From positions 5,253-69,252 of the forward strand of contig JAUWIN010000001.1 of NCBI GenBank assembly GCA_030605345.1: a stretch of DNA of 64,000 nucleotides, read 5' to 3'. Below the pieces are notes generated by a model. It saw only the letters and a list, made by a program, of their open reading frames with translations. It was not told the origin of the DNA and ran no database searches. How positions within the stretch are numbered: position 1 is the first letter of the stretch; every line of letters starts with the position of its first letter. Position numbers and translations under genes: made by a program. Shown here piece by piece: positions 1 through 64,000 of the stretch. Source of the DNA: Candidatus Brocadiia bacterium (GTDB lineage: Bacteria > Planctomycetota > PUPC01).

Positions 1-1
1 A

Positions 2-235
2 CTGCTTAACAAGGCGCTCCGGGGTTATGAACTCGCCGTCAAGAAGCAGCCTGAATACGCCCCGGCTTACCTGACGGCGGCGAGGGTCCTGGAGGACGAG
101 AAAGACTACCAAGCCGCGGCCGAATGGTACGAGAAACTCCTCGAAGTATCGAAAGGGGAGGCGACAGTCGGAGCCCTGGCGCCTGACCGCTCCCGGTATG
201 CGTTGCAGGCCGCCGCCGAATTGGCCTGGCTCTAG
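2..235 (+). CDS. TPR-repeat protein, 5'-partial; open from window edge, ends at in-frame TAG (233-235)
   Basis: Frame-2 translation LLNKALRGYELAVKKQPEYAPAYLTAARVLEDEKDYQAAAEWYEKLL... shows TPR-like W-LG-Y/A-F-A-P spacing. The same frame continues into the 287..562 ORF. Confidence 0.4.
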   Translation: MLNKALRGYELAVKKQPEYAPAYLTAARVLEDEKDYQAAAEWYEKLLEVSKGEATVGALAPDRSRYALQAAAELAWL

Positions 236-286
236 TGCGAATACCTTGACGACCTCGATCAGGCAACAAAATACGCCAAGACAGCG

Positions 287-562
287 ATGGAAATCGACGC
301 TAACCTACCCAGCCTCATTGATACGGTGGGCTGGATTCATTACAAGGCCGGGGAATACGGCAAGGCAATACCCTATCTCCGTCGCTCCTTCAAAGCCCGA
401 CCGACCGACGCCACAGTTGCCTACCACCTCGCCGCAGCGCTCGAGAAACACAACAATCCCGAACGTGCGAAGGAGGTACTGCAAAAGGCCATAGAACACG
501 TCGGAGACGACGCCGACCTGAAAGCCAAAATGGAAAAGCTCCTCAGGGCCGTCGGCGGATAA
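287..562 (+). CDS. TPR-repeat protein fragment (same frame as 2..235; possibly one gene interrupted by a stop)
   Basis: ORF track 91 aa; TPR-like sequence GWIHYKAGEYGKAIPYLRRSFKARPTDATVAYHLAAAL. It is in frame with the upstream partial ORF. Confidence 0.4.
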   Translation: MEIDANLPSLIDTVGWIHYKAGEYGKAIPYLRRSFKARPTDATVAYHLAAALEKHNNPERAKEVLQKAIEHVGDDADLKAKMEKLLRAVGG

Positions 563-603
563 CCATCCTACGGTCCATAGGGCCGCTGTTATCTGCGGGA
601 CAT

Positions 604-632
604 TTGCCTCACGGAAGGACATGGTGTATAAT
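604..632 (+). promoter_or_regulatory. sigma-70-like promoter (TTGCCT-N17-TATAAT) upstream of the DJ-1/PfpI gene
   Basis: TTGCCT at 604-609, 17-nt spacer, TATAAT at 627-632. Sits ~90 nt before the ATG at 721. Confidence 0.35.
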
Positions 633-720
633 TACTACAATAATAGAATCAGTTCCCGGGACCAGCGGGTGGTCAGGGAGCCAACTTCCAGAAAAGTTTC
701 AGGAGGCCAAATTGTCAAAG

Positions 721-1338
721 ATGAAAGGTTACTCCGTTACGGCAATGTGCGCCATTGTGCTGGTCGCATTCTCGGGCTGCAAGCAGCAGCAGGAGGAGGA
801 AATGATTGATCTGACAGGAAAGGACGTGTTGATGGTCGTAGCCAGCAACGATTTCCGAGACGAAGAGTACCGCGAACCTGCCGAGGCGCTGGCGCGAGCC
901 AAGGCGGGGGTGGACATTGCCTCCTCCTCGAAAAAGGTCTCCACCGGCATGCTGGGCCATACCGTCACGCCGGACCTGCTGTTGTCAGAGGTGGACGTTT
1001 CCAAGTATGCGGCGGTCATCTTCGTCGGCGGGCGCGGAGCGAGCGAATACTTCGACGACCCTACGGCGCACAAAATCGCCCAAGACGCCGCCGCAGATGG
1101 CAAGTTGGTCTGCGCCATCTGCATCGCGCCTTCAACGCTCGCCAATGCTGGCCTACTGGAGGGGAAAAAGGCCACCTGCTTCCGGTCCGAGAAGGACAAC
1201 CTGACCAAGAAAGGAGCACAGGTTGTCGAGCAGGGAGTGGTTCGCGATGGCAACATCATCACTGCCGACGGCCCTGAAAGCGCCAAGGCTTTCGCTAAGG
1301 CCGTGTGCGAGGCGCTGGCGGAGAGGGAGAATAAATAG
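721..1338 (+). CDS. DJ-1/PfpI family protein (class I glutamine amidotransferase-like), predicted lipoprotein
   Basis: Start MKGYSVTAMCAIVLVAFSGC gives a signal peptide plus lipobox. The nucleophile-elbow motif AICIAP and overall DJ-1/PfpI architecture are present. A longer upstream start exists in the ORF track. Confidence 0.75.
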   Translation: MKGYSVTAMCAIVLVAFSGCKQQQEEEMIDLTGKDVLMVVASNDFRDEEYREPAEALARAKAGVDIASSSKKVSTGMLGHTVTPDLLLSEVDVSKYAAVIFVGGRGASEYFDDPTAHKIAQDAAADGKLVCAICIAPSTLANAGLLEGKKATCFRSEKDNLTKKGAQVVEQGVVRDGNIITADGPESAKAFAKAVCEALAERENK

Positions 1339-1592
1339 GCCGGCTGCGGGAACACCGAACTGCGGGGACAGGCCGCACCGAAACGCTGACAGCGAAGCCC
1401 CACCCATAACGCCATCCTTGGTTGTCAAGCCGGAGTACGCCAGCTTCACCACGGGCGCGAACATGCCTGGCTGGCGGCGTGGGGATTGACAACCGCTGAC
1501 CGAATTGCCAAAATAGAACTTCCTTGGCTGGCAGACGACCGCCAGTTGCGTCTCTAGCACCAGGCCGCAAGGCAATAGGGCTACCGGAGCAC

Positions 1593-2678
1593 ATGACAAG
1601 CTTCGCGCGCATGACCACTACATTGGCACTCAAACCGGTGGACCACGTCCCGGTAGTGGTGAGCCCGTGGGCGGCCACAACTGAGCGGTGGCGAAAGGAA
1701 GGCCATATCGGCGCCGAAGAGGATGTCGCCGAGCACTTCGGCCAGGACCTCCGCACCGGCGGATGGATCGACAGCACCGCCGATATGGATTTCGAGTCGG
1801 TCGTCATAGAGGAAACTGACGAAACTATACTCACGCTGGATGGTAATGGTGCGCAGCTCCGCCGGCACAAACTTCACGAGAGCACACCCGAGCACGTGGA
1901 CTTCGCGGTAAAGGAACGCATTGCCTGGGAGGAAAAGGTCAGGCCGCATCTTCTCGAGGTTGATCGACGCCGGATTCCGTTTGGGGCTTATCGCGAAGCG
2001 CGCCGCTCGGCCGCGGAAAAGAAACTCTTCTTCTGCTGGGAAGGGGGAGCGCCGTTTGAACAAATGTGCGCAGTCTGCGGCCACGAATATATGCTGATGG
2101 GCATGGCCACAGACCCCGATTGGGTCAGAGACATGGTGATCACATTTGCGCGCCTCAACGTTATGCACCAGGAAGTGCTCTTCGCCGAAGAGGGCCTGCC
2201 CAACGGGGTGTTCTACAACGAGGACATGGGATTCAAGTACAAGCCTTTTATGTCACCGCAGATGTACGAAGAAATCGTCCTTCCTGGCCACAAACTGCTG
2301 TTCGAAGCGGCGCACGCCGAGGGCCTGAAGGTGCTCGTGCATTCGTGCGGCTTTGTCGAGCCGCTGGTGCCGGGGCTAATTGAGGCCGGGATGGACTGTC
2401 TCCAGGCGATGGAAGTAAAAGCCGGCATGGACGTCCTCCGGCTGTTCGACCGTTTCGGCGAGCGGATTTCCTTTTTTGGAAACATCGACGTGCGCACTTT
2501 GGTCGCCAATGATCGTGCTGCGATTGAAAAAGAGCTGCTCACGAAAATTCCGCCGATCATCAATCACGGTGGCGGCTACATTCTGCATTCCGATCATTCC
2601 GAACCGCCTGAAGTCGACTACGAGACCATGCGCTTTTTCGTCGACCGCGGCCGCGAGATCGGAACGCCGAAACCCTAG
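1593..2678 (+). CDS. uroporphyrinogen decarboxylase-like (URO-D/MtaA-fold) family protein, paralog 1
   Basis: HSCGFVEPLVPGLIEAGMDCLQAMEVKAGMD, FFGNIDVRTL and a C-terminal HSDHS...EVDYETMRFFV are typical of the URO-D/methylcobamide:CoM methyltransferase-like fold. Internal start MTSFARM chosen. Confidence 0.7.
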   Translation: MTSFARMTTTLALKPVDHVPVVVSPWAATTERWRKEGHIGAEEDVAEHFGQDLRTGGWIDSTADMDFESVVIEETDETILTLDGNGAQLRRHKLHESTPEHVDFAVKERIAWEEKVRPHLLEVDRRRIPFGAYREARRSAAEKKLFFCWEGGAPFEQMCAVCGHEYMLMGMATDPDWVRDMVITFARLNVMHQEVLFAEEGLPNGVFYNEDMGFKYKPFMSPQMYEEIVLPGHKLLFEAAHAEGLKVLVHSCGFVEPLVPGLIEAGMDCLQAMEVKAGMDVLRLFDRFGERISFFGNIDVRTLVANDRAAIEKELLTKIPPIINHGGGYILHSDHSEPPEVDYETMRFFVDRGREIGTPKP

Positions 2679-2716
2679 AAACCCCACATCGGTCTGAAAG
2701 GAAAAGGAGGGATGTC

Positions 2717-3832
2717 TTGACCAAGAAACAGCGATTTCTGGCGGCGGTTCGAGGAGAAGTGCCCGACGTAGTGCCGGTGTCACCGCTTATCCACTGGCGG
2801 TTCGCCAACAAGGTGCTCGGCCGGTGGGATTGGAAGGCCGTATTCGAAGTGCATCAGATGATCGGATCGGTGCACCACCGCGGTCCAATCGGCGTGAGCG
2901 TGCATTCCTCCCTGCCCGACGGGTGTGGATCGGAGCAGCGTGAAATCAAACGCTCGCCCGATGGGCGCGTCGAGAGCGAATGGATCATCCGCACGCCCAA
3001 GCGGACCCTGCGCGGCAAGATTGAGAGGGGCCTGATCCCCCACGAACCCCTGGTGGGGAAGGCGGTGGAGTATCCCGTGAAGTCGGCGGAGTACTGGCGA
3101 GCCTACCTCGAGCTTCGGCAAGCCTGGCTGGAAAACATCACCGGCCCGGCGGTCGAACACTTCGACGAAGTGGTGAAAACGATGGGCGAGGAGGGCGTCC
3201 CGAGCGTAGCTCTCGGGCCAGCCCACAGCGCGCTGGGTGGCGTCCGGGGTATGGCTGAGTTCATCATGGATTTGCATGACTATCCGGACCTGATGGACGA
3301 ACTCTTCGAGGTCGAGCGGCAGATTACGGACAAGTGCATCGATGCGTTTCTGGCCGCGCCGACCGAAGTCGCGTGGCTCGACATCTGCTGGGCGACCGGA
3401 TCAAATCTGGGGCCGGAGCGGTTCAAACGATGGGCGCAGCCCGACGTGGAACGCGCCATGGACAGGGTGCGCGGGGTTCCGAACAAATACCTTGGCCTCT
3501 ACACCCTCGGCAGGATCCGCCACCTGTTGCCCATGTTTGCCGACGCAGGGGTGGATTTCGTCGAGACCTTCGAGCCGAACGAGGGCGACATTACCCTGGC
3601 GGAGGCCAAGAAGCTCTACGGGAAAAAGATGTGCTTGATGGGCAATTTCGACTGCACGATCCTCTCGTTCGGGACGGTAGAGGAGGCGCGGCAGGAAACG
3701 CGGCGCTGCCTGCGCGAGGGAATGGCCGACGGCGGATATGTGCTCGTGACCGGTGACGAAGTGCCCGCCGACACGAAAATGGACAGCCTGAAAGCAAGGG
3801 TTGAGACGGTCGAAGAGCACGGTCGGTACTAG
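2717..3832 (+). CDS. uroporphyrinogen decarboxylase-like (URO-D/MtaA-fold) family protein, paralog 2
   Basis: TTG start preceded by AAGGAGG (2704-2710). Motif ...KKMCLMGNFDCTIL...GYVLVTGDEVPADT; tandem with paralog 1 after a 38-nt gap. Confidence 0.7.
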   Translation: MTKKQRFLAAVRGEVPDVVPVSPLIHWRFANKVLGRWDWKAVFEVHQMIGSVHHRGPIGVSVHSSLPDGCGSEQREIKRSPDGRVESEWIIRTPKRTLRGKIERGLIPHEPLVGKAVEYPVKSAEYWRAYLELRQAWLENITGPAVEHFDEVVKTMGEEGVPSVALGPAHSALGGVRGMAEFIMDLHDYPDLMDELFEVERQITDKCIDAFLAAPTEVAWLDICWATGSNLGPERFKRWAQPDVERAMDRVRGVPNKYLGLYTLGRIRHLLPMFADAGVDFVETFEPNEGDITLAEAKKLYGKKMCLMGNFDCTILSFGTVEEARQETRRCLREGMADGGYVLVTGDEVPADTKMDSLKARVETVEEHGRY

Positions 3833-3873
3833 CTGACGTCCGCCCGGCCTTCACCCCCCAAAGGAGACCTACT

Positions 3874-5028
3874 ATGCCACAACGCTGCTTCGGTGAAGAA
3901 GAGCTGGCCAACCTGCGCGAGGTGATTGAGAGCGGCGAGCTCTGGCGCGGGGTAAGAGGTAAGTTTGTTGGCCGATTTGAGGACGAGTTCGGCCAGTGGC
4001 TGGGCCGAAAGTACGTGCTGGGGATCTGCTCAGGTACCTGCGCCGAGGAAACCGCCGTCGCCAGTCTGGGCCTGGAGCTGGGTGACGAAGTCATCTGTCC
4101 CGCAAGCGCGCCGATCTTCGTATCCTTCCCCGTTATCAGCGTGGGGTGCGTGCCGGTCTTCGCCGATGTTGACCCGCGGACGCTCATCATCTCGCCAGAA
4201 GGCATCGAGGCCCGGATCACCGAGCGCACCCGCGCCGTGCTCGTAGTCCATCTCTGGGGTACGCCGGCGCCGATGGACGAGATCATGGCCGTAGCCCAGC
4301 GCCATAACCTCAAAGTTATTGAAGACTGCGCGCAAGCCTACGGCGCTTGCCACCGAGGACGAAAGGTCGGCACCATCGGTGACGTGGCCTGCTTCAGCCT
4401 TCAGCAAAGCAAACACATCACGGCCGGGGAAGGCGGCATCATCGCCACCGATGACCCGGAAATCTATAAGCGCGCCGTGCTGTTCTCAAACGTCGGAATG
4501 CCCTGGCTCTACCAGTATGGGCTCGAGCAGCCGACGTCCGAGCCGCTGAACGGGCTGCGACGACGGGGCCATTTCGCCTTCGGCCACAACTACCGCATGA
4601 GCGAACTCCAGGGGGCAGTGATGGTGGCTCAGTTGGCCAAGTTGCCGGAGTTCAATGCCCGACGTAAAAAACTTGTCGAAATCATCGAAACTGAGTTGGG
4701 CGATGTACCCGGTGTGGAGCTGGCTCACGTCTATCCGAACACCGAGCCGAACTTCTGGATCTATCCGCTTCGCGTGCCAGAGGCGTTGGGAGACTACGCG
4801 GAGATTAACTATCTTGAGGCGGAGTTCCAGAAGATGCAGAGAACCCGCCGCACGTCACTGGGGATTCCGCTGCCGGACTACGTGCAGTACAAGCCCGGCG
4901 AGTGTCCCCAAGCCGAAGCTGCCAGCAAGGGGTTCGGTGGCATCGATGTCAGCCACGCGACAGACCCCGAAGATATGCGCCAAGCAGCGCGAAACATCCG
5001 CGAAAAGGCCGACAAGCTTTCCGGATAG
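3874..5028 (+). CDS. DegT/DnrJ/EryC1/StrS family PLP-dependent aminotransferase or dehydratase
   Basis: Family-typical stretches VLVVHLWGTPAPMDEIMAVAQRHNLKVIEDCAQAYGA and SLQQSKHITAGEGGIIATDD (PLP lysine region). Confidence 0.75.
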   Translation: MPQRCFGEEELANLREVIESGELWRGVRGKFVGRFEDEFGQWLGRKYVLGICSGTCAEETAVASLGLELGDEVICPASAPIFVSFPVISVGCVPVFADVDPRTLIISPEGIEARITERTRAVLVVHLWGTPAPMDEIMAVAQRHNLKVIEDCAQAYGACHRGRKVGTIGDVACFSLQQSKHITAGEGGIIATDDPEIYKRAVLFSNVGMPWLYQYGLEQPTSEPLNGLRRRGHFAFGHNYRMSELQGAVMVAQLAKLPEFNARRKKLVEIIETELGDVPGVELAHVYPNTEPNFWIYPLRVPEALGDYAEINYLEAEFQKMQRTRRTSLGIPLPDYVQYKPGECPQAEAASKGFGGIDVSHATDPEDMRQAARNIREKADKLSG

Positions 5029-5122
5029 ACTGTTCGGCAGGCCCAATCCCGCGCGAGCTGGGAACTGCTGATTTTACAAGAATCTGAGCGAGGCCGTCCT
5101 CGGCGCCAAACCAAAGAACAGG

Positions 5123-6559
5123 ATGGACAAAATGAGTAATCGCACAGACAGTGGTAGTGATTCGGCGGACCGGTTCGAGCCGACCGTGACATCACTTCAG
5201 AACAACTATAAGTGTCCGGAATGGTTTCGGGATGCCAAGTTCGGGATTTATCTGCACTGGGGGGTGTACTCGGTGGCGGAGCGGGCCGAATGGTACGGAA
5301 GGCAGATGTACATACCTGACGACCCGGTGTACGAGCACCACGTCAAGACATACGGGCACCCGTCCGAGTTCGGCTACAAAGATTTCATCCCCATGTGGAA
5401 AGCCGAAAAGTTCGACCCGGACCGCCTGGTGGGGCTTTTCAAGCAGGCCGGGGCCAGGTATTTCACCCCGTGTGCGGTGCATCACGACAACTTCGACCTA
5501 TGGAATTCCAAACATCATAGATGGAATTCGGTGAACATGGGACCGAAGAAGGACATCATCGGAATGTGGCGGGAGGCGACACTGAAGCACGGGCTTCGAT
5601 TTGGCGTCACCACGCATCTGGCCCGGTCTTACAGTTGGTTCAATGTCAATAAGGGCGCCGACACCGACGGGCCATACAAGGGCGTGCCCTACGACGGCAA
5701 TGATCCCGCCTATCGGGAGTTCTACTTCGAGCCGCACGACGACACCGACCACCGCCAGCCCATCAACCCGCCCGAACACTGGCGAAGGGAGTGGGCGCTT
5801 CGCATCAAAGACCTGATTGACCACTATCAGCCCGACCACCTCTACTTCGACGGCGGAATTCCGTTCCAGGGTGATGACGCGGCCAGGACAGGGCTCGAAG
5901 TCGTAGCGCACTATTACAACCAGAACGCGCGCCGGCACGGAGGTCGGCAGGAAGGCGTGATGTGCATCAAAAATTGCGCCGGGCACGGGCTTTACGTTGA
6001 CGGTATTACCACGCTCGACCTCGAGTGTGCCCGGGCCGACGACATCCAGCAGGCTCCGTGGCAGACGGATACCTCCATCGGCCCCTGGGGCTATTTGGCA
6101 GGGGCGAAGTATCGACCTGTCCGCGAGATTGTTCACGAACTCATAGACATCGTCAGCAAGAACGGGAACCTCCTTCTCAATGTCCCGCCAAAGGCAAACG
6201 GAACGCTGGACAAACAGACAGAACAAATCCTGTCAGACATCGGCCGGTGGATGGAAGTGAACGGAGAGGCGATCTATGGTACCAGGCCCTGGGGCAGGTA
6301 TGGCGAAGGGCAGCTGCGTTTCACCCGTAAGGACGACACGTTATATGTGATCGCACTCGAATGGCCCGCCGCCGGCGAAGGGCTGGCCGTGCCATCCCTA
6401 GGCGGACAGGCCGGAGCGTCGAAGGTTTCTGACGTGACCTTGCTGGGGTGCCCGGAACCTGTCGAATGGGAACAAAATGACAAAGAGTTGCGAATTGCTC
6501 CCCCCGCAGCGCCGCCGTGTGAACATGCATACTCGTTCCGGGTGAAGTTCGCCAGATAG
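5123..6559 (+). CDS. alpha-L-fucosidase (glycoside hydrolase family 29)
   Basis: N-terminal WFRDAKFGIYLHWGVYSV is the GH29 signature; 478 aa is the expected size. Confidence 0.8.
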   Translation: MDKMSNRTDSGSDSADRFEPTVTSLQNNYKCPEWFRDAKFGIYLHWGVYSVAERAEWYGRQMYIPDDPVYEHHVKTYGHPSEFGYKDFIPMWKAEKFDPDRLVGLFKQAGARYFTPCAVHHDNFDLWNSKHHRWNSVNMGPKKDIIGMWREATLKHGLRFGVTTHLARSYSWFNVNKGADTDGPYKGVPYDGNDPAYREFYFEPHDDTDHRQPINPPEHWRREWALRIKDLIDHYQPDHLYFDGGIPFQGDDAARTGLEVVAHYYNQNARRHGGRQEGVMCIKNCAGHGLYVDGITTLDLECARADDIQQAPWQTDTSIGPWGYLAGAKYRPVREIVHELIDIVSKNGNLLLNVPPKANGTLDKQTEQILSDIGRWMEVNGEAIYGTRPWGRYGEGQLRFTRKDDTLYVIALEWPAAGEGLAVPSLGGQAGASKVSDVTLLGCPEPVEWEQNDKELRIAPPAAPPCEHAYSFRVKFAR

Positions 6560-6711
6560 CAAACGGGAAACCCCATTCGCCCTGGCCGCACACACAGGTC
6601 CGGGCTGAAAACCGAATTGGTCTGTCCCTCAATTCCACGCCTCTGGGCTGCCCTGAACGCTGCCCATCGTGCCTCTCCTCCCCTTCTGCCACCCACCTGT
6701 TTGGGACCGGC

Positions 6712-6740
6712 TTGACAACCGGTTCGCTGCGAATATTATA
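6712..6740 (+). promoter_or_regulatory. sigma-70-like promoter (TTGACA-N16-TATTAT) upstream of the MinD/ferredoxin ATPase gene
   Basis: TTGACA at 6712-6717 and TATTAT at 6734-6739, ~30 nt before the AAGGA RBS and the ATG at 6771. Confidence 0.4.
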
Positions 6741-6770
6741 TTCCGACGGTCGAATATATAAGGAACAACC

Positions 6771-8594
6771 ATGAAGATTGCTATTTCGAGTGGAAAAGGC
6801 GGAACAGGCAAGACTTTCATTGCGACCAACCTGGCCGCACTGCTCGCCCAACGTGGCCGCGGCGTCGTATATCTGGATTGCGACGTCGAGGAACCGAACG
6901 GCCACCTGTTCCTCAAGCCCGAGACGGAACGCACCGAACGCATGACCGTGCCCGCACCGGTCAGCATCGACGCGGACAAATGTATCGGATGCGGCAGATG
7001 TGCCGAGGTATGTCACTACAACGCCATCGCGGTGGTCAAGGACAAGGTGCTGCTGTTTGACGAATTATGCCACGCCTGCGGGGCGTGCAGCATTGTCTGC
7101 CCGGAGGGCGCGATTATCGAGGGCGACAAGGAGATTGGTCAGATCAAGCATGGCAGGAGCGGCGATATCGGCTTTCATTACGGTCTGCTGAAGACGGCGG
7201 TGGGTGGAATGTCGCCGCGCCTCATCGCCGCGCTCAAGAAATATGCCGGCGACGACATTACCATCCTGGATTCACCGCCCGGCACGGCGTGTTCCGCCGT
7301 CGAAACCGTTGCAGGCGCCGATTTGTGCCTCCTGGTTGCCGATCCTACGCCGTTCGCGGTGCACGACTTGAAGCTTGCGGTGAACATGTGCAGGCAAATC
7401 GGGCAGGAGCCTGCAGTGGTGGTCAATCGGGCAGGTCTTGATGATGCGGAACTCAGCCAATATTGCAGGAGGGCACAACTCGAGGTCGTCGGCGAGATAC
7501 CGGACAGCCGTCAGATCGCCGAGGTCTATTCCGTCGGTGACCTGGTCGTGGAAAAGTTGCCCGAGATTCGACCCTATTTCGAGAAGATTATCGAGCGGGC
7601 GCAAGCCCTGGCGGCGGCCGAGCGACCGGTGAAGACAGATTTGATCGAACCCCTGTTCCGTCCGGGCGGCGAACGCTCGAGGGCGAGAAAACCGGACCCG
7701 ACGGCGAAGAGGCCGGAAGAAGTGGTCATAATAAGCGGCAAAGGCGGCACAGGCAAAACCTCGCTTGCTGCGTGTTTCGCACAACTTGCCGCCCCGGGGC
7801 TGGTGTCTGACTGTGACGTGGACGCCGCCGACCTTCATCTCGTGCTGGACCCACAGGTACAGGAAGAGGGCGACTTCGTCGGCGGTGTGACCGTGGAAAT
7901 CGATCAGGAAAAATGCACCCGCTGCGGGAAGTGCAGGGAATCCTGCCGCTTCGATGCCATTACGCGCACTGACGACGGCCGCTACCTTGTCGACCAAGTC
8001 GCCTGCGAGGGGTGTGGTGTGTGCGAACTGGTCTGCGAAGATGACGCTGTGAAGATAGAGGACGATATCAACGGCAAGTGGTTTGTATCCGAGACGCGGT
8101 TCGGCCCCATGTCCCCCGCCATCCTGGGGCACGCGGAGGAAAACTCGGGCCGCCTGGTGACGCTGGTGCGCGATTTGGCCGCCGACCTTACCACCGCGGC
8201 ACGACAACCCGGAAATGTCCTCATAGACGGCTTACCCGGAACCGGCTGCCCGGTGATTGCCTCCGTCAGCGGTGTCCGATACGCCGTCATCGTGACTGAA
8301 CCCACCGTGTCCGGCCTGCACGACCTGCGACGGATACTCGACCTCACCCGTCACTTCAGGGTCAGGGCGGGCGTGATTGTCAACAAGGCGGACTTGAACC
8401 AGGAAATGACGGAAAAGATACGCACGGAGACCGAAGGGGTCGGCGCCGACTTGCTTGGCGAGATCGCCTATGACGATAATTTCACTCAAGCGCAGATGAA
8501 GCACAAGACACTCCTGGAGTACGATGGCGGAGAAACCGGGCCGGTGATTGCGTCGATCTGGGAGAAAATCACCAAACTGCTGAAAAAACCGTGA
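6771..8594 (+). CDS. tandem-duplicated MinD/ParA-superfamily P-loop ATPase with embedded 4Fe-4S ferredoxin domains (COG1149-like), fused dimer
   Basis: Two repeats of Walker A (ISSGKGGTGKT and IISGKGGTGKT), each followed by CIGCGRC...C..C...CP or CTRCGKC...CEGCGVC ferredoxin motifs and then a MinD-like core. Confidence 0.7.
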   Translation: MKIAISSGKGGTGKTFIATNLAALLAQRGRGVVYLDCDVEEPNGHLFLKPETERTERMTVPAPVSIDADKCIGCGRCAEVCHYNAIAVVKDKVLLFDELCHACGACSIVCPEGAIIEGDKEIGQIKHGRSGDIGFHYGLLKTAVGGMSPRLIAALKKYAGDDITILDSPPGTACSAVETVAGADLCLLVADPTPFAVHDLKLAVNMCRQIGQEPAVVVNRAGLDDAELSQYCRRAQLEVVGEIPDSRQIAEVYSVGDLVVEKLPEIRPYFEKIIERAQALAAAERPVKTDLIEPLFRPGGERSRARKPDPTAKRPEEVVIISGKGGTGKTSLAACFAQLAAPGLVSDCDVDAADLHLVLDPQVQEEGDFVGGVTVEIDQEKCTRCGKCRESCRFDAITRTDDGRYLVDQVACEGCGVCELVCEDDAVKIEDDINGKWFVSETRFGPMSPAILGHAEENSGRLVTLVRDLAADLTTAARQPGNVLIDGLPGTGCPVIASVSGVRYAVIVTEPTVSGLHDLRRILDLTRHFRVRAGVIVNKADLNQEMTEKIRTETEGVGADLLGEIAYDDNFTQAQMKHKTLLEYDGGETGPVIASIWEKITKLLKKP

Positions 8595-8663
8595 ACCGCG
8601 GGTTATTAGGGGAGTGCGGGGGCAAGTCCGTCCCAGCTGCGGAGCTGAGGTTGGAGTTAAGAA

Positions 8664-9440
8664 ATGGAACTCAAGCCCATAGGTAAAGTCCGCTCACTTT
8701 CAGCGGGCCGATCGGTACTCGAAGTTGATGACGCGTATAAAAACGCCTTATATGGCATCCATCCGGGCGACCGGGTTCAGGTTCTCTATTGGATGCACGA
8801 ATTGCTCGCCGATGCCCGGCAGACCCTCAAGGTACATCCACGCGGCGACGGCAGCCGTCCCCTGCGCGGAGTTTTTGCTCTCCGAAGCCCAATGAGGCCC
8901 AACCCCATAGGCGTATCTGTGGTTAAGGTGGTGCAGGTTGGTGATGGTCAGGTCACCGTGACCGGGCTGGATGCCCTGGACGGTTCGCCCCTGGTGGATA
9001 TCAAAGGCACGACACGGCAGGCGCCGGCGCGGCTCACCACCATGTGGGGGAAGATTCATAACATACTGGTAGGTAAACTTGAAGACGAACTCGGCGAGGA
9101 GCATCTGCGAAACGCGCTTTATCAGGCATTGTGGGAAGCAGGAGGTGCTGCGGCTGAAGGGCATCTGGATGATGCCGCCGCCATCGGCCGACAGATCATG
9201 ACCATCGAAGAGTCCTTTGATATCAAGGGGCGAATTTGCGAAGACACTCCCCACTGCTTCGTGCGGGAGGTCACTTACTGCCCGTGGTCCTACTTCAGGC
9301 CTTTGAGTTGCATGCTTTTTGCCTGGTGGATGGAAGGATTTTGCTACGGCCTCAACCCGGGGTTTCGTTATCGCCTCGAGAAATTGGTTCCCCGGGGAGA
9401 CAACAGCTGCGTGTGGTCGGTTTCAAGGCTGCCTGATTAG
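8664..9440 (+). CDS. TsaA/TrmO (YaeB)-like SAM-dependent methyltransferase domain protein with an uncharacterised Cys/Trp-rich C-terminal domain
   Basis: The N-terminal 130 aa match the TsaA family (RPNPIGVSVVKVV...GLDALDGSPLVDIKG). The C-terminal ~110 aa (CPWSYFRPLSCMLFAWWMEGFCYGLNPGF) are not recognised. Confidence 0.6.
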   Translation: MELKPIGKVRSLSAGRSVLEVDDAYKNALYGIHPGDRVQVLYWMHELLADARQTLKVHPRGDGSRPLRGVFALRSPMRPNPIGVSVVKVVQVGDGQVTVTGLDALDGSPLVDIKGTTRQAPARLTTMWGKIHNILVGKLEDELGEEHLRNALYQALWEAGGAAAEGHLDDAAAIGRQIMTIEESFDIKGRICEDTPHCFVREVTYCPWSYFRPLSCMLFAWWMEGFCYGLNPGFRYRLEKLVPRGDNSCVWSVSRLPD

Positions 9441-9549
9441 CCGAGGACGGTGCAGGCAGCAGCGGGAGCTCCGGCCCTCGCCTTGCTGAATGTAGCGGGC
9501 CCTTGCACCGGTGACGATGAGCCGCCGCGCTTGCGCCGGCAGGGACAAT

Positions 9550-10707
9550 CTATCGCCGCGCGGCGCTGCGGGATGCTCTCAGAACTGTCGAGTAGATTCG
9601 CTCGACCTGTTCAGCCTGTGTGGCGGGGTCGAACCGTTCGAGGGCTGTGCGGCGTGCGGCGGCACCCATCCTGCGGCGGAGTTCTTCATCCCGGGCAAGG
9701 CGGACAACGGCTCCTGCCAGGTTGGCGGGGGAATCTTCTACCACCAGCCCAGTCTCTCCATCGGACACCAGTTCGGGCAACATGCCGCGCCTCGCGGCGA
9801 TGACGGGCGTGCCGAGGGCCATCGCCTCGCGCGCCGCGCGGCAAGACCCATCGGTGCCCGGAACCAGGAATACTTTGACATCGAAGGCGCGCAGCGCCGC
9901 GCCGTATTCGTCGCCACTGAGATATCCGGGGAACAGCACCACGTCATCGAGGCCCAGCCGGTGTGCTGGTTTGACCGCTACAGCTTGTTTGTGGGTCCCG
10001 CGGCCGACGATTACGAGTTTGAGACGCGGCAGTTGCTCCCGCGCTATGGCGGCTGCGTCGAGCAGCACGTCGAACCTCCGCCGCTTCTGGATGCGCGCGG
10101 CGACCCCGACCACGAAGTCGGCGGCGGCGAGGCCGAGTTTCGCCCGCCCGTCGGCAAGGTCACGCGCCGGGTCGAACCTGGCCACGTCAATTGCCCCGTG
10201 GACCAGATGTGTAGTTCCGGCGTCAAGGTCGAAGCGCCTCACGTCCCCTTCCAGCGCCGCCTGCGACAGTTCTATCAGCGCGTCCGCCCTTTTCGGGAAC
10301 AGGAAGCGGTTGCGAAGGTTCAGGTGCATCGGGACTGCGTCGTGGTTGGTGCGGACGATGGCGGGGCGCCGGTTGCAGCGTCGCGCCGCCAGCGCCGCGG
10401 TCAGATGGTCGTTGACGAGGTTGCAGTGGACGATTTCAAAGCCGCGCCGGTCGATGAAGTCGGCGAGGCGCAGGGCGTCGCGCAGGAGCGGGAACGGGCT
10501 GAAGTGCTTGGGCAAGGCGAGACTGGTCGTCGTGTCGAGCCCCTGGCCGGTGGCAAGGGAATCAACATAGCCCTGCCCCTCACGACGCGGGTGTGGATGA
10601 GCCAGGGTGACCTCGTGGCCGCGCCTCATCAGTTCGGCGGCCAGCCGGACCGCTGGCTCGGCGGGGCCGGTCACCTTGTAATTGCTGAACAAGTGGCGCA
10701 GTTTCAT
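9550..10707 (-). CDS. glycosyltransferase family 4 (GT-B, WaaG/RfaG-like)
   Basis: C-terminal EAMALGTPVIAARRGMLPELVSDGETGLVVE matches the GT4 E-X7-E region. Part of the LPS-core locus. Confidence 0.75.
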   Translation of the reverse strand: MKLRHLFSNYKVTGPAEPAVRLAAELMRRGHEVTLAHPHPRREGQGYVDSLATGQGLDTTTSLALPKHFSPFPLLRDALRLADFIDRRGFEIVHCNLVNDHLTAALAARRCNRRPAIVRTNHDAVPMHLNLRNRFLFPKRADALIELSQAALEGDVRRFDLDAGTTHLVHGAIDVARFDPARDLADGRAKLGLAAADFVVGVAARIQKRRRFDVLLDAAAIAREQLPRLKLVIVGRGTHKQAVAVKPAHRLGLDDVVLFPGYLSGDEYGAALRAFDVKVFLVPGTDGSCRAAREAMALGTPVIAARRGMLPELVSDGETGLVVEDSPANLAGAVVRLARDEELRRRMGAAARRTALERFDPATQAEQVERIYSTVLRASRSAARR

Positions 10708-12344
10708 ACGGCTTTACCCTCTCGCCTGCGGTGTTCGAGAATCTCCGCTCCGCCGCGTTGGAGCCAGCGCCGGTGGCGGGCGCGGCTTATGGCGTCGATT
10801 TCGGCCAGAAGTTCAGGCTGGCGGAACTCAGGCCGGCCGCGGGAATATTCTCGGAAAAACCGCAGCCGGTCGGCTCTGGACGGCTTGACATAGACATCGT
10901 CGATCTGGCCGAGGTTCTTAATCCTGAAGTTGAGGGATGGCGCCCGCCCGGTGCGTATGTCGCCGACATCGATGAGGTAGAATTCCCATCCGTCCTGCAT
11001 TTCGCGCACCAAGACGTTCTTTCCGGAGAGGTCGCGGTGACGGAGTTTGTGTGAGTGAATCCGCCTGACAAAGTTAGCGGCCTGGGAGATGAACCGGCGC
11101 CATTTGTGGAGCGCGTCTGTACCGACCGGTCGGGCGGTGTCGGCCACATAGTCGTTGAAGCGGCTCGCGCCGGTGACGTAGTGGGTGATGAAGAACGAGC
11201 GGCGGCCGGCCTCGGCCATGGCGCACGCCTCCGGCGTGCGTATCCCGCGCACGCGGCAGGCATGCGAGCCGACCCAAGCGAAGCTGGCGCGCGAGCCGCG
11301 GAAGAAATCGCCGATGCACTGAAACAGCCCCGGTCGGATAAATTCCTTCACGCACAGAGGAGGCCACCTCTCGTCGCTCAAGTTAACGACGGTTATCCGT
11401 GCTCGCCGGTTGCTCATCAGGACTTCCGTGCCGCGTTGGTCTGCGGTTTTTGCCCGGTGTTGCTCGACGGCCTCGGCCACGAGCTCAGCTGGGAAATCCA
11501 CCCGGCGGTATACCTTCATCCCACTGACGCGCTCACGCCGGAAACCTGTCGACTTTTTCACGCAGCGTTTTGTTCGGCTTGCGTATCTGCGCTCTCGGCT
11601 GCGTATGACGCCGCGACCGAGGGCAACTGCGAAGTTCTCTATTTCTTCCCCGGATGCATCCTGGCCGAGGTATGCGCGGGCGAACGCCAGGTGGTCTTTC
11701 GGGCCCAGGCCGTCGCGCGGTGACGAGAGAAGTTGCGCCACGTTTGCAATGCGCTTCCGCTTAGACACGAGCCTGCCAACGGTTACGCGGTGGAGATCGA
11801 TAAGAACAAGCTCATCGCCTGCGACGAGGATGTTGCCGGCGTGTAGGTCGCGGTGGAGCACGTTGGCGTCGTGCATTCTCCTGACGAGACGGGCGACATC
11901 GCTGAGCAATTCCGGTCTGTGGCCGAGCGCTTCGCGCAGCGGGACCCCGTTCTCGACCGCCTCAGACACTAGCACCGCCTCTGCGAACACGCCGGCGACC
12001 CGCCGCTCGCCCAGCGCAATGACGCGGGCCACGCGCAACCCACGGCCGGCCATCGCGCGCGAGGCGTCCCATTCAACCAACGCCCGTGACGGCAGCAGGA
12101 GATACTTTAACCGTTCCTTCAGCGAGTGCACCTTGTGGTGCTTGATAAAGACCGTCCGCCCGGCAAGTTCAAGCCGGTACACCGTGCGGGTGAGCGTGCG
12201 CTTGATCAGCACTGCTCCGGCTGTTCCCAGCGCGTTCAGGCTCGGAGCCAGTACCTCGCGCAGGGGTTTCTCGAACCACTTTTCGACGGCCCACCGCATT
12301 CCGCCAAGGTTGAAATGCGCGAGTTGTCCGCCTGAATCCTTCAC
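10704..12344 (-). CDS. tandem (two-domain) lipopolysaccharide core kinase, Kdo/WaaP/RfaP family
   Basis: Two kinase catalytic loops, HRDLHAGNILV...LIDLHRV and HRDLSGKNVLV...LIDVGDI, in one 546-aa ORF. Start overlaps the downstream GT4 (ATGA). Confidence 0.65.
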   Translation of the reverse strand: MKDSGGQLAHFNLGGMRWAVEKWFEKPLREVLAPSLNALGTAGAVLIKRTLTRTVYRLELAGRTVFIKHHKVHSLKERLKYLLLPSRALVEWDASRAMAGRGLRVARVIALGERRVAGVFAEAVLVSEAVENGVPLREALGHRPELLSDVARLVRRMHDANVLHRDLHAGNILVAGDELVLIDLHRVTVGRLVSKRKRIANVAQLLSSPRDGLGPKDHLAFARAYLGQDASGEEIENFAVALGRGVIRSRERRYASRTKRCVKKSTGFRRERVSGMKVYRRVDFPAELVAEAVEQHRAKTADQRGTEVLMSNRRARITVVNLSDERWPPLCVKEFIRPGLFQCIGDFFRGSRASFAWVGSHACRVRGIRTPEACAMAEAGRRSFFITHYVTGASRFNDYVADTARPVGTDALHKWRRFISQAANFVRRIHSHKLRHRDLSGKNVLVREMQDGWEFYLIDVGDIRTGRAPSLNFRIKNLGQIDDVYVKPSRADRLRFFREYSRGRPEFRQPELLAEIDAISRARHRRWLQRGGAEILEHRRREGKAV

Positions 12345-12422
12345 GATATACCCCGGTGTTTTTGAGTTTCGAGTTTCGGACCTGCGGAACTCGGAACACG
12401 GAACTCGAAGCTCGAAATTCGT

Positions 12423-13199
12423 TTATCGTCGTCCGCTCGGCAGTTTGCCTGTTGCACCACGCCGGTTCATCTCCCAGAGCTTCGCATACCTCGCGAAGAT
12501 GCTCATGGCCGAGAGCCCACAGAGAAGCAGGCCGTGGAACCCGTCGAGAAAGCCGAGCTTCAATACGTACATCTTAAAGAATTTTACCGGCGGCTTGAGG
12601 AGCAGGTGCCACCATCGCGCACACACACCACGACGAAACATGTCGGCAGCAGCCCAGGAGGAGTATCGGTCGAACTTTTCGAAGTAGTTCCTCAAGTCGC
12701 GGTCCGTGTAGTGCAAGAGGTCCCCATCCAGTTGCCCCACCCTGCCGTCGAGGATGATACTCTCGTGGACTTCAACTTGATTATAGTGCCCCTTGTCGCG
12801 CCGGAACAGGCGTAGCGGCCAGTCGCGGTTCCATCCGCAGTGACGGATGAATTTTCCAAGGAAGTAGCTGCGCCGGTGGACGCGGTAGCCGTCGCAGTCG
12901 CCGCTCTCGACGGCTTTTTTGATGGCGGAGCGAAGTCCTGGCGTGATGCGCTCGTCCGCGTCCAGGATCATCACCCACTCACCGCCCGCCTGGGGGATGA
13001 TCCAGTTCTTCTGGGTCGCCGGGTTGATGTATTCGTGCTGGACGACGTTGGCGGTGTGTTCGGCTGCAATCTCGCAGGTGCGGTCTGTGCTCCCGGAGTC
13101 ACAAACGATAATTTCGTCGGCCCACGTGGCTGTTTCAAGGCACTCGCGGATGTTGTGTTCCTCGTTCTTTGTCGTCACGATGACGGTAATCTTGCCCAA
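12423..13199 (-). CDS. glycosyltransferase family 2 (LPS core GT, WaaE/KdtX-like)
   Basis: VIVTTKNEEHNIRECLETATWADEIIVCDSGSTDRT plus a DXD motif ILDADE; GT-A fold. Confidence 0.75.
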   Translation of the reverse strand: MGKITVIVTTKNEEHNIRECLETATWADEIIVCDSGSTDRTCEIAAEHTANVVQHEYINPATQKNWIIPQAGGEWVMILDADERITPGLRSAIKKAVESGDCDGYRVHRRSYFLGKFIRHCGWNRDWPLRLFRRDKGHYNQVEVHESIILDGRVGQLDGDLLHYTDRDLRNYFEKFDRYSSWAAADMFRRGVCARWWHLLLKPPVKFFKMYVLKLGFLDGFHGLLLCGLSAMSIFARYAKLWEMNRRGATGKLPSGRR

Positions 13200-13250
13200 G
13201 TCTCTTCCGTTCTCGTCGGCAATACCAGACCCCGGCGTGATGCAAACAAT

Positions 13251-14438
13251 CTACGTGGGAGGATAGGGCCGGGGGCTTGGTTTGCGCGAACGTCTTTTTT
13301 CCGCCAGCACGATGTCGTACAGTTCCATTATCTCCTTGAAGTTTCGTTCGAGCGGGCGCGTCTCCGCCAGCGCGCGCGCGGCGACCCCGGCGGCCCGACG
13401 CGTATCAGGACGAAGAAGCTCACGAATCGCGCCGACGAGTGCACCCGTGTCGTCGGGATCGACGACATACCCCTCTTTTCCCTGCGTGATGAGCTCACCC
13501 GCACCGTTGAAGATGCTCGTTACTACTGGCAGGCCGCTGGCCAGGGCTTCGAGGACGACGTTGGCGCAGGGATCATAATAGCTCGGGAAAACGAGCATGT
13601 CGGCGGCGGCATAGAAGCGCTCTGGTTCACGTGATGGGCCAACATACTGCACCATGTGCTCGGCGCCCAGTTCCGCCGTTTCCGCCGCGTAGCGGGCCTG
13701 CTTGCCGCCACCAAGCACCAGGAGGCGAATCGGTGGTTGGCTATCCTTTAGGCAAGCCACCGCCCTAATCGCTGGGCGCAGCCCCTTGCGCTTGAAATTG
13801 TGTCCAACAAACAGAAGTGTCACCTCGTGATCTAATCCAAGCAGTTTTCGCGTCTCCTCACGGAAGCGTTCGCGGTTGCGCGGATGAAACCGATCTAGAT
13901 CGACACCGTTGTAGATGACACGGATTCGCTCGGGAGACGCCGGGTAGAACCGGAGGATTTGCTCTCTCACCATGCGCGAGTTGGCGATAACAAACGGGCC
14001 GGCCCGCCGGAACTGCTCGGCTTCCAGTCTGAGGACAAGCCGGTGGTCAAGGCTCAGCTTCTGGCGCATGCGGGAGAGGAAACGTTTCGGACCCGTGCCT
14101 ACCGCCTTGAGCTCTTGCTCTAGCCACGCCCGGTGAACTCCGCCGCCGGGCCGGAAGACGTCCATATACACGCTTTTCCCGAAGCCGTGGATGATGTCGA
14201 ACGATTCGCCCTGGAGCATCTTTGCCGTGCGCCGGGCGAACGTCCAGCGCCGCAGAAGTTTCATCGGACGTGTGGGGACCCGGTGGAAGACAAGGTCGTT
14301 CTCCGCCACATTCCATTCGTTCGTAATCTCGTGGACCTCGTGTCCGGCCGCAAGGAGCGCGCGGCCGAAGTTGCGAACGTAGGTCTCGCCCCCGCCCTTT
14401 GCAGGATCGAAATACTCGATGGTCAGAGCGGTTTTCAT
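13251..14438 (-). CDS. glycosyltransferase family 4
   Basis: GT4 C-terminal region EALASGLPVVTSIFNGAGELITQGKEGYVV. Confidence 0.75.
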   Translation of the reverse strand: MKTALTIEYFDPAKGGGETYVRNFGRALLAAGHEVHEITNEWNVAENDLVFHRVPTRPMKLLRRWTFARRTAKMLQGESFDIIHGFGKSVYMDVFRPGGGVHRAWLEQELKAVGTGPKRFLSRMRQKLSLDHRLVLRLEAEQFRRAGPFVIANSRMVREQILRFYPASPERIRVIYNGVDLDRFHPRNRERFREETRKLLGLDHEVTLLFVGHNFKRKGLRPAIRAVACLKDSQPPIRLLVLGGGKQARYAAETAELGAEHMVQYVGPSREPERFYAAADMLVFPSYYDPCANVVLEALASGLPVVTSIFNGAGELITQGKEGYVVDPDDTGALVGAIRELLRPDTRRAAGVAARALAETRPLERNFKEIMELYDIVLAEKRRSRKPSPRPYPPT

Positions 14439-14563
14439 TGCTTAGGATTATTCTCGCCGCGATGCGCCAAGCCATCATATGATATGATCGTCTCGGCCAA
14501 TTCCCTTGCCACTATTGTCGTCAAGGTGTCATGCCGCCAAGACGTCATTAACAAGCAATGGAC

Positions 14564-15661
14564 TCAGCGTGACCGCTCGTTGACCAGTTGAGCGTACACG
14601 CGTTCGATTCGGTCAGTCACGAGCTCCCGGTCGAACAGTTTCTCCGCTCGCTCGCGGCCCTTTTCGCCCATTTCCTGCAACGCCTTTGGGTCTTCAATCA
14701 CGGCGGCGATGGTATCGGCCATAGCCCCGGGGTCGTCAGGCGGACAAAGCCGCCCTGTCACACCGTCGACGACGGCCTCAGGTATGCCACCAACACGGGT
14801 AGCCACGATCGGCTTGGCCATGGCCATCGCCTCCAAAAGAGCGTTTCCCATGCCTGCCTTCTTGTTGGGCTGGACAAAGAGGTCCATCACGCTTAGCATC
14901 GCGGGCATGTCCTCAGTGAACCCGGGCACAATCAGGCGGTCTGAGATACCCAACTTCATGGCCTCTTCCACCAGGCCCTCGCTGCCGTGTCCGACGAGGA
15001 GGAGCCGCGCGTGGCGAAACCGCGGGGCGAGCTTGCCGAATGCGCGAACGAGGGTCCGCGCCTGTACGCTCTTGCTTCCCAGCCGCGCGGCACATCCGAC
15101 AATAAAATGCTCCGCCGATAACCCGAGCTCAGCTAATACACGAGGCTGTTTCGGACGCGGAGAAAAGCGACGCGTATCAACCGCGTCGGGGATGACGACG
15201 ATCTTGTCCGACGTCACGCCGTCGGCGACAAGCACGTCTCGCGTCGCTCCCGACACGGCGATCAGGCGATCCGTGAGACCATCATAGAGCAGGCGGCTGA
15301 ATACGCCTCGTTTGAGCGGGACCGTGTTGTGTTTCGTTCGCACAAGCGATACGCCGCGGACGCCCAGAAGAGCCAACACCCCGAGCAAATGGTCGCGGGC
15401 GCTATGAACGTGGACGATGGTAAACCTGCCGCGCACGATGTGCCGCCTGATCCGGGGCGCCGACGTATACAGCCTCGCCCCGGACATACGCAGCCGCATC
15501 ACTGGCACGCCTGCTTGCTCCATCCGATCGCCCAGCATGCTATCAGGCGAGCAGGCCAGCGAGACGTCGTGCCCCCGCTGTCTCAGTACCTCTATCTCGG
15601 CGAGCGTGCGCAAGGGTTGGCCGCCGAGCTTCTTCTTGCGTTCTATGTGGAGTATACGCAT
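14564..15661 (-). CDS. glycosyltransferase family 4
   Basis: Start MRILHIERKK chosen (the ORF-track upstream extension lacks homology). LEAMAMAKPIVATRVGGIPEAVVDGVTG is the GT4 motif. Confidence 0.75.
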   Translation of the reverse strand: MRILHIERKKKLGGQPLRTLAEIEVLRQRGHDVSLACSPDSMLGDRMEQAGVPVMRLRMSGARLYTSAPRIRRHIVRGRFTIVHVHSARDHLLGVLALLGVRGVSLVRTKHNTVPLKRGVFSRLLYDGLTDRLIAVSGATRDVLVADGVTSDKIVVIPDAVDTRRFSPRPKQPRVLAELGLSAEHFIVGCAARLGSKSVQARTLVRAFGKLAPRFRHARLLLVGHGSEGLVEEAMKLGISDRLIVPGFTEDMPAMLSVMDLFVQPNKKAGMGNALLEAMAMAKPIVATRVGGIPEAVVDGVTGRLCPPDDPGAMADTIAAVIEDPKALQEMGEKGRERAEKLFDRELVTDRIERVYAQLVNERSR

Positions 15662-15668
15662 TCCAACT

Positions 15669-16337
15669 TCACAGTATAACCCTTCGCAGAAAGTGGAACA
15701 AGCCCATTCTTTTCCCGACGGTAAGTCGCGGTAGGCGCAGCGGATCGATGTCCGCTCCGACCGCGCCCCGAACGGTCGTGCAGGCGGTCTGATAGCCGGC
15801 CTTACGCACGGCTGCCACAGTCCGTTCATCGAAAGTCCCATACGGATAGCAGAAGTGGCGTATCTCCCGCCCTAACATGTCCTCTAGGATTTTTTTGGAA
15901 CCATCTACTTCGTTCCACAAGTCGTCCGACGAACATTCCGTGAGCCGTGCATGAGTCCGGCTGTGGCTGCCAATGTCAATGCCGGACTCGGTCATCTCCC
16001 TTAACTGCGAGCGGGTCAGGAGGGGGTATGGACGGTGACGTCCCGGCCAGTCGGATGATTGTCTGTCAGTTGTTGCGAAGACGACCGCTGGAATATGCCG
16101 GGCACTCAGCACCGGAAGGGCGTGGTCGTAAATGTCGCTGAAACCGTCGTCGAACGTTATCACGACGTTGCGCCGAGGCATGCGTCCTTCCGCTATAAAA
16201 TGCGGCACGGCATCAAGGTTGCAGAACCTATATCGTAAGAAACGGAGGGTACTAATCTGCTGGCGAAATCGCGCCACGGGAACTGTCAGTCGCTCGTAGG
16301 GTTGGCCACGGAGTTCAGCCACGCGATGGTAGGTCAA
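15669..16337 (-). CDS. polysaccharide deacetylase (NodB homology, CE4 family)
   Basis: VVITFDDGFSDIYDHALPVL and IGSHSRTHARL are canonical NodB motifs 1 and 3. Confidence 0.7.
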   Translation of the reverse strand: MTYHRVAELRGQPYERLTVPVARFRQQISTLRFLRYRFCNLDAVPHFIAEGRMPRRNVVITFDDGFSDIYDHALPVLSARHIPAVVFATTDRQSSDWPGRHRPYPLLTRSQLREMTESGIDIGSHSRTHARLTECSSDDLWNEVDGSKKILEDMLGREIRHFCYPYGTFDERTVAAVRKAGYQTACTTVRGAVGADIDPLRLPRLTVGKRMGLFHFLRRVIL

Positions 16338-16424
16338 TATGCTGAGGCCGGCGATCGCACACTCCCGCTTATCTGGTCGTTTATTGATTGTCCTTGTTGA
16401 TTGTGTCTAATGCCTCGTCCGCGG

Positions 16425-17147
16425 TCACATCCTGAACTCGTCGCCCAGGTAGCGGTCTCGAACTGCTTCGTCCGCCAGGACCTCCTCCGGTGTGCCGTGC
16501 ATCAAGATGACCCCCTCGTCGATGATGTAGGCGCAGTCGGTAATGGAGAGGGTATCACGGACGTTGTGGTCGGTCAGCAGGATGCCGATGCCGCGGTCAC
16601 GCATGGTGCCGATCATTTGCTTGATGTCCGAGACCTTTTTGGGGTCGACGCCCGAGAAGGGTTCGTCGAGCATGATGACGGCCGGACGGGTGACGAGCGC
16701 CCTTGCGATTTCGAGCCTGCGGCGTTCTCCGCCCGAGAGGTTGAGTGCGAGCGAGCCGGCGAGTTTGTCCAGCCCGAGGTCCTTGAGAATGGCCATCCCG
16801 CGCTGGGTGCGTTGGTGCCTCGGCACGTCCAGTGTCTCGATGATTGCAATGATGTTGTCGAGCACGGTCATTCGCTGGAAGACCGACGGCTCCTGCGAGA
16901 GGTATCCCATCCCCCGCCGCGCCCGGAGGTACATCGGCAGATGGGTGACATCTTCACCATTGAGGAAGACCGAGCCGGCCTGCGGAGAGATCATCCCGAT
17001 GGTCATCCTGAACGAGGTGGTCTTCCCAGCGCCGTTGGGGCCCAGCAGTCCGACCACTTGTCCAGGGTCCACAGCGAAACTGGCCTGGTTCACCACGGTC
17101 TTGTGGCCGTAAGACTTCACCAGCTTTTTTGCTTCGAGCAGGGCCAT
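16425..17147 (-). CDS. lptB: LPS export ABC transporter ATP-binding protein LptB
   Basis: LLGPNGAGKTTSF...LNGEDVTHLPMYLRARRGMGYLSQEPSVF...LSGGERRRLEIARAL closely matches the LptB family. Start MALLEAKKL chosen. Confidence 0.85.
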   Translation of the reverse strand: MALLEAKKLVKSYGHKTVVNQASFAVDPGQVVGLLGPNGAGKTTSFRMTIGMISPQAGSVFLNGEDVTHLPMYLRARRGMGYLSQEPSVFQRMTVLDNIIAIIETLDVPRHQRTQRGMAILKDLGLDKLAGSLALNLSGGERRRLEIARALVTRPAVIMLDEPFSGVDPKKVSDIKQMIGTMRDRGIGILLTDHNVRDTLSITDCAYIIDEGVILMHGTPEEVLADEAVRDRYLGDEFRM

Positions 17148-17157
17148 TGCGCTGTCC

Positions 17158-18435
17158 TCAATTAATAAACCTCCAGCGGGGAATAGGCCAGAAGACAAAG
17201 AACGCCTCGCCGATGAGGCTGGGTTGCTTGACCACGCCCCAGCTGCGGCTGTCGAAACTGTTGGGGCTGTTATCGCCGAGAACAAAATACTCGTCCGGGC
17301 CGAGTTTGAACGGCTGGTGGACCGCGAATCTCTGGTAGCGCCTGTTGGAGGTATAGAAGATGTCGCGCCAGAGCCGTACGTCGCGAACGGTCACGTCGCA
17401 GCCAGTGACGGCGAACTCGGCCCTGCTGATTTCGGTGCCGTGGAGTTGGGCTTCGGGGCCCGCCGGCACGCTGTCATCGAATGAGATGATTTCCTCGCCG
17501 TCCACCTCCAGTACAACACGCTGGTCAATGTTTGAGAATTCGACCAGATGTTCGCCATTTGCATTGAACGGTTCGGCGGCGTGGGCGGTTTCCTCGCCGT
17601 TGCACAGCAACCTGGGCGTCTCGCCCCGCTTGCCCAGTGGGAGGTAGGCGGCGTATTTGGTGTCGTCCTCGCGCAGACGGGCGATAATATACCCTGAGCC
17701 ACCGGTGTGCTTGAACCGCAAGGCCAGTTTGAGGTCTCCGACGATGTTGAACGGCCCCAAGCGTTGGCGGTTGGTAGCGCTTTTTCGGTCCGACTCCACT
17801 CGGTCTTCGATCTCGTCAAGATAACGGACACCGCATTCACGCGGGGGTGACGACCCGGAAAGTGTGATGGCGTCGCCACGCATGCGGACGGCGCCGTATT
17901 TGCCCCAGCGCTCGAAAAAAACCTCACCGCGCCTCTTCAGAATTTCGTCGTTGGCCACCGGCATGAGCAGTACGTCTTGGACATTTTCGGGCTTGTGTGA
18001 TATCCGGCTGTCGATGAACACGTCGCCGTTCCTGATCTCAATTTCCTGGCCCGGCAGCCCCACCAGCCGCTTCACATAATTGACGTAGTCCGCGCTGCCG
18101 GGGTATGTGACGGTTCCGTTTGGGTTCTGTTCAACGGCCTCGGCGACGAGGCGGGCGGCCGCGTCTTCCCGCGCACGCGCCCTGTAGAAATCGATACGGT
18201 GCTGGTCGATCTTGAAGACGATGATGTCCCACTGCTGGGGTGGATGTAGATCGAACTGGAACTTACTGACCAGGATGCGGTCGCCGTGGCTCTCACTCCC
18301 GATGAGCGTCGGCTCCATCGACGAGGTCGGGATGCGAAACGCCTCTACTACGTAGTGCCGCATGATCATCGCCAGGACAAAGGCGACCGCAAGGCTCTCG
18401 GCGTATTCCCTGACGGTCAGGCGCGTGAGTTTCAT
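17158..18435 (-). CDS. lepB: signal peptidase I (LepB) with an enlarged middle domain
   Basis: N-terminal TM segment, SMEPTL (box B, Ser nucleophile), VKRLVGLPGQ (box D, Lys) and GDNSPNSFDSRSWG (box E). Confidence 0.8.
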   Translation of the reverse strand: MKLTRLTVREYAESLAVAFVLAMIMRHYVVEAFRIPTSSMEPTLIGSESHGDRILVSKFQFDLHPPQQWDIIVFKIDQHRIDFYRARAREDAAARLVAEAVEQNPNGTVTYPGSADYVNYVKRLVGLPGQEIEIRNGDVFIDSRISHKPENVQDVLLMPVANDEILKRRGEVFFERWGKYGAVRMRGDAITLSGSSPPRECGVRYLDEIEDRVESDRKSATNRQRLGPFNIVGDLKLALRFKHTGGSGYIIARLREDDTKYAAYLPLGKRGETPRLLCNGEETAHAAEPFNANGEHLVEFSNIDQRVVLEVDGEEIISFDDSVPAGPEAQLHGTEISRAEFAVTGCDVTVRDVRLWRDIFYTSNRRYQRFAVHQPFKLGPDEYFVLGDNSPNSFDSRSWGVVKQPSLIGEAFFVFWPIPRWRFIN

Positions 18436-18697
18436 TCAGATTCCACGTATCCGGTTGACGTGTCGCGTTGCTATTATAGCCTTGTGGGCATAACTTGGCA
18501 ATTGCTTGAAACCGCAGACAGCTGTTCCAAAGATTCTGCGAACTTTGCCTGGGGACATGTCCCCTTTACGCCGAGCAGTTGAGCATACGTGTTCGGGGAT
18601 ATGACGGCTCGAAAATCAAATCGCGGGTTCCGCGGCAATCGTTTCAACAATCAATCCACTCTTTCCCCATCGGACACGTCCTAACCTTCTCCACGTG

Positions 18698-19762
18698 TTA
18701 CACGTCGGCGTAGGTCAGCCCTTGCCAACAGCCCTCGTCCTCTATCCGCTGGGCGATATTGACGTCATACGCGTCGGCGACCGGTTCGAGGACCCACGGC
18801 GAACTGTCCCAAACGTTCCGAAGGGTATTTCTGACGACGTCCAGAGCGGCGGGTGTCATCCTGCCCAACGGCCTGCGGGTCGGCCCCGCCGGCATACCCA
18901 GGCCGTTCATCAAAGCCTTGATAGCCAGTGGGTTCCGGAATTTGTCCTTGACCGACCGGATCGAGCCGTCCGGCATGGTGCGCTGGTCGTCAGAGACAAC
19001 AGTGACGATGCCGAAGAGCGGCTCGAGGGCGCTGTGGATTTGGGTTGCCCGGTCGCTGTTACCTTCAAGTGCGGCCTTGACCATCTGTGAGACCGGGCCG
19101 GGTACGATGTTGCTCATCACCGAAATGACCCCCTGCGCGCGGATGCGGTCATCCAGCATGATGTCTAGGGTAACGCCGTCGTCGCCGGAGAGGATATCGA
19201 ATTCGTCCCCCACGAGGCTGCGGGTGACGGCCATGCGTTTGGTGTCCCCCGTGGCTTCCTTGACGGCGGTAACGTTTGGATGTTCGGCGGCCAGGATGGC
19301 GAGGTCTTCCGGCGACAGCGCCGTGCCGCTTCGGCCGGGTATGACGTAGGGGATGACGGTGCAGTCGGGGCAGGCGGCGGCGACAACGCCGTGATATTCT
19401 CGCCGCAGTTCCAATGTCGAAGGCCCGTTGTAGTAGCAATCGACCAGGAGCAGGGCGTCGGCACCGGATCGTGCGGCGTGTTTGCTCCCCTGGACTGCCT
19501 CGTTGGTGGAGTTGCTGCCAGTGCCCGCGATGAGAAGACACCTGTCCGCGGTCGTTTTTATGGCGCCGTCTATGACTTGATTATGTTCCTCCCAAACCAG
19601 GGCCGGTGACTCGCCGGTCGTGCCGGTGGGAAGGAGCCCGCTGATACCCTGGGCTATCTGGAAGTTCATGTTTTTCTCGAACCCGGCCCAGTCCACTGAA
19701 CCGTCCGCGAGGAACGGAGTTACCAGAGCGGTGTGAGCACCTGCAAAGCTCTTTGGAGACAT
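18698..19762 (-). CDS. dihydrodipicolinate synthase/N-acetylneuraminate lyase family (DapA-family) enzyme with a ~60-aa C-terminal extension
   Basis: TGTTGESPALVWEEH and KEATGD (Schiff-base lysine region) place it in the DHDPS family. Start MSPKSF chosen. Confidence 0.7.
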   Translation of the reverse strand: MSPKSFAGAHTALVTPFLADGSVDWAGFEKNMNFQIAQGISGLLPTGTTGESPALVWEEHNQVIDGAIKTTADRCLLIAGTGSNSTNEAVQGSKHAARSGADALLLVDCYYNGPSTLELRREYHGVVAAACPDCTVIPYVIPGRSGTALSPEDLAILAAEHPNVTAVKEATGDTKRMAVTRSLVGDEFDILSGDDGVTLDIMLDDRIRAQGVISVMSNIVPGPVSQMVKAALEGNSDRATQIHSALEPLFGIVTVVSDDQRTMPDGSIRSVKDKFRNPLAIKALMNGLGMPAGPTRRPLGRMTPAALDVVRNTLRNVWDSSPWVLEPVADAYDVNIAQRIEDEGCWQGLTYADV

Positions 19763-19943
19763 GTCTTCCTCCTGCAACGATTGCTTTCGTGTTACAGCGA
19801 CATTCTACCTGTGAGCGGGTACCGCCGCAATCAAAATCGCGGTCACATGTTGCGTCTGAGGTGACGACAGCACGCGTTCTATAAAATCGAGGGCCGACTC
19901 GCGAGAAATTGGGGAACATCAGCACTACACAGCAACAGTGTAG

Positions 19944-20948
19944 TCACCATTTTTCGCCGAAGGTCCTAGCCATTATTTCCGCCGTGGCGTGGCGAAAAGT
20001 GTGATACATCCGAACATACTCGCATCCGGTGTTGGCGATCCGGCGCCTTTCACTCTCCCTCGGAAGGTAGTAATCGATGAGTTCAAGACACTCTTCGACC
20101 GACTGGAACCAGACAAGATGCTCATGGTTCGTGAAGTATTCCTCGAGGTTCGGAACGTACCGCGTCAGGAGAAACCCACCACATCCCAGGGTTAACCAGG
20201 TACGGTTGGAAAAGTACAGATCCAGATCGTTCTTCCCGTCAATCCCGATTATGATCTTCGTTGAGGCGCAGATTTTCCGGTACTGCTTCGGGTAGACATG
20301 TCGCCTAGCTGGGGCTTGTCGTAAAGCGCTTTCCCACCCCTGACCGTATAGCTTGAGTGAAAACCGCTCTGCAATGGCTCGTAAGAGCCCCGTCCGGTTC
20401 GGCATATTTGCGCTACCGATGAAAGCAACGTCTGCGAAGTAACCCGGGTCTGGCGAATCCGGGAAGTGATCTGTCGGATCACACCCGCCACGAATGTAGC
20501 TGACGTTACGGACCCCCATGCTTTTGAAATCAGGGACGTTGCCGCGAGCAGTCGTGAACATAATGGAACATCGACGGCCTAGCTCAATTAGCTCATGGCT
20601 GGCCGCATAAAATAGGTCTTGATAAAACAAGGCCGTGAGGACGCCATTTGGAACAGCGTCCAGCATATCAACAGTGGCGTCCTTGGAATAAATCAATACC
20701 ATATCAGGCTGGAAGCGACGCATACGCCAACATGTGTATCTTAGCCCGTTCTTGTTCCCGAGAAGGCGTGCGACTTTGTGTGTATTAATCCAGAGAACTC
20801 TGTGCCCGTTCTGTTGGAATCCACGTATTAAATGGGCGGTAACCCGGGTGTGACGCTTGTGTTTTGCGAACAAAAGGACGCGGCGCTCTTTGCGAGCAAC
20901 TGGAATGGAATCAATCGTGTACCGGGTGCGCATGGGAAAATCGTTCAT
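19944..20948 (-). CDS. CgeB-like glycosyltransferase (Glyco_trans_1_2 / DUF3880)
   Basis: C-terminal YFSNRTWLTLGCGGFLLTRYVPNLEEYF...LVWFQSVEECLELIDYYL matches the CgeB family pattern. Start uncertain (MNDFPM chosen). Confidence 0.6.
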   Translation of the reverse strand: MNDFPMRTRYTIDSIPVARKERRVLLFAKHKRHTRVTAHLIRGFQQNGHRVLWINTHKVARLLGNKNGLRYTCWRMRRFQPDMVLIYSKDATVDMLDAVPNGVLTALFYQDLFYAASHELIELGRRCSIMFTTARGNVPDFKSMGVRNVSYIRGGCDPTDHFPDSPDPGYFADVAFIGSANMPNRTGLLRAIAERFSLKLYGQGWESALRQAPARRHVYPKQYRKICASTKIIIGIDGKNDLDLYFSNRTWLTLGCGGFLLTRYVPNLEEYFTNHEHLVWFQSVEECLELIDYYLPRESERRRIANTGCEYVRMYHTFRHATAEIMARTFGEKW

Positions 20949-21405
20949 TCGGAAAACGCCAGATTGCCCGAAACCAAACCCGCGGAGGCTTTTTCGCGTG
21001 TTGGAAGATCGCCCCAGCCAGCACAGAGGTCTGGAGTCCGCAACCCTCGCAGCAATCCAATCCTCAGTTCGCCAGCCAAACCGCCTGCACTCCACACCGG
21101 GTCAACAAAACACATGAGGCCAACGGAGTATTCGCGACACGCTTCCTCCATGGCAAACCGTCCTTCAATCTCCAGCAAAGTTCGCGCATAGTCCTCCGTG
21201 GCCACGGCATACTACATCTGCTGACCGCTGGGGTCAAGTACGTAGCAAGGGGACGGCGTCAAGTAAACTGTGCAACCAGGATATGCGTCCGTTCAGCGCC
21301 AGATAGAAGTCGACCTTCTTTTTCCCAGCCAACTGCGCTTTTGCTGGTGAGGCGGCGGCCATGACAACTTGATTGCTGGCGGCTAGCTCCGTAGAATTGC
21401 GGCCG

Positions 21406-22206
21406 ATGAAAACGATTGATTTCCATACGCATGCATTTCCGGACTTCCTGGCTGAGCAGGCGATCGGCGCCATTGAAGCGAGCTCGTCGCTCCAACGCTC
21501 CCACGCCGATGGCACGGTGAGCGGCCTGCTCCGCTCGATGGACACCGCCGGTATCGAGGTGTCCGTCATCGCCTCCATTGCCACTGCTGAGAAGCAGTTC
21601 GTCAGTATCCTGAACTGGTCACGCGAAATCGCGTCCGACCGAATCATCCCCTTCCCTTCCATATATCCGTTTTCCGCAGACGCCGTCCAGCAGGCGGAGC
21701 AGGTGGCCGACGCCGGCTTCAGGGGCGTCAAACTGCATCCCTTATACCAGGATTTCCAGCCTCTGAACGAACGGATGATGCCGATTTATGGCGCTATCGC
21801 CGACCGGGACCTCATCCTGCTGTTTCACTCTGGCGACGACCTCGCCTTCCTCGGCGACCACCGCTGCATGCCGTCCACCATGCTCCAGGTCCAGAAGCGA
21901 GTCCCTGGGCTGAAAATGGTGCTTTCGCACCTCGGCGGATTCTCGCAATACACCGACTTCGAGCGGCACTGCCTCGGGTCGGAAGCGTACATCGATGTCT
22001 CGTTCGGCATACCAGACCAGCCCAGCGAGATGTTCACCCACATCGTCCGCGACCACACCGCCGGCCGGGTGATGTTCGGAACCGACTCGCCCTGGAACGA
22101 CCAGAAAACCGAGATAGAAAAACTGAAGCGGGTGATTGACAAGCCCGACCTGCTGGAGGATATTCTGTGGAACAACGCGGCGGAACTCCTCGGAATCGGA
22201 CACTGA
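21406..22206 (+). CDS. amidohydrolase-2 family metal-dependent hydrolase (TIM barrel)
   Basis: IDFHTHAF (HxH), LLFHSG, LSHLGG and FGTDSPW are metal-ligand motifs of the amidohydrolase_2 family. Confidence 0.65.
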   Translation: MKTIDFHTHAFPDFLAEQAIGAIEASSSLQRSHADGTVSGLLRSMDTAGIEVSVIASIATAEKQFVSILNWSREIASDRIIPFPSIYPFSADAVQQAEQVADAGFRGVKLHPLYQDFQPLNERMMPIYGAIADRDLILLFHSGDDLAFLGDHRCMPSTMLQVQKRVPGLKMVLSHLGGFSQYTDFERHCLGSEAYIDVSFGIPDQPSEMFTHIVRDHTAGRVMFGTDSPWNDQKTEIEKLKRVIDKPDLLEDILWNNAAELLGIGH

Positions 22207-22207
22207 T

Positions 22208-23218
22208 ATGACATCAAAAGAAATCGTGAGGCGGACGCTCGAGTTCAGCCGGCCCGAGCGGCTGGCACGGACGTTGCCTGAGCCGTGGGGGAATGACTTG
22301 TGCAGCGTGGGCGCCGATACGGACGACCTCGCCGGCGGCTGGAAGAAGGTAGGTGATGAGCGTTGGGAACGCACCGACGAGTGGGGCAATACCTGGGCAC
22401 GGGTCGAAGACCACTCCATGGGTGAAGTCGCAAAGGGCGCACTGGAGAACATCAACGCAGTCGAAGACCTCCCCATGCCGCCACTGAGCGACCCGGAACG
22501 CTACGAAAATGCGGCGAAAACCATCGCCGAAAACAACGAGCACTTCATCGCCGGCGGCCTGCCCGGCTTCACCTTCAGCATGGCTCGTAAAATCCGCCGG
22601 CTCGACCAATACATGATGGACCTCCACCTCCACCGCGACAAGATCGAAATCCTCCACGACCGCATCGACGAAGTTCTGCTCGCGATGGTCGAAAACTACG
22701 ACCGCATCGGATGTGATGCAATCATAACCGCCGAAGACTGGGGCACGCAACTTGGGCTGATGATACACCCGGACCTGTGGCGCGAGATATTCAAGCCGCG
22801 GTTCAAAAGAATTTGCGACGCAGCCAGGAAACACGGAATGAAAGTCCTGCTCCACTCTTGCGGCAGGATTACAGACGTCATCCCTGACATGATAGAGGTC
22901 GGCATCGACGCGCTACAATTCGACCAGCAGCAGGTGCACGGCATCGATAACCTGGCGAGATACGCCGGTCGGGTAACTTACTGGTGCCCGGTGGACATCC
23001 AGGCAGCGCTACAGAGCGGTGACGAGGCGGTGATCCGCGGATGGGCGCGCACGCTGGTCGAGAAGCTGTGGTGCGGCGGGAAGGGCGGCTTCATCGCTGA
23101 CTTCTACTCAGATGGGGTTTCCATCGGGGTCCCGCCCGAATGGCAGGCCTGGGCCTGCAACGAGTTCGTCAAGGCAGACGCGGAAAAAGGACGAGTGGTG
23201 CAGGAAAACGGGGGCTGA
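22208..23218 (+). CDS. uroporphyrinogen decarboxylase-like (URO-D/MtaA-fold) family protein, paralog 3
   Basis: KVLLHSCGRITDVIPDMIEVGIDALQFDQ matches the conserved core of paralogs 1 and 2. Start is 1 nt after the amidohydrolase stop. Confidence 0.7.
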   Translation: MTSKEIVRRTLEFSRPERLARTLPEPWGNDLCSVGADTDDLAGGWKKVGDERWERTDEWGNTWARVEDHSMGEVAKGALENINAVEDLPMPPLSDPERYENAAKTIAENNEHFIAGGLPGFTFSMARKIRRLDQYMMDLHLHRDKIEILHDRIDEVLLAMVENYDRIGCDAIITAEDWGTQLGLMIHPDLWREIFKPRFKRICDAARKHGMKVLLHSCGRITDVIPDMIEVGIDALQFDQQQVHGIDNLARYAGRVTYWCPVDIQAALQSGDEAVIRGWARTLVEKLWCGGKGGFIADFYSDGVSIGVPPEWQAWACNEFVKADAEKGRVVQENGG

Positions 23219-23221
23219 GAT

Positions 23222-24643
23222 TTGCCAACGGTGGCGACCACGCCCGGCCCAGTTGCGAGGATTAGCCAAGTTAAAAGCGGCGCGGAGCCCTTCGCCGCGC
23301 TCTGCGCGATAGCGGACGAACGCCTCCCTTTCCTGCTCGACAGTGGCATGAGCCCCGAACGCCTCGGGCGATACTCCTTCGTAGGGTGCGAACCCTTCCT
23401 GGTGGTCCACTCGAACGGCAAGACCGTGTGGGCCGACGGCGGGCGCGCCGGCAGGAACCCCTTCGCAGTCCTTCGCCGTATGCTCAAGAAGCATAGAATG
23501 CGGCCGGCCCAACGGCCAGTCCCGTTCGCCGGCGGCGCCGTCGGCTACCTCGCTTATGACCTCGGGCGGTTCGTCGAACACCTCCCGGACAATACCATCG
23601 CCGACATCCCGCTTCCGGAGATGCACTTCGCCTTCTACGACGTGACGGCTGGTTTCGACCACCAGACCAACAGGTGGTACGTCTCCAGCGTGGACCTCGG
23701 CGTGGCCGGTGCGGCGGGGCGGCGGAAGCGGCTCGTCTCGGCCATCCGCGGCGCGCCGCCGCAGCCCAGGCTCCGGCCGGTCTCGTCCAGCGGCCTCAAA
23801 TCCAACTTCACAAAGCCCCAATACCTGCGGGCGGTCAGCCGCGCAAAGGACTACATCGCCGCGGGTGACATCTTCCAGGTCAACCTGTCGCAGCGCTTCG
23901 AGGCCGAAACTGACGCAGCCCCGCTCGAACTCTACGCCGCACTGCGCTCGGCCAACCCCGCACCGTTCGCCTGCTACCTGCCGGTGGAGGGCGGGACGGT
24001 GCTGAGTTCGTCGCCCGAGCGGTTCCTGAAAGGCACCGGCAGGCACACCGAGACCCGACCTATCAAGGGCACACGGCCTCGCCGTCCCGACGACGAGGCG
24101 TTCAACTGGCAGATGCGGCGCGAACTCCTCGCCAGCGAGAAAGACCGCGCCGAACTGGCGATGATTGTGGACCTCGAACGCAACGACCTCGGCCGCGTCT
24201 GCTCCTACGGCTCCGTGCGCGTTACCGAGCCCATCGTCCTCGAACAATATCCCACGGTGTATCACCTCGTGGCGACCGTGGAGGGCGAACTGCACAAGGG
24301 CCGCGACATCATTGTCCTGATCAAGGCGACGTTCCCCGGCGGCTCCATCACCGGCGCACCCAAAATCCGAGCAATGGAAATTATCGACGAACTCGAACCC
24401 ACCAAGCGCTCCGTGTACACCGGCAACATCGGCTACATCGGCTTCGACGGCACCGCCGACCTCAACATCGCAATACGGACGATGCTCCTCACGCGCGGCC
24501 GTGCCTACCTACAGGTCGGAGGGGGCATCGTGGCCGACTCCGAACCCCAGGCCGAATACCAGGAAACCCTCGACAAGGCCAGCGCTATGTTCCAGGCACT
24601 CGGAGCCGCCAGTAATTCAGATGGAAAAGGCATGCACTGGTGA
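23222..24643 (+). CDS. pabB: aminodeoxychorismate synthase component I (PabB) or anthranilate synthase component I family
   Basis: Chorismate-binding signatures LSSSPERFL, MIVDLERNDLGRV and GGSITGAPKIRAMEII. Its 473-aa size and lack of a TrpG neighbour favour PabB. Confidence 0.7.
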   Translation: MPTVATTPGPVARISQVKSGAEPFAALCAIADERLPFLLDSGMSPERLGRYSFVGCEPFLVVHSNGKTVWADGGRAGRNPFAVLRRMLKKHRMRPAQRPVPFAGGAVGYLAYDLGRFVEHLPDNTIADIPLPEMHFAFYDVTAGFDHQTNRWYVSSVDLGVAGAAGRRKRLVSAIRGAPPQPRLRPVSSSGLKSNFTKPQYLRAVSRAKDYIAAGDIFQVNLSQRFEAETDAAPLELYAALRSANPAPFACYLPVEGGTVLSSSPERFLKGTGRHTETRPIKGTRPRRPDDEAFNWQMRRELLASEKDRAELAMIVDLERNDLGRVCSYGSVRVTEPIVLEQYPTVYHLVATVEGELHKGRDIIVLIKATFPGGSITGAPKIRAMEIIDELEPTKRSVYTGNIGYIGFDGTADLNIAIRTMLLTRGRAYLQVGGGIVADSEPQAEYQETLDKASAMFQALGAASNSDGKGMHW

Positions 24644-24661
24644 TGCCGCTCGCAGGAGGAT

Positions 24662-25780
24662 GTGATGCCTACTTTCAGCACGGTAAAACAGCTTGTCACC
24701 GGCGCCGGGTGTTTCGAGCAACTCGGACAGTTGGCCCGGGGCCTCGGCCGGCGGGCGCTGGTCGTGACCGGCAAACACGCAATGAAAGAAGCAGGCGTCA
24801 CCGACCGCGCCTGTAACTTGCTGAAGGCGGCAGGAGCCGAGCACGTGCTGTTCGAGCAGATTGGCGGCGAACCCACCGCCGCCCAGGTGGACGCCGGCAG
24901 AAAAATGTGCGCTGAGACCGAATGCGATATGGTCGTCGGGATAGGCGGCGGAAGCGCGATGGACGCGGCGAAGGCAATCGCCGCACTCGTCCGCTCGGAC
25001 GCACCCACCGCAGAATACGTTCAGGGCCGGAAAGCTGATGCCGACAGGGTGCTTCCGTGCATTTGTGCCCCCACCACCAGCGGCACCGGCGCCGAGGTCA
25101 CCCCGAACGCCGTCATCAGCCACCCCGCCAGCACAGTCAAGGTCAGCGTACGCGGGCGGGGCGTGCTGCCCACTGCCGCACTGGTCGACCCCGACCTCAC
25201 CATCACCTGCCCGCCGGGTGTCACCGCCGCTTCCGGGATGGACGCCCTGACTCATGCGATCGAGGCCTATGTCTCCATCCACGCCACACCGGTGACGGAC
25301 GCGCTCAGTTTCCATGCCGCAAGGCTTCTGCTCAGGAACCTGCCCGCCGCGTATGCCGACGGACACGACAGGGCGGCGCGTGAGGCCTGCTCATACGCCA
25401 GCACCTTGGCCGGCATCGCACTTGCCAACGCCCGGCTGGGCGTGATTCACGGGATTGCTCATCCGCTCGGTATTCGATATCACGTCCCGCACGGGGTATG
25501 CTGCGGGGTGCTGCTGCCTGCGTCCATCCGCCTGAACCATGCCGCGGCGGTGGAGAAATACCGCTGGCTCTCGCATGTCGCGGGCGATGACATCGAGAAG
25601 GCTGTCGAGCGGATGCTTGACGCCATGAATGTCGGACGCACGCTGAGAGAATACAACATTCCGGAGCGCGATTTCGCCGCCATCACAAAGGAAAGCATGC
25701 CGTCCGGGTCGCTCAAGGCGAATCCGAAGAAGGTGACTGAGGAAGACGTCTTTCAGATCCTTCGCCAGGTCGCAGGTTAG
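24662..25780 (+). CDS. iron-containing (group III) alcohol dehydrogenase
   Basis: GGGSAMDAAKAIA plus the metal-binding histidines (HAIEAY, GVIHGIAHPLG) typical of Fe-ADH. Confidence 0.75.
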   Translation: MMPTFSTVKQLVTGAGCFEQLGQLARGLGRRALVVTGKHAMKEAGVTDRACNLLKAAGAEHVLFEQIGGEPTAAQVDAGRKMCAETECDMVVGIGGGSAMDAAKAIAALVRSDAPTAEYVQGRKADADRVLPCICAPTTSGTGAEVTPNAVISHPASTVKVSVRGRGVLPTAALVDPDLTITCPPGVTAASGMDALTHAIEAYVSIHATPVTDALSFHAARLLLRNLPAAYADGHDRAAREACSYASTLAGIALANARLGVIHGIAHPLGIRYHVPHGVCCGVLLPASIRLNHAAAVEKYRWLSHVAGDDIEKAVERMLDAMNVGRTLREYNIPERDFAAITKESMPSGSLKANPKKVTEEDVFQILRQVAG

Positions 25781-25869
25781 GGCAGCGGTCTGTGCCCGCA
25801 GCATCGTACCCGTTGCTGCTCGGCGGCGGAACGGCTACAATATAGTGGTTCTGAACGGAGCAGACACGA

Positions 25870-27339
25870 ATGAGGAGTAAAAAGGAGCGCGAGCGCTACT
25901 GCAGCCCGCTGGTAACACGCTACGCCAGCGGGGCGATGTCATACCTGTTCTCAGACGACTTCAAGTTCAAGACGTGGCGAGAGCTCTGGACGGCGCTCGC
26001 GGAGGCGGAACGCCATCTCGGCCTGAACATCACCAAGGCGCAAGTCAGCCAGATGAAGAAGGCAGCGGGCCATGTGAACTACGCCGAGGCGGAGAAGATT
26101 GAGAAGAGGACCCGCCACGACGTGACGGCGCACGTCCGCGCGTTCGCCAAGCAATGTCCGAAGGCGAAGGGCATTATCCACCTCGGAGCGACCAGTTGCT
26201 TCGTCACCGACAACACCGAACTAATCCAGATGCGCCGCGGGCTGCAGACTCTTCGGACGAAACTGGCGAAACTGATCGACGTTTTAGGTAGGTTCGCCCT
26301 GAAGCACAAGAACCTTCCGACGCTCGGCTCGACCCATTTCCAGCCGGCTCAGCCCACAACTGTCGGCAAACGCGCCTGCCTCTGGGCGCAGGACTTCATT
26401 CTGGACATGAAAGAACTGGAGACCCGGCTGGAAAGACTGAAGTTCCGCGGCGTCAAGGGCACCACTGGCACCCAGGCAAGTTTCCTCGCACTGTTCGGCG
26501 GCGACGAGAAGAAAGTGATGCGTCTGGAAAGACTGGTAGCGCGAAAAATGGGGTTCGTCGGCCCAGGGGGAGGCGCCGCGGTGTTCGCCGTGACCGGCCA
26601 GACATACACCAGGAAGGTGGACTCGCAGGTGCTGGCGGCGCTGTCGGGCATTGCGCAGTCGGCCAGCAAAATGGCCACCGACATCCGCCTGCTGCAAGGA
26701 CTCAAGGAAATGGAGGAGCCGATCGGAAAGGAACAGGTCGGCTCGTCGGCGATGGCATACAAGCGCAACCCGATGCGGTGTGAACGAATCTGCGCCCTGG
26801 CGCGGTTCGCTGTTGTGAGTGCGTTCAACCCCGCAATCACCGCGGCAACCCAGTGGCTGGAACGAACACTTGACGACTCGGCCAACCGCCGCCTGGCCAT
26901 AGCAGAATCCTTCCTTGCCGCCGATGGAATCCTCAACCTGTGTCTCAACGTTGCGGGCGGACTGGTAGTCAACCAGGGTCAAGTCAAAAGACGCCTCGAG
27001 GCTGAATTGCCGTTCATGGCGACCGAAGACATTCTGATGGCGGCCGTCAACGCAGGAGGCGACCGGCAGGCGCTGCACGAGCGCATCCGACTGCATTCCC
27101 GGGCTGCCGCGGAGGCCGTCAAACAGGAGGGCCGCCAGAACAACCTGCTCGAACGACTGAAAAAAGACCCTGCGTTCGCGCCGGTCCGGGATCAGATAGC
27201 TTCAATGGTCGATCCACGCAGGTTCGTCGGGCGCGCACCTTCGCAAGTGTCTGAATTCATCCGGAACGTCGTCAGCCCGATCCGGAGGAAATACCGCAAG
27301 GCGATTGCGCAACTGGAGGACGAGGAGATTACGGTATGA
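25870..27339 (+). CDS. purB: adenylosuccinate lyase
   Basis: RYASGAMSYLFSD, TLGSTHFQPAQPTTVGKR and SSAMAYKRNPMRCE are PurB/fumarate-lyase signature regions. Confidence 0.9.
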   Translation: MRSKKERERYCSPLVTRYASGAMSYLFSDDFKFKTWRELWTALAEAERHLGLNITKAQVSQMKKAAGHVNYAEAEKIEKRTRHDVTAHVRAFAKQCPKAKGIIHLGATSCFVTDNTELIQMRRGLQTLRTKLAKLIDVLGRFALKHKNLPTLGSTHFQPAQPTTVGKRACLWAQDFILDMKELETRLERLKFRGVKGTTGTQASFLALFGGDEKKVMRLERLVARKMGFVGPGGGAAVFAVTGQTYTRKVDSQVLAALSGIAQSASKMATDIRLLQGLKEMEEPIGKEQVGSSAMAYKRNPMRCERICALARFAVVSAFNPAITAATQWLERTLDDSANRRLAIAESFLAADGILNLCLNVAGGLVVNQGQVKRRLEAELPFMATEDILMAAVNAGGDRQALHERIRLHSRAAAEAVKQEGRQNNLLERLKKDPAFAPVRDQIASMVDPRRFVGRAPSQVSEFIRNVVSPIRRKYRKAIAQLEDEEITV

Positions 27340-27470
27340 GATTGGTGTTGTTGTTGCTTCTGTTGTCCTTGCCGATCCTGGCCGCCGGTTGTGATACCAT
27401 GCCGGAGGAGGCACCCGGCTATTACGTGCAGGCTGAATTGCAGACACATAGCGGGGGCGGGGCCTCGTGA
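27336..27470 (+). CDS. small predicted lipoprotein (44 aa), not in the ORF track
   Basis: ATG overlaps the purB stop (ATGA) and its TGA overlaps the pepP GTG start (GTGA). Sequence MRLVLLLLLLSLPILAAGCDTMPEE... has a textbook signal peptide and lipobox LAAGC. Confidence 0.4.
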   Translation: MRLVLLLLLLSLPILAAGCDTMPEEAPGYYVQAELQTHSGGGAS

Positions 27471-28567
27471 GGAAGAAGAACCTGACACGCCGCCTCAGCA
27501 GGCTGCGTACGCAACTGCGGCGGAAGAAGCTGGACGCGATGCTCGTCATCAGCCAAGCCAACGTGCGCTACCTCAGCGGCTTCACCGGCGACGGCTCTCG
27601 GCTGCTCATCACCCAGACCGATGCACTGTTCCTGACTGACTTTCGATACGTGGAGCAGGCGGAGGCCGAGTGCCCCGGCTGCAAGGTGGTGGATACCCGC
27701 CGGGAGATGAACAAGACGACCGGACGAGAGGCCTGGAAACTGGGGGTCCGGCGGCTGGGGTTTTCGCCTGAAGCGGTCTCGCTGGCCGGGGCGGACGCGC
27801 TTCTGGAGACGCTGAGGGAACGAAGGGTCGAGCCGGTCCGGGCGCCGGGATTGGCGACCGGTCTCCGTGCGGTCAAGGAACCAGGCGAGGTAGCGGCGAT
27901 TCGGGCGTGTGTGGAGGCGGCTGAGGAATGCCTCGAACACGTCCGGCCATATCTGGAACCCAGGGTCCGCGAACTCGACGTTGTGGCGGAGATGGAGTAT
28001 TTCGTGCGCTGTCTCGGGTTCGATGGTATGTCGTTCCGGCCGATCGTCGCGTTCGGGCCGAACAGTTCGCGATGTCATCACGCGCCCGGCAGGCAGCGGC
28101 TGAAGGCGGGCGACCCGGTGCTCATCGATTGGGGCGTGCGTGGCGACGGCTACGTGAGCGACTTGACAAGGACATTTTTCCATACTACGATTCCTCCAAG
28201 GTTCGAGCGGATTTACCGCGTAGTGCTCGAGGCCCAGCGTCGAGGAATCCAGAGGATCCGACCGGGTGCTACGGCCGCGGAGGTGGACGGCGCCGCCCGG
28301 CGCTGCATAGAGAGGGCCGGGTTCGGCCGCCGCTTCGGCCACGGGCTCGGCCACGGCATCGGCCTCCAAGTCCACGAGGGGCCCAGTCTGGCCGCGAACT
28401 CGAACGCGGTGTTGAAACGCGGCATGGTACTCACGGTCGAGCCGGGCATCTACATCCCGGGGTTCGGCGGGGTACGCATCGAGGACGACGTATTGGTGGC
28501 TTCCAGGGGCGCCCGGGTGCTTTCGAGCGTGCCCAAGCGGCTGAGTGAGGTAGTGATTGGGGGATAG
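27467..28567 (+). CDS. pepP: Xaa-Pro aminopeptidase (M24 family, PepP-like)
   Basis: GTG start. The metal-ligand pattern (DWGVRGDGYVSDLTRTF, GHGLGHGIGLQVHE, VLTVEPGIY, IEDDVLV) is that of M24B. Confidence 0.8.
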   Translation: MRKKNLTRRLSRLRTQLRRKKLDAMLVISQANVRYLSGFTGDGSRLLITQTDALFLTDFRYVEQAEAECPGCKVVDTRREMNKTTGREAWKLGVRRLGFSPEAVSLAGADALLETLRERRVEPVRAPGLATGLRAVKEPGEVAAIRACVEAAEECLEHVRPYLEPRVRELDVVAEMEYFVRCLGFDGMSFRPIVAFGPNSSRCHHAPGRQRLKAGDPVLIDWGVRGDGYVSDLTRTFFHTTIPPRFERIYRVVLEAQRRGIQRIRPGATAAEVDGAARRCIERAGFGRRFGHGLGHGIGLQVHEGPSLAANSNAVLKRGMVLTVEPGIYIPGFGGVRIEDDVLVASRGARVLSSVPKRLSEVVIGG

Positions 28568-28573
28568 GGCCGG

Positions 28574-29131
28574 GTGATTAGCGGCAGCGAGCTGAAGAAC
28601 GGAATGACCATCCTGCACAACGGGCAGGTGCACCGTGTAGAATATTTCCAGCACGTCAAGCCGGGCAAGGGAAGTGCGTTCACCCGCACCAAGATTAAAA
28701 ACCTGGAGACGGGAGCGGTGCTCGAACACACCTTCAAGGCCAAGGACAGCATCGATACTGCCATGGTCGAGCGAAAGGAGATGGAATACCTCTATCGCGA
28801 CACGGCATACTACTATTTCATGGACACTGAGACATACGAACAGGTCCCCTTCGCTGCCGAGCGCTGCGGCCGCATTGCGGCTTACCTCAAGGAGAACATG
28901 GCCCTCACCGTGGCGATGTTTCAGGACAGGGTACTCGACATTTCGCTCCCCAAGCTGGTCGAACTCAAAGTCACAAAGACTGACCCCGGACTGAAAGGCA
29001 ACACCGCAGCGGGCGGGAACAAGCCGGCAGAGCTCGAGACCGGCGCCGTGGTGAACGTGCCGCTGTTCGTGGACCAGGGCGATATTATCCAGATAGACAC
29101 CCACACCGGAGAATATCTGGGAAGAGCATAG
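28574..29131 (+). CDS. efp: elongation factor P
   Basis: VKPGKGSAFTRTKIKNLETG (contains the conserved loop lysine), 185 aa, the classic efp-accB-accC neighbourhood. Confidence 0.9.
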   Translation: MISGSELKNGMTILHNGQVHRVEYFQHVKPGKGSAFTRTKIKNLETGAVLEHTFKAKDSIDTAMVERKEMEYLYRDTAYYYFMDTETYEQVPFAAERCGRIAAYLKENMALTVAMFQDRVLDISLPKLVELKVTKTDPGLKGNTAAGGNKPAELETGAVVNVPLFVDQGDIIQIDTHTGEYLGRA

Positions 29132-29192
29132 GGGCGAGGGTTTCGCCGGCCCCGAAGACGCACCGGGGCGTATTTTGGCCGGAGGGCAACCG

Positions 29193-29654
29193 ATGGACAT
29201 CGAAGAGATACGCGGGTTGCTGGACGAACTGGCTGCCTTCATGGAGAAGAACAATCTCGCCGAACTTGAACTGGACGTTGACGGGGCCGAGGTGAAACTC
29301 AAAAAAACCAACAACCGGCCGCAGCAGCAAGCAGTGGCGCAAGCCCCAACGCCGGCGGGACCCGCGCCGGGCAACACGGGAAGCCCCGAGCAACCCGCGC
29401 AGAAACAGGGCACTGAGACAATTACGTCGCCGATGGTGGGCACGTTCTATCGCGCCCCGAAGCCAGACACCGACCCATTCGTCGAGCCCGACGACGAGGT
29501 GGACGAGGACACGGTTCTGTGCATTATCGAGGCGATGAAGGTGATGAACGAAATCAAGGCGGAACACAAGGGACGAGTGGCAGAGATCCTGGCGGAGAAC
29601 GGCGAGCCGATAGAATACGGCCAGCCGCTTTTCCGGATCGTCGTTTCGGACTGA
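29193..29654 (+). CDS. accB: acetyl-CoA carboxylase biotin carboxyl carrier protein
   Basis: CIIEAMKVMNEIKAE is the biotinyl-lysine AMKM motif; a Pro/Ala-rich linker is present. Confidence 0.85.
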   Translation: MDIEEIRGLLDELAAFMEKNNLAELELDVDGAEVKLKKTNNRPQQQAVAQAPTPAGPAPGNTGSPEQPAQKQGTETITSPMVGTFYRAPKPDTDPFVEPDDEVDEDTVLCIIEAMKVMNEIKAEHKGRVAEILAENGEPIEYGQPLFRIVVSD

Positions 29655-29732
29655 CATTATTTCAAAGCAAGGTTGCGAACTGTGGCGTTGGCTGCTTGAA
29701 TCCACGGGGACTTTGGTTCTGAAAGGTGAGCC

Positions 29733-31160
29733 GTGTTCTCCCGAATCCTGCTCTGCGCCCGCGGCGAAATAGCCCTCCGGATAATACGCGCCTGTCGGGA
29801 ACTGGGCATAGCGACCGTGGCGGCGTATTCGGAGGCGGACAAGGATGCGGTGTACCTCAACTTTGCCGACGAGACAATCTGCATCGGCCCCGGCCCCAGC
29901 GACCAGAGTTACCTCAACATCCCTGCCATCATCTCCGCCGCCGAAGTCTCCGACGTCGAAGCCATCCACCCAGGCTATGGCTTCCTCTCCGAGGTCAGCC
30001 GGTTCGCCGAGGTCTGCCGCAGCTGTAATGTCGAGTTCATCGGGCCGTCCGTAACCGCGATGAGCCAGATGGGCGACAAGGTCAAGGCTCGCGAAATCGC
30101 CGCAAGTACCGGTGCATCCATTGTCCCCGGCAGCAAGGGCGCGGTGGAGACCGGAGAACAGGCGGTCGAAGTAGCCCACGAAGTGAACTACCCGGTCCTG
30201 GTCAAGGCCGGGCTGGGTGGTGGCGGCCGGGGAATGCGCGTGGCCCACAACGATATGAGCCTGCTCAATTGCTTCGCCGTGGCTCAGTCTGAGGCCGAGG
30301 CCGCATTCGGCAGCAACGCAGTTTACATCGAGAAATACATTACAGGCGCCCGCCACGTGGAAATCCAGCTGCTCGGCGACCACCACGGCAATGTCATCCA
30401 CCTTGGCGATCGCGACTGCAGCCTCCAGCGGCGGCACCAGAAACTGATTGAAGAGGCCCCATGCCCCGTCCTCGATGACACGGTCAGGGAAAAGCTGGGC
30501 CAATCCGCCATCGCCATCGCCAAACACATCAATTACTACGGCGCCGGTACCGTCGAATTCCTTGTGGACGAGGAGGGTAACTATTACTTCATCGAGATGA
30601 ACTGCCGCATCCAGGTGGAGCATCCCGTAACCGAGATGGTGACGGGGGTGGACATTCTGCGTGAGCAGCTCAGGATCGCCTCCGGCGAGCGGCTGAGCCT
30701 GCGGCAGGATGACATCAACATGCAGGGAGTCGCCATCGAATGCCGCATCAACGCGGAAGACCCGGTGACCTTCCGGCCAGCCCCGGGCACCATAACCAAG
30801 TACTACCCGCCCGGCGGCCCCGGCGTCAGGGTGGATTCCCACGCCTACGCCGGGTTCACCATATCACCGATCTACGATTCGCTGGTGGGCAAGCTGATCG
30901 TGCACCGGAGAAATCGCCGCGAGGCTATCGCCTGCATGCAGCGGGCACTCCAGGAGTACATCATCGACGGCATCAAGACGACTATCCCCCTATACATTGA
31001 AATCTTCGACCACAGCGCATTCCTGTCCGGACGAATCGACACCAAGTTCGTCGAGAACGTCTTGGACAACGGCGGGTTCTCTAACGCCAAGACCGGCTCA
31101 GGCGGGACGGAAACGGGTCGAACACAGCAGGCGACAACTCCCCAGAAAGGAGGAAAGTAG
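29733..31160 (+). CDS. accC: acetyl-CoA carboxylase biotin carboxylase subunit
   Basis: ATP-grasp motifs YPVLVKAGLGGGGRGMRV, EMNCRIQVEHPVTE; 475 aa. Confidence 0.9.
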   Translation: MFSRILLCARGEIALRIIRACRELGIATVAAYSEADKDAVYLNFADETICIGPGPSDQSYLNIPAIISAAEVSDVEAIHPGYGFLSEVSRFAEVCRSCNVEFIGPSVTAMSQMGDKVKAREIAASTGASIVPGSKGAVETGEQAVEVAHEVNYPVLVKAGLGGGGRGMRVAHNDMSLLNCFAVAQSEAEAAFGSNAVYIEKYITGARHVEIQLLGDHHGNVIHLGDRDCSLQRRHQKLIEEAPCPVLDDTVREKLGQSAIAIAKHINYYGAGTVEFLVDEEGNYYFIEMNCRIQVEHPVTEMVTGVDILREQLRIASGERLSLRQDDINMQGVAIECRINAEDPVTFRPAPGTITKYYPPGGPGVRVDSHAYAGFTISPIYDSLVGKLIVHRRNRREAIACMQRALQEYIIDGIKTTIPLYIEIFDHSAFLSGRIDTKFVENVLDNGGFSNAKTGSGGTETGRTQQATTPQKGGK

Positions 31161-31161
31161 G

Positions 31162-31770
31162 ATGGCGAATTCCTTGAAGAAAAGCCGTTACCTTGGATAC
31201 CTCTTGCTGATGGCAGCGGGGGTTCTGCTTTGCGTCATATCCTTTCGCCACCTCGCAACGCGGCCTGCTGTCTGGTTGTTGGACGTGGTCTCCATCATCT
31301 TCGGCGCCGGACTGTTCGGCTGGCAATTGCTCAGGCTCATCAGGACGTTCAGGCGCGACGTGAGAAGATTTGTCAGGATCAAGAGCGAGACCGGAAGCGT
31401 CCGCGTGCACGCAGGGGCCGTGGAGCAGGCACTCCGTCACACCGCCAAGTCCCTGCCCGAAGTGCACGACGTCCGGGTGAGACTGGTGCTCGACAAGCAG
31501 AGCGGCCTACCTTCAGCCGGCGAGGTTGACGCCCGGATAAAGGACATCACAAATATCGTCTCGGTGCACGACGCACTGTCCAAGGTGCTTGCCGAGAGGT
31601 ACCAGCAAATCATCCCTGGCGCCCCCACCATCGACTTTCACCTGACAATCAAGCATCACTTCAAGCCCCCCCGCGAGCACAGAGCCCACCACAAGAAGAA
31701 AAAGTCGGTACCGCCCGAGGAAGACGAGACCAAGTCGATAAGAGCACCTCAATATCCAGTGCCGAAATAA
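31162..31770 (+). CDS. membrane protein with an Asp23/Gls24 (AmaP-like) domain
   Basis: Two N-terminal hydrophobic helices, then a ~100-aa region resembling alkaline-shock-protein-23 family spacing, then a Lys-rich tail. Weak call. Confidence 0.4.
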   Translation: MANSLKKSRYLGYLLLMAAGVLLCVISFRHLATRPAVWLLDVVSIIFGAGLFGWQLLRLIRTFRRDVRRFVRIKSETGSVRVHAGAVEQALRHTAKSLPEVHDVRVRLVLDKQSGLPSAGEVDARIKDITNIVSVHDALSKVLAERYQQIIPGAPTIDFHLTIKHHFKPPREHRAHHKKKKSVPPEEDETKSIRAPQYPVPK

Positions 31771-31832
31771 ACCCGGAATCGCAGCCCACCGGACTGCTCC
31801 CGGCGCCTCCTTTCAGGTAGCTCAGCCTTGCG

Positions 31833-33293
31833 TTACTTCTCGGTGCTGTCCCCGAACACCTGCGCCGAATAGATATACACCTGCGTCTCGTCGTCCTTCC
31901 ATGCGTCAGGGGCTATCCCAATCTTGCGTCGGCAGAGATGCGAGATAAACGTCCGCCTGTCCCAGCCCTGCTCCGTGGCAACCTGCGGCAGGTAGGTCCC
32001 GGTCCGCCTGCCGCGACGGATGTACAGGCCGTGAATGCCGGGGACGAAGTTGAGGGGGTCTTTGACGCGCACCATCGGCGACAGCACCGAAATCTGAATG
32101 CCTATCTCCGGCTCCTCCTCCGACGTTATTGGGTCGCCGACGAAGCGCCGATCGTGCGCCGCCGCAACCGCCATCTCGCCTGCCAGTTTCCAGAGCGGTT
32201 GGTGTGGCACGAACCGCCCGATGCAGCCGCGCAGCCGCCCCTTGTTCTTGTAGGTCACAAACACCCCCCGCTCGACCTGGAGGTCTTTGTTCTGGATGTC
32301 GAACTCCGGCGGCGGCTCGCCGTTCAGCACCGCCCGCAGCGTCTGGCGCGCCACCTCCAGCAGTCTCTTCCGGCCCGCGGCGCCCACCTCGCCGGGCCCG
32401 ATGCTGAATACGCACGCGGCGTAACTTACCGAGTGGCTGTAGTCATTGTTCAGGTCGCCCGACATGTAATACTCGAGCAATTTGCCACGGCAGTCGGGGG
32501 TCAGCATCTCGAGCATCACCGAGATGGGAACCCGCCCGCAAATTGTCGCCCCCGTCTCCGACACATACTTCCGAAAACCGGACGGGTCCACCTTCAGTAT
32601 GTGTTCCACCGCTCCCTTGTCGAGCTTCTCGATATTGGCGCGGAGATTTTTCTGGAACGGCGTAAAACCGAACCTCCGGCCGTAGTGCGTGAAGTCCGAA
32701 CTCGCCACCACCAGGGTGTGCGCGTCGACGTGCCGCCGCAGAATTTTTCCGAGTTCCGAGTGCTCCTTCTCCTTCAGCGACCCTAACACAATTGGCACCA
32801 AACTGAATTTCTTCAGCGCTACCTGGAGGAACGGCAGTTGGAGCTCGAGCGAATGTTCTTCGCTGTGCGCACCCGGAACCGTCCTGACCAGCGGTGACTT
32901 GAGCACCGCGTCGCACACGGCCCGGTCGAGCGGAATCCTGCCCAGCGGTGTCTGGTAGAAATCGACCTTTGGAATAGACCCGCCGTGGAACCGGAGGTGG
33001 TGAGAAGGCCCCATCAGGATGACGCGGCGGATGTCACAGCCGCGAAGTTGGGCGTATGCTGCGCCGGCACAACGCCCGGAAAATCGGTAGCCCGCGTGCG
33101 GCGAAATCAGCGCCACCGGCGGCCCGCCGAGCTCCGCCTTCGGCGCCTTGGCAAAATATCCCTCAATCTGCTTCCGGAGAACCTTCGCCTCAGCCGGATA
33201 CCACGTTCCCGCCATGGCCGCGGGGCGGACCCTTGCCTCACCTGCCTCCGCAACAACAGTTAGCGTCAACAGAAAAATAGGCCAAATCTTCAT
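31833..33293 (-). CDS. fusion protein: MEMO1-like (AmmeMemoRadiSam system protein B) N-terminal domain + AMMECR1 C-terminal domain, with a predicted signal peptide
   Basis: The N-terminus MKIWPIFLLTLTVVAEAGEA (GGAGGG RBS 8 nt upstream) is followed by the Memo motif MAGTWYP...LISPHAGY...HSLELQLPFL. The C-terminal part (GCIGRF...) is AMMECR1-like. Confidence 0.7.
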   Translation of the reverse strand: MKIWPIFLLTLTVVAEAGEARVRPAAMAGTWYPAEAKVLRKQIEGYFAKAPKAELGGPPVALISPHAGYRFSGRCAGAAYAQLRGCDIRRVILMGPSHHLRFHGGSIPKVDFYQTPLGRIPLDRAVCDAVLKSPLVRTVPGAHSEEHSLELQLPFLQVALKKFSLVPIVLGSLKEKEHSELGKILRRHVDAHTLVVASSDFTHYGRRFGFTPFQKNLRANIEKLDKGAVEHILKVDPSGFRKYVSETGATICGRVPISVMLEMLTPDCRGKLLEYYMSGDLNNDYSHSVSYAACVFSIGPGEVGAAGRKRLLEVARQTLRAVLNGEPPPEFDIQNKDLQVERGVFVTYKNKGRLRGCIGRFVPHQPLWKLAGEMAVAAAHDRRFVGDPITSEEEPEIGIQISVLSPMVRVKDPLNFVPGIHGLYIRRGRRTGTYLPQVATEQGWDRRTFISHLCRRKIGIAPDAWKDDETQVYIYSAQVFGDSTEK

Positions 33294-33468
33294 AACCTTC
33301 CCTCCTGAAGCCATTGTCATTACATGATTTTAGCGCTCGGCAGGGCGCAATCAAACTCAATTGCGCCGCCGGCGATTTGCGAGAGCCATTGACAACGCGG
33401 CCACAGGAGCAAAGAATAAGATAGAGGTCGTAGCTGGCGGTGTGTCCCAATCTGCGGAGATATTTCAA

Positions 33469-33882
33469 ATGGTTGCCTCCCCCAGAAAACGAAAAGCTCT
33501 CTATGGCGTTGCTGTCGGCTTCCTTCTTTCTGCCGGCATAGCCGCATGGTGGCTCCTGGGGCGAAACCCCGAGAGAGTCCATAGGGTATATGTTGCTCCT
33601 GACAATTCGTTCCAGGTGGTTGTTAGTGTTACGAAGCAGCATTGGCCCTACGGAGTCCAGGGCAACTACTACCTGACGGACATCACGCTGACACGCTGGC
33701 GCAAGGTCGACGACTACTTTGTGGACTTTCTGGACGACCCCGAGATGATCCTGCGATGGGATGAACACCGCCGAGGGTTTGTGTACATTGGTAAGATATC
33801 GGGGCCGGTCCTCATCAACTGCGAAACCTTTCCACTTGCACATCAGGACAAACCGTTTCCCTTTGACCTCGCGCCCCAGTAG
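33469..33882 (+). CDS. hypothetical membrane-anchored protein
   Basis: ORF with an N-terminal TM helix (ALYGVAVGFLLSAGIAAWWLL); no recognisable domain. Start ambiguous. Confidence 0.3.
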   Translation: MVASPRKRKALYGVAVGFLLSAGIAAWWLLGRNPERVHRVYVAPDNSFQVVVSVTKQHWPYGVQGNYYLTDITLTRWRKVDDYFVDFLDDPEMILRWDEHRRGFVYIGKISGPVLINCETFPLAHQDKPFPFDLAPQ

Positions 33883-34360
33883 GCGACTGGCCGCATGGAA
33901 TCGGATAAGTAACAGCACGATTGTGACGACAGCATACTAATTTTCGCAGCGTGTTGCGCGTTCGGCCGGGGGGTGGGGCCGACACAACCGCCACTATCGT
34001 TCCGGACAGTCTCAATCGGGTGATGGTTCAGCAGACCGCGACGCGCGCCCCGTTGTTTGGCCAATCGCTTTGCTTTGTCGGCCTGGCCGTTTGCAGCTTA
34101 TTGCGGCTTTTCGTCGCTACTCCCTTTCGCCGCCGGGTTTTTGTCCCCGAGGGTAATGCTCACTTGAACCGGCTCGCCGGGGACAGCGGCGCATGAGAAT
34201 CCGCAGTGCCCGGACGGCTGAAAAATCACCCAATCTCTGACGTGGTCGGGCGCTGGGGCGCCGGTGAACCTGGCGACATAAGCACTGGCCGCGCAGTGCG
34301 TTATGTGCAGGCCGAAAAAGCAGCCTGGCAACCCCAAATGTAATTTTTTGTAAAACGAGC

Positions 34361-34424
34361 AAAATGCTACAGCGGTTGTAGCAATGCTACAGCATTTGTA
34401 GCACGTATAAGGGTAGAGGCACGG
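34361..34424 (+). promoter_or_regulatory. conserved palindrome-rich ~65-nt element, copy 1, in the leader of a PEP-CTERM gene
   Basis: AAAATGCTACAGCGGTTGTAGCAATGCTACAGCATTTGTAGCACGTATAAGGGTAGAGG is ~85% identical to a reverse-complement copy at 42108-42177. Contains the 7-1-7 palindrome TGTAGCAaTGCTACA. Confidence 0.5.
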
Positions 34425-34759
34425 TGTAAGTGTGCCCTATGAGAAAGATAACGCGCGGAGCGAGAGAGCGGGATCACAGACGCGCCTTTGCCCGACACGG
34501 GTAGCGGTGCGCCAGCGACCCTAACCGGGGCGGTGCGTAAGCCGCACCCGAGGAGGTGACGCGGAGCCATGCGCGCTCCAACCAACCGTGGCAGCCAGCG
34601 GCGAGCGAAAGGAGGTGATGCGAGGCAAGCACAACCGATGCAACGCCAGCCGTGAATTTGCGGGCCGCGGGCGAATTGGCGGCCATCACCCACTGGAGAC
34701 GGCGCTCATTGTGTTTGGCGCATAAGACTAATCTGCATTTTTGTCGGAGGGACGAGAAA

Positions 34760-35491
34760 ATGAAAAGAGTGAGTTTGCTGGCGGCGCTCGTGTTACTGCT
34801 CACGATTGCCCCGGCGCAGGCGGTGTCGATCCAAATGACCGACGCCACCCCGCACTACGTCAATACCAAGGAGAACTGCTGCACGCCGGCGGAATGCGAC
34901 ATCTGCAAGATCACCGGGTTCTACAACTCGACCCCGGCGGCCGCGGGAGGAAACACAGACTTCACCAACGCGTTCAATGCCTGGGAAGACGACAACGAGG
35001 GCTGGACAATCGTTAACGCCGGGGCCTTGTCGGGAACGTTTCAGATTACCACGTTCGACGCCAAGTTCGACGGGTGCAGCGGCGGGGTGGAGTTCCAGGT
35101 CACCTATGTACCCGGCGAGGGCGACCCAGCGGTGGGCGATACGAACTGGGCACAGGCGATCGACACCAACGACCCCTTGGGCGGCAAAACCAGCCCCTAC
35201 CTGGACATCGCGTCCGGCAAGGACGAGGACCCGCCGCTCTATCCCCACTCATACCCGGACGGGTATTTCTATGACTGGCCCAAGCGAGGATGCCCGGATG
35301 ACTGCGAAGAGACCGTGAGTTGGGAAGGTCACCTGTACTTGACCGCGATCGACCGCGCCGCCGAGAAGTTGTCCCTCTACGAAGGGATCGTATGGGGCTT
35401 CGGGCTGGACTGCGTCGTGCCCGAGCCGGCGATGCTGCCCCTGCTGGGGCTGGGCGTCGCGGCCGTGCTCAACCGCCGCCGGAGGAGGTAA
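34760..35491 (+). CDS. PEP-CTERM sorting domain-containing exported protein
   Basis: Signal peptide MKRVSLLAALVLLLTIAPAQA. C-terminus VPEPAMLPLLGLGVAAVLNRRRRR is the PEP motif plus TM helix plus Arg cluster. Confidence 0.75.
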   Translation: MKRVSLLAALVLLLTIAPAQAVSIQMTDATPHYVNTKENCCTPAECDICKITGFYNSTPAAAGGNTDFTNAFNAWEDDNEGWTIVNAGALSGTFQITTFDAKFDGCSGGVEFQVTYVPGEGDPAVGDTNWAQAIDTNDPLGGKTSPYLDIASGKDEDPPLYPHSYPDGYFYDWPKRGCPDDCEETVSWEGHLYLTAIDRAAEKLSLYEGIVWGFGLDCVVPEPAMLPLLGLGVAAVLNRRRRR

Positions 35492-35748
35492 CGCGAGAGG
35501 CAGGGCGGCAGGTGCCTTCGCCGAAATCGGCGCATGTGACAGTAACTTCGGGAGCGCGTTAGCGTTTCCGCGCCGTGACGTCCTTGCCCTCAATCTCAAG
35601 CGGTTGACTTTGGCCAAGATTACGTTCGGTCGGTTACAACCTCACTGGCGCAAATTATTCGGGGAGACTGTGAATGACTTACCTCCCGAGGGGCTTGACC
35701 GCGCACTGCACACGGTGTAGGATTTAGACAGGAATCAACACCGCCACC

Positions 35749-37617
35749 GTGGAATTGTGGGCAGGACTCATGGAGCAAACGGTTTGCAGCGCCTGCGGCC
35801 GCCAAATGACACTGAAGGACCTGGAGAACAACTCGTTCTCCGAGGTGGACGGCAAGATGTACTGTCCGCAGTGCTTCTTGAAGATTGGCCATCCGAGGAA
35901 AATGCGCTGTCCGAACTGCGGGAGGGAGACGACCGCCCTGCTTCGCAACGGCGTTTATACCTGTATTTACTGTGGGGAGAAAATTGGCGGCCGGCAGGAG
36001 TCCGGTGTCATCGCTTCGGCGCGGCCGTCTGCGGGCCGAGACTCCACCGTCCGTAGGCCAGCCGCCGCTGCTCCGCGCCCTCTGCGGCCCCAAAAAGACC
36101 GCAAAGTCCAGGTGCTGGCTGTGGCATTGAGCGGCTTCGCTGCCGCCTCACTAATCCTCGCCGCCCTCCTGGTCAGAGCGCATTTCAGCCGCGACGCGGA
36201 GCCCAGCCAGCCAGCCGCACACGGGGAGGAGCAGAAACAGCCGGTCAGACCTGAACCGAAGAGCAAGGACGCCGAAGCCCTTCAGCGTGTTCAAAACTGG
36301 GTCAAGGAAAACCCCGAGAAGATCGAGCAGGGTATCAAACTATACAACCAGACAATTCAGGATATGACCGACCCTGTTTTCAAGGCGAGAACGAGGATAG
36401 CGGTGATCGCACTCCAGACAAAGCTCGAGCAGGCCGACAGGGTGAAGCAGGGAAAGCTTGAGCAACTTACCCGCGAACTCGAAGAGGCGCGGGAACAAAT
36501 CCAAAACCTTAAAACGCGCCTGGAAAAAGCGAGCCGCGCACCCGCCCCCAAGGAAGCGCAACCGCCAGCACCGCGCACAACTGAGACCGCTCCCAAGACT
36601 ACCCCTGCGGAAAAGCGCGCCCGGGAAGCAGCAGCCGCGTTTCAAGACGCCCTCGGCAAAGCCCAAAAACAGCAAGCCCTGAAGCAATACGGTCAGGCGA
36701 TGAAAACGATGCAAGCGTTCGCCGACAACTATCAGCACACCGAATACGGAGGGAAGGCGGAGGATAAGTGTAAGACCATCAGTCGCCATGCATACGGGCA
36801 ATTCGGCACCCTGAGAAAGCGTGCCGACGTGCTGGTCGAACAAGGGGATTACACCGGGGCGCGCCAGCTCTATGCGAGCGCCCTGGGCTTTGGGGTGCCC
36901 GACATCACTGGCTTGGTGGAGCAATGCCTCGCCGAAATTCGCCGGCTCGAAGAAAACCAGGTCGGCGCCACGGCCAAGGAACCGACCCCGCCAGCCGTGA
37001 AAAGGCAGATTGAGGCGCTCAGCAGTGAAGATAAATCTGAGCGAGCAGAAGCCGCACGCAGACTGGGCGACCTTGGTGACCCGGCGGCTGTGCTCCCCCT
37101 CATCGAGGCGTTGAAGGACGAGGACTCGTGGAACGTCAGGGCTTGCGCCGCGAAGAGCCTGGGGAAACTGGGCGAAATCAGCGCCGTCCCGGCTCTGATT
37201 GACGCGCTCGGAGATAAGTCGGACGGCGTAGCGTTCGACGCTCACAACGCGCTAAAGGCGATAACGGGCGAGCAGTTCTCCCGAGCCCAGAGGGCAAAGT
37301 GGCTGGCGTGGTATAAAGAGAACAAGGTCGGAGCTCAGCGACCGGCGCCGAAGCCTGTTCAACAAAAGGGGAGTAGTGCATTTACCTCAACCGTCATCGA
37401 GCGCAGATATGACCCCGACACGGTGTCCTTCGTCGTGCCAGAGGGCAAGACCCTCGCCGCCGGCACAAATGTAAAACTGCTGCGAGATGGCGACCACATC
37501 TGTAACGTCCTCATCCAGCAGGTAGCCGGCGCGCAGGCGTTCGGCGAACTGTCTGGCCTGCAGCACGGCGCGGAAGTGGCGCCCGGAGACAAGATTACCG
37601 TTCAGCCGCCAGAATAA
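35749..37617 (+). CDS. zinc-ribbon / coiled-coil / HEAT-repeat (PBS-lyase type) membrane-anchored protein
   Basis: N-terminal CSACGR...CPQC and CPNCGR...CIYCGE ribbons, a single TM helix, a long Lys/Glu/Ala-rich coiled coil, then HEAT-like repeats (RRLGDLGDPAAVLPLIEALKDEDSWNVRACAAKSLGKLG). Confidence 0.6.
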   Translation: MELWAGLMEQTVCSACGRQMTLKDLENNSFSEVDGKMYCPQCFLKIGHPRKMRCPNCGRETTALLRNGVYTCIYCGEKIGGRQESGVIASARPSAGRDSTVRRPAAAAPRPLRPQKDRKVQVLAVALSGFAAASLILAALLVRAHFSRDAEPSQPAAHGEEQKQPVRPEPKSKDAEALQRVQNWVKENPEKIEQGIKLYNQTIQDMTDPVFKARTRIAVIALQTKLEQADRVKQGKLEQLTRELEEAREQIQNLKTRLEKASRAPAPKEAQPPAPRTTETAPKTTPAEKRAREAAAAFQDALGKAQKQQALKQYGQAMKTMQAFADNYQHTEYGGKAEDKCKTISRHAYGQFGTLRKRADVLVEQGDYTGARQLYASALGFGVPDITGLVEQCLAEIRRLEENQVGATAKEPTPPAVKRQIEALSSEDKSERAEAARRLGDLGDPAAVLPLIEALKDEDSWNVRACAAKSLGKLGEISAVPALIDALGDKSDGVAFDAHNALKAITGEQFSRAQRAKWLAWYKENKVGAQRPAPKPVQQKGSSAFTSTVIERRYDPDTVSFVVPEGKTLAAGTNVKLLRDGDHICNVLIQQVAGAQAFGELSGLQHGAEVAPGDKITVQPPE

Positions 37618-37623
37618 TGTCGC

Positions 37624-37911
37624 TCACGCAAGCCTGTTGACGGCGGCTGGCGTCGTCCCTGTCACCCGGAAAACCTTGTTGCGCGAAGTTCGCCCGGACA
37701 CCAGTTCTACCGCCGAAGTGCGCACGCCGAGCGCCTTTGCCAGCGTCGCGGCTATTGCGTCGTTCGCCCGGCCACGTTCGGGGGCTTGTGCCACCGCGAC
37801 CTTGAGCGCCCCGGCGTATTCACCTCCGACTTTGTCTCTGGAGCCGCCGGCTTGAGCCCAGACAGGCACAAGCACCGAGTCGCCTTCTACCCGGCAGCGA
37901 ATCATAAGCAC
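37624..37911 (-). CDS. DUF167 (YggU-like) family protein
   Basis: 95 aa; ...VAVAQAPERGRANDAIAATLAKALGVRTSAVELVSGRTSRNKVFRV matches the UPF0235/DUF167 pattern. Confidence 0.65.
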   Translation of the reverse strand: MLMIRCRVEGDSVLVPVWAQAGGSRDKVGGEYAGALKVAVAQAPERGRANDAIAATLAKALGVRTSAVELVSGRTSRNKVFRVTGTTPAAVNRLA

Positions 37912-38078
37912 TCCGATTCGGAAGACGGTCCAGAGCTCCCAGTCCCAGTGGTGGACTTGCGCATATCTTATCCTTCCACCAGGCAGGCGTCAAACCGCTG
38001 GCAGCCGCGGTTGACAGGCCAGGCCGTGCCGGTTATTTTGATGCGGAATCGAATGTACTCACGTGTGAGGATGCGGCT

Positions 38079-39260
38079 GTGCTTGACCGCGAAAATGCCA
38101 TCCGCTTGAAATTCAGGGAACTATACGGCAGCGACCAGGGCCTGGGCCTGACGCGGGCGCCTGGACGGGTCAACATCATAGGGGAGCATACGGATTACAA
38201 CCAGGGCTACGTCCTGCCCATTGCAATCGCCCAGGACACCGTGGTCGGGTTCAAGCCGAATGGCTCGCGCCGGGTGAACGTTCACTCCATGACGATGGAG
38301 GAGTCGGCGAGCTTTTCGCTCGACGAGACGCCGAGCGGCGAAGGCCCGCGCTGGGTCCGCTATGTCGCTGGTGTGGCCGCCGCATTGCAGGACGCGCGCA
38401 TCGAGTTGGCCGGAATCGACATGGTTATTCATAGCACTGTTCCTGTCGGGGGCGGGCTGTCGTCGTCCGCCGCACTTGAGGTCTCGTGTGCGCTCGCCTT
38501 CCCCTCGGCCGCGGGGGTGGACGTAGAGAGGAAGAAACTCGCGCTCATTTGTCAGGACGCAGAGAATAAGTACGCTGGAATGAGGTGCGGGGTGATGGAC
38601 CAGTATGTGGCACTATTCGGACGGGAGGGGGCGGCTGTCAAACTTGATTGCCGCTCGCTGGAGCACGAGCTGGTGCCGTTGTCCACCGAGACGGCGAAGT
38701 TCGTGGTGTGCGACACCAGCATCCGCCACGAGTTGGCCTCGTCGGAATACAACAAACGGCGGCAGACATGCGAGCGCGGCGTGCAGGAGGCTTCACGAAT
38801 CCTCAGCGGCGAGTCAGTGAACGCGCTGCGTGACCTTGAGCCCGGCGACCTTTCTGGCCTCGAAACTGAACTCGACCCCGTGACTTTCAAGCGGGTGCGG
38901 CACGTGGTGACCGAAAACGCACGAGTGCTGGAGGCAGCCCGGGCCATGAAGGCCGAAAACTACATCGCGCTGGGCGTGCTGATGGACGCCTCACACGAAA
39001 GTCTGCGCGACGACTACGAGGTGAGTTGCCCGGAACTTGACGCAATGGTCGAAATCGCCTGGTCGCAGCCCGGCGTTTATGGCTCACGCATGACCGGCGG
39101 CGGATTCGGCGGATGCACTATTACCCTGGTGAGTTCGGACCACGTGGACAGTTTGTGCAAAAACGTAGCCCTGTCGTACCGGGAACGGACGGGGAACGTT
39201 CCGAGCATTTATGTCTGCGCCCCTGAAAAGGGCGCCGAAGTCATCTCCCCTGCCTTCTGA
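38079..39260 (+). CDS. galK: galactokinase (GHMP kinase family)
   Basis: GalK signature GRVNIIGEHTDYNQGYVLPIAI, GHMP motif PVGGGLSSSAALEV, C-terminal MTGGGFGGCTITLV. Confidence 0.85.
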   Translation: MLDRENAIRLKFRELYGSDQGLGLTRAPGRVNIIGEHTDYNQGYVLPIAIAQDTVVGFKPNGSRRVNVHSMTMEESASFSLDETPSGEGPRWVRYVAGVAAALQDARIELAGIDMVIHSTVPVGGGLSSSAALEVSCALAFPSAAGVDVERKKLALICQDAENKYAGMRCGVMDQYVALFGREGAAVKLDCRSLEHELVPLSTETAKFVVCDTSIRHELASSEYNKRRQTCERGVQEASRILSGESVNALRDLEPGDLSGLETELDPVTFKRVRHVVTENARVLEAARAMKAENYIALGVLMDASHESLRDDYEVSCPELDAMVEIAWSQPGVYGSRMTGGGFGGCTITLVSSDHVDSLCKNVALSYRERTGNVPSIYVCAPEKGAEVISPAF

Positions 39261-39270
39261 GCAGGCCCGA

Positions 39271-39346
39271 TGGTGGAGGCAACGGGACTCGAACCCGTGA
39301 CCTCATGGCTGCCAGCCATACGCTCTCCCAACTGAGCTATGCCCCC
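39271..39346 (-). tRNA. tRNA-Ala (anticodon GGC)
   Basis: Reverse complement GGGGGCATAGCTCAGTTGGGAGAGCGTATGGCTGGCAGCCATGAGGTCACGGGTTCGAGTCCCGTTGCCTCCACCA folds as a cloverleaf. Anticodon loop CTGGCAG with the G3:U70 alanine identity pair; CCA encoded. Confidence 0.85.
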
Positions 39347-39519
39347 AGCGAGCCAGATTCCGCAACGCATTGTACGAGCGCGAGCAGCAGTGTCAAGCCC
39401 GGCTTGAACAGGCGAACGCGTTATGCTACCTTATGCTCCAAGAAACTGGGCGCGCTACACTCCGCCGGGCGGAACCAGAAGCTGCCGCATGGTGAAAATT
39501 AGGGAATTGGGGTAACACT

Positions 39520-40551
39520 ATGACCAGCACTCGCGACCTGTTGACCACGGCACTGGACGGCGGCACCCCGGCGCAAACCCCGCTTTCCATCTATGAGTGG
39601 CTGGCGGGCGATGTAAATGATGATTGGCGCCGCTTGTTTGACCAGGGGCTCGGAATCTGCCGTCACGTCAATACTGTCAAGCACATCGAACACGGGGTCA
39701 AGGATACGGTGGAGGAGAGAGTCGAAAGCAACCGGCACTATTACACCCAGCGGAAAGAGACGCCGGTCGGTACGCTGCAGAAGGTGACCATAGACGGCTG
39801 GGGCCATGAGGACTGGATCAAAACACCCGAGGACTACAAGATTCGACAGTGGATAGTAGAAAACACTGAACTTGTCCCGCAGTATGATCAATTCGAGAAA
39901 ATCGAACAGCAGGTCGAAGATTACGCCGTCACGATTGCGACCGGTTCCCGTACCCCGGCTATGAGCATAAATCTGGACTGGGCTGGGACGGAACAATTCT
40001 GTATGGACGTGGCGACGGGGGTGGACGAATTGTTCGAACTTTACCACGTACAGAAGAAGCAATTCCTGGAGGAAACTCGCCTGATTGCCGCCGGGCCGGG
40101 GCATTTCGTCAAGTGGCTCGAAAATCTCACCGCCGGCATGCTGGGGCCGGAACGCTATGTGGACCTACTGGTGTCTGTCTATAACGAGGCCATGCCGATT
40201 CTCGAGGCAGCGGGCAAGCGCGTGATGGTCCATTATGACGGCCAGATAGGATGCCTCACCGAGCAGATCGCTTCTGCGCCGTTCCACATCATTGAATCAT
40301 TCACCGAGCCGCCGGAAGGGGATATCATGTATGACGAGAGTCGGGCGGCCTGGCCGGACAAAGCATTCTGGGCGAACATCAGCGTCGGCCTTTACGCTCT
40401 GCCCGAACCCCTCCTGCGGGACGCAGTGATTGCCAAGCGCGAGCGGGCGGGCAAGAAAGCCCTTGCCTTTGAAATTTCCGAGGACCTGCCCAAAAACTGG
40501 CAGGAGTCCGTGCCGATAGTGCTCAACACGCTGCGGGAGCTGGACACCTGA
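39520..40551 (+). CDS. uroporphyrinogen decarboxylase-like (URO-D/MtaA-fold) family protein, divergent paralog 4
   Basis: Similar length and C-terminal barrel pattern (VMVHYDGQIGCLTEQIASAPFHIIESF...ISVGLYAL) to paralogs 1-3 but more divergent. Weak call. Confidence 0.55.
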   Translation: MTSTRDLLTTALDGGTPAQTPLSIYEWLAGDVNDDWRRLFDQGLGICRHVNTVKHIEHGVKDTVEERVESNRHYYTQRKETPVGTLQKVTIDGWGHEDWIKTPEDYKIRQWIVENTELVPQYDQFEKIEQQVEDYAVTIATGSRTPAMSINLDWAGTEQFCMDVATGVDELFELYHVQKKQFLEETRLIAAGPGHFVKWLENLTAGMLGPERYVDLLVSVYNEAMPILEAAGKRVMVHYDGQIGCLTEQIASAPFHIIESFTEPPEGDIMYDESRAAWPDKAFWANISVGLYALPEPLLRDAVIAKRERAGKKALAFEISEDLPKNWQESVPIVLNTLRELDT

Positions 40552-40620
40552 GGCCATCTGCAATAGCTCCGCCCCCGACCACGCATAAATAAACGGCGGC
40601 TTGCCGGAATGTGGGAGCGC

Positions 40621-41862
40621 TTACCTGACCAATGAGCGGCGCCGGGTCCGCCGGAGGAAGCGCAGCATAATCAAGCCGAATGTCAGGGTTACACAGGCGG
40701 GCGGTTCTGGCACTGCCTCGAACGCCCCCATGTCGGCCTGTCCGCCGTAAAAGCGGGCCTTGCCGTCGAGGTCGCTGAGAATCACGTATTCGGCGGTGCC
40801 GGGAGCTATTCCGTCAACCACCACGTCCATATCCGCTTGGAACCCGGTGCTGGGGTTGACGTTGACGTAGCGAAAATCGCCAGCATCCACGGTGGCGCCG
40901 CTGTTTATACAGGGACTGCCGACCGCCAGCCTGAAGTCTTGCAGGAGCGGGTCGGTGGTGATGCTGCCCCCGTTGTCGAAGTCGTATTCACCATCGAAGA
41001 CAAAACTACCGCCGGTCGCCTTGTAAATATCGCTGGAGGAATAAAATCGTTTGTTGGGCAGTTCATAGCCGGGTCGCTTGTCTGCGGTGAGTTCAACCGG
41101 CGTGCTCTCCGCGGTGACGATGCTGTTGAAGAGCTGAAGATACCCATCGGTATTCCACGGCTCCTCGTCGTTGGAGATACCAATGGCATTGTCTGCGATG
41201 GTGGAATGGACGATGTAGGTGCTGAATCCATCGGTCGTATCCACGTAGCGCAGACCGGTCCCGAATCCTTCGATGAGTGAATTCATCACATATACCCCAT
41301 GGCAGTGGTCGTCGATGTGGATGCCGGTGCGGGGGTCAGTGTCCTTGCCGTCACCGGAGAGGTGACAGTTCTTGAGAACTGACCCGGCGGCGAAAGTGCT
41401 GAAGTACACGGCGCCGTCAACCGCGAACCCGTCAATGGTTATCGTGGTCAGGTGAACGTGAAAGACCTTGTCGCCCGAGCCAGTGATATGGCTTTTGCTT
41501 GAGAGTTCCTGGTGGACGTTCACCGGGGCGGATTCGCCAGTCTCCCACTTCATCCCTCCCTGGACGGTGTTGACCGTGACTGTGTCGGAGGTGAGGTTAA
41601 TCTGCCCCCCGCTGACCTCGTCCACGTCCTCCTCATAATCACTGTGCACTCGGATGTCCCAGTCGCCGGAACCGTTCGTTTGGATCCACTCATAGACCGC
41701 GTCGATTCCGCTCAGTCCCTCGTCCTCCATCCACTTCCATGAGGGGTCGTTATTGACGGCCGGCTGCGGCCCGCCGACGTAGTAGTAATTCGTCGCCAAC
41801 GCCGGCGCCGAAGCGGCGAAAAGAAAGACAAGAACAGTGCCGGTCACGAATTGCAGACGCAT
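40621..41862 (-). CDS. PEP-CTERM sorting domain-containing protein with a right-handed beta-helix (pectate-lyase-like) region
   Basis: Signal peptide MRLQFVTGTVLVFLFAASAPALA; a beta-helix-like repeat region (NCHLSGDG...HIDDHCHGVYVMNSLIEG...IADNAIGIS); C-terminus EAVPEPPACVTLTFGLIMLRFLRRTRRR. Confidence 0.75.
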   Translation of the reverse strand: MRLQFVTGTVLVFLFAASAPALATNYYYVGGPQPAVNNDPSWKWMEDEGLSGIDAVYEWIQTNGSGDWDIRVHSDYEEDVDEVSGGQINLTSDTVTVNTVQGGMKWETGESAPVNVHQELSSKSHITGSGDKVFHVHLTTITIDGFAVDGAVYFSTFAAGSVLKNCHLSGDGKDTDPRTGIHIDDHCHGVYVMNSLIEGFGTGLRYVDTTDGFSTYIVHSTIADNAIGISNDEEPWNTDGYLQLFNSIVTAESTPVELTADKRPGYELPNKRFYSSSDIYKATGGSFVFDGEYDFDNGGSITTDPLLQDFRLAVGSPCINSGATVDAGDFRYVNVNPSTGFQADMDVVVDGIAPGTAEYVILSDLDGKARFYGGQADMGAFEAVPEPPACVTLTFGLIMLRFLRRTRRRSLVR

Positions 41863-42107
41863 GGGTTGACCTCCTCATCCACCGGTGTCAGGTTATTCTG
41901 ACCGCCTATCCAAAAAGGTGCGTACGTCCCGTGGCGCCGGCCCATCCGACGCCCCAACATCGCTTGTTGTTGGCTGGCATCACATCCTTCTGACTGTGAG
42001 CCAGCTCCTCCGGCAGCGGTTGAGCATAGCCAGCCCGCTGGCCTCTGCAAAGCTGTCTTGCGGCCGGCCCGGTCTACCCCTGGGGCAGACCTTCCCGCCG
42101 CACGAAA

Positions 42108-42177
42108 CACCATCACCCTCTACTATAATACACGCTACAAATGCTGTAGCATTGCTACACGGCGTGTAGCAATTTTT
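42108..42177 (-). promoter_or_regulatory. conserved palindrome-rich ~65-nt element, copy 2, in the leader of the second PEP-CTERM gene
   Basis: Reverse complement AAAAATTGCTACACGCCGTGTAGCAATGCTACAGCATTTGTAGCGTGTATTATAGTAGAGGGTGATGG aligns with copy 1 (34361-34424) in the same orientation relative to the gene. Confidence 0.5.
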
Positions 42178-42612
42178 CTCCGGGTCGCGCGGCCCTGGCG
42201 TTTGTCTGGTCATAACCTAACCCAGCGCCAGGTCTTATGCCGTTTGCGCGCTGGTCCGTTGCATCCGCGTCCGCCCCCATTTTTTTTGTTTTTTCCTGCC
42301 CTGTTGTAGCGGACAGGTTCTCGAAGACATCTCGGACAACTTGTTCCGGTTCCGAAAACCCTCTTCAGTGCAGGGGAATGCCATGCCGACAGCGCCGAAA
42401 ATTTGGGAAAATCTGTGACTCGTAGTCAGACCGGCACTTAGTGCTGCTCTGTCAATTCTGCTTTCTGGGGTATGTGTTGCATGGAGCGTGGCTTCACGAG
42501 GACAATATGCGGGCCCGCGTTGAGCAAAACCGGCGAAGTTGACAAAGTAGCACTAACCGCGGGCCGGCCCGTCGGTCAATAGCCGAAATACAAAAATACT
42601 GAGCGGGCTCAG

Positions 42613-42641
42613 TTGACCACGCCCGTTCGCTACCGTATAAT
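42613..42641 (+). promoter_or_regulatory. sigma-70 promoter (TTGACC-N17-TATAAT) for tRNA-Phe
   Basis: TTGACC at 42613-42618, 17-nt spacer, TATAAT at 42636-42641, 11 nt upstream of the mature tRNA 5' end. Confidence 0.5.
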
Positions 42642-42652
42642 CCTCGGTCGAT

Positions 42653-42727
42653 GGGTAGGTAGCTCAGGGGTAGAGCACGGGACTGAAAATCCCGGTGTCG
42701 GCGGTTCAATTCCGCCCCTACCCACCA
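42653..42727 (+). tRNA. tRNA-Phe (anticodon GAA)
   Basis: GGGTAGGTAGCTCAGGGGTAGAGCACGGGACTGAAAATCCCGGTGTCGGCGGTTCAATTCCGCCCCTACCCACCA has a 7-bp acceptor stem, anticodon loop CTGAAAA and T-loop TTCAATT; CCA encoded. Confidence 0.85.
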
Positions 42728-42747
42728 TTTTTTCAGGTGCAGGTAAG

Positions 42748-43293
42748 ATGGAATTCAACGAACTGTTCAGCGCCGTTGTGGGCGATGTGCGGCGGTGTGG
42801 CGAATCGGTTGACCCGCAGCAGGTCTGCGCCCTCGTTGACGCGCTCGCCACAAAGCGGAAGGTGCTTCTTGTGGGCGCCGGCCGCAGCGGCGCGATGCTG
42901 GAGGCAATGCGGATACGCCTGGGTCATCTGGACATCGACACCCACGTGGCCGGCTCGCCGGGTTGTCCGCCCGTGCAGGAAGGTGACCTGGTGCTGGTCG
43001 CGTCCGGGGCCGGGCGAACTCCCGTGTCCCTCGAAACAGCCGCCAAGGCACACGACGCGGGAGCGCGGCTGGCCGTGATTACAGCGGACACGTCCTCGCC
43101 AATCGCCGGGCTCGCCGACATCATCGTTCACGTCCCCGCGCCGCTGACACTGCGGCACCCTACGCCCCACACCCTCCGGAGCCTGTTCGAGGAATGTCTG
43201 CTCATCATCTGCGATTGCGTCTGCCGGATGCTCCAGGACAGGCTCGGCCTGTCGGCTGCCGCCATGCAGTCCCGTCATTCGTGCGCGGGATGA
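42748..43293 (+). CDS. SIS (sugar isomerase) domain protein, 6-phospho-3-hexuloisomerase-like
   Basis: VLLVGAGRSGAMLEAM...GDLVLVASGAGRTPVSLETAAKAHDAGARLAVIT is the SIS phosphosugar-binding pattern. The ORF-track upstream extension overlaps tRNA-Phe, so the start was set at MEFNELF (42748). Confidence 0.6.
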   Translation: MEFNELFSAVVGDVRRCGESVDPQQVCALVDALATKRKVLLVGAGRSGAMLEAMRIRLGHLDIDTHVAGSPGCPPVQEGDLVLVASGAGRTPVSLETAAKAHDAGARLAVITADTSSPIAGLADIIVHVPAPLTLRHPTPHTLRSLFEECLLIICDCVCRMLQDRLGLSAAAMQSRHSCAG

Positions 43294-43336
43294 AGGCGGA
43301 AAAGCCCTTTGAGGGAGTTCCCTTCAGCCGTCTTTC

Positions 43337-44113
43337 TTACACGAAATACCGCACGGCGTTACGGAAGATTTGCATACCGTCGCCTTCGGGCTTGACGCCT
43401 TCACGCGTCCAGCGCGGGTGCTGGGTCGGGAGGACGTGGCGCTCCGGATGCGGCATAAGCCCCAGAACCCTGCCGGTCGGGTCGCAGATTCCGGCGATGT
43501 CGTCCACCGAGCCGTTGGGGTTGGCGGGATACTGCGCTTCAGTGCGCCCGTCGCGGTCCACGTAACGGAAAATGATTTGGTCGTTGTCACGGATTGCGTT
43601 TAGTGTGGCGTCGTCCTTGGTGAGGAATTTCCCCTCTGCGTGCGCTACGGGCAGGTAGATCATCTCGCCCTTGTTGATCAACGGCGACTTGCCGGAGTCG
43701 GCCCGAAGATAGACCCACCGGTCCTCGAACTTATTCGAGTCGTTGAACGGGAGGGTGACCGGCTGTTGGGTGTCTCGGGTGACCGGACCGGGCAGCAGGC
43801 CAGCTCTTGCCAGGACCTGAAAGCCGTTGCAGATGCCGATGACAAGCTTGCCGCTATCGACGAATTTTTTCAGGCGGTCGCCAAGTTCCATCCGGAGTTC
43901 GTTTGCCAGGATTTTTCCTGCGGCGATGTCGTCGCCGTAACTGAACCCTCCCGGCAGGGCAAGGACCTGATGTTCGTCGAGCAGCGAGGGCTTTTCGTTC
44001 ACCCGATTGATATGGAGCAGCGAGACCTCGCTGCCGGCCCGCTCGAAGGCGAACTTCGTCTCCAGGTCACAGTTGGTCCCCGCCGTCCGGATGATGAGGG
44101 TTTTCACTGTCAT
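43337..44113 (-). CDS. purQ: phosphoribosylformylglycinamidine synthase glutaminase subunit PurQ
   Basis: Class I GATase triad context LVIGICNGFQVLARAGLL and HAEGKF; start MTVKTLIIRTAG. Confidence 0.85.
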   Translation of the reverse strand: MTVKTLIIRTAGTNCDLETKFAFERAGSEVSLLHINRVNEKPSLLDEHQVLALPGGFSYGDDIAAGKILANELRMELGDRLKKFVDSGKLVIGICNGFQVLARAGLLPGPVTRDTQQPVTLPFNDSNKFEDRWVYLRADSGKSPLINKGEMIYLPVAHAEGKFLTKDDATLNAIRDNDQIIFRYVDRDGRTEAQYPANPNGSVDDIAGICDPTGRVLGLMPHPERHVLPTQHPRWTREGVKPEGDGMQIFRNAVRYFV

Positions 44114-44132
44114 TTTTCCACTCGGGTGTTCG

Positions 44133-44543
44133 TCAGAACGTGTCCAACATGCGGATATCCGCCTGTGACTCGGCGAGTTTGGCAAGGCGGCGGTCTGCGG
44201 TTACCAGCGTTCCATTAACCTCGAGCGCGAGAGCTACATAGGAAGCATCGTACACGCTGGCGCCCGTTGTACCCGCTACGTGAATCGCTCGAAAAATCAG
44301 TCCGGCGTCCAAAGCCGAGAAGGAGATGCCAGTATCAAGCAGCTGACGTATCGAATTCTGGACCTGCGAGGGGGTCAGTTCGATTTTCCGCAGAAGGATG
44401 TTAGCGACCTCGTACAACAACATATCGGGGGCGGCCATATCGAGGCTTCCGAGCAAAGCCTGCTCGCAAAGCGCAAGAGCCTTGTCGGAATCATTTTCTC
44501 TTACGAACCACTTTAACGCCACAGATGCATCGATGACATACAC
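44133..44543 (-). CDS. vapC: PIN-domain ribonuclease toxin (VapC family)
   Basis: MYVIDASVALKWF... conserved acidic residues (D5, E-region, D near C-terminus); 136 aa. Overlaps the upstream small ORF by 1 nt. Confidence 0.75.
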   Translation of the reverse strand: MYVIDASVALKWFVRENDSDKALALCEQALLGSLDMAAPDMLLYEVANILLRKIELTPSQVQNSIRQLLDTGISFSALDAGLIFRAIHVAGTTGASVYDASYVALALEVNGTLVTADRRLAKLAESQADIRMLDTF

Positions 44544-44779
44544 TAGCGCTCTCTTTCCTCTCGAACTAGTGTCACCACGTCTTTGCCCTTAGCCTTACCC
44601 TTTGTTAACTTCTGAATCTTCTCGAAAGCCTTTAGTACTTCCTGTGCTGGTTTGGGGCTGCTCAATCTTCGCAACGTCCGATACGTGGCGCGGGGCTCCT
44701 TGGTCTGCCCGGAATCCTTGTCCTTCTTGTCTTCATCCATCGCCATTCTCCCGAAGGCGGTCAATTCTAACAATACCAC
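44543..44779 (-). CDS. putative antitoxin partner of VapC (small Lys-rich protein)
   Basis: 78-aa ORF (or 67 aa from the internal MAMDEDKK start) immediately upstream of and overlapping vapC. No clear AbrB/RHH motif, so assignment is by context. Confidence 0.4.
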   Translation of the reverse strand: MVLLELTAFGRMAMDEDKKDKDSGQTKEPRATYRTLRRLSSPKPAQEVLKAFEKIQKLTKGKAKGKDVVTLVREERER

Positions 44780-44792
44780 GAATATCCAAGGA

Positions 44793-47648
44793 TTACCACC
44801 TCAGCGGCGCCTGCCAGGATTCTTTGAGGCCGATGATGGATTCACGGATGACCGTGTCGCCTCCGAGACCGGTTACCGCGAATGTTCCGTCGTCGGTGAT
44901 TGTGCCGACCTGCGCACAGGATGCGGCGGTCATTGCGTCGCAGAATGCCTCAACTTTCCCCGGCTCGACCTCGACGATGAACCGCGAGTTGGATTCGGAG
45001 AAGAGGAGCTTGGCATCTTCTTGCGCCTCGGCCGAGCAAGGGACCTTCGCCAGGTCGAACCGCATGCCCAACCCGCCAGCGAAGGCCATCTCGGCCGCGG
45101 CGACGGCAATCCCGCCCTCGCTGCAATCGTGACAGGCCCTGACCAGGCCTGCCGCCGTCGCCCTTGACAGCGCGGTAAAAACCCTCAGGCCGAGGTCGGT
45201 GTCGACCTGCGGCACGTTTCGGCCCAGTTCGCCGTGGATGTCGTAGTAGTGCGACCCGCCCAGTTCATCCTTTGTCAGGCCGACCACAAAGACAAGGTTT
45301 CCGGGCTGCTTGGCGTCCATCGACACGGCCTTGGTGACGTCGTGCATCACGCCCATCGCCGAAATCAAAAGCGACGGCGGGACCGCAATCGTGCCGCCGT
45401 CCACCTGGTATTCGTTGTTCAGGCTGTCCTTCCCGGAGACGAACGGTGTTCCGTAAGCCTTCGCAACGTCGTAGCAGGCGCGTGCGGCCCGCACCAGCCC
45501 GCCGAGCCGGTCGGGCTTGTCGGGGTTGCCCCACGAGAAATTGTCCAGCAGCGCCGCACGTTCGAGGTCGCCGCCCCCCGCAACCAAGTTTCTCAGCGCC
45601 TCGTCAATGGCGGAAGCCGCCATGTGGTACGGATCGATCAAACCATACTTCGGGTTCATCCCGTTGGAAACGACCAGCCCACGCCGCGAGCCGAGCACCG
45701 GCGCGACGATGCAGGCATCGCCCGGCCCGTCGTTCTCGGCCCCCACCAGCGGCTTCAGCACGCTTGCGCCCTGAACCTCGTGGTCGTACTGGCGTATAAT
45801 CCACTCCTTGCTGCACACGTTCCACGAGCCCAGAATGTTCTTGAGGTCCTCGCCGTAGTCGGTCTTCGCGGGCAGGTGGGGTTCTTTCAGCGCCGGCTCG
45901 CTCCACTCGGCCTTGCGCTCCAGCCGGGGCACTCCGTTGTGGAGGAAGTCCATCTCCAGGTCGCAGACTTGCTCGCGCTGATAGTGGAGGACCAGCCTGC
46001 CGCTGTCGGTATAGCGGCCGAGGGTTGTGGACTCGACGTTCTCGGACGCGCACAGTTCGTGCAGCGCCTGTTCGTGCTCCGGGGGGACGGCTATGACCAT
46101 CCGTTCTTGCGCCTCGGAAATCCACATCTCAGTGTAGGTGAGGCCATCATATTTGAGCGGGACCGTGGCCAGGTCAACCTCGGCCCCGATGTCCTTACCC
46201 ATCTCGCCCACTGCGGAGGACAGTCCCCCCGCCCCGCAGTCGGTGATGCAGGAATACCAGCCCCGGTCGCGCGCTACCAGGAGCACGTCGCGCATCTTCT
46301 TCTCCATAATTGCGTTGCCAATCTGGACGTGGCTGCTGGAGGTTTCTTCGTGCAGTTCGACGGAGGCGAACGTGGCGCCGTGTATGCCGTCTCGGCCGGT
46401 GCGCCCGCCGACGACCACGACGAGGTCGCCTGGCCGGGCCGCCTTCTCACAGCCGTCCCGCGGGATAAGGGCGAGGTTGCCGCAATACACCAGGCAGTTG
46501 CCGACATATCGCTCATCGAAGAAAACCGCGCCGTTGGCGGTGGGGATGCCCATACGGTTGCCGTAGTCGCGGACGCCGGCGACGACGCCGCGCATAATCC
46601 GCCGCGGGTGCATCACGGCCTTCGGCAGTTTGTGGGGAGGATAGTCGGGCGGCCCGAAGCAGAACACGTCGGTGTTGAGGATCGGCTTTGCGCCCATGCC
46701 GGTGCCCATCGGGTCGCGGATGACCCCTCCGATGCCTGTGCCGGCGCCGCCGTAAGGCTCGAGAGCAGACGGATGGTTGTGGGTTTCGACCTTGAAGGCG
46801 ACGCCCCAGTCTTCGTCGAACTCGATTACGCCGGAATTGTCCTCGAACACGGAGAGGCACCACGGCTTGTCCAGTTCGCGAGTAACCCGCATCACGGTCT
46901 GTTTCAGCAGGTTGTCGATGATTTCGCCGTTGTAGTTGATGATGCCGCGAAAGGTCTTGTGGACGCAATGCTCCGACCACGTCTGGGCCAGGGTCTCCAG
47001 TTCCACGTCGGTCGGGTTGCGGCCGAGCTTCTCGTAGTAGTCCTGGATTGTCTTCATTTCGGCAAGGTTTAGCGACAGCACCCCCTCCCGGCTGATCCGC
47101 TCCATTTCGCCTTCATCGGCTTCCAGCAGCGGCACCACCAGCTTCTCGAAAGGTGTCTTCGAGCCAGTCGTGATCTCGTGTATCTTTTCGCCGCCCAGAA
47201 TAAGATGTTCGATGATGTCGTTCGCCAGCACCTTCTCGCCGATCCTTTTCGCGTCGGCCGCTGCCAGCGAGCCGTAGATGTAGTATTTCCGCGCCGTGCG
47301 AACGGCCGATGCCCGGAGACCCATGTCGGCGATGCCCTTGAGGGTGCTCGCTTCCACCGGGTCCATCACGCCTGGCTTCCGCACGACCTGGACGATTTGG
47401 AGGTCGCTGCGGCTTTCGTCGAGCACCGGCTCGCCGACCGCATACCTGTCCACCACCGGATCGCTCAAGAGACGGTCTGCAATCCGCTCGACCTGTTCCC
47501 GCCCCAGTTCGGTCTGTATGACGAAAACCCGGACTCGCCGCACCTCCTCGATTCCGGAGATGCCGATTGCCTCTGCCTCGCTCTTGACAGTCTGGCCTTC
47601 GGGGTCGAGCTGTCCGGGCTTCAATGCGATTTCAATCTGCCAGAGCAA
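44793..47648 (-). CDS. purL: phosphoribosylformylglycinamidine synthase subunit PurL with N-terminal PurS-like domain(s) (PurS-PurL fusion)
   Basis: N-terminal WQIEIALKPGQLDPEGQTVKSEAEAIGISGIEEVRRVRVFVIQ is PurS-like and is followed by a second PurS-like repeat. The remainder has PurL AIR-synthase-related domains (GAGTGIGGVIRD, SNGMNPKYG). Confidence 0.85.
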   Translation of the reverse strand: MLWQIEIALKPGQLDPEGQTVKSEAEAIGISGIEEVRRVRVFVIQTELGREQVERIADRLLSDPVVDRYAVGEPVLDESRSDLQIVQVVRKPGVMDPVEASTLKGIADMGLRASAVRTARKYYIYGSLAAADAKRIGEKVLANDIIEHLILGGEKIHEITTGSKTPFEKLVVPLLEADEGEMERISREGVLSLNLAEMKTIQDYYEKLGRNPTDVELETLAQTWSEHCVHKTFRGIINYNGEIIDNLLKQTVMRVTRELDKPWCLSVFEDNSGVIEFDEDWGVAFKVETHNHPSALEPYGGAGTGIGGVIRDPMGTGMGAKPILNTDVFCFGPPDYPPHKLPKAVMHPRRIMRGVVAGVRDYGNRMGIPTANGAVFFDERYVGNCLVYCGNLALIPRDGCEKAARPGDLVVVVGGRTGRDGIHGATFASVELHEETSSSHVQIGNAIMEKKMRDVLLVARDRGWYSCITDCGAGGLSSAVGEMGKDIGAEVDLATVPLKYDGLTYTEMWISEAQERMVIAVPPEHEQALHELCASENVESTTLGRYTDSGRLVLHYQREQVCDLEMDFLHNGVPRLERKAEWSEPALKEPHLPAKTDYGEDLKNILGSWNVCSKEWIIRQYDHEVQGASVLKPLVGAENDGPGDACIVAPVLGSRRGLVVSNGMNPKYGLIDPYHMAASAIDEALRNLVAGGGDLERAALLDNFSWGNPDKPDRLGGLVRAARACYDVAKAYGTPFVSGKDSLNNEYQVDGGTIAVPPSLLISAMGVMHDVTKAVSMDAKQPGNLVFVVGLTKDELGGSHYYDIHGELGRNVPQVDTDLGLRVFTALSRATAAGLVRACHDCSEGGIAVAAAEMAFAGGLGMRFDLAKVPCSAEAQEDAKLLFSESNSRFIVEVEPGKVEAFCDAMTAASCAQVGTITDDGTFAVTGLGGDTVIRESIIGLKESWQAPLRW

Positions 47649-47662
47649 ATCTGTTCTCCGTG

Positions 47663-48541
47663 CTAATTTTCAGTTTGACGTTCTGCGCCCCCAGCCCCGG
47701 ACTCCAGCGAAGTCCTTCGGCGGCAAGCACGTTCGAGGGCCTCCCTGAGGTCGTCCCACTGGCGGCTTTTCAGAAGGGCGCGGATGGAATCGAATTCCCC
47801 CGCAAATCGTTCCAGTGCCTCCATGACATTCTCGCGATTATCCTTGAGCACGTCGAGCCAGAGATCGACGTCGCTTGCGGCGATTCGGGTCACGTCCTTG
47901 AGGCCCGTCGCGGCGTAAGGGAGGCTGGCCTCGTCGGCCGCATTGATCGTCGTCACCGCAATAACGTGCGGGAGGTGGCTGATCTGGGCTACCGCGCGGT
48001 CGTGCTCGTCGATGTCGAGCATCTGGACCGAGGCGCCGAGCGCCTGCCACATCTTTCGGATAGTTTCCACGGCATCAGACGCCGTCTTGTCCGTCGGTGT
48101 CAGGACACAGCGCGCGCCGTCGAACAGGTCAGGCCGGGCGTTCTGGACGCCGCGTTTTTCCGACCCCGCCATCGGATGCGCCGGCACGAACGCGATGCCT
48201 TCGGGCAGGACCGCTTCGACTTTCCTGGTGATATTCGCTTTTGTGCTGGCCACGTCGGTGAGGATGCTGCCCGGCTTCATCGCACGGAGCGCCTCCGCCG
48301 CCTTCTCCGCGGTCAGGCCCACCGGCGTGCAGATGACGACGATGTCAGCCTCGGCCGCACCCTCGGCAATGTCGAGCGTCCACCGGTCGATGGCGCCGCG
48401 TTCTTCTGCTCGCTTGAGGGAGATGTCCCGATGCCCGACGCCTACAACCTGCCGCGCCAAAGCACGCCTTTTGAGCGCAAGGCCCAACGCCCCGCCAATC
48501 AGCCCGACGCCAACAATAGTAATCCGTCCAAAATCGGCCAT
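47663..48541 (-). CDS. tyrA: prephenate/arogenate dehydrogenase
   Basis: Rossmann ITIVGVGLIGGALGLAL plus AHPMAGSE (catalytic His region). Confidence 0.8.
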   Translation of the reverse strand: MADFGRITIVGVGLIGGALGLALKRRALARQVVGVGHRDISLKRAEERGAIDRWTLDIAEGAAEADIVVICTPVGLTAEKAAEALRAMKPGSILTDVASTKANITRKVEAVLPEGIAFVPAHPMAGSEKRGVQNARPDLFDGARCVLTPTDKTASDAVETIRKMWQALGASVQMLDIDEHDRAVAQISHLPHVIAVTTINAADEASLPYAATGLKDVTRIAASDVDLWLDVLKDNRENVMEALERFAGEFDSIRALLKSRQWDDLREALERACRRRTSLESGAGGAERQTEN

Positions 48542-48829
48542 CAGTCCACGCGCACTCGAAGAGACTACCCCGATGACTACCGTGCCGGGATTTTACAGTG
48601 ACCCGCGTCGCAAGTCAACGTCGCACATTTTGGAACAAGTCCGTTGAGCTGCCCACACGCTCCCCATCGGCCCACCGAGAAAGGAACCGCCCAACAGAGC
48701 AAGACGGGAATAGGCGACGGCCCCTCATATTACAGACGCATGGTGCAACAGCCAAACGATAACGGAATCGGGGTGGAAAACGCGCCGGCCGTGTGGTAGC
48801 ATATCGCCTGCCGGCCAGGGGACCTCCAG

Positions 48830-49050
48830 CAAGGCAGGAACGATACGTCGGAATAAATCAAGGACCTCGATAATCTGAAGCCGATAGACCACGCGGTGAC
48901 CGCGAAACCCCAGACCCCGGTCTACAAGATGCACCGCTACTTCGCCCGACGCCCCTGGAGCGTCTTTCGCGCCCTCATCGAGCACTACTCGAATCCCGCC
49001 AGCATCGTCCTCGACTCATTCTGCGGCGGTCATAGTCACGCGATTGTGTG
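48830..49050 (+). pseudogene. remnant of a DNA (N6-adenine/N4-cytosine) methyltransferase gene, C-terminal motif-I region only
   Basis: KPQTPVYKMHRYFARRPWSVFRALIEHYSNPASIVLDSFCGG matches the hkYPa.fP..L...lI..yt.pgdlVLDPFaGSGTT region of beta-class methylases. No DPPY domain precedes it and the frame degenerates right after FCGG. GC-rich (native), located at the edge of the low-GC block. Confidence 0.5.
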
Positions 49051-49225
49051 CGGCCCTGCGCCTCGGTGCCGGGGATCCTTCTTGCATTGCCCACAGACGG
49101 GTGATACTCTGCGGCAGCAAATGCGCGGTGGATGAGGAATAAAACTGTCGGCTCTTTTTTTCTTGCGCGGCGACTGTTTCCTGCTATCTTTTCACTTGGC
49201 CGAAGTGTTACGAGGTAGGAAGGCC

Positions 49226-50428
49226 ATGCCTTGTTGGGGAAGGTTCAGAAGCGGCCCCTGGGTTGGTGCTCTGGCGGGTCTAGTTGCTGGCTTACTGATA
49301 GTTCTGGCAATCTCTGACCGCGTGAGCTATGTGCCGTATTCCCACTCCGCGGCTTGGAAAGGCGTCAATTGGGGGAAAGTAAGGGAATTGGGTGCGAACA
49401 TAGGCGTTGTGTGTGGGGCGCTAGCAGGTGTTATAGTAGGTATTCGGGCCGCTATCGAGGAGTTTGAATCGATCTTGGCAAGGAGCCTGGCATGCCTTTT
49501 GGCCGCAGGTATGGGATTGTTTGTTGGTGCTCTGGCTGGCGCCCTGGGCGGCCTGATTGCTGCTCTCCTTATCGTAGCTTTACTCGCGGCCTTGCTCCCT
49601 GTCGTGATAGGTGTTGTTTGTGGAGGGCTCGGCGGATTTCTTCTTGGTCCCGCCGCAAACGAGCTCTTTTATTCCCGTCCTGGTGGCCATCCCAACGAGG
49701 TCCCTGCTGGCTGCACAATTGGAGCCATCGCCGGCGGAGTTGTTTCCGCGCTTGCGTGGAGCTTAGAGAAAAGGTTTCTCGGCAACACGGTTTTTATTCC
49801 CATATTCGCACTTGCCGGATACCTCACTGGACACGGAATCGGCAAACTCGTAGATGGTGTGGGTCTAGCCGAAGTTGTCGATTTGGAGCTAGACGAGGAC
49901 GAGGAGATACGTACGGACGAAACGCCCTGGGGCGAGGATCAAGCAAAAAGAGAAGAAATCGACAGGCTAGTTGCAGAAACGATGGTGGTAATCAAGACGG
50001 CCAGGGCGAGAACCTCGGACCCAACTATTACAGCCGCGCTTATGCTACTGGAAGAAGACCTGCTGAATGTAGCAGACGAGTTCAAAAGTGGGGTAATATC
50101 ATACTCCGATGCAAGGGCAAGGGTCGTACAGATTAAGCAAGACGCGGAAGCCCTGGGATCCACTACGGGCGGTGGAAGGACAACGAAGGAGCGGGTGGAG
50201 AAGGAAACTTACTACGCTATCCTGGGCATCAAGCCCGATGCGAGTCAAGACGAAATCAAGAAAGCTTACCGCGCGAAAATGTCGGAGCATCACCCTGACC
50301 ACTACAGGAATAAGCCAAAATCGAAGCAAGAAGAAGCGGAAGCGATGAGTAAGAAGGTGAACGAAGCTCATGAAGTCCTAATGGACCCAAATAAGCGTAG
50401 GGAGTATGACCGAGACATTGGGGCATAA
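49226..50428 (+). CDS. multi-pass membrane protein with glycine-zipper-like helices and a C-terminal DnaJ (J) domain
   Basis: Repeated GxxxG-rich hydrophobic segments (GMGLFVGALAGALGGLIAAL, VVCGGLGGFLLGP). C-terminal J-domain YYAILGIKPDASQDEIKKAYRAKMSEHHPDH...EAHEVLMDPNKRREYD with the HPD motif. RBS GAGGTAGGAAGG before the ATG at 49226. Confidence 0.6.
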   Translation: MPCWGRFRSGPWVGALAGLVAGLLIVLAISDRVSYVPYSHSAAWKGVNWGKVRELGANIGVVCGALAGVIVGIRAAIEEFESILARSLACLLAAGMGLFVGALAGALGGLIAALLIVALLAALLPVVIGVVCGGLGGFLLGPAANELFYSRPGGHPNEVPAGCTIGAIAGGVVSALAWSLEKRFLGNTVFIPIFALAGYLTGHGIGKLVDGVGLAEVVDLELDEDEEIRTDETPWGEDQAKREEIDRLVAETMVVIKTARARTSDPTITAALMLLEEDLLNVADEFKSGVISYSDARARVVQIKQDAEALGSTTGGGRTTKERVEKETYYAILGIKPDASQDEIKKAYRAKMSEHHPDHYRNKPKSKQEEAEAMSKKVNEAHEVLMDPNKRREYDRDIGA

Positions 50429-50463
50429 CCCGACAGAACGAATAGCGAAATGGACGGCAAAGA

Positions 50464-51261
50464 ATGAGCAACATGCCAGAGCTAAGCAAAAAACAAATGG
50501 AAGTTCTGGGAAAAGTGACTCGCAGGAGTGCCGATATTCGTGCATCCAGCGCCGCCAGACGCACAAGAATCCTTGACATAGCACTCCTTTTTGACACTAC
50601 CGGTAGCATGTATCCGTATCTCGAGAACGTTCGGCAAAATCTGAGCAGACTCGTATCGGAAATTGGCTCAGCTCTGCCCGACGTATGCTATGCAGTAATT
50701 GCGCATGGCGATCACCCTGACGCCGACACGACCTATGTCACCAAGACGTGTCAACTGACCCGCGACGCAGAGAGGGTGACTAATTTCATAATAAACGTGG
50801 AACCAACAGGCGGAGGAGGTCCGGAGGCGCTCGAGGACGCTTTACACGAAGCCAATGCGTTGAAGTGGAGGGAACGCTCCAATAAGGCGGTCGTCCTGGT
50901 CGGTGACGCCCCACCACACGGGGTTGTCGATAGCTTTAGTGAGTGCCCCTGCGGATTTGACTACAGGAAGGAAACAAAAGGCCTATGTAGAAAGGGCATC
51001 AAGATTTATTCGGTCCTATGCAACCCGAACAATGTTGACAGAACCGAGGAGGTCTTTAGATGGTTTGCGAAGCAAACCAAAGGAAGATTCCTGACGCTGG
51101 AGAACATCGATGACCTCACCGACCTCCTTATCGGTGTCTGCATGAAAGAAGCGGGGTTGCTAACATCGTTCGAACACAAATTGCTGCAGGCTAACAAGAT
51201 GACACCTTCGAAGAGGAGGTTGATGCTTCAGCTCAAGGAGAGCGGTCATGATAGTTCCTGA
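50464..51261 (+). CDS. von Willebrand factor type A (vWA) domain protein with MIDAS motif, cytoplasmic
   Basis: LLFDTTGSM (DxTxS MIDAS), downstream T and D ligands, VVLVGDAPPHG, then a Cys cluster CPCGFDYRKETKGLC. No signal peptide. Low GC. Confidence 0.7.
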   Translation: MSNMPELSKKQMEVLGKVTRRSADIRASSAARRTRILDIALLFDTTGSMYPYLENVRQNLSRLVSEIGSALPDVCYAVIAHGDHPDADTTYVTKTCQLTRDAERVTNFIINVEPTGGGGPEALEDALHEANALKWRERSNKAVVLVGDAPPHGVVDSFSECPCGFDYRKETKGLCRKGIKIYSVLCNPNNVDRTEEVFRWFAKQTKGRFLTLENIDDLTDLLIGVCMKEAGLLTSFEHKLLQANKMTPSKRRLMLQLKESGHDSS

Positions 51262-51463
51262 CCCTTTCAAGCTCGCGAAGATCATCTTAGTAATCCAAAT
51301 AAGATCAATTGTAGCTATTCTGAAAATCATGGGGTACATTTTCTATTTCGGCATTGAAGTGGCGTGGTACGTAGCGCATGGTCGAAGGGACAGGATAGGC
51401 GAAGCAATCGGAAGGTTCGGCCAAAGCACAGTCGATGCGTTTGGAGACATCTTTAGGTTATGA
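51248..51463 (+). CDS. small hydrophobic protein (71 aa), hypothetical
   Basis: ORF overlapping the vWA stop; two predicted TM segments (IILVIQIRSIVAILKIMGYIFYFGIEVAWYV). Could be spurious. Confidence 0.25.
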   Translation: MIVPDPFKLAKIILVIQIRSIVAILKIMGYIFYFGIEVAWYVAHGRRDRIGEAIGRFGQSTVDAFGDIFRL

Positions 51464-51999
51464 GAAGAACCCGTGGAAAGACCATGGGCGCGAAAAGAGT
51501 TACTATCAGATTCAAGTGCGTCTGCCGCCAATCCGTGCGCGTATCTGGCGAACACGCTGGGAAGAAGGGAAGGTGTCCGGCATGTGGTGCAATACTGCGG
51601 ATTCCCAGGGACAGCGGGGCGCCAGCCCATGTAGAGATCTCGGTTATTTGGGCTCTTCGCCTGAAACTTCTGATGAACCGCCTCTGCGAGTGCTTGCTCT
51701 GCTCGTATTTTCCCTTGCGGAAATGGGGGGAGATACTCTCCATAGACTGGCGTGCCTTGCTAGTAGTCCTGCCACTAACTGCGGGCTTGTTAGTCAGCCT
51801 CATCCTCTGGCTTTACGCGGCGGGACCTGAAGCGCTACACCTTGCGATTGTTTTCTCCGTTCTCACGGGGACATATGGGTGGCTCACAGCCTTTGCATTT
51901 TTTTTCGGGCGCTCGACCCGCGACCTACAATTCTCCTTGGATACCCTACGCCATCGTCGACGAACCTTGCGCCAGGATCTCGAGAAGCTTGGTCCCTGA
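51460..51999 (+). CDS. zinc-ribbon (CxxC...CxxC) membrane protein, hypothetical
   Basis: N-terminal KCVCRQSV...CPACGA zinc ribbon followed by three hydrophobic helices. Low-GC island cargo. Confidence 0.4.
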   Translation: MRRTRGKTMGAKRVTIRFKCVCRQSVRVSGEHAGKKGRCPACGAILRIPRDSGAPAHVEISVIWALRLKLLMNRLCECLLCSYFPLRKWGEILSIDWRALLVVLPLTAGLLVSLILWLYAAGPEALHLAIVFSVLTGTYGWLTAFAFFFGRSTRDLQFSLDTLRHRRRTLRQDLEKLGP

Positions 52000-52011
52000 C
52001 AGAGTGAAGAG

Positions 52012-52134
52012 TTACTTCAGTTTCTCTCGGCAGATGTTGCACTTGCCGTCCTTGCCGCAGCGGCTACAGTACTTCCTTCCACATATCTTGCACGTCGACA
52101 ATGCAGCTGTTTTACCGCAAACATCACACGGCAT
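52012..52134 (-). CDS. 40-aa zinc-ribbon mini-protein (4 x CxxC), not in the ORF track
   Basis: Reverse strand GGAGGTGAGGAAG-ATG..., translation MPCDVCGKTAALSTCKICGRKYCSRCGKDGKCNICREKLK*. It has a strong SD and 8 Cys arranged as four CxxC pairs. Confidence 0.45.
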   Translation of the reverse strand: MPCDVCGKTAALSTCKICGRKYCSRCGKDGKCNICREKLK

Positions 52135-52434
52135 CTTCCTCACCTCCTTACAGGGCCGAATATCCCCACTCAACCGTTTGCGTACGACCAACCATGACGT
52201 TGAAAAAGTATACGTTGGTCGAACGCTGTTGTCAAACGGTTTCTATCACCCCAATATAGCGATTGGTATTTTGTAGGATGTAAAACAATAGCCTCGTTGG
52301 TGGTGTCGCCCTATGACATGACAAACTAAAATCATGTGACACCCCATGTTACGCTGCGCGTTCAAGGGAAGAAAATTAAACTTCCTGAAGCAGAAGGCCC
52401 CGCAGCATAACCTGTTGCGGGGCCTTATCTTACG

Positions 52435-52496
52435 TGGTGCCGAGGGCGGGATTTGAACCCGCATGCCCCATAAGGAGCACTAGGCCCTCAACCTAG
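52435..52496 (-). tRNA. tRNA-Leu (anticodon GAG) 3' fragment, 5'-truncated (pseudo-tRNA / att-site remnant)
   Basis: Reverse complement ...CTAGGTTGAGGGCCTAGTGCTCCTTATGGGGCATGCGGGTTCAAATCCCGCCCTCGGCACCA gives an anticodon arm (loop TTGAGGG), a long variable arm, a T-arm and the acceptor 3' strand + CCA. The complementary 5' acceptor strand (GCCGAGG) is absent. A hairpin plus U-rich tract follows the 3' end. Confidence 0.55.
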
Positions 52497-52661
52497 CATG
52501 TCTGCCAGTTCCATTAAGAAACTCCCGTATCGGGGGAATGCTTTCTCTAACCTATCTATTGCTCCTGTAAGAGAATCCAATATGAACTCATCAGACCTCA
52601 TTTGCTTCCTGCGAATGTTTTCTACATACTCTTTTTGCTCTGACATTTGGCAGACCTCATA
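52488..52661 (-). pseudogene. truncated low-GC ORF (57 codons) reading into the tRNA-Leu fragment
   Basis: MSEQKEYVENIRRKQMRSDEFILDSLTGAIDRLEKAFPRYGSFLMELADMLG*; its last ~10 codons are encoded by tRNA-derived sequence. It looks like a gene N-terminus cut by an integration or deletion junction. Confidence 0.3.
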
Positions 52662-52852
52662 AACGCTGATAGAAGTCTCGGTAAGCGAAGTTGCATCAAT
52701 CTAATTCCAGTAAATCTGGACAGTTACCTATTTCGTGCTGAACTCATCACTTCATTGTACTTGATGCCGGTTTGGGGTCAATCCACGGCTGGCAGGACGT
52801 TGGGAAGTGGAAGGGGCATCGAAGAACAGGCGCGCGCTGCTGGCAGGTGGTC

Positions 52853-55800
52853 TCAGTGCAGGAGGTCGCGGAGGAGGCCCTTGAGCGCGTCTGCCGGCTC
52901 GTCCTTCTTTTCCTTTTTCTCGTCGCGGTCTCTGTGTTGTTTCAACCTGTCCTTCAGGATGCCTTCGATTAGACTGCGGGGGTCTCTAAGGATGTCCGTG
53001 ACCAGCGAGAGCACCCATTTGGGAAAAGTGGTCAGGTCGGCTGCGATGCGCGGCTTGTCGAAACGGCCGGACACGCCGAACGTGCAGAACGCGGGGCGTT
53101 TCTTCTCCAGCGCTTTCTCCACCACGGCGAGGGCGGCCTCCTGCTTCACCACTTCCCTCTTCACATAGTTCATCAGCAGTTCCGTCGGCGCCATGACGGC
53201 AACGTCCATCTGGATTGTGCCGTCCAGGCCGACCGAGGCTTTCTGTATCTCGAGGTCGAGGTTGTTCCTACCCTCCAGCAGCAGGTCATCAGCGTGCACC
53301 CGCCCTCTTCTCAGGTGCAGGTCCAGGTCGAGTTGGTCGTAGCGGTATTTGTTATCGGGGAGCGCGGCGGCGCCGAGGTGCCGAAGGATCGGGCCGGCTA
53401 ATCCGGCGACCAATGGAGACCGCTCGAAGTTCAATATCACGCCGTCATTGAGGGCGAACTTCATGTCCGCGGTCCAGTTGGTTGTGATGTCATCCCACGC
53501 GAATCCTTTCCCTTTCCAGGTTACGTCGCCGCCAACCCGACCCATGAAGACATCCTTGAGTGACAATTGTGCAGTTGCCACGTTGTTGAGGTCGATTTTT
53601 TGGATGACGATTTCTCCGTTGTGCGCTATCCCAGGTTGGTTCAGGTCTGCTGCCAGACTGGCGCGGACAGTTCCCTGATGGACCTCCGCCCGGAACGGCT
53701 TGGAGGTGGTGATTTTATTCCCCGCCATCCGCAGGTCAGTCGAAATATTTTTGACGATATGTTTCTCATAAGTCAGTTTTTCAACTTCAAGATGACCAGT
53801 GACCGTGTGATTTTTCAGGAACTCGAATTGTGTCCGGGCGCTCGGAGCGGTGGTAGTTTCTCGCACACCGGGGTTGGCCTTCTCCGGCAGTGCTGCGAGC
53901 AGATGGCCTGCGTTCACGTGGGGCGAGGACACCGAGAACGCCAGGTGAAGTGCGTCGGTGTGGGCGAGTATTGGGGCGTTCTTTTTGGCCGCGGTTATCC
54001 GCAGCTCCTTGAACGTCAGCGTAGTATCGCTTTTCGGCGCACGGGTGGACGCGCCCACAGTAAGTCCGGCGGCATCAATACTGTTCCGGTTCATTCGGAT
54101 CTCGCCGTTCGCCGTGAACCCCAGCCGGCCGGAAGTGGCGGCGAGTTGGTCAAGTCTGACCACGCCGCTGAATTCGGCACCACCCAGGCTGCCGGCGGTC
54201 ACTTCGTCGATGGGCACCCTGCCGGAGGCAGACAAGTGGAGTTTGCCGGAAAGTTCGAACTCTCTGAGGGCGGGCACCATGGCGGTCAGCATCGCTGGGC
54301 GTTCAATCACGGCGGTCAATTTCTGGCAGACGAACGTGCCGAAGTCGTCAGACACCTGCCCGTTGAGTCTGAGTTCCGCGCCGTCGAGCAGGACATCGAG
54401 CCGGGATACGTCCACCCCGCCATTTTCGGCCAGCGCTGCTCCGAGTTCTACCGTAGCCTTTTTGGCGCGAGGCTTGGCAAAGAACTCACCGTACTCGAGC
54501 GAGGCCGCTGTGGCGTCAGCAGAAAAGGCGATTTTTGTGGGGGATGCTTGTTCAACGTTGAGGGTGAACGGCACGGCGCCGGTGGCCTTGAGCTGCGGGG
54601 GCAGGAGCCCCTCCGGCAGCGTGGCGAGAGAATCCAGGAAGACCACGCCCTCGAACGAGGCGCTCGCGGACAGTTTCCTCGCTGCGGCCAGCGGCTCGGT
54701 CCGAAACTTATCAATGTCGAGCCCCGATACCGTGCACTGCTCTTTAAGCGTCACCCGGCCATAGGCAGTGTTCGCCTCCAGATTGTCCAGTTCCAGTTCA
54801 CCTTTTCCAGTGTCGAGCCGTCCGGCCAGTTCGAGGCGGCCCTTGGTGTCGATGCCTTCTGGGATTAGTTTCAGCGCTGCGAGCAGTGGGCCGAACTTGT
54901 TGGTCTTTGCAGCGAGCCGCACCTCCACCGCTCCCTTCAGGGCCACGTAATCATCTATCGTGCCGCTTACGGAGGCCGCGAGATCGGATGACTTGAAGTC
55001 CAGGGTTTTTATCTCCACCTGCTTCTTGGCCAGGTCTGCGCTGGCGTCGCACTGGCAGACCAACTCGCCCTTCGACAAAATATCCAAGACGGGGGCGGCT
55101 GCGCGGCCCGCCTGTGGCGGGTCGGACCGGCCGGCTATGGAGAGGTTTTTGGCGGCGAGTTTGAACTTGGTCCTGAACTTTCGAGCCGTGCCGCTGAAGG
55201 AGCCGTCGGCCACAGCCATCTGACCTTGGGGCTTGATTTCGGACAGGACATCAATGTAGGCGGACAGCCGCGACGCAAGGGCGCCCAGGTCAGCGGTGCC
55301 GCTGAAACTTAGCTCTGCCTCCGGCGCGCCAGTAAGGTCGCTGAAACTACCGATTAGTGCGACTTGGGTGTAGGGCATCTCGGCCTCGCCGGCTGTCAGC
55401 ATAACTTTGCAGTCACGGGCGTCAATTTTCGCCCCTCTCGCGTCCAGCCTGGCAGCTACGCTGAACCGAACCGGGGCCGGCTTGCCCTGCTCACGTTCGA
55501 GTTTTGCCGCGGCCGCCACTTTGGCGTGTCCCTCTTCACCCTTTCCCGAGAACTTCAACTCGAGTTTGTCGTGGAGCGGCGGCAACCCGAGGGCCTTGCC
55601 GAACTTGCTTGTGAAGGTGCGGCCGCTGAACCGCACGTAGCCCGAGAGGTCGGTGCCGAGGCTGTTTAGGTCAGACAGCGACCACACCCGCCCCTTCACT
55701 ATCCGGGCGTCGAGGAAACTGGACTTCGCCTCCAGCGAACCAATCGCCAGCTCCTTTAGTTTTCCTTCGGGCGTGAACTGAAGCCCGGCTTCCGCGCTCA

Positions 55801-57127
55801 GTGCGGTGTCCTCGGGCGGGAGTGTGCTCCCGCCGGTGAGCGAGGGGTGGGCCTGAAAATCTGCGATAGAGATGGACACCCGACCATTCAGCGCGGCCGA
55901 CGTGCCGCTGATTTTCAGCCGGCCGGTTATACTTCCGCGGGAAGTGGCCGGCCCGCCGTCGGGCGGGGTCGGCATTCCGAGTGATTTCGCCGCTGCGCCG
56001 CCGGTCAATTTTGCCAGGTCGCAAGTGAAGTTCAGCGAACCGAGAAAGCTTTCGGCCCCGGCATCCTTCATTTCGAGACTGAACTCCCCCTCGGAGAAAG
56101 GTTCGGCCTTGAAAGTGATCCGTGCCGACAGATCCCGGCCTGGTATGTCCATGCTCGAACTCAGGTCCGCGGCGAATGTGAGGCCGTCGAACACAGTGTC
56201 ACCGGTGAGGTTGCCCACCGCCGTGACTTGGCCGGCGCGCTCGGCTGAGACGGAAATCTCTCCGTTGACGGACTCGACCGTCGCCGGCAGGCCCAGGGTC
56301 CCGCAGATACCGCCCAGGGGGAACCGCGTCAGGGTCGCGCTCAGGAGTTCGCCCATGACCTGCCGGGGTTCTATGGTGCCGTTGTGAAACAGGCGGGCGT
56401 TCCCCTTCATCAGGAAGGAGCCCTTGCTGGCGTTGCCGGTCACGCGGTAGCGCAATGGCCGGGCCAGCCCCGGAAGGTTGGCCTCGGCGGTGAGGTCTTT
56501 GAGCATCGTCTCGCGCCGGGTGTCGCCGAGGCAGTCCCGAAAGAGGAGTCGGCCGCCGTCCCACTTGAACTCGAGCGAAAGTTCCTTCAGCGGCTCGGTT
56601 TCTTTTCTCTCAGACTCAGACCCCAGCTCTTGCTTTTCTGGCTCCGGCTTCAGAAGGTCAGCGATGTTCAAAACCCAGCCGGCGCCCCGCTCGATTAGGA
56701 CCCGCGGCTCGGCGATTGCCACGCGCGCATGCACCTTCCTGCCCAGGCTCGCAAGAGCAGACAAGACATTGACCCGGACGTCGAGTTCCTTGACTCGAAT
56801 GAAGTCCTCGGCGCTAAAGCCTTCCCTGTTGGCGATTCTCAACCCTCCCACCTTGACCCCGCTGAAGAGGTCTAGGTCCAGCGATTCCACTGAGACTTTC
56901 CGTTTCAGCGCCGCCCCGGCGTAGCTGCAGAACATTCCCTTCAGCCGCGCCTCAGTAAAGATGAGCGGGAAAAGTATTGCCGCAAGTACAATCAGAGCGG
57001 CAAGGCCGCCAACCACATAAAGGGCGATCTTCACGAGCCGCCGGCGCCTTGTGGGCTTGGGCCGGCCCGGCTCCCCGGCGGCAGCCGCTGCCGCCCTAGC
57101 CCCACTGCTGGAACCGCGGTCTGTCAT
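52853..57127 (-). CDS. AsmA-family / TamB-like giant inner-membrane-anchored envelope biogenesis protein (1424 aa)
   Basis: N-terminal Arg-rich region plus a single TM anchor (IALYVVGGLAALIVLAAILFPLIF), then >1300 aa of beta-rich repetitive sequence typical of AsmA/TamB (DUF748/DUF490-like), and a C-terminal Lys/Glu-rich tail. Confidence 0.6.
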   Translation of the reverse strand: MTDRGSSSGARAAAAAAGEPGRPKPTRRRRLVKIALYVVGGLAALIVLAAILFPLIFTEARLKGMFCSYAGAALKRKVSVESLDLDLFSGVKVGGLRIANREGFSAEDFIRVKELDVRVNVLSALASLGRKVHARVAIAEPRVLIERGAGWVLNIADLLKPEPEKQELGSESERKETEPLKELSLEFKWDGGRLLFRDCLGDTRRETMLKDLTAEANLPGLARPLRYRVTGNASKGSFLMKGNARLFHNGTIEPRQVMGELLSATLTRFPLGGICGTLGLPATVESVNGEISVSAERAGQVTAVGNLTGDTVFDGLTFAADLSSSMDIPGRDLSARITFKAEPFSEGEFSLEMKDAGAESFLGSLNFTCDLAKLTGGAAAKSLGMPTPPDGGPATSRGSITGRLKISGTSAALNGRVSISIADFQAHPSLTGGSTLPPEDTALSAEAGLQFTPEGKLKELAIGSLEAKSSFLDARIVKGRVWSLSDLNSLGTDLSGYVRFSGRTFTSKFGKALGLPPLHDKLELKFSGKGEEGHAKVAAAAKLEREQGKPAPVRFSVAARLDARGAKIDARDCKVMLTAGEAEMPYTQVALIGSFSDLTGAPEAELSFSGTADLGALASRLSAYIDVLSEIKPQGQMAVADGSFSGTARKFRTKFKLAAKNLSIAGRSDPPQAGRAAAPVLDILSKGELVCQCDASADLAKKQVEIKTLDFKSSDLAASVSGTIDDYVALKGAVEVRLAAKTNKFGPLLAALKLIPEGIDTKGRLELAGRLDTGKGELELDNLEANTAYGRVTLKEQCTVSGLDIDKFRTEPLAAARKLSASASFEGVVFLDSLATLPEGLLPPQLKATGAVPFTLNVEQASPTKIAFSADATAASLEYGEFFAKPRAKKATVELGAALAENGGVDVSRLDVLLDGAELRLNGQVSDDFGTFVCQKLTAVIERPAMLTAMVPALREFELSGKLHLSASGRVPIDEVTAGSLGGAEFSGVVRLDQLAATSGRLGFTANGEIRMNRNSIDAAGLTVGASTRAPKSDTTLTFKELRITAAKKNAPILAHTDALHLAFSVSSPHVNAGHLLAALPEKANPGVRETTTAPSARTQFEFLKNHTVTGHLEVEKLTYEKHIVKNISTDLRMAGNKITTSKPFRAEVHQGTVRASLAADLNQPGIAHNGEIVIQKIDLNNVATAQLSLKDVFMGRVGGDVTWKGKGFAWDDITTNWTADMKFALNDGVILNFERSPLVAGLAGPILRHLGAAALPDNKYRYDQLDLDLHLRRGRVHADDLLLEGRNNLDLEIQKASVGLDGTIQMDVAVMAPTELLMNYVKREVVKQEAALAVVEKALEKKRPAFCTFGVSGRFDKPRIAADLTTFPKWVLSLVTDILRDPRSLIEGILKDRLKQHRDRDEKKEKKDEPADALKGLLRDLLH

Positions 57128-57562
57128 CCCATTCTCCTACAGGCTCCGGGGCAGGCGCCCCGGACGCCAGAGCAAAGGACACAAACGAGGGAGCGCCCGC
57201 GCCCTACATGCTCCAACCCTTCAGTATACCAAAATGGTCCGTCGGGTGCGTGAGGAATCTTCGTCGCTGGGAAGGGACGAAGGGAATGCGGCCAACTTGG
57301 TTGGCCCCATTCTCAGTGGTCTCCTGGAGAAGACGACCGAACATCGGCTCAACTGCGACGCCTGCGGCAAACCAGAGCCAAGCCGACCAGCCCAAGCCCC
57401 GGCGGCTCAGAGACGCCGCCTTCGCCACCGCCGATGAGCAGGCGTTCGAACAAGGACACGGCGGCCGAGGCGCCAACATCGTCGTACACGGTGCCGACAC
57501 AGGTCAGCATGTGGGTGTGAAGGGCGGCCCCTTTCTCCACGGGCGAAGCCCTTATAGCTCGG

Positions 57563-58378
57563 TTAGTTCCGCCGTCGGATGAGCGCGGCCCGCCTTGAGC
57601 GAAGTCCAAAGGCCAGAGCGCCCAACCCCAGCAGTGAGAGCGTGGCTGGCTCCGGGATGACCAGTTCAAAGTTGTCACAGTAGAGTTTGCTGCCATCGTC
57701 AAGGGCAAAGTCGCAACCCCAATCCCAGCCGCCGATCCTTAAGGTAAAGGTGCTACTGCCGTCCATGTCCCAATCGCCGACCGAGATGCTGCTGCCCAAT
57801 GCTTGAAATCCGGCGCCCTCGTTGTAATAGGAATGGAACGACGTTCCGTCCCACACCAGCTTCAGCGCTCCATCGCTGGCGGTCGCCGGGGCGTAATGCT
57901 CCTCCATCTCCTCTCCTTCGTCAGTGGTTTTCTCTATCCACCAGCCAAGATAGTACTCGTCTTCCCACCAGCCCCGGTCGAGGCCGAACCAGAGCCCGTC
58001 ACGGTAATCAGCGGTGTTCAGGACGACGACCTCCATTCCGTAGTCGTGATCGCTTTCGGGGCCACCGCCATAGTCGCCGACGTGTACGTCCAGCGTCACG
58101 GTCCAGCCGGTTCCGTACGGCGCGGGGGTTTTGAGCTTGTAGTAGGCCGCATTCTCCTCATCGGGCTCCAGCTCCCCCGGCGAAGTGTATTCCAGATGCT
58201 CATGGATTTCCGCTAGATCACCGTCCTCATCAGTACCATATTCCCACATCGCTGTGTTGCAGATGTTATCGTTGAAGTCATCGAACAAAGTTTGTCCCAC
58301 GGTAGGGCTCGCACACAATCCTGAGGCGACCAGAAGCATGACGATAAGGCACGGGGTGTTCTTCAAGGCTACGTTCAT
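57563..58378 (-). CDS. PEP-CTERM sorting domain-containing exported protein (acidic, Trp/Asp-rich)
   Basis: Signal peptide MNVALKNTPCLIVMLLVASGLCASP. C-terminus VIPEPATLSLLGLGALAFGLRSRRAALIRRR is the PEP-CTERM motif. Confidence 0.7.
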   Translation of the reverse strand: MNVALKNTPCLIVMLLVASGLCASPTVGQTLFDDFNDNICNTAMWEYGTDEDGDLAEIHEHLEYTSPGELEPDEENAAYYKLKTPAPYGTGWTVTLDVHVGDYGGGPESDHDYGMEVVVLNTADYRDGLWFGLDRGWWEDEYYLGWWIEKTTDEGEEMEEHYAPATASDGALKLVWDGTSFHSYYNEGAGFQALGSSISVGDWDMDGSSTFTLRIGGWDWGCDFALDDGSKLYCDNFELVIPEPATLSLLGLGALAFGLRSRRAALIRRRN

Positions 58379-58686
58379 TCTCCACTCTCCTTTCCGTTAG
58401 AGGGTTCAGGCTTCTCCAAGATACAGAACAGCGGGTGCAATTATTCCTGCCAGTTTCATCAGGTCGCAGCCATCACTCCCTTCAGTGATTCCTATTGGTC
58501 AGCCGTTATTCGTGCTCACGTTGCCTTACTGCCGACCTTTTCGGCTGATTTCACCATTCCATTGCAGCAAACTGCGTGCCAGGCGAAACCAAAATCGTAA
58601 GTATTTTGAGCGCGGGGAGTAAGCCCTTGATACATAAGGGCTTACACCACTTTGCCGGAGCCTCATACCCTGGCAGGACCGGCGCG

Positions 58687-58819
58687 GCGTTCCCGCCATG
58701 TTGCGAAAATCCAACGTAGTTTTGCCGGGATTTGGCGCAGAAACGCGGTAAGTCTCGCAGCAGCAAGGGATTATTCACGTGTTGCGAAAAGGCAACACGG
58801 GTCTGGTCAGTGTTGCGTT
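58687..58819. promoter_or_regulatory. array of three GTGTTGC-N6-GCAACAC type palindromes in the leader of the third PEP-CTERM gene
   Basis: catGTTGCgaaaatcCAACg (58687-58706), cacGTGTTGCgaaaagGCAACACgg (58766-58790), caGTGTTGCgttttgaCAACgg (58798-58819); 310-440 bp upstream of the start at 58378. Confidence 0.35.
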
Positions 58820-58973
58820 TTGACAACGGAGAACGCCGGGCTCGTACTACTCGCCGAGGGCTACTATCGTGCGGATGGGCGTCCGTGTGGCGTAGCGGCT
58901 CGCCTTCGCGTCAGGGCGGATTTCGGGGATCTCCCACCTCTGGCCCCGGCCTGTTCCCCTCACCAGCAGGTGT

Positions 58974-59234
58974 TCAACGCCGTCTTTTCGTGCATCGCGT
59001 CAGGACATCGTCTATGAGGCGTGAGATGGCGATTCTGAGCTTGCCCTCCGTCTCGTAGGTGCCATTCTTGATTTCTTTTCGTATCCGTTCGAGTCGCATG
59101 CTGCGCTCTCCTGCGCCACGGCCAGTTCCACCGGCCGACCGCGATTCTCCGCGTCTACGAGCGACGGGGCTGCTCGGCTTATCCCCCTCACTTGCGTTCC
59201 GCTTGCCGCGGCTCAAACCCACGTCAGCCTCCAA
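58974..59234 (-). CDS. FlgM-like anti-sigma-28 factor (tentative)
   Basis: C-terminal RLERIRKEIKNGTYETEGKLRIAISRLIDDV resembles the FlgM C-terminal helix pair (..IK.AI..G.Y.VD..KLA..L..); disordered Arg/Gly-rich N-terminus. Confidence 0.4.
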   Translation of the reverse strand: MEADVGLSRGKRNASEGDKPSSPVARRRGESRSAGGTGRGAGERSMRLERIRKEIKNGTYETEGKLRIAISRLIDDVLTRCTKRRR

Positions 59235-59572
59235 GAGTGCTCCGGCTCCAATACGTCCACAAGTCTCCCTTATTATATCGACCGATTGGCGGAGATACTT
59301 GAGCAGAATCGGCGAACAGGGGGGAAACGGGCGCCCATGGGCCTAACGCTTGTTGTCGCCTGGAGTTACGCCCCTGTGAACTCCAGTTCACCAATCGAAT
59401 CGACCCTGACGATCGGATTTTTTGCCCCGCGCCACTCCCCATCGGGCGGCTCGCCTTCGGCGGCGCTGCGCACAAAGCGGGTGAGAAGCTCAGGGATGCT
59501 GTCGCGTGAGCCACTGTCCAGCAGAACAACCTCGAGCGGCCGCCGCGCCTCCGCGGCCCGGTGCCTTCGTCA

Positions 59573-60121
59573 CTATTGTTCCACGTTGCCGATGTCGTCG
59601 TATCCACCGGACTGGCTGCTCTTGTTCGGCCCACACGCCCAGAGTTGATAAGATGCGAGGTTCAGAAAGACATCACCATTCTTGACCGGTTTCACCTCGA
59701 CGTCCTTCTGGTTCAACCTGTATTTTACCGGTCCGGCGGTATAGGCCGACGGATGGAAGAATATCCACGGATTTCCCCACGGGTCCGACAGTTCCTGGCG
59801 GCCATCCCCGTCTGTGTCAGTTAGCCACCCTTTCACGATGTGCTTCCTGACGAACGGGCCCCCGTTCTCCCTGGTCCGCAGGCACCCCAGCATGGCCTCG
59901 ATACCAGCGTTCTCCCCGGTCCCAAGTGACGGGGGATAGGTGCCAAACTGGCTCTGGTACTGTGAGAGCGCCGCCTGGAATATCCTCAACTGCTCCTTCG
60001 TCTCCTCCACACGGGCGCCTTCGAGGTGCGCCAGGAGCGCTGGGAACATCAACGATGCGAGAACGGCAATTACACCGATGACGACGAGAATTTCGATGAC
60101 GGTAAATGCGTGTTTTTTCAT
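59573..60121 (-). CDS. prepilin-type N-terminal cleavage/methylation domain protein (type II secretion pseudopilin / type IV pilin-like)
   Basis: MKKHAFTVIEILVVIGVIAVLASLMFPAL is a class III signal peptide with the conserved Glu5. Start MKKHAFT chosen over the longer track ORF. Confidence 0.6.
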   Translation of the reverse strand: MKKHAFTVIEILVVIGVIAVLASLMFPALLAHLEGARVEETKEQLRIFQAALSQYQSQFGTYPPSLGTGENAGIEAMLGCLRTRENGGPFVRKHIVKGWLTDTDGDGRQELSDPWGNPWIFFHPSAYTAGPVKYRLNQKDVEVKPVKNGDVFLNLASYQLWACGPNKSSQSGGYDDIGNVEQ

Positions 60122-60347
60122 TTTGAGCTCGTTATCCTGACGGCGTGAAAGATGCAATTCACTTTTCAGCCACAGATACCACGCCGACGGCCATGGCTGA
60201 GGCTGACCCAAAGGCCGCGGCTGCCTGTTCTACTATTCATCTACCAGAAGGCTCTGATTTGCCAGTATACCCCCTACGAGGCATGCCCGCAAGTTGCGGG
60301 TGGCGCTCCAGCGGCCCTCCCGGACATGTAGGATGCGCAGCCGGCTG

Positions 60348-61223
60348 TCACGAGAGGCGGTCGAGTCGCGAGATGACCTCGCCCAGGGTCAACCTAGCCC
60401 GGCGCGATGGGGCGCACGAGAGCAGCACCACGTCCTCCAGCGCAGGTGACGTGTCCCGGTTATAACGGCGCACGGAAGTTTCGAAGGGTTTGATTTGGAG
60501 GTCCACGGCCCCTCCGGTACCGGCGCCTGCAACGTTTGGTCGAATGGTGCGGCCGGTCAGCGCCCAAAACATTGTGGCGCCGAGTCCGAAGACGTCTGTG
60601 CGCTCGTCAACACCGGCTCCCACAAGTTGTTCCGGCGCCATGTACGAGGGACTGCCTGTCACCTGGGTAGCGTGTCCCTTCCGATGGCAGGCCAGGCCAA
60701 GGTCGAGGAGCCGGACCTCCATCTTTTCGTTCACCATGACATGATGCGGTTTGAAGTCGGCGTGCACGATGTCGTTGCGGTGCATGAACTGGAGGATGTC
60801 AGCCGCCTGGCGGTAAATGCTGATGAGTTGGTCGATGGAATACTCACGGTTTTTTCTCAGGTTCTCCCCGTCGATAAAGTCCATCACCAGGTGTAGTTCG
60901 TTGGCAAACAGCAACGCTTTGCGGCGGACGACGAGCCTGTGCATCCGTGGGATACCTGTGTGGCCGCTGTCGAGGTTCGTCAGGTGGCGGCCGATTTTCC
61001 ACTCGTTGCGTACCTGGGTGCGATACACCTTGAGCAGCTTAGCCTGGTCGCCGCCATATTCGGGGGAAGGGGCGAGCCCCTGTATCTCCCGGACGATTGC
61101 CGGAGTGACGCTCTTTATGGCAAGGTACTGGCCGGTCCGGTCGTCTTTGGCCTTGAAAACTACGCTACCGGCCCCGTTGCCTATCTGACCCAGTATGGTG
61201 ACGCCGGATATCTTCGGTGTCAT
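60348..61223 (-). CDS. Hanks-type serine/threonine protein kinase
   Basis: Gly loop ILGQIGNGAGSVVFKA, VAIK-like YLAIKSV, catalytic loop HADFKPHHVMV, DLGLA (DFG equivalent), SPSYMAPE (APE). Confidence 0.8.
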   Translation of the reverse strand: MTPKISGVTILGQIGNGAGSVVFKAKDDRTGQYLAIKSVTPAIVREIQGLAPSPEYGGDQAKLLKVYRTQVRNEWKIGRHLTNLDSGHTGIPRMHRLVVRRKALLFANELHLVMDFIDGENLRKNREYSIDQLISIYRQAADILQFMHRNDIVHADFKPHHVMVNEKMEVRLLDLGLACHRKGHATQVTGSPSYMAPEQLVGAGVDERTDVFGLGATMFWALTGRTIRPNVAGAGTGGAVDLQIKPFETSVRRYNRDTSPALEDVVLLSCAPSRRARLTLGEVISRLDRLS

Positions 61224-61277
61224 TTCGCCGCCTTCCAGGTCTTTCCGAGCGCTGCTTTGGCGTTCGGCCCGATGGTG

Positions 61278-61625
61278 CTATTTGTTCCGCGTGCCAATCG
61301 GCACCAGGCACAGGATTGCAGCCGGCTCTGTACCGGTGTTCTTGAACTGGTGTTTCTCTCCACCGGGCACGAAGATTGCGTCGCCGGGCGCAAAGGCCGA
61401 CTCGCCATCATCGGACAACACGGTTCCCGAGCCGTTGAGCACAAAGACCTCGTGCTCCCAGTCGTGCGCGTGCAGCGGCGTGTGGCCACCGGGCGCGATG
61501 TCGAACCGCCGCATGGCAAAGGTCGGAGCGCCAGAACGCTCGTCGATGAGCCAACGCACCTTCACGCCCGACGCCGGAGCACCCTCTTCGGACGACTCGA
61601 CCTCGCTGAAGTGCTGCTTCTTCAT
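61278..61625 (-). CDS. cupin domain protein
   Basis: Two-His cupin motifs GGHTPLHAHDWEHEVFVLNGSG and PGDAIFVPGGEKHQFKNTG; 115 aa. Confidence 0.65.
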   Translation of the reverse strand: MKKQHFSEVESSEEGAPASGVKVRWLIDERSGAPTFAMRRFDIAPGGHTPLHAHDWEHEVFVLNGSGTVLSDDGESAFAPGDAIFVPGGEKHQFKNTGTEPAAILCLVPIGTRNK

Positions 61626-62266
61626 CTATCGGACTCCTTGCTCAGTTTGTCCTTCAGTTCGGTTATCCTTGTGCCCAGTTCGGCCAGTGCCTTTTGAATC
61701 TTGGCCACCCGCTCGGCAAGGGACTGGATTTTGACAGCCTTGCAAGCAGAATCAACGCTGACCTTCATCCTTTCCAGTGCCCCTGTCAGGTTGTCTAACT
61801 CCTTCGTCACGCCCTTGAGTCTGTCCGACTGGTTCAACTCGGATATTTTCGCGACCAAGGCAGTAGTCTTTTCGACAAGTTCAGCGGCCGGTTCTTCGAG
61901 AGCGCTGGCCTTTCCGGCCGCAGCGTCAAGCTTTGCCCTCAGCTCATTGATGACCGCCCCGAGCTTTTCAGTTTGCGTGGTGAGTTCTTTGAGCCGATCC
62001 AACCCCCTGACCGACTGGTGCAGTTTCTCCAGTTGACCGGCGATTTCTGTCAACCCCTGGCGGACTCGCAGAAGCTCGGCCTCCGAAGACTTCACCTGTC
62101 GAATCTGCTCCCGCACGTCGTTCCTGACCGCCTCTCTTAGCGAATAGTTTGAGATCAATTGAAACGCACTGAAGGCGAGCAGCACAACGAGCACCGCGGC
62201 GACTATCCTGAAGCTGCCCATGTTTCCCCCGCCCAGATCGGTGTCTCTCTTCGGTGATTTCGCCAT
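61622..62266 (-). CDS. membrane-anchored coiled-coil protein, hypothetical
   Basis: N-terminal TM helix (FRIVAAVLVVLLAFSAFQLI) followed by ~170 aa of heptad-rich Leu/Glu/Lys sequence. Overlaps the cupin start by 4 nt. Confidence 0.35.
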   Translation of the reverse strand: MAKSPKRDTDLGGGNMGSFRIVAAVLVVLLAFSAFQLISNYSLREAVRNDVREQIRQVKSSEAELLRVRQGLTEIAGQLEKLHQSVRGLDRLKELTTQTEKLGAVINELRAKLDAAAGKASALEEPAAELVEKTTALVAKISELNQSDRLKGVTKELDNLTGALERMKVSVDSACKAVKIQSLAERVAKIQKALAELGTRITELKDKLSKESDR

Positions 62267-62430
62267 CCGGCAAAATTACCTACCTCATTATAACCCTGCG
62301 CGATGACCGGCTCAAGATTCTTCCGGCAGGTCTGTGGAGCCGCGCGGCGCCTTGCATTTGGGCCGGGCGGGCGTTATCATCTTTCGCCGCGGTCGCAGAG
62401 TAACGGGCCGAACATATTGGAGGGGCCGCC

Positions 62431-62802
62431 GTGGTCGAGCGAAGGAAAGCACTGGTGGTCCGAAGTGCGGGCGAGGTCGCAGTCGTCTATTTCACCGCCT
62501 CCCGCCTCCTCGACGAAATCCAAATCAAGTCTGTCGGAAACGACCTGTACGACATTGTCGAGAAACAGCACAGGGCACGCATCGTCATCAGTTTCCAGAA
62601 CGTCGAGCGGTTCTCGACCGCCCTGCTGGGGAAGTTGGTGAGCCTGAAGAAGAAGGCGGCAAAATCAAAGGGCGATGTCAAACTCTGCTCCATCCCCCCC
62701 AGCATCATGGAAATTTTTGAGGTCACGGGCCTGGACGCAGCGTTCGACATCTTTCAGGAAGAGCAGGCCGCAATCAAGAGCTTCGGCAGAGGTGCCGTGT
62801 GA
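62431..62802 (+). CDS. STAS domain protein (anti-sigma factor antagonist, SpoIIAA-like)
   Basis: GTG start. VAVVYFTASRLLDE...SFQNVERFSTALLGKLVSL...IPPSIMEIFEVTGLDAAFDIF matches the STAS fold pattern; the usual phosphorylatable Ser position is occupied by S/T. Confidence 0.55.
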   Translation: MVERRKALVVRSAGEVAVVYFTASRLLDEIQIKSVGNDLYDIVEKQHRARIVISFQNVERFSTALLGKLVSLKKKAAKSKGDVKLCSIPPSIMEIFEVTGLDAAFDIFQEEQAAIKSFGRGAV

Positions 62803-62931
62803 GCGCCCGCAAACCTGAACCATCGTGCAAAAATTGCAGGCAAGGGCACGAACCCAGCGCGCAGCGGGACGAACCCAGTTCTGAATAGAGTCCCCCTGTT
62901 CCACGCTGGACGAACCCCGGAGAGCTCCGCG

Positions 62932-64000
62932 ATGTTGCTGCTGGTCGAGAAATCCGAACTGAGCGGGTCCATTGACGTTCCCGGTTCTAAATCTCACACC
63001 GTGCGCGGCGTCTTCTTCGCCTCGCTCGCTGACGGGGCCTCGATTCTTACGAAGCCACTCGACTCGCTGGACACCCAAGCCGCCGTCGTGACCTGCCGGG
63101 CCTTAGGCGCTGAAGTCGAGACTGACGCCGACGGCGGTTGGGAAGTGCGCGGGTTCGCCGGACAGCCCTGCGTCCCGGACGACGTGGTGAACGTGATGAA
63201 CTCTGGCACCACGCTCAACATCGCGCTGTCGGTCGCGGCACTTGCCAACGGCCACACAGTATTCACCGGAGACGAGCAGATCCGCAGGCGGCCGTGCGGC
63301 CCGCTGCTCCTGGCGCTGTCTCGGCTGGGCGCCGAGGCGTTCTCAACACGCGGCAACCAGTGCCCGCCAATCGTGGTCGGCGGCAAGCTCCTGGGCGGCT
63401 CCACCGCGCTAAAGGCCACCTCCTCGCAGTATCTCACCAGCCTCCTCATCAGCGCGCCACTTGCCGACAACGACACCGAGATAAAAGTGCTCGAGCTCAA
63501 CGAGCGCCCCTACGTCCTGATGACGCTCGACTGGCTGGAGAGGCTGGGGATTGAGTGCGGCCGCGACGAATCGCTGACGCACTTCAACATCCCTGGCGGA
63601 CAGGCCTACCACCCGTTCAATCGAGACATCCCGGCCGACTTCTCGTCGGCGACGTTTTTCCTCTGCGCCGCCGCCATCACCGGCGGGGACGTCCACCTCA
63701 CCGGGCTCGACATGACCGACTCGCAGGGCGACAAGGCGGTGGTTGAGATGCTGCGGACGATGGGCGCAAGAATTGAGGAGTGCGAGGACGGGCTGGCCGC
63801 GTCAGGTGGGACACTCAAAGGCGCCGAGCTCGACCTCAACGCCACGCCCGACGCCCTGCCCGCCCTCGCCGTGACCGCGTGCTTCGCAGAGGGCGAAACC
63901 AAACTGGTGAACGTGCCGCAGGCCAGAATCAAGGAGACCGACCGCATCTCGGTGATGTGCCGCGAACTCGGCAGGATGGGAGCAAACATCACCGAACTCG
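62932..64000 (+). CDS. aroA: 3-phosphoshikimate 1-carboxyvinyltransferase (EPSP synthase), 3'-partial at window end
   Basis: LPGSKSHTVRGVFFASLADG, NSGTTLNIAL and DEQIRRRPCGPLL are AroA signature regions. The ORF is open to the window end, so it is not a closed ORF in the track. Confidence 0.85.
   Translation, partial: MLLLVEKSELSGSIDVPGSKSHTVRGVFFASLADGASILTKPLDSLDTQAAVVTCRALGAEVETDADGGWEVRGFAGQPCVPDDVVNVMNSGTTLNIALSVAALANGHTVFTGDEQIRRRPCGPLLLALSRLGAEAFSTRGNQCPPIVVGGKLLGGSTALKATSSQYLTSLLISAPLADNDTEIKVLELNERPYVLMTLDWLERLGIECGRDESLTHFNIPGGQAYHPFNRDIPADFSSATFFLCAAAITGGDVHLTGLDMTDSQGDKAVVEMLRTMGARIEECEDGLAASGGTLKGAELDLNATPDALPALAVTACFAEGETKLVNVPQARIKETDRISVMCRELGRMGANITEL

What the first reader, a model, noticed from the sequence alone, without database searches (positions are those of the whole stretch)
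1593..6559. Apparent operon of two tandem URO-D-like (MtaA-fold) proteins, a DegT aminotransferase and a GH29 fucosidase; four URO-D-like paralogs in the window and no corrinoid partner
Four same-strand genes follow each other with 38-94 nt gaps (1593-2678, 2717-3832, 3874-5028, 5123-6559), with a DJ-1/PfpI lipoprotein upstream. URO-D-fold methylcobamide methyltransferase-like proteins normally act with a corrinoid protein, and none is nearby. Two further paralogs occur at 22208-23218 (translationally coupled to an amidohydrolase-2 gene, stop-to-start 1 nt) and 39520-40551. Linkage to a fucosidase and a sugar aminotransferase suggests an uncharacterised glycan-processing role, for example handling of methylated or otherwise modified fucosides, not tetrapyrrole or C1 metabolism. 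The density of paralogs (4 in 64 kb) indicates family expansion.
Basis: partly seen in the sequence, partly recalled or inferred. Interest (0 to 1): 0.6.

Follow-up and report, generated by a model that had tools for sequence, protein, structure and literature searches.

The report
UroD-like enzyme paired with sugar aminotransferase
The four-gene cluster is real but is a local mix of unrelated units; its only conserved part is an uncharacterised UroD-fold enzyme paired with a DegT-type aminotransferase, a pair that recurs beside sugar-degrading genes in several bacterial phyla and some archaea, with no vitamin-B12 protein nearby.

Summary
The four same-strand ORFs sit at the stated coordinates with gaps of 38, 41 and 94 nt. 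Three of the four "URO-D-like" proteins pass Pfam PF01208. The fourth is only a remote homologue of U2 (2717-3832). No B12-binding domain occurs in the 64 kb.

None of the proteins is HemE or MtaA; curated model scores are 16-56 bits against cutoffs of 235-600. They are four old, distinct orthologous groups, at most 30% identical to each other but 65-85% identical to orthologues elsewhere, so this is not a recent expansion.

The four-gene set is not conserved. U1 (1593-2678) orthologues stand alone in 80 of 80 metagenomic loci, and GH29 is linked to U2 in 0 of 51 genomes. U2 and the DegT gene are directly adjacent in 24 of 51 species genomes, in either order. These come from Armatimonadota (including the cultivated aerobe Fervidibacter sacchari), Planctomycetota, Lentisphaerota, Latescibacterota, Chloroflexota and archaea. 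Their neighbours are often glycosidases and sulfatases.

U2 lacks the His/Cys zinc ligands and has an invariant Arg-rich acidic pocket. My best guess is a corrinoid-independent two-step conversion of an anionic modified sugar; that function is inferred, not shown. Interest is moderate.

The parts
1486..1514 (+). Sigma-70-like promoter match (TTGACA-17-CAAAAT, with TG) upstream of U1
   Evidence: Consensus scan only. The next + strand match near the block is at 6712-6739, after GH29.
1593..2678 (+). U1: 361-aa UroD-fold protein from a very tightly conserved stand-alone orthologous group. It has an invariant His250-Ser-Cys252-Gly, Glu274 and His332/Asp334/His335.
   Evidence: Pfam URO-D 62.7 bits. 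More than 4000 hits, 67-76% identical in MAGs labelled Planctomycetota, Armatimonadetes and Omnitrophica. Family alignment has 81% mean column identity. His/Cys/Glu align to the MtaA (4ay7) HxC..E. AF2 pLDDT 83.5; Foldseek to HemE 3cyv E 6.6e-12 and to MtaA 2.9e-10. No U2, DegT or close GH29 near it in 80 metagenomic loci.
2717..3832 (+). U2: 371-aa UroD-fold protein without zinc ligands; the conserved partner of the DegT gene
3874..5028 (+). DegT/DnrJ/EryC1/StrS-family PLP enzyme that keeps the Schiff-base lysine, from a U2-associated subfamily with the signature SLQxSKHxxxG[ED]GG
   Evidence: Pfam 282 bits. All NCBIfam equivalogs fall below cutoff (LegC 188 vs 420, PseC 174 vs 423.5). Orthologues 56-58% identical lie next to or near U2 in Latescibacterota and Armatimonadota. 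Directly adjacent to U2 in 24 of 51 genomes. The signature is present in all 30 full-length DegT genes in the U2 loci but one (L049, SFQLNKI, 4.9 kb from U2), in both identity classes.
5123..6559 (+). GH29 alpha-L-fucosidase with the C-terminal domain, and no N-terminal signal peptide visible
   Evidence: Alpha_L_fucos 326 bits and Fucosidase_C 37 bits. The N-terminus 'MDKMSNRTDSGSDSADRF' is hydrophilic. Not linked to U2 in 51 genomes.
721..1338 (+). DJ-1/PfpI lipoprotein (context). Start inferred at the Met before 'KGYSVTAMCAIVLVAFSGC'.
   Evidence: Pfam 145.7 bits; lipobox read from the translation. A 254-nt gap and a promoter-like site separate it from U1.
21373..25780 (+). Separate conserved cluster: Amidohydro_2 (21373-22206), U3 (22208-23218, 'HSCG' type), chorismate-binding enzyme (23222-24643), Fe-ADH (24662-25780)
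   Evidence: Pfam. The same order recurs in U3 orthologue loci L062-L064 (68-73% identity); genes abut or overlap in L062/L063 and are spaced by inserted PDDEXK genes in L064.
39520..40551 (+). U4: remote U2-type homologue ('HYDG' and 'ESFTEPPEGDI'), below Pfam detection
   Evidence: No Pfam or NCBIfam hit. hhalign to the U2 family 96.7%, E 3.8e-10. 772 cluster representatives at E<=1e-3. tRNA-Ala on the minus strand at 39271-39346 separates it from galK.

Best explanation
The block 1593-6559 is a probably co-transcribed set of four cytoplasmic enzyme genes, specific to this lineage and assembled from three independent units. Unit 1 is U1, a stand-alone, extremely conserved UroD-fold enzyme with a His-Cys-Glu (plus His/Asp) metal-type site. 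Unit 2 is the conserved two-gene module of U2 plus a DegT-type PLP aminotransferase. Unit 3 is a GH29 fucosidase. The architecture is shown: only U2+DegT recurs across phyla, in either gene order, usually among exo-glycosidase, sulfatase and sugar-kinase genes, and never with a corrinoid protein. The mechanism is inferred. U2 is a UroD TIM barrel that has lost the His/Cys zinc ligands of MtaA-type methyltransferases and lacks the HemE signature. It keeps an invariant pocket of three Arg, His, Asp/Glu and Tyr residues at the C-terminal ends of the barrel strands, which fits an anionic substrate such as a uronic or ulosonic acid, or a phosphorylated or sulfated sugar. I propose that the pair carries out a corrinoid-independent two-step conversion of a modified sugar released inside the cell by exo-glycosidases. 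The PLP enzyme would interconvert C=O and C-NH2, and U2 would perform a cofactor-free acid/base step (decarboxylation or elimination) on the same molecule, feeding it into central metabolism. Confidence is about 0.85 for the architecture and about 0.3 for the mechanism.
Against: No biochemical data exist for any member. The substrate class is inferred only from conserved residues and from a heterogeneous neighbourhood. About a third to a half of U2 orthologues have no aminotransferase nearby, including the 76%-identical L148. UroD-family O-demethylases and CdmB also work without zinc (PMC13222342, PMC10418091), so losing His/Cys does not rule out methyl transfer. The best PDB sequence match of the U2 profile is CdmB, although only over the C-terminal 78 residues. 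One of the class-III neighbours is a genuine hemL, which could be coincidence or a tetrapyrrole link. The r=0.81 is confounded by shared phylogeny. Gene calls in the census are greedy ORFs, and only the 25 commonest Pfam families were shown.
Confidence: 0.5

Rival explanations
1. U1 and/or U2 are corrinoid-dependent methyltransferase-I type O-demethylases acting on methylated sugars such as methyl-fucosides, using a corrinoid protein, methyltransferase II and activase encoded elsewhere in the genome.
For: The best curated-model and PDB sequence matches are to corrinoid methyltransferases: PRK06252/MtaA_CmuA at 40-56 bits, and CdmB and MtaA. U1 and U3 keep His-x-Cys plus Glu aligned to MtaA. 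The literature says O-demethylases may replace the Cys ligands with carboxylates or lack zinc altogether (PMC10418091, PMC13222342), and U2 has Asp347 at the Cys position. A real corrinoid protein sits next to an HSCG-type paralogue in one archaeal locus (L061).
Against: There is no B12-binding domain in the 64-kb window, in 50 of 51 U2 loci or in 79 of 80 U1 loci, although the same search did detect two real ones. Characterised systems and the mlp clusters keep the corrinoid protein and activase adjacent (PMC10418091). U2 occurs in the aerobe F. sacchari (PMC11535203). The idea gives no role to the conserved aminotransferase partner. All scores are 4-10 fold below the family cutoffs.
Confidence: 0.15
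2. U2+DegT is a biosynthetic module that makes an amino sugar or aminocyclitol for the cell envelope or a secondary metabolite, as most DegT-family enzymes do. The glycosidase neighbours would then be incidental.
For: The closest solved relatives of the DegT protein are biosynthetic: perosamine synthase, 2-deoxy-scyllo-inosose aminotransferase, KdnA and ArnB. In one Armatimonadota genome the DegT partner is co-oriented with a GNAT acetyltransferase. A zinc-type alcohol dehydrogenase recurs in 8 loci, as in aminocyclitol pathways (my own knowledge).
Against: No nucleotidyltransferase, NDP-sugar 4,6-dehydratase/epimerase or glycosyltransferase is among the 25 commonest families in 108 neighbours. 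The window's own glycosyltransferase/LPS cluster (9550-21095) is on the other strand and several kb away. Neighbours are mainly hydrolases, sulfatases and kinases.
Confidence: 0.12
3. The four-gene adjacency has no shared function. U1 and GH29 merely landed next to the U2-DegT pair and are read through or expressed separately.
For: U1 and GH29 are never linked to U2/DegT elsewhere. Close relatives have other neighbours. U1 neighbours elsewhere are largely housekeeping genes such as leuA and aconitase-family genes.
Against: The spacing is tight (38-94 nt), all four are on one strand, ribosome-binding sites are present, no terminator-like hairpin lies in the gaps, and promoter-like sites occur only at the two ends. 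All four products look cytoplasmic. Fucosidase genes of a different family (GH95) flank the pair in F. sacchari and one other locus.
Confidence: 0.15
4. U2 is a divergent decarboxylase of a tetrapyrrole or other pyrrole-acetate type substrate, that is, a true functional relative of HemE.
Against: The TIGR01464 hemE score is 27.7 against a cutoff of 303. There is no RQAGR motif. hhalign against E. coli HemE gives only 11% probability, over the C-terminal part only. The family is rare (322 hits) and patchy, unlike a haem-pathway enzyme. No other haem genes occur in 108 neighbours.
Confidence: 0.05

Closest known systems
MtaA/MtbA/CmuA-type corrinoid:thiol methyltransferases and UroD-family O-demethylase/dehalogenase MT-I enzymes (MtvB, OdmB, VdmB, MtoB, CdmB)
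   Same: Same UroD TIM-barrel fold. U1 and U3 keep His-x-Cys and the following Glu aligned to MtaA. U2 has a carboxylate at the last Cys position, as described for some O-demethylases (PMC10418091).
   Different: Scores lie far below all curated cutoffs. No corrinoid protein, methyltransferase II or activase is linked in the window or at 131 orthologous loci, apart from two unrelated cases. U2 has Tyr/Leu in place of His/Cys. The conserved partner is a PLP aminotransferase, which no known corrinoid methyltransferase system has.
Uroporphyrinogen decarboxylase HemE
   Different: TIGR01464 scores 16-28 bits against a cutoff of 303. There is no RQAGR motif. The N-terminal catalytic half cannot be aligned to E. 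coli HemE. Both U1 and U2 models predict a run of beta-strands between the first helices and the barrel (about residues 53-118); whether HemE lacks this was not tested. The genomic context is glycan catabolism, not haem synthesis.
ArnA/ArnB and KdnB/KdnA logic (an oxidative or decarboxylating step coupled to a DegT-family transaminase acting on an acidic sugar)
   Same: A DegT-family aminotransferase partnered with an enzyme that prepares or consumes a keto sugar acid. ArnB and KdnA are among the closer solved relatives of the window's DegT (E 6e-44 and 2e-45).
   Different: The partner here is a UroD barrel rather than an SDR/formyltransferase or an Fe-ADH. The context is catabolic rather than LPS biosynthesis. 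This is an analogy from my own knowledge and was not tested.
Type 1 mlp (MtaA-like protein) gene clusters (Kountz & Balskus, PMC10418091)
   Same: Several UroD-superfamily paralogues from distinct old lineages are encoded close together in non-methanogens.
   Different: The mlp clusters are defined by an accompanying corrinoid protein and a reductive activase and by His-Cys-Cys sites. None of these is present here.

Membership tests
HemE (uroporphyrinogen decarboxylase) | Score at or above the curated equivalog cutoff (TIGR01464, 302.95 bits) | tested here: not met
   U1 15.9 bits, U2 27.7 bits, U3 and U4 no hit.
HemE (uroporphyrinogen decarboxylase) | N-terminal substrate-binding motif (…MRQAGR…) and alignable catalytic Asp/Tyr | tested here: not met
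   No RQAGR in any window ORF. hhalign of the U1 and U2 families against E. coli HemE aligns only the C-terminal part, at 9-11% probability.
HemE (uroporphyrinogen decarboxylase) | UroD (beta/alpha)8 fold | tested here: met
MtaA/MtbA/CmuA corrinoid methyltransferases | Score at or above curated cutoffs (TIGR01463 235 bits; NF040654 400 bits; NF041608 600 bits) | tested here: not met
   Best scores are 38-56 bits.
MtaA/MtbA/CmuA corrinoid methyltransferases | Zinc site His-x-Cys ... Cys (with Glu) | tested here: inconclusive
   U1 and U3 have His-Ser-Cys-Gly, and in U1 the Glu (E274) aligns to MtaA; there is no C-terminal Cys (U1 has His332/Asp334/His335 there). U2 has Tyr262/Leu264/Glu286/Asp347 and U4 has His-Tyr-Asp. 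Metal content was not measured.
MtaA/MtbA/CmuA corrinoid methyltransferases | Works with a cognate corrinoid protein, usually encoded nearby | tested here: not met
   No B12-binding domain in the window or in 50 of 51 U2 loci and 79 of 80 U1 loci. The positive controls L061 and L117 were detected. Whole genomes could not be searched.
UroD superfamily (Pfam PF01208) | Pfam gathering score (23.9 bits) | tested here: met
   U1 62.7, U2 90.9, U3 48.0 bits. U4 has no Pfam hit but gives hhalign 96.7% to the U2 family, so it is a member by remote homology only.
DegT/DnrJ/EryC1/StrS aminotransferases | Pfam PF01041 match and the Schiff-base lysine before GEGG | tested here: met
   282 bits. 'SLQQSKHITAGEGG'. 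The Lys is not replaced by His as it is in ColD/E1-type dehydratases (that comparison is from my own knowledge).
DegT/DnrJ/EryC1/StrS aminotransferases | Assignment to a characterised equivalog (LegC, PseC, ArnB, WecE, RfbH, DesI) | tested here: not met
   Scores of 129-188 bits against cutoffs of 375-650.
GH29 alpha-L-fucosidase | Alpha_L_fucos catalytic domain plus the C-terminal domain | tested here: met
   326 and 37 bits. A 'YFDGG' motif is present where the nucleophile Asp is expected (read; the assignment is from my own knowledge). Activity was not tested.
Operon (one transcript for 1593-6559) | Co-transcription | not testable with these tools
   Indirect evidence only: same strand, 38-94 nt gaps, ribosome-binding sites, no intergenic terminator-like hairpins, promoter-like sites at 1486-1514 and 6712-6739.

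The most novel reading that the evidence does not exclude
U2 and its orthologues are a new catalytic class within the UroD superfamily: corrinoid- and zinc-independent enzymes acting on anionic sugars. Together with a dedicated DegT-type, or occasionally class-III, transaminase they would form a previously unknown two-step route for catabolising a modified sugar (for example decarboxylation or de-etherification coupled to keto/amino exchange). The route would be shared by glycan-degrading Armatimonadota, Planctomycetota, Lentisphaerota, Latescibacterota and Bathyarchaeia.
Probability: 0.25. Interest if true: 0.7.

Novelty: new variant of a known kind. Interest (0 to 1): 0.45.

Why it matters
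"Uroporphyrinogen decarboxylase family protein" is a very common and uninformative annotation in the genomes of uncultivated polysaccharide degraders. This window shows that the label covers several old, separate orthologous groups. At least one of them (U2) has a conserved PLP-aminotransferase partner, has no corrinoid protein, and is found in a cultivated aerobe. If the pair processes a modified sugar, it would add a missing step to glycan-degradation models for Armatimonadota, Planctomycetota and Bathyarchaeia. It would also widen the known chemistry of the UroD fold beyond decarboxylating porphyrinogens and transferring methyl groups to and from cobalamin. The hypothesis is testable, because F. 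sacchari PD1 can be grown and already has substrate-resolved transcriptomes and proteomes.

Tried and rejected
1. Mapping the HemE catalytic residues onto U1 and U2 by profile alignment to E. coli HemE failed. Only the C-terminal part aligned, at 9-11% probability.

2. I tried to obtain the source contig and organism. The exact-sequence context look-up for U1 found nothing, and the cluster look-up returned no names or accessions. Taxonomy therefore rests only on best hits, which are labelled Planctomycetota, Lentisphaerae and Armatimonadota.

3. The F. sacchari paper has no supplementary files held, and its text mentions neither gene.

4. Literature searches for the UroD+DegT pairing found nothing relevant.

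5. The mlp-cluster model (PMC10418091) was considered and rejected, because it requires a corrinoid protein and an activase.

7. An unannotated 369-aa gene next to a U1 orthologue (L006) was tested as a possible U2 and is unrelated.

8. I looked for a third conserved partner of U2/DegT. No family occurs in more than 8 of 52 loci (the 51 genome loci plus the window), and those that recur (ceramidase-like, Zn-ADH, sulfatase, GH42) come mostly from related genomes.

9. The class-III aminotransferase upstream of U2 was considered as non-orthologous displacement of DegT. One case is a genuine hemL, so this remains ambiguous.

Full report
**1. The observation**

All are on the + strand and show the codon-position GC pattern of real genes in this roughly 60% GC window. 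The gaps are 38, 41 and 94 nt. AAGGAGG and AAGGAG lie 7-8 nt before the U2 and DegT starts.

Pfam confirms URO-D for U1 (62.7 bits), U2 (90.9) and U3 at 22208-23218 (48.0), in each case only over the C-terminal half of the model. It also confirms DegT_DnrJ_EryC1 (282 bits), Alpha_L_fucos plus Fucosidase_C (326 and 37 bits), DJ-1/PfpI upstream and Amidohydro_2 before U3.

The fourth "paralog", U4 (39520-40551), has no Pfam or NCBIfam match. It is connected only through U2 (BLASTP 1e-8, 25% over 311 residues; hhalign 96.7%, E 3.8e-10).

Promoter-like matches on the + strand flank the block, at 1486-1514 and 6712-6739, and no terminator-like hairpin lies in the three gaps. One transcript is therefore plausible but untested. 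None of the four products has a hydrophobic N-terminus, so I infer they are cytoplasmic.

**2. What the UroD-like proteins are not**

Against NCBI's curated models, every score is 4-10 fold below the cutoff. MtaA/CmuA-type models give 32-56 bits against cutoffs of 235-400, MtbA gives 17-31 bits against 600, and hemE gives 16-28 bits against 303. No window ORF has the HemE RQAGR motif. Profile alignment of the U1 and U2 families to E. coli HemE (fetched) aligns only the C-terminal part, at 9-11% probability.

**3. Four old lineages, two active-site types**

The four proteins are at most 30% identical to each other. U1 and U3 share 30% over 162 residues. U2 and U4 share 25%. U1 and U2 share 21% over 110 residues.

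Each one has close orthologues elsewhere.
- U1 has more than 4000 hits. The best are 67-76% identical, in MAGs labelled Planctomycetota, Armatimonadetes and Omnitrophica, and the family alignment has 81% mean column identity.
- U2 has 322 hits; the best 120 listed are 54-85% identical.
- U3 has orthologues at 65-76%.
- U4 has representatives at up to 64%.

This is a repertoire of ancient paralogues, not a recent local expansion. Related MAGs also carry several such genes close together, including five in a row in L116.

The active sites fall into two types. U1 and U3 carry His-Ser-Cys-Gly, and the His, Cys and following Glu of U1 align with the MtaA (4ay7) "HICG ... E". The C-terminal Cys of MtaA is absent; U1 has an invariant His332/Asp334/His335 there. 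In U2 the same positions are Tyr262, Leu264, Glu286 and Asp347. U4 has His-Tyr-Asp.

According to Kountz and Balskus (PMC10418091), S-methyltransferases of the superfamily use His-Cys-Cys, while O-methyltransferases replace the Cys ligands with carboxylates or with non-ligands. CdmB and the Moorella O-demethylase need no zinc (PMC13222342). The motifs therefore separate the types but do not by themselves exclude methyl transfer.

**4. What is conserved around them**

*U1.* In three distant orthologue loci and in 80 metagenomic loci with orthologues 59-74% identical, no U2 orthologue or DegT gene lies nearby. Only one locus has a distant (29-31%) GH29-like gene. Immediate neighbours are mixed: leuA and aconitase-family genes, GFO/IDH/MocA oxidoreductases, xylose-isomerase-like barrels and a few glycosidases. 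U1 is a stand-alone gene.

*U2.* A scan of one genome per species with the U2 alignment returned 51 loci. They come from Armatimonadota (including class Zipacnadia, and the cultivated Fervidibacter sacchari PD1), Planctomycetota, Lentisphaerae, Latescibacterota, Chloroflexota, and archaea labelled Bathyarchaeia, Thermoproteales and Nitrososphaerota.
- A DegT-family gene lies on the same strand within 400 nt in 24 of 51 loci (13 upstream, 11 downstream) and within 6 kb in 29 of 51.
- Of the 32 loci with at least 1.3 kb on both sides, 17 are directly adjacent.
- GH29 is linked in 0 of 51 loci, and a true U1 orthologue in 0 of 51.
- The partner DegTs fall into two identity classes relative to the window's protein (49-75% and 30-40%). 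These classes track the identity of U2 (r=0.81, n=24, confounded by phylogeny).
- Every DegT gene adjacent to U2 shares the signature S-L-Q-x-S-K-H-x-x-x-G-[E/D]-G-G with the Schiff-base lysine. The only full-length exception in these loci is L049 (SFQLNKI), which lies 4.9 kb from U2.
- No third family recurs in more than 8 loci.

Even the closest U2 relatives (75-76% identical) lack the window's arrangement. In L148, U2 sits between a GH67N/DUF4838 protein and a sulfatase. In L150 it follows a genuine hemL by 26 nt. In L053 a HemL-like class-III aminotransferase, below the hemL cutoff, sits 58 nt upstream of U2 and no DegT is present.

The conserved unit is therefore U2 plus an aminotransferase, nearly always the DegT type. 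The U1-U2-DegT-GH29 order is specific to this lineage.

**5. Context and the corrinoid question**

In F. sacchari the order is U2, then a GHL10 protein overlapping the U2 stop by 4 nt, then DegT. The three are flanked by a GH5/DUF5060 protein and a GH95.

A Pfam census of 108 flanking proteins from 37 loci gives GH42 (5-6), sulfatase (3), GH51-type arabinofuranosidase (3), GH38 (3), xylose-isomerase-like barrels (3), GH95 (2), FGGY kinases (2) and MFS transporters (2). No nucleotide-sugar synthesis genes are among the 25 commonest families. This supports a link to carbohydrate breakdown but not to fucose specifically.

For corrinoid proteins I ran jackhmmer from the E. coli MetH cobalamin domain over all six-frame ORFs of the window and 145 fetched loci, 1.56 Mb in total. 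It found only two. One is a 215-aa protein in the Bathyarchaeia locus L061, next to a different, HSCG-type UroD paralogue. The other is at the edge of L117. The search therefore detects real corrinoid proteins, and they are not linked to U1 or U2. F. sacchari is described as an aerobe (PMC11535203).

**6. The U2 pocket**

Across 46 bacterial and archaeal orthologues (39-100% identical), the invariant polar residues are R28, H46, R55, R177, D185, D222, Y262, E286, N310, E327, R330, C331, Y341, D347, E348 and Y371. D222, Y262, E286, N310 and D347/E348 fall at or just after the C-terminal ends of predicted barrel strands, which is the usual active-site face. Three invariant arginines next to carboxylates and tyrosines suggest an anionic substrate and acid/base chemistry. 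This is inference.

**7. Mechanism and rivals**

My preferred reading is that U2 and the transaminase carry out two consecutive steps on one modified, probably acidic, sugar that cytoplasmic exo-glycosidases release. The PLP enzyme would exchange C=O and C-NH2, and U2 would do a cofactor-free decarboxylation or elimination. In this genome a GH29 and the unrelated U1 were recruited alongside the pair.

DegT-family enzymes that act with a decarboxylating or oxidising partner on acidic sugars are known (ArnA/ArnB, KdnB/KdnA; my own knowledge). ArnB and KdnA are among the closer solved relatives of the window's DegT.

I put about 0.85 on the architecture and about 0.3 on the mechanism. The rivals are:
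- corrinoid-dependent O-demethylation with partners encoded elsewhere (0.15);
- a biosynthetic amino-sugar module (0.12);
- no shared function between the pair and U1 or GH29 (0.15);
- a tetrapyrrole-type decarboxylase, for which the only positive hint is the hemL adjacency (0.05).

**8. The other two paralogues**

U3 belongs to a different conserved cluster. Amidohydro_2, U3, a chorismate-binding enzyme and an Fe-ADH occur in the same order in the window (21373-25780) and in orthologue loci L062-L064. In L062 and L063 the genes abut or overlap and are followed by a cyclase-family gene; in L064 small PDDEXK genes are inserted between them. At 54% identity the U3 homologue stands alone beside a GH78.

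U4 is not in an operon with galK, because a tRNA-Ala on the opposite strand (39271-39346) lies between them. A galactokinase gene does sit directly upstream of a U1 orthologue in L135.

**9. Novelty and limits**

I found no paper on the UroD-DegT pairing. The nearest described system, the mlp clusters, is defined by a corrinoid protein and an activase that are absent here. I class the finding as a new variant of a known kind: an uncharacterised UroD-superfamily clade with a distinctive active site and a conserved PLP partner.

There are several limits. No biochemistry exists for any member. Whole genomes could not be searched. Gene calls in the neighbour censuses are greedy ORFs. Taxonomy of the source is unknown. 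The functional proposal rests on conserved residues and on a heterogeneous gene neighbourhood.

Noticed in passing
window 21373-25780; L062/L063 4199-9133; L064 3746-9272: Amidohydro_2, a UroD-like HSCG-type protein (U3), a chorismate-binding (TrpE/PabB-like) enzyme and an Fe-ADH occur in the same order in related MAGs. In L062/L063 the genes abut or overlap and a cyclase-family gene follows. This may be an uncharacterised pathway for an aromatic, chorismate-derived metabolite, unrelated to the fucosidase block.
   Followed up: partly
L150 5691-8116 (also L151); L053 6304-8640: In one lineage a genuine hemL (TIGR00713 645 bits, cutoff 527) lies 26 nt upstream of a 75%-identical U2 orthologue. 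In L053 a HemL-like class-III aminotransferase, below the cutoff, lies 58 nt upstream of U2 and there is no DegT. This could be coincidence, replacement of DegT by another aminotransferase, or a tetrapyrrole link; it is unresolved.
   Followed up: partly
L061 about 13673-15365: In a Bathyarchaeia locus, a 215-aa B12-binding (corrinoid) protein lies just upstream of a U3-like HSCG-type UroD paralogue, 2.6 kb from the U2 orthologue. This looks like a classical corrinoid methyltransferase pair sitting near the non-corrinoid U2 type.
   Followed up: no
L116 4502-11507: About five UroD-superfamily genes lie close together around a U1 orthologue in one metagenomic contig.
   Followed up: no
window 38079-40551; L135 2325-4829: galK lies upstream of U4 in the window but is separated from it by a minus-strand tRNA-Ala(GGC) at 39271-39346. 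A galactokinase homologue (42% identical) lies directly upstream of a U1 orthologue in L135.
   Followed up: partly
window 6771-9440: A 607-aa protein with two MinD/ParA-type P-loop domains, each followed by 4Fe-4S ferredoxin motifs, is followed by a TrmO-N-domain protein with a Cys-rich C-terminal extension. The strongest promoter-like match in the region (TTGACA-16-TATTAT, 6712-6739) precedes them.
   Followed up: no
window 9550-21095 (minus strand): A long envelope-glycan cluster: three GT4-type glycosyltransferases, a double Kdo/WaaP-type kinase, a GT2, a polysaccharide deacetylase, an ABC ATPase, an unusually long S26 signal peptidase (425 aa), dapA and a further Glyco_trans_1_2-family protein (19944-21095).
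   Followed up: no
window 52853-57127 (minus strand); 34652-35491; 57563-58378; 59573-60211: A 1424-aa protein with only a weak DUF748 match, two PEP-CTERM proteins and a type II secretion pseudopilin-like protein. These suggest a PVC-type or similar Gram-negative organism, but the source taxon could not be determined.
   Followed up: no
window 42613-43293 and 42653-42727: The ORF carrying the SIS-domain match overlaps a tRNA-Phe(GAA) on the same strand at its 5' end, so the true start of the SIS gene must lie further downstream. ARAGORN also calls a 95-nt tRNA-Ile at 52472-52566 that Rfam does not confirm.
   Followed up: no

What the first reader, a model, noticed from the sequence alone, without database searches (positions are those of the whole stretch)
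6771..9440. Internally duplicated MinD-type ATPase with two embedded 4Fe-4S ferredoxin domains, paired with a TsaA/TrmO-like protein carrying an unknown Cys/Trp-rich C-terminal domain
The 607-aa ORF is two complete copies of a [Walker-A P-loop + 2x(CxxCxxCxxxCP) ferredoxin insert + MinD core] unit, i.e. a covalently fused dimer of the poorly characterised COG1149-type ATPase. It has its own consensus sigma-70 promoter (TTGACA-N16-TATTAT at 6712-6740). A TsaA-family (YaeB fold) methyltransferase-like gene follows 69 nt downstream; its C-terminal 110 aa (CPWSYFRPLSCMLFAWWMEGFCYGLNPGF) match nothing I recognise. An Fe-S, ATP-driven protein next to an atypical methyltransferase fold could be an uncharacterised redox-activated modification system, possibly linked to the URO-D-like genes that flank the region.
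Basis: partly seen in the sequence, partly recalled or inferred. Interest (0 to 1): 0.55.

Follow-up and report, generated by a model that had tools for sequence, protein, structure and literature searches.

The report
Fused Fe-S ATPase beside TsaA–V4R protein
Two real, neighbouring genes of unknown function, a common double Fe-S ATPase of anaerobes and a rarer SAM-binding protein fused to a ligand-binding domain, both turn up repeatedly in gene clusters for redox and vitamin-B12 cofactor maintenance, but they are not an obligate pair.

Summary
ORF 6771-8594 (607 aa) is a tandem fusion of two ferredoxin-inserted MinD/Mrp-like P-loop ATPase units (halves 31% identical, E=1e-35). ORF 8664-9440 (258 aa), 69 nt downstream, is a TsaA/YaeB beta-barrel plus a ~140-aa C-terminal domain.

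The interpretation needs correcting in three ways.

- The fused ATPase is not unusual. At least 120 cluster representatives of 603-642 aa share 58-76% identity across several candidate phyla. Its usual home is an ORP-type cluster (Desulfovibrio Orp3/Orp4 class), next to UbiE-type methyltransferase and RACo genes.
- The "unknown" C-terminal domain is a V4R/Bet3-fold domain. It is a divergent relative of Pfam ATC_hydrolase (PF14196), with one invariant His and three invariant Cys.
- The TsaA domain is of the short AF0241 type. It keeps 3 of 4 AdoMet ligands but lacks the Gln loop and the DPRxxY domain that bacterial TrmO needs, so the database label "TrmO" is probably wrong.

The two genes are adjacent or share a cluster in 4 of 12 distinct contexts. 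More often the TsaA-V4R gene sits beside a RACo corrinoid activase, together with DUF1638, methyltransferases, thioredoxins and a radical SAM enzyme.

The best reading is that these are two components of an uncharacterised anaerobic redox/cofactor-maintenance gene set. No biochemical function has been shown. Interest is moderate.

The parts
6712..6739 (+). Sigma-70-like promoter match TTGACA-N16-TATTAT upstream of the ATPase gene
   Evidence: Matches 11 of 12 consensus positions. It sits in the 211-nt gap after the fucosidase gene. This is a consensus match only; function is not shown, and the host phylum is unknown.
6771..8594 (+). 607-aa tandem-fused ferredoxin-inserted MinD/Mrp-like ATPase (Orp3/Orp4 class; COG1149 type)
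   Evidence: ORF and Pfam domains. The halves are 31% identical, E=1e-35. There are at least 120 orthologous cluster representatives at 58-76% identity, and the conserved residues are listed.
6771..7670 (+). N-half (A-type unit): Walker A at aa 8-15, 2x[4Fe-4S] insert (C71/74/77/81 and C100/103/106/110), and extra invariant C37 and C174
   Evidence: It is 48% identical to the separate gene L023 511-1380 but only 34% to the window's own C-half. The invariant columns come from alignment A5.
7710..8591 (+). C-half (B-type unit): Walker A at aa 323-330, 2x[4Fe-4S] insert (C382/385/388/392 and C412/415/418/422), and extra invariant C348 and C493
   Evidence: It is 46-49% identical to the separate genes L023 3465-4403, L012 1296-2210 and L008 2-769, against about 29% for the N-half.
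8664..9017 (+). TsaA/YaeB beta-barrel (AdoMet-binding) domain of the AF0241 type, lacking the Gln (PRQ) loop
   Evidence: PF01980 scores 84 bits. PDB sequence matches are 3okx (E=3e-18) and 2nv4 (E=2e-17). Foldseek finds 2nv4_A at E=1.3e-9 with 39% identity. R74, D103 and K114 are at least 90% conserved.
9018..9440 (+). V4R/Bet3-fold, ATC_hydrolase-like domain with invariant H132, C206, C216 and C249 and a WWMEGF motif
   Evidence: The profile search returned 143 representatives. Remote members pass PF14196. The model has pLDDT 95.3. Foldseek finds Bet3, MopR, PoxR and DmpR at probability 1.0.

Best explanation
The two genes are a small, separately promoted outpost of a larger, uncharacterised gene set found in anaerobes.

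**Gene 1: the ATPase.** It is a single-chain version of the Orp3/Orp4-type heterodimer, a SIMIBI P-loop ATPase.
- Each half carries an inserted 2x[4Fe-4S] ferredoxin domain.
- Each half also has two further invariant Cys. One sits 7 residues after the Walker-B Asp, in switch II.
- Inferred mechanism: nucleotide-dependent closing of the two halves gates the passage of low-potential electrons (or of an Fe-S or metal cluster) from the ferredoxin inserts, through an interface Cys4 site, to a client protein.

**Gene 2: the TsaA-V4R protein.** It is one such client or co-worker.
- It is a homodimeric AdoMet-binding TsaA beta-barrel fused to a V4R-fold pocket with a Cys3(His) site.
- It most likely binds and methylates (or otherwise processes) a small hydrophobic molecule, cofactor or metal-thiolate, rather than tRNA.

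**Shown:** the domain identities, the fold, the conserved residues, the recurrent gene neighbourhoods, and the fusion/fission links.

**Inferred:** electron or cluster transfer, AdoMet use, the substrate class, and any physical interaction between the two proteins.
For: **ATPase**
- Both Walker A motifs, both Walker-B Asp, all 16 ferredoxin Cys, and C37/C174/C348/C493 are invariant across 29 orthologs at 58-76% identity.
- The two halves correspond to two distinct paralog lineages that are separate genes in L023. This matches the description of Orp3/Orp4 as paralogs, each with two [4Fe-4S] motifs, that co-purify (PMC6345978).
- Orthologs lie in ORP-type clusters with a PAS-sigma54 activator, Nitro_FeMo-Co proteins, an Mrp-like ATPase and DUF5320. 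A UbiE-type methyltransferase and RACo lie directly downstream.

**TsaA-V4R protein**
- About 37 full-length clusters share the architecture.
- The two domains are also found split by a stop codon or as separate genes, which is Rosetta-stone evidence that they work together.
- Three of the four AdoMet ligands are conserved.
- The V4R fold is predicted with high confidence.

**Link between the two genes**
- They are adjacent in the window and in L008, and share one same-strand cluster in L012 and in L023.
- That is 4 of 12 distinct contexts, against a rough background of 0.4-3% (binomial p of 1e-7 to 3e-4).
- Seven of 12 contexts contain an ATP-dependent Fe-S protein (MinD-Fd or RACo) close to the TsaA-V4R gene.
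- The 69-nt spacer has no terminator-like site or unusual structure, consistent with co-transcription.
Against: - No experiment exists for either protein family beyond the Desulfovibrio ORP work. The function proposed there (cell division, metallocluster handling) is itself unresolved.
- The pair is not obligate.
  - L035 and L036 (fused-ATPase orthologs) have no TsaA-V4R gene within 7 kb.
  - L037, L038 and L040 (TsaA-V4R genes) have no MinD-Fd within 10 kb.
  - Only the window's own contig is shared between the two hit lists.
- The window contains none of the other neighbourhood genes.
- The TsaA domain lacks the Gln loop whose mutation strongly reduces TrmO activity, so AdoMet binding is not assured.
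- The interface Cys4 site is inferred from motif positions only. No structure of the ATPase was predicted.
- I made no direct sequence comparison with DVU2103/DVU2104.
Confidence: 0.45

Rival explanations
1. The system performs reductive (re)activation of a corrinoid. The TsaA-V4R protein holds a corrinoid or corrinoid protein in its V4R pocket and supplies a methyl group from AdoMet. An ATP-driven Fe-S reductase provides the low-potential electron: RACo in most genomes, the fused MinD-Fd here. This would be functionally analogous to the AdoMet-dependent reactivation domain of MetH. The window's URO-D/MtaA-like methyltransferases would be the enzymes it serves.
For: - RACo/AcsV-like genes lie directly beside, or in the same cluster as, the TsaA-V4R gene in L001, L012, L014, L023 and L038.
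- DUF1638 is present in L007, L014, L023 and L038.
- RamA-like proteins and DUF1638 are genetically tied to B12 reactivation (PMC5764234).
- The V4R/H-NOX superfamily includes tetrapyrrole binders (H-NOX hits; family relationship stated in PMC5847659).
- MtaA/CmuA-like URO-D genes are in the window, and one sits beside the TsaA fusion in L034.
Against: - No B12-binding protein was seen in any of the inspected neighbourhoods.
- The URO-D genes in the window are separated from the pair by unrelated genes, and the family is multi-copy.
- No cobalamin riboswitch was found.
- RACo-type activation is not known to need AdoMet.
- Corrinoid binding by this domain is pure inference.
Confidence: 0.2
2. 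The two genes act independently and are neighbours only because both belong to a redox- or metal-stress regulon. The ATPase serves the ORP metallocluster complex. The TsaA-V4R protein is a small-molecule or metalloid methyltransferase, or a ligand sensor, used in detoxification.
For: - The neighbourhoods are rich in stress and redox genes: thioredoxins, a CoA-disulfide-reductase-like flavoprotein, OsmC, HSP20, Cpn10, DnaJ-domain proteins, NUDIX, MBL, DtxR-type repressors and an ArsP_2 permease.
- orp genes respond to redox potential (PMC8359166).
- Most ATPase orthologs have no TsaA-V4R partner.
Against: - In the window the two genes form a tight two-gene unit with their own promoter-like site, away from every other member of the set. 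A purely regulon-level link does not easily explain this.
- Adjacency recurs in L008 at only 45% protein identity.
Confidence: 0.25
3. The 258-aa protein is a genuine TrmO tRNA m6t6A methyltransferase, as NCBI annotation names its relatives. The V4R-like domain would replace the usual tRNA-binding C-terminal domain, and the ATPase would be unrelated.
For: TIGR00104 scores 98.9 bits, just above its cutoff of 93.25. Arg, Asp and Lys AdoMet ligands are conserved. Sources name the relatives TrmO/TsaA.
Against: - Only model positions 28-130 of 143 are matched.
- The Gln loop is deleted throughout the family.
- The DPRxxY domain required in E. coli is absent. Short YaeB homologs that lack it occur in archaea, where m6t6A has never been detected (PMC4132733).
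- The V4R fold is a small-ligand-binding fold, not an RNA-binding one.
- The gene neighbourhoods are all redox or cofactor related, with no translation genes.
Confidence: 0.07

Closest known systems
Orp3/Orp4 (DVU2103/DVU2104) of the Desulfovibrio vulgaris orange-protein (ORP) complex; the COG1149-type 'MinD superfamily P-loop ATPase with inserted ferredoxin domain'
   Same: - P-loop ATPase of about 31 kDa per unit with two [4Fe-4S] ferredoxin motifs.
- Two diverged paralogs that act together.
- Orthologs of the window protein lie beside a PAS-sigma54 activator, Nitro_FeMo-Co proteins and an Mrp-like ATPase, as in the orp operons.
   Different: - Here the two paralogs are fused into one 607-aa chain.
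- The gene has a sigma-70-like promoter match rather than a sigma54/OrpR context.
- No ORP-cluster gene is present in the 64-kb window.
- I did not compare the sequence directly with DVU2103/DVU2104.
NifH/BchL-type ATP-dependent Fe-S reductases and Mrp/NBP35 Fe-S carriers (SIMIBI ATPases)
   Same: - Deviant Walker A with the signature Lys.
- Dimeric (here pseudo-dimeric) architecture.
- A Cys 7 residues after the Walker-B Asp. This is the position of NifH cluster ligand Cys132 (recalled from memory).
- A 'PPGT' switch II like Mrp/NBP35.
   Different: - The clusters sit in inserted ferredoxin domains.
- All curated models (minD_arch, MrpORP, NifH) score far below their cutoffs or match only the first ~50 residues.
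- A bridging cluster has not been demonstrated.
AF0241 / RPA0152 short YaeB (TsaA) proteins and TrmO
   Same: The same beta-barrel AdoMet-binding fold. The Arg82, Asp111 and Lys122 equivalents and the RPNPIG motif are conserved.
   Different: - The loop carrying Gln22 is missing.
- There is no DPRxxY domain.
- There is a family-specific VHPRGD motif.
- The domain is fused to a V4R-like domain.
V4R / ATC_hydrolase (PF14196) / Bet3 superfamily, e.g. the MopR, PoxR and DmpR phenol-sensor domains and MetOD1
   Same: The fold matches (TM 0.6-0.68, probability 1.0). It has the cluster of three conserved Cys noted for V4R and ATC hydrolase domains (PMC5847659).
   Different: - The window domain does not itself reach any Pfam threshold.
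- In a from-memory comparison with the V4R consensus motif, one of the usual Cys positions appears to be Val/Ile; this was not tested here.
- It is attached to a TsaA domain rather than to an AAA+ regulator or a receiver domain.
RACo / RamA / AcsV ATP-dependent reductive activases of corrinoid proteins
   Same: An ATP-using Fe-S protein found next to the same TsaA-V4R, UbiE-methyltransferase and YkoF genes.
   Different: RACo is an ASKHA-fold ATPase with a [2Fe-2S] domain and is unrelated in sequence and fold. In L012, L023 and L035 both types are present, so they are not simple replacements for one another.

Membership tests
Orp3/Orp4-type (COG1149) ferredoxin-inserted P-loop ATPase | Deviant Walker A (KGGxGK[ST]) with signature Lys, plus a Walker-B Asp | tested here: met
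   GKGGTGKT at aa 8-15 and 323-330, and D167 and D486, are invariant in 29 orthologs.
Orp3/Orp4-type (COG1149) ferredoxin-inserted P-loop ATPase | Two [4Fe-4S] ferredoxin motifs inserted in each ATPase unit | tested here: met
   There are four CxxCxxCxxxC motifs. Pfam Fer4, Fer4_21 and related models hit both halves, and all 16 Cys are invariant.
Orp3/Orp4-type (COG1149) ferredoxin-inserted P-loop ATPase | Two diverged paralogous units that work as a pair | tested here: met
   The halves are 31% identical. Each is closer (46-49%) to a different separate gene in L023, L012 and L008 than to the other half. Physical pairing follows from the fusion itself.
Orp3/Orp4-type (COG1149) ferredoxin-inserted P-loop ATPase | Genomic association with Nitro_FeMo-Co (ORP/NifX-like), Mrp-like and sigma54 OrpR-like genes | tested here: inconclusive
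   Met for orthologs L035 (74% identity) and L036 (59%). Not met in the window itself.
Orp3/Orp4-type (COG1149) ferredoxin-inserted P-loop ATPase | Sequence orthology to DVU2103/DVU2104 | not tested
The link rests on the published description and on gene context.
MinD (cell-division site-determining ATPase) | Score above the curated MinD model cutoff | tested here: not met
   minD_arch scores 104.5 bits against a cutoff of 201.75, and minD_bact 63.9 against 212.9.
NifH/BchL-type ATP-dependent reductase | A subunit-bridging [4Fe-4S] cluster held by two Cys per subunit, one of them in switch II | tested here: inconclusive
   Two extra invariant Cys per half are present, and C174 and C493 lie at Walker-B Asp +7. 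No structural model of the ATPase was made. Pfam Fer4_NifH matches only aa 2-49.
TrmO (tRNA m6t6A37 methyltransferase) | TsaA/YaeB beta-barrel domain | tested here: met
   PF01980 scores 84 bits. Foldseek finds 2nv4, 3okx and 7bu1.
TrmO (tRNA m6t6A37 methyltransferase) | Four AdoMet-contacting residues (Gln25, Arg92, Asp125, Lys136 in E. coli numbering) | tested here: not met
   The Arg, Asp and Lys equivalents (R74, D103, K114) are conserved. The loop carrying the Gln is deleted in the whole family.
TrmO (tRNA m6t6A37 methyltransferase) | C-terminal domain with the DPRxxY motif, required for activity in E. coli | tested here: not met
   The C-terminal region is a V4R-fold domain instead. The requirement is described in PMC4132733.
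TrmO (tRNA m6t6A37 methyltransferase) | Score above the TIGR00104 cutoff | tested here: met
   It scores 98.9 against 93.25, but only model positions 28-130 of 143 are aligned.
ATC_hydrolase (PF14196) / V4R superfamily | Pfam PF14196 gathering score | tested here: inconclusive
   The window domain has no hit. Close relatives P0007 and P0004 score 20.5 and 17.9 bits against a cutoff of 28.1. Remote relatives reached with the family profile pass at 39.6, 31.9 and 29.5 bits.
ATC_hydrolase (PF14196) / V4R superfamily | Bet3/V4R fold | tested here: met
   The model has pLDDT 95.3 and pTM 0.88. Foldseek probability is 1.0 to Bet3, MopR, PoxR and DmpR, with TMq 0.56-0.68.
ATC_hydrolase (PF14196) / V4R superfamily | Cluster of three conserved Cys | tested here: met
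   C206, C216 and C249 are invariant in 38 sequences, together with H132. Whether they are close together in space could not be measured because model coordinates are not exposed.
ATC_hydrolase (PF14196) / V4R superfamily | Thiazoline-ring (C-S) hydrolase activity | not testable with these tools
   This needs an enzyme assay.
Anti-phage defence systems (PADLOC) | A significant full-length match to a defence protein model | tested here: not met
   Only local Walker-A matches were found (best 27.8 bits, aa 2-52). The TsaA-V4R protein had no hit.

The most novel reading that the evidence does not exclude
The TsaA-V4R protein is a new kind of AdoMet-dependent cofactor-repair factor. Its V4R pocket would bind a corrinoid (or another tetrapyrrole or metal cofactor). 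Its TsaA barrel would donate a methyl group while an ATP-driven Fe-S reductase injects a low-potential electron; that reductase would be RACo or, in this window, the fused Orp3-Orp4 ATPase. This would give the enigmatic ORP-type ATPases their first defined biochemical role, as NifH-like reductive activases. It would also give the many non-tRNA YaeB paralogs of anaerobes and methanogens a function.
Probability: 0.15. Interest if true: 0.8.

Novelty: new variant of a known kind. Interest (0 to 1): 0.42.

Why it matters
The ferredoxin-inserted MinD-like ATPases (ORP class) are widespread and very strongly conserved in anaerobes, yet they have no assigned biochemical activity. Short YaeB/TsaA proteins that cannot be TrmO are also unexplained.

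This work shows three things:
- a TsaA-V4R fusion family exists;
- it is routinely mislabelled as TrmO;
- it shares a recurring neighbourhood with RACo, DUF1638, AdoMet methyltransferases, thioredoxin-system genes and the ORP-type ATPases.

Together these give a concrete, testable entry point: a two-gene unit that could be expressed and assayed together. They also flag an annotation error. This is a hypothesis-generating result, not a demonstrated new system.

Tried and rejected
- **Direct Pfam and PDB sequence searches with the C-terminal domain** gave nothing. The domain was resolved only through an exhaustive profile search and structure prediction.
- **Exact look-up of the window proteins** in the contig index failed. 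Relatives of the TsaA-V4R gene are from Planctomycetota and Kiritimatiellae; relatives of the ATPase are from Hydrogenedentes, Omnitrophota and others.
- **A 16-sequence alignment was too diverse** for the genome scan, so I used the 4-sequence one instead.
- **The afdb50 fold library was unavailable**.
- **Pyrrolysine or stop-codon readthrough** for the in-frame TAG in L001 was rejected as the simplest reading, because TAG ends 5 of 13 other genes there.
- **A riboswitch or structured RNA** upstream of or between the genes was not found.
- **A sigma54 promoter** upstream: reading 6540-6770 by eye found no GG-N10-GC match.
- **Defence-system membership** was rejected.
- **The 42-44-aa 'MinD-Fd remnants'** in L007 and L016 cover only the generic Walker-A region. 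I do not count L016. L007 is supported only by synteny (DUF1638, fragment, DnaJ, as in L023).
- **Literature searches** found nothing for COG1149, for TsaA/YaeB together with V4R, or for the MinD-ferredoxin / Nitro_FeMo-Co / DUF5320 neighbourhood.


Full report

Yes. The ORF table lists 6771-8594 (+, 607 aa) and 8664-9440 (+, 258 aa), leaving a 69-nt spacer.

Pfam finds CbiA/MinD/ParA-type P-loop domains and 4Fe-4S ferredoxin domains in both halves of the first protein. It finds a TrmO_N domain at residues 15-115 of the second. BLASTP of the N-half against the C-half gives 31% identity over 252 residues, E=1e-35, so the internal duplication is genuine and old.

All four ferredoxin motifs are CxxCxxCxxxC, but only one is followed by Pro. 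The promoter-like site TTGACA-N16-TATTAT lies at 6712-6739 and matches 11 of 12 positions. It is 31 nt upstream of the ATG, which has an AAGGA 7-11 nt before it.

The spacer between the genes has no terminator-like site and no unusual fold (z = -0.67). The two genes are therefore probably one transcription unit, though this is not shown.

Downstream genes are on the opposite strand and concern glycosyl transfer and LPS. Upstream genes on the same strand are a DJ-1/PfpI protein, two URO-D/MtaA-like proteins, a DegT-type aminotransferase and an alpha-L-fucosidase.

**2. The ATPase**

The fused 600-aa form is not a rarity. The best 120 cluster representatives are all 562-642 aa, cover about 100% of the query (one of them 89%), and are 58-76% identical. 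Where sources give names, they are 'MinD superfamily P-loop ATPase', 'P-loop NTPase' or 'cobyrinic acid a,c-diamide synthase'. The named organisms are Hydrogenedentes, Omnitrophota, Latescibacterota, Aminicenantes and others.

An alignment of 29 of these proteins shows the following residues to be invariant:
- both GKGGTGKT Walker A motifs;
- both Walker-B Asp (D167, D486);
- all 16 ferredoxin Cys;
- two more Cys per half: C37/C348 in a 'DCD' motif just after the Walker A strand, and C174/C493 in 'D-x-P-G-T-x-C'.

The last pair lies exactly seven residues after the Walker-B Asp. From memory, that is the spacing of NifH Asp125 and its cluster ligand Cys132. The 'PPGT' motif resembles switch II of Mrp/NBP35. 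I therefore infer, without having tested it, a nucleotide-sensitive Cys4 site at the interface of the two halves.

The halves are not just copies of each other. In metagenome locus L023 two separate genes match the N-half (48%) and the C-half (49%). Each matches the opposite half at only 30-34%. The single units in L012 and L008 are of the C-half type.

This fits the published description of Desulfovibrio Orp3 and Orp4: two paralogs, each with two [4Fe-4S] motifs, that co-purify with each other and with Orp8 and receive clusters from MrpORP (PMC6345978). Their operons are transcribed only at low redox potential, through the Fe-S-containing sigma54 activator OrpR (PMC8359166).

I could inspect the surroundings of two fused orthologs, and both support this link:
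- L035 (74% identical): methyltransferase, PAS-sigma54 activator, two Nitro_FeMo-Co proteins, the ATPase, UbiE-type methyltransferase, RACo, Nitro_FeMo-Co.
- L036 (Omnitrophica, 59%): Nitro_FeMo-Co, ferredoxin, DUF5320, disulfide oxidoreductase, Mrp-like ATPase, MBL, two radical SAM enzymes, the ATPase, OsmC, UbiE-type methyltransferase.

Curated MinD, MrpORP and NifH models all score far below their cutoffs or match only the P-loop region. No solved structure covers the whole unit.

**3. The TsaA-like protein**

*N-terminal domain.* Its best sequence matches are the short YaeB proteins RPA0152 (E=3e-18) and AF0241 (E=2e-17). The predicted structure matches AF0241, which was solved with AdoMet bound (Foldseek E=1.3e-9).

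The TrmO paper names Gln22, Arg82, Asp111 and Lys122 of AF0241 as AdoMet ligands. It shows that bacterial TrmO also needs a C-terminal DPRxxY domain. It also notes that archaeal YaeB proteins lack that domain, and that m6t6A has never been found in archaea (PMC4132733).

In the 48-sequence family alignment the Arg, Asp and Lys equivalents (R74, D103, K114) and the RPNPIG motif are at least 90% conserved. The roughly 13-residue loop carrying the Gln is missing in every member, and a family-specific VHPRGD motif appears. TIGR00104 is passed only narrowly (98.9 against 93.25) and only over model positions 28-130 of 143.

So this is a TsaA-fold protein that probably still binds AdoMet, but it fails two defining tests for TrmO.

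*C-terminal domain.* It has no direct Pfam hit, and the word-indexed search found only three relatives. An exhaustive profile search found 143 representatives. They fall into two groups:
- a close family that includes the same fusion (257-269 aa) and standalone ~150-aa proteins;
- remote single-domain (~160 aa) or tandem (~370 aa) proteins that pass Pfam PF14196 (ATC_hydrolase) at 29.5-39.6 bits. Close members score just below the 28.1-bit cutoff.

AlphaFold models the domain at pLDDT 95.3 and pTM 0.88. Foldseek places it in the Bet3/V4R fold, with TRAPP Bet3 and the MopR, PoxR and DmpR phenol-sensor domains at probability 1.0 and TM 0.56-0.68, and with H-NOX more distant.

This agrees with a published statement that ATC hydrolase, V4R and H-NOX domains are related and share three conserved Cys (PMC5847659). 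Here H132, C206, C216, C249 and the WWMEGF motif are invariant or nearly invariant across 38 sequences.

*The fusion.* It recurs in about 37 clusters at 45-59% identity. Where sources give a name it is TrmO/TsaA in most cases, and L-fuculose-phosphate aldolase for three JGI entries. In one lineage (L001-L004, L013, L033) the same reading frame is cut by a TAG in the linker, at the position where the window protein has Gln. TAG is an ordinary stop codon in that lineage, so this looks like a gene fission. In L009 and L019 the two domains are separate genes. Fusion, fission and separate-gene forms together are good evidence that the two domains act together.

**4. Are the two genes linked?**

I collected 12 distinct contexts of TsaA-V4R genes.

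MinD-Fd and TsaA-V4R occur together in four of them:
- the window, where they are adjacent;
- L008, with one PNPOx-like gene between them, at only 45-46% protein identity to the window pair;
- L012, in one same-strand cluster: FkbM methyltransferase, ferredoxin, MinD-Fd, UbiE methyltransferase, YkoF, RACo, MBL, NUDIX, PNPOx, radical SAM, disulfide oxidoreductase, TsaA-V4R;
- L023: DUF1638, MinD-Fd A, DnaJ-domain protein, thioredoxin, MinD-Fd B, UbiE methyltransferase, YkoF, RACo, radical SAM, an enolase-family protein, TsaA-V4R, MBL.

Against a generous background of 0.4-3% for a 20-kb window, 4 of 12 is unlikely by chance (p of 1e-7 to 3e-4).

The pairing is nevertheless not obligate:
- L037, L038 and L040 have no MinD-Fd within 10 kb.
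- L035 and L036 have no TsaA-V4R gene.
- Among 120 ATPase clusters and 37 TsaA-V4R clusters, only the window's own 83,427-nt contig appears in both lists.

The more frequent partner is RACo, found in L001, L012, L014, L023 and L038. It is often accompanied by DUF1638, UbiE-type methyltransferases, a YkoF-like protein, a CoA-disulfide-reductase-like flavoprotein, thioredoxins and DtxR-type repressors. Standalone V4R-like genes nearly always follow a radical SAM enzyme that has a winged-helix C-terminus.

RamA/RACo-like proteins and DUF1638 have genetic evidence for a role in B12 reactivation (PMC5764234).

The window itself contains none of these other genes.

**5. The URO-D link**

The window's three URO-D-like proteins score best against MtaA/CmuA-type methylcobamide methyltransferase models, but far below the cutoffs. 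Two of them lie 3-5 kb upstream of the pair, behind unrelated genes. One further locus (L034) has a divergent URO-D-like ORF directly upstream of a TsaA-V4R gene (24% identity, E=9e-11). This is suggestive but weak.

**6. What it most likely is**

The evidence supports a two-gene unit drawn from a wider, uncharacterised anaerobic gene set concerned with low-potential redox chemistry and cofactor maintenance. The unit combines a single-chain Orp3/Orp4-type ATPase, which would gate electron or cluster transfer with ATP, and a TsaA-V4R protein, which would bind AdoMet and a small hydrophobic or metal ligand.

The more specific idea, AdoMet-dependent reductive methylation of a corrinoid, is attractive. 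It rests on three points: the RACo/DUF1638 association, the tetrapyrrole-binding precedents in the V4R/H-NOX superfamily, and the MtaA-like genes. However, no B12-binding protein and no cobalamin riboswitch was seen.

A true TrmO function is unlikely. Independent roles within a stress regulon cannot be excluded.

**7. Novelty and score**

Both domain families are known. The fused ATPase is common and already catalogued, though it has no assigned function.

The TsaA-V4R architecture and its neighbourhood do not appear in the searchable literature, and databases label these proteins as TrmO. This is a new variant of known kinds, with moderate interest. It offers a tractable handle on two poorly understood protein classes, but there is no evidence yet of a new mechanism.

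Noticed in passing
L001 5215-5217 (also L002, L003, L004, L013, L033): The TsaA-V4R reading frame is interrupted by an in-frame TAG in the inter-domain linker, at the position of Gln (CAG) in the window protein. The interruption is identical in contigs from several samples. TAG also ends 5 of 13 other genes in that locus, so a gene fission is the simplest reading. The downstream piece would then start after the conserved Trp of the first helix.
   Followed up: partly
L005 1-1111; L009 9365-10417; L011 4413-5547; L020 1506-2549; L026 9304-10396: Standalone V4R/ATC_hydrolase-like genes almost always directly follow a ~350-aa radical SAM enzyme with a winged-helix C-terminus. That enzyme has no curated family match above cutoff. 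The same radical SAM gene also occurs in the L012, L015, L016 and L023 clusters.
   Followed up: partly
Proteins P0246, P0217, P0226, P0235: The short TsaA (TrmO_N) domain is also found fused to YkoF plus cupin, MOSC, class II aldolase and dUTPase domains. This suggests that many TsaA-fold proteins act on small molecules rather than tRNA. A YkoF-like gene is also a frequent neighbour of the TsaA-V4R gene.
   Followed up: no
window 1524-2678, 2717-3832, 22136-23218: There are three URO-D/MtaA-like paralogs within 64 kb, all far below curated cutoffs. Two sit next to sugar-related genes (DegT aminotransferase, alpha-L-fucosidase). Their substrates are unknown.
   Followed up: partly
L036 12800-15048: Four consecutive HSP20-family genes lie a few kb downstream of the fused ATPase ortholog in an Omnitrophica MAG, after OsmC, a methyltransferase, a diadenylate cyclase and a PEP-utilising enzyme. 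A PEP-utilising enzyme also follows the TsaA-V4R locus in L001.
   Followed up: no
L007 4868-5002: A 44-aa ORF is 59% identical to the first 44 residues of the window ATPase. It sits between DUF1638 and a DnaJ-domain gene, exactly where L023 has a full-length MinD-Fd A gene. This is probably a deletion remnant.
   Followed up: partly
window 9511-10893 (+): A 460-aa ORF overlaps the GT4 glycosyltransferase gene on the opposite strand (9550-10707). It is a spurious ORF of the kind high G+C sequence produces. Many similar ones appear throughout the ORF list.
   Followed up: no
window 39274-39346 (-) and 42653-42724 (+): Two tRNA genes are the only Rfam matches in the window.
   Followed up: no

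What the first reader, a model, noticed from the sequence alone, without database searches (positions are those of the whole stretch)
31833..33293. Secreted(?) Memo-AMMECR1 fusion protein without a radical-SAM partner
MEMO1-like and AMMECR1 proteins normally occur as separate cytoplasmic genes in a three-gene AmmeMemoRadiSam cassette with a radical SAM enzyme. Here the two are fused in one 486-aa ORF that begins with a hydrophobic signal-peptide-like segment (MKIWPIFLLTLTVVAEAGEA). This start is supported by a GGAGGG RBS, while the alternative ATG at the Memo motif MAGTWYP has no RBS. No radical SAM gene is adjacent; the neighbours are accC, an Asp23-like membrane protein and a hypothetical.
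Basis: partly seen in the sequence, partly recalled or inferred. Interest (0 to 1): 0.55.

Follow-up and report, generated by a model that had tools for sequence, protein, structure and literature searches.

The report
Exported Memo–AMMECR1 fusion enzyme
This gene encodes two enzyme domains of unknown function (relatives of human MEMO1 and AMMECR1) joined in one protein that carries an export signal, and it belongs to a large, apparently undescribed group of such proteins that seem to work outside the cytoplasm.

Summary
A 486-aa ORF on the minus strand (31833..33293) encodes a Memo domain fused to an AMMECR1 domain, behind a 20-residue signal-peptide-like N-terminus. No radical SAM (rSAM) gene lies anywhere in the 64-kb window.

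It is not an oddity. All 120 closest database proteins and all 150 best 50%-identity cluster representatives show this fusion. About 80% have a signal peptide or lipoprotein lipobox. The window protein has Glu where its nearest relatives have the lipobox Cys.

"Secreted" is well supported. "Without a radical SAM partner" is only partly supported:
- The window's own clade (Planctomycetota) lacks an adjacent rSAM gene.
- However, 31 of 43 exported fusions with informative flanks sit next to a TIGR04337 rSAM gene.
- Many of those rSAM enzymes carry twin-arginine (Tat) export signals.
- In Brocadiia relatives, the fusion and a Tat-type rSAM gene each occur without the other nearby, in different assemblies.

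So a distant partner cannot be excluded.

The metal site (H66/H98/C252) and the AMMECR1 motifs (RGCIG, DxRF) are intact. The fusion itself was noted in 2007. The export signals appear undescribed, and they argue against the proposed RNA-modification role for these members.

The parts
31833..33293 (-). Complete CDS (486 aa plus stop): signal peptide, Memo domain, AMMECR1 domain
   Evidence: ORF list and sequence; Pfam and NCBIfam hits; 100% match to database protein P0001, also 486 aa
33234..33293 (-). Residues 1-20, MKIWPIFLLTLTVVAEAGEA: Sec-type signal peptide (n/h/c regions, AXA-type sites after A17 or A20). It may instead act as an uncleaved signal anchor.
   Evidence: Inspection of the sequence; low pLDDT for residues 1-20; equivalent hydrophobic N-termini in 109 of 120 closest homologs, 50 of them matching the PROSITE lipobox pattern
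33246..33248 (-). Glu16 (GAG), at the position where the closest relatives have the lipobox Cys (..VTAC|DAQ.. versus ..VVAE|AGE..)
   Evidence: N-terminal comparison; codon checked. All three bases differ from TGY, so this is not a single-base error.
33300..33306 (-). Shine-Dalgarno-like AGGAGGG; the core GGAGG is 7 nt upstream of the ATG
33327..33354 (-). Sigma-70-like promoter match TTGATT-16-TAAAAT (consensus match only)
   Evidence: 3 sites found in the region versus 0.6 expected
32406..33227 (-). Memo (LigB-superfamily) domain, residues 23-296. Metal triad H66 (33096-33098), H98 (33000-33002), C252 (32538-32540).
   Evidence: phmmer to human MEMO1 3bcz/7kq8 at 3e-47; Foldseek TM 0.89; the triad corresponds to MEMO1 H49/H81/C244 (PMC11081632) and is invariant in 57 family members
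31854..32357 (-). AMMECR1 domain, residues 313-480. Motifs RGCIG (R355, C357 at 32223-32225) and DxRF (D381, R383).
   Evidence: Pfam and TIGR04335; PH0010 1vaj at 6e-20; Foldseek TM 0.77; motifs as defined in PMC2034487 and invariant in alignment A1

Best explanation
The gene encodes a Sec-exported, two-domain enzyme that works outside the cytoplasm, in the periplasm of a Planctomycetota-like bacterium.

Anatomy:
- The N-terminal 17-20 residues are a signal peptide. Close relatives are lipoproteins. This protein has lost the lipobox Cys, so it is either released by signal peptidase I or stays tethered by the uncleaved segment.
- The mature protein joins a Memo domain to an AMMECR1 domain. The Memo domain has an intact 2-His-1-Cys mononuclear Fe/Cu site. 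The AMMECR1 domain has its conserved Cys in the RGCIG cleft.

Proposed mechanism (inferred, not shown): the metal centre performs redox or oxygen-dependent chemistry on an extracytoplasmic substrate, and the AMMECR1 cleft binds that substrate or relays it through its thiol.

Evolutionary setting: the protein belongs to a large clade of exported Memo-AMMECR1 fusions. Sister lineages on an unbootstrapped neighbour-joining tree are linked to a TIGR04337 radical SAM enzyme that itself carries a Tat export signal. This suggests such linkage may be ancestral. In this gene's lineage that linkage is broken.

My commitment: a Tat-type rSAM partner is more likely encoded elsewhere in the genome (about 55%) than lost (about 35%).
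For: Shown:
- Domain identity and intact active-site residues.
- Confident two-domain model, pLDDT 93.8 and pTM 0.89, with a disordered N-terminus.
- Start codon supported by the Shine-Dalgarno sequence and by relatives that begin M-[KR]-x-W-P.
- Signal or lipobox N-termini in 109 of 120 closest homologs, in at least 104 of the 150 best 50%-identity cluster representatives, and in 62 of 77 non-redundant fused loci. A lipobox implies extracytoplasmic localisation (established knowledge).
- No rSAM gene in the window, nor within the fetched flanks (up to 10 kb each side) in related loci L001-L004 and L007-L011.
- In the neighbour-joining tree, the window groups with L007, L001, L010 and L014. 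No adjacent rSAM gene was found for any of them, although L001's left flank is short. This group is nested among rSAM-linked exported fusions L012, L013, L015 and L017.
- 31 of 43 exported fusions with informative flanks have a TIGR04337-like neighbour. Nine of those neighbours were checked and score 357-393 bits against a cutoff of 220.
- Among the rSAM genes next to these fusions, 10 carry RR and 6 carry KR twin-arginine-type extensions. In addition, 109 of the 120 closest homologs of one of them have the RR motif, including proteins from Kuenenia, Brocadia and Scalindua. TIGR01409 passes its cutoff for two.
- In Brocadiia assemblies, a Tat-type rSAM gene stands alone and the exported fusion stands without an rSAM gene.
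Against: - No signal-peptide predictor could be run. The h-region is short and the n-region has a single Lys.
- Cleavage and localisation are untested.
- The chemistry is unknown for every member of both domain families. No dioxygenase activity has been found for MEMO1 (PMC11081632).
- The rest of the genome could not be searched, so whether the partner is elsewhere or lost is a judgement.
- Eukaryotes keep MEMO1 and AMMECR1 without this rSAM enzyme, so independence from rSAM is possible.
- A periplasmic rSAM enzyme has no known source of SAM. That makes the inferred ancestral system itself puzzling.
Confidence: 0.6

Rival explanations
1. The protein is rSAM-independent. This lineage has lost the radical SAM enzyme altogether, and the exported fusion works alone on its substrate. 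Eukaryotic MEMO1 and AMMECR1 likewise work without such a partner.
For: No rSAM gene in 64 kb. No rSAM gene in the fetched flanks of the five nearest related contexts on the tree. 12 of 43 exported fusions with informative flanks lack one. That eukaryotes have both domains but no TIGR04337 enzyme is from my own knowledge.
Against: Sister clades are rSAM-linked. In Brocadiia relatives, the fusion and a Tat-type rSAM gene each occur without the other nearby, though in different assemblies. All conserved residues are retained, with no sign of relaxed constraint. Only about 64 kb of the genome was seen.
Confidence: 0.35
2. The N-terminal segment is not cleaved. It acts as a signal anchor that tethers the enzyme to the outer face of the cytoplasmic membrane, functionally replacing the lipid anchor lost with the Cys-to-Glu change.
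For: The closest relatives are predicted lipoproteins, so membrane attachment looks ancestral. Some relatives have long TM-like N-termini, for example L024 and L062. The acidic c-region EAGEA is not an ideal signal peptidase I site (inference).
Against: A15-E16-A17 and G18-E19-A20 both satisfy the -3/-1 rule (inspection). A 13-residue h-region is short for a stable transmembrane helix.
Confidence: 0.25
3. It is an ordinary cytoplasmic AmmeMemoRadiSam B/A protein translated from Met27, and the upstream hydrophobic codons are untranslated.
For: An ATG exists at 33213-33215. Gene callers did truncate several relatives in this way (P0070, P0075, P0081, P0100).
Against: No Shine-Dalgarno sequence precedes Met27. 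Met27 is Lys or Val in relatives. The nearly invariant Arg23 and the start of the Memo domain lie upstream of it. The hydrophobic segment is conserved at the protein level in relatives at 40-68% identity. The 'truncated' relatives all regain a signal or lipobox when their ORFs are extended upstream.
Confidence: 0.03

Closest known systems
AmmeMemoRadiSam system proteins B (TIGR04336, Memo-like) and A (TIGR04335, AMMECR1-like)
   Same: Both HMMs are matched end to end and above their cutoffs. The metal triad and the RGCxG/DxR-aromatic motifs are intact. NCBI and JGI already label relatives as 'AmmeMemoRadiSam system protein B' or 'B/A'.
   Different: The two proteins are fused, sit behind an export signal, and have no rSAM gene within 64 kb. 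The classical cassette, as in L005 (Peribacteria), has three separate genes (rSAM, Memo, AMMECR1) with none of the three carrying a signal.
Human MEMO1 (PDB 3BCZ, 7KQ8, 7L5C)
   Same: About 32-33% identity over the aligned Memo domain, TM-score 0.89, and the same H/H/C Fe/Cu ligands.
   Different: MEMO1 is a stand-alone intracellular protein (my own knowledge) with no AMMECR1 domain and no signal peptide.
Archaeal AMMECR1 homologues PH0010 (1VAJ), MM0484 (1ZQ7), ST0229 (1WSC)
   Same: Same fold (TM-score 0.59-0.77) and the same conserved Cys-containing motif.
   Different: These are stand-alone proteins. Balaji and Aravind 2007 predicted an RNA base-modification role for them, which is hard to reconcile with an exported protein.
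Exported Memo-AMMECR1 fusions linked to Tat-signal TIGR04337 rSAM enzymes (L012, L013, L015, L017, L019 and others)
   Same: Same architecture, 38-46% identity, and signal peptide or lipobox.
   Different: Those loci have an adjacent rSAM gene. About 19 of them also have a membrane protein with a Spermine_synth domain, sometimes with FMN_bind and Fer4_5 domains as well. The window has neither.

Membership tests
Memo / AmmeMemoRadiSam protein B (PF01875, TIGR04336) | HMM score above the curated cutoff over the full model | tested here: met
   PF01875 219.9 bits (cutoff 27), profile positions 2-268 of 269. TIGR04336 246.9 bits (cutoff 26), positions 1-270 of 270.
Memo / AmmeMemoRadiSam protein B (PF01875, TIGR04336) | 2-His-1-Cys metal site (MEMO1 H49, H81, C244) | tested here: met
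   H66, H98 and C252 align to these ligands (PMC11081632) and are invariant in 57 relatives.
AMMECR1 / AmmeMemoRadiSam protein A (PF01871, TIGR04335) | HMM score above the curated cutoff | tested here: met
   PF01871 160.1 bits (cutoff 25). TIGR04335 145.4 bits (cutoff 99).
AMMECR1 / AmmeMemoRadiSam protein A (PF01871, TIGR04335) | RGChG and DxR-aromatic motifs (Balaji and Aravind 2007) | tested here: met
   R355-G-C357-I-G359 and D381-R-R383-F384, all invariant in alignment A1.
AmmeMemoRadiSam three-gene system | Neighbouring TIGR04337 radical SAM gene | tested here: not met
   No CxxxCxxC-containing ORF and no tblastn hit at E=10 anywhere in the 64-kb window.
AmmeMemoRadiSam three-gene system | TIGR04337 enzyme encoded anywhere in the same genome | not testable with these tools
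   Only the window is available.
Sec signal peptide (signal peptidase I type) | Positive n-region, 7-15 residue hydrophobic h-region, c-region with small residues at -3 and -1 | tested here: met
   By inspection: MK / IWPIFLLTLTVVA / EAGEA, with AEA|G or GEA|R. The segment is conserved in relatives. No predictor was available, and cleavage is untested.
Bacterial lipoprotein (signal peptidase II) | Lipobox [LVI][ASTVI][GAS]C (PROSITE PS51257) | tested here: not met
   Glu16 replaces the Cys. 50 of 120 relatives do match the pattern.
Tat signal peptide | S/T-R-R-x-F-L-K motif | tested here: not met
   No RR in residues 1-20. The motif is present instead on the rSAM partners of related fusions.

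The most novel reading that the evidence does not exclude
In many bacteria the whole AmmeMemoRadiSam pathway operates outside the cytoplasm:
- a Sec- or lipoprotein-exported Memo-AMMECR1 fusion;
- a radical SAM enzyme exported folded by the Tat system;
- a dedicated membrane partner, with a SAM-binding-fold (Spermine_synth) domain and sometimes NosR-like FMN/Fe-S modules, that could supply cofactor or electrons.

The window's enzyme would be a derivative of this system that has become genetically, and perhaps functionally, independent of the rSAM enzyme. If so, the conserved job of the Memo and AMMECR1 domains is chemistry on an envelope or extracellular substrate, not RNA modification. A radical SAM enzyme working in the periplasm would also be unprecedented as far as I know.
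Probability: 0.3. Interest if true: 0.8.

Novelty: new variant of a known kind. Interest (0 to 1): 0.55.

Why it matters
MEMO1 and AMMECR1 are conserved across all domains of life and are linked to human disease, yet neither has a known reaction. The main published prediction is a cytoplasmic RNA base modification carried out with a radical SAM enzyme (PMC2034487).

A large bacterial clade in which the two domains are fused and exported argues against a cytoplasmic RNA substrate for at least these members. In that clade the rSAM partner often carries a Tat signal, and a membrane protein with a Spermine_synth domain (some versions also with FMN and Fe-S domains) is often encoded nearby. Together these features point experiments toward the cell envelope.

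The clade also raises a concrete and surprising question for radical SAM enzymology: can such an enzyme function after Tat export, away from the cytoplasmic SAM pool?

The window's gene is a clean, monocistronic, rSAM-unlinked example that could be expressed on its own.

Tried and rejected
1. I first thought that signal-less fusions sit next to rSAM genes and signal-bearing ones do not. This was an artefact of truncated gene calls. When extended upstream, P0070, P0075, P0081 and P0100 all regain a signal peptide or lipobox. The correlation is rejected.

2. An exact-sequence look-up of the window protein, to identify its genome, found nothing. The cluster look-up gave no accession or name.

3. 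The genome-contig scan with a single protein returned only 6 loci, none from the window's own genome.

4. Literature:
- 'AmmeMemoRadiSam' gave 6 papers that hold the term once each, none with it in the title or abstract.
- 'AMMECR1' from 2017 on: the 25 top-ranked of 192 papers had no title about a prokaryotic function.
- Searches for radical SAM together with Tat or periplasm found no paper with both topics in its title or abstract. Only two were opened. One was about an rSAM-matured effector that is itself exported.
- One four-term search was uninformative.
- The library is open-access only, so absence from it is weak evidence.

5. The afdb50 fold library was unavailable.

6. I looked for paralogues of the fusion, of the rSAM enzyme and of the Spermine_synth membrane protein in the window. 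There are none.

7. Two other recurrent ORF clusters (34 and 17 loci) looked from their sequence and position like antisense shadow ORFs and were ignored without a formal check. The remaining recurrent neighbours occurred in 9 loci or fewer.

Full report
**What is there**

The ORF lies on the minus strand at 31833..33293 and encodes 486 aa.
- Pfam finds a Memo domain (4.7e-65) followed by an AMMECR1 domain (4.5e-47).
- NCBIfam matches AmmeMemoRadiSam protein B (TIGR04336, 246.9 bits, cutoff 26) and protein A (TIGR04335, 145.4 bits, cutoff 99) end to end.
- By sequence it matches human MEMO1 structures (3e-47) and archaeal AMMECR1 structures (6e-20).
- An AlphaFold2 model built on 57 relatives is confident (pLDDT 93.8, pTM 0.89), except for residues 1-20 and the last three residues.
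- The model superposes on MEMO1 (TM 0.89) and on PH0010 (TM 0.77). No solved structure covers both domains.
- The MEMO1 metal ligands H49/H81/C244 (PMC11081632) correspond to H66/H98/C252.
- The AMMECR1 motifs RGChG and DxR-aromatic (PMC2034487) correspond to R355-G-C357-I-G and D381-x-R383-F.
- All of these residues are invariant across the 57-sequence alignment.

**The start codon and the N-terminus**

- AGGAGGG lies just upstream of the ATG at 33293, with the core GGAGG 7 nt away. A sigma-70-like match lies at 33354..33327.
- The upstream ATG at 33320 has no Shine-Dalgarno sequence and would only lengthen the n-region.
- Met27 is not a credible start. It has no Shine-Dalgarno sequence, and it is Lys or Val in the closest relatives. 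It also lies downstream of the nearly invariant Arg23, where the Memo domain begins.
- Residues 1-20 read as a Sec signal: n-region MK, h-region IWPIFLLTLTVVA, c-region EAGEA, with -3/-1 sites after A17 or A20.
- I could not run SignalP. The case therefore rests on this anatomy and on conservation.

**The export signal is a family trait**

- All 120 closest database proteins are Memo-AMMECR1 fusions of 474-784 aa, mostly from Planctomycetota.
- Of these, 109 have a hydrophobic N-terminal segment, and 50 match the PROSITE lipobox pattern.
- The 150 best 50%-identity cluster representatives are all fusions. At least 104 are signal-like by the same heuristic. By eye, most of a further 18 that lacked the anchoring motif are signal-like too.
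- In 77 non-redundant, 5'-complete fused loci, ORFs were extended upstream to candidate start codons. Of these, 62 (81%) have a signal peptide or lipobox.
- The window protein's nearest relatives (66-68% identity) read M-[KR]-x-W-P-...-[TAS]-A-C, which is a lipobox.
- The window protein has Glu16 (GAG) where they have Cys. It has therefore lost lipidation, and it is either cleaved by signal peptidase I or stays anchored by the uncleaved segment.

**The radical SAM question**

*Absence from the window and its clade*
- The window contains no CxxxCxxC-bearing ORF. It gives no tblastn match, even at E=10, to a verified TIGR04337 enzyme (L005, 380.9 bits).
- Related Planctomycetota contexts L001-L004 and L007-L011 also lack one in the fetched flanks, up to 10 kb on each side. 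L007 and L008 share the window's accC-accB-efp-pepP-purB synteny.

*A correlation that did not hold*
- I first thought that signal-less fusions were the rSAM-linked ones.
- That was an artefact of truncated gene calls. Those genes regain signals when extended upstream.

*The actual pattern*
- Of exported fusions with informative flanks, 31 of 43 have a TIGR04337-like gene nearby.
- Nine of those genes were checked and score 357-393 bits against a cutoff of 220.
- On a neighbour-joining tree the window groups with L007, L001, L010 and L014. No adjacent rSAM gene was found for any of them, although L001's left flank is short.
- That group is nested among rSAM-linked exported fusions. The tree is distance-based and has no bootstrap support.

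*Gene linkage is not required*
- In a Brocadiia assembly, a Tat-type rSAM gene stands alone with no Memo or AMMECR1 gene within 8 kb.
- In another Brocadiia assembly, the exported fusion has no rSAM gene nearby.
- These are different assemblies, so I cannot show that both genes occur in one genome.
- The absence of an rSAM gene from this window therefore does not show its absence from the genome.

**An unexpected wider picture**

- The rSAM enzymes next to exported fusions often carry N-terminal twin-arginine signals. Examples are MDRRQFLK, SRRAFLK and TRREFLK, with KR variants in some lineages.
- Of the 120 closest homologs of one such enzyme, 109 have the RR motif. They include proteins from the anammox genera Kuenenia, Brocadia and Scalindua.
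- TIGR01409 passes its cutoff for two of them.
- The rSAM genes next to fusions or Memo genes that lack a signal peptide (L005, L056, L085, L089, L092) have no such extension.
- In about 19 of 96 loci, a polytopic membrane protein with a Spermine_synth domain follows the fusion. The long forms of this protein also carry FMN_bind and Fer4_5 domains.
- The window has no homologue of that membrane protein.
- Together these features suggest an extracytoplasmic AmmeMemoRadiSam system. I found no description of this in the searchable literature, which covers open-access papers only.

**Mechanism**

*Shown*
- An intact two-domain enzyme behind an export signal, with the metal triad and the AMMECR1 Cys conserved.

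*Inferred*
- The protein acts in the periplasm on an extracytoplasmic substrate.
- The Memo Fe/Cu centre does the redox chemistry, and the AMMECR1 cleft binds or relays the substrate.
- An rSAM partner, probably Tat-targeted, is encoded elsewhere (about 55%) or has been lost (about 35%).

No reaction is known for any member of either family. MEMO1 shows no dioxygenase activity on standard substrates.

**Comparison with the known**

- The protein meets the sequence definitions of AmmeMemoRadiSam proteins B and A.
- It fails the system's neighbourhood criterion within the window.
- The fusion itself was noted in 2007.
- What appears new is the export of the fusion across a large clade, together with Tat signals on the partner enzymes.
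- This sits badly with the RNA base-modification prediction from the same paper, at least for these members.

**Verdict**

- I class it as a new variant of a known kind, with moderate interest (0.55). Interest would be higher if the periplasmic-system reading holds.

Noticed in passing
L012:4059-5168, L013:2042-3196, L015:6136-7260, L017:12828-14012, L019:9919-11133, L039:3414-4559 (related loci, not the window): Bona fide TIGR04337 radical SAM enzymes carry canonical twin-arginine (Tat) signal peptides. Of the 120 closest homologs of the L015 enzyme, 109 have the RR motif, including proteins from the anammox genera. A Tat-exported radical SAM enzyme would be unusual, because SAM is a cytoplasmic metabolite.
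   Followed up: partly
L065:11497-13899, L032:3587-7609, L024:3121-6963, L049:12628-14871 and about 15 further loci: A large polytopic membrane protein with a Spermine_synth (SAM-fold) domain sits directly downstream of exported Memo-AMMECR1 fusions, often between the fusion and the rSAM gene. The long versions add FMN_bind and Fer4_5 domains, and one has a weak MFS_1 match. The window has no homologue.
   Followed up: partly
L009:9003-9929 (Brocadiia MAG): A stand-alone Memo gene (308 aa, TIGR04336) with its own signal peptide (MKKFHLYIVYYILVALTLVATSYS...) lies directly upstream of the exported Memo-AMMECR1 fusion.
   Followed up: partly
Database proteins P0020 (776 aa) and P0039 (784 aa): These are variants of the exported fusion. 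They carry an additional Peptidase_C14 (caspase-like) domain according to precomputed Pfam hits.
   Followed up: no
L096:2488-3366 and L097:7014-7868: A PNP_UDP_1 family gene lies close to stand-alone Tat-type rSAM genes in two Planctomycetota contigs. From my own knowledge, this is the nucleoside phosphorylase / MTA-SAH nucleosidase fold. It may be coincidence, or it may be linked to salvage of 5'-deoxyadenosine.
   Followed up: no
window 34652-35491 (+): A 279-aa protein has an N-terminal signal-like segment and a C-terminal PEP-CTERM sorting domain (TIGR02595, 24.5 bits, cutoff 16).
   Followed up: partly
window 31159-31770 (+): The gene that converges on the fusion gene is a weak match to the alkaline-shock membrane anchor AmaP (NF033218, 38.7 bits, below the cutoff of 55). 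Homologues of it follow accC in L007 and L008.
   Followed up: partly
window 35749-37617 (+): A 622-aa protein has N-terminal Cys-pair motifs (CxxC), a membrane segment, a coiled-coil-like region, and weak C-terminal matches to CpcE/NblB lyase-type families (HEAT-like repeats, by my reading).
   Followed up: no
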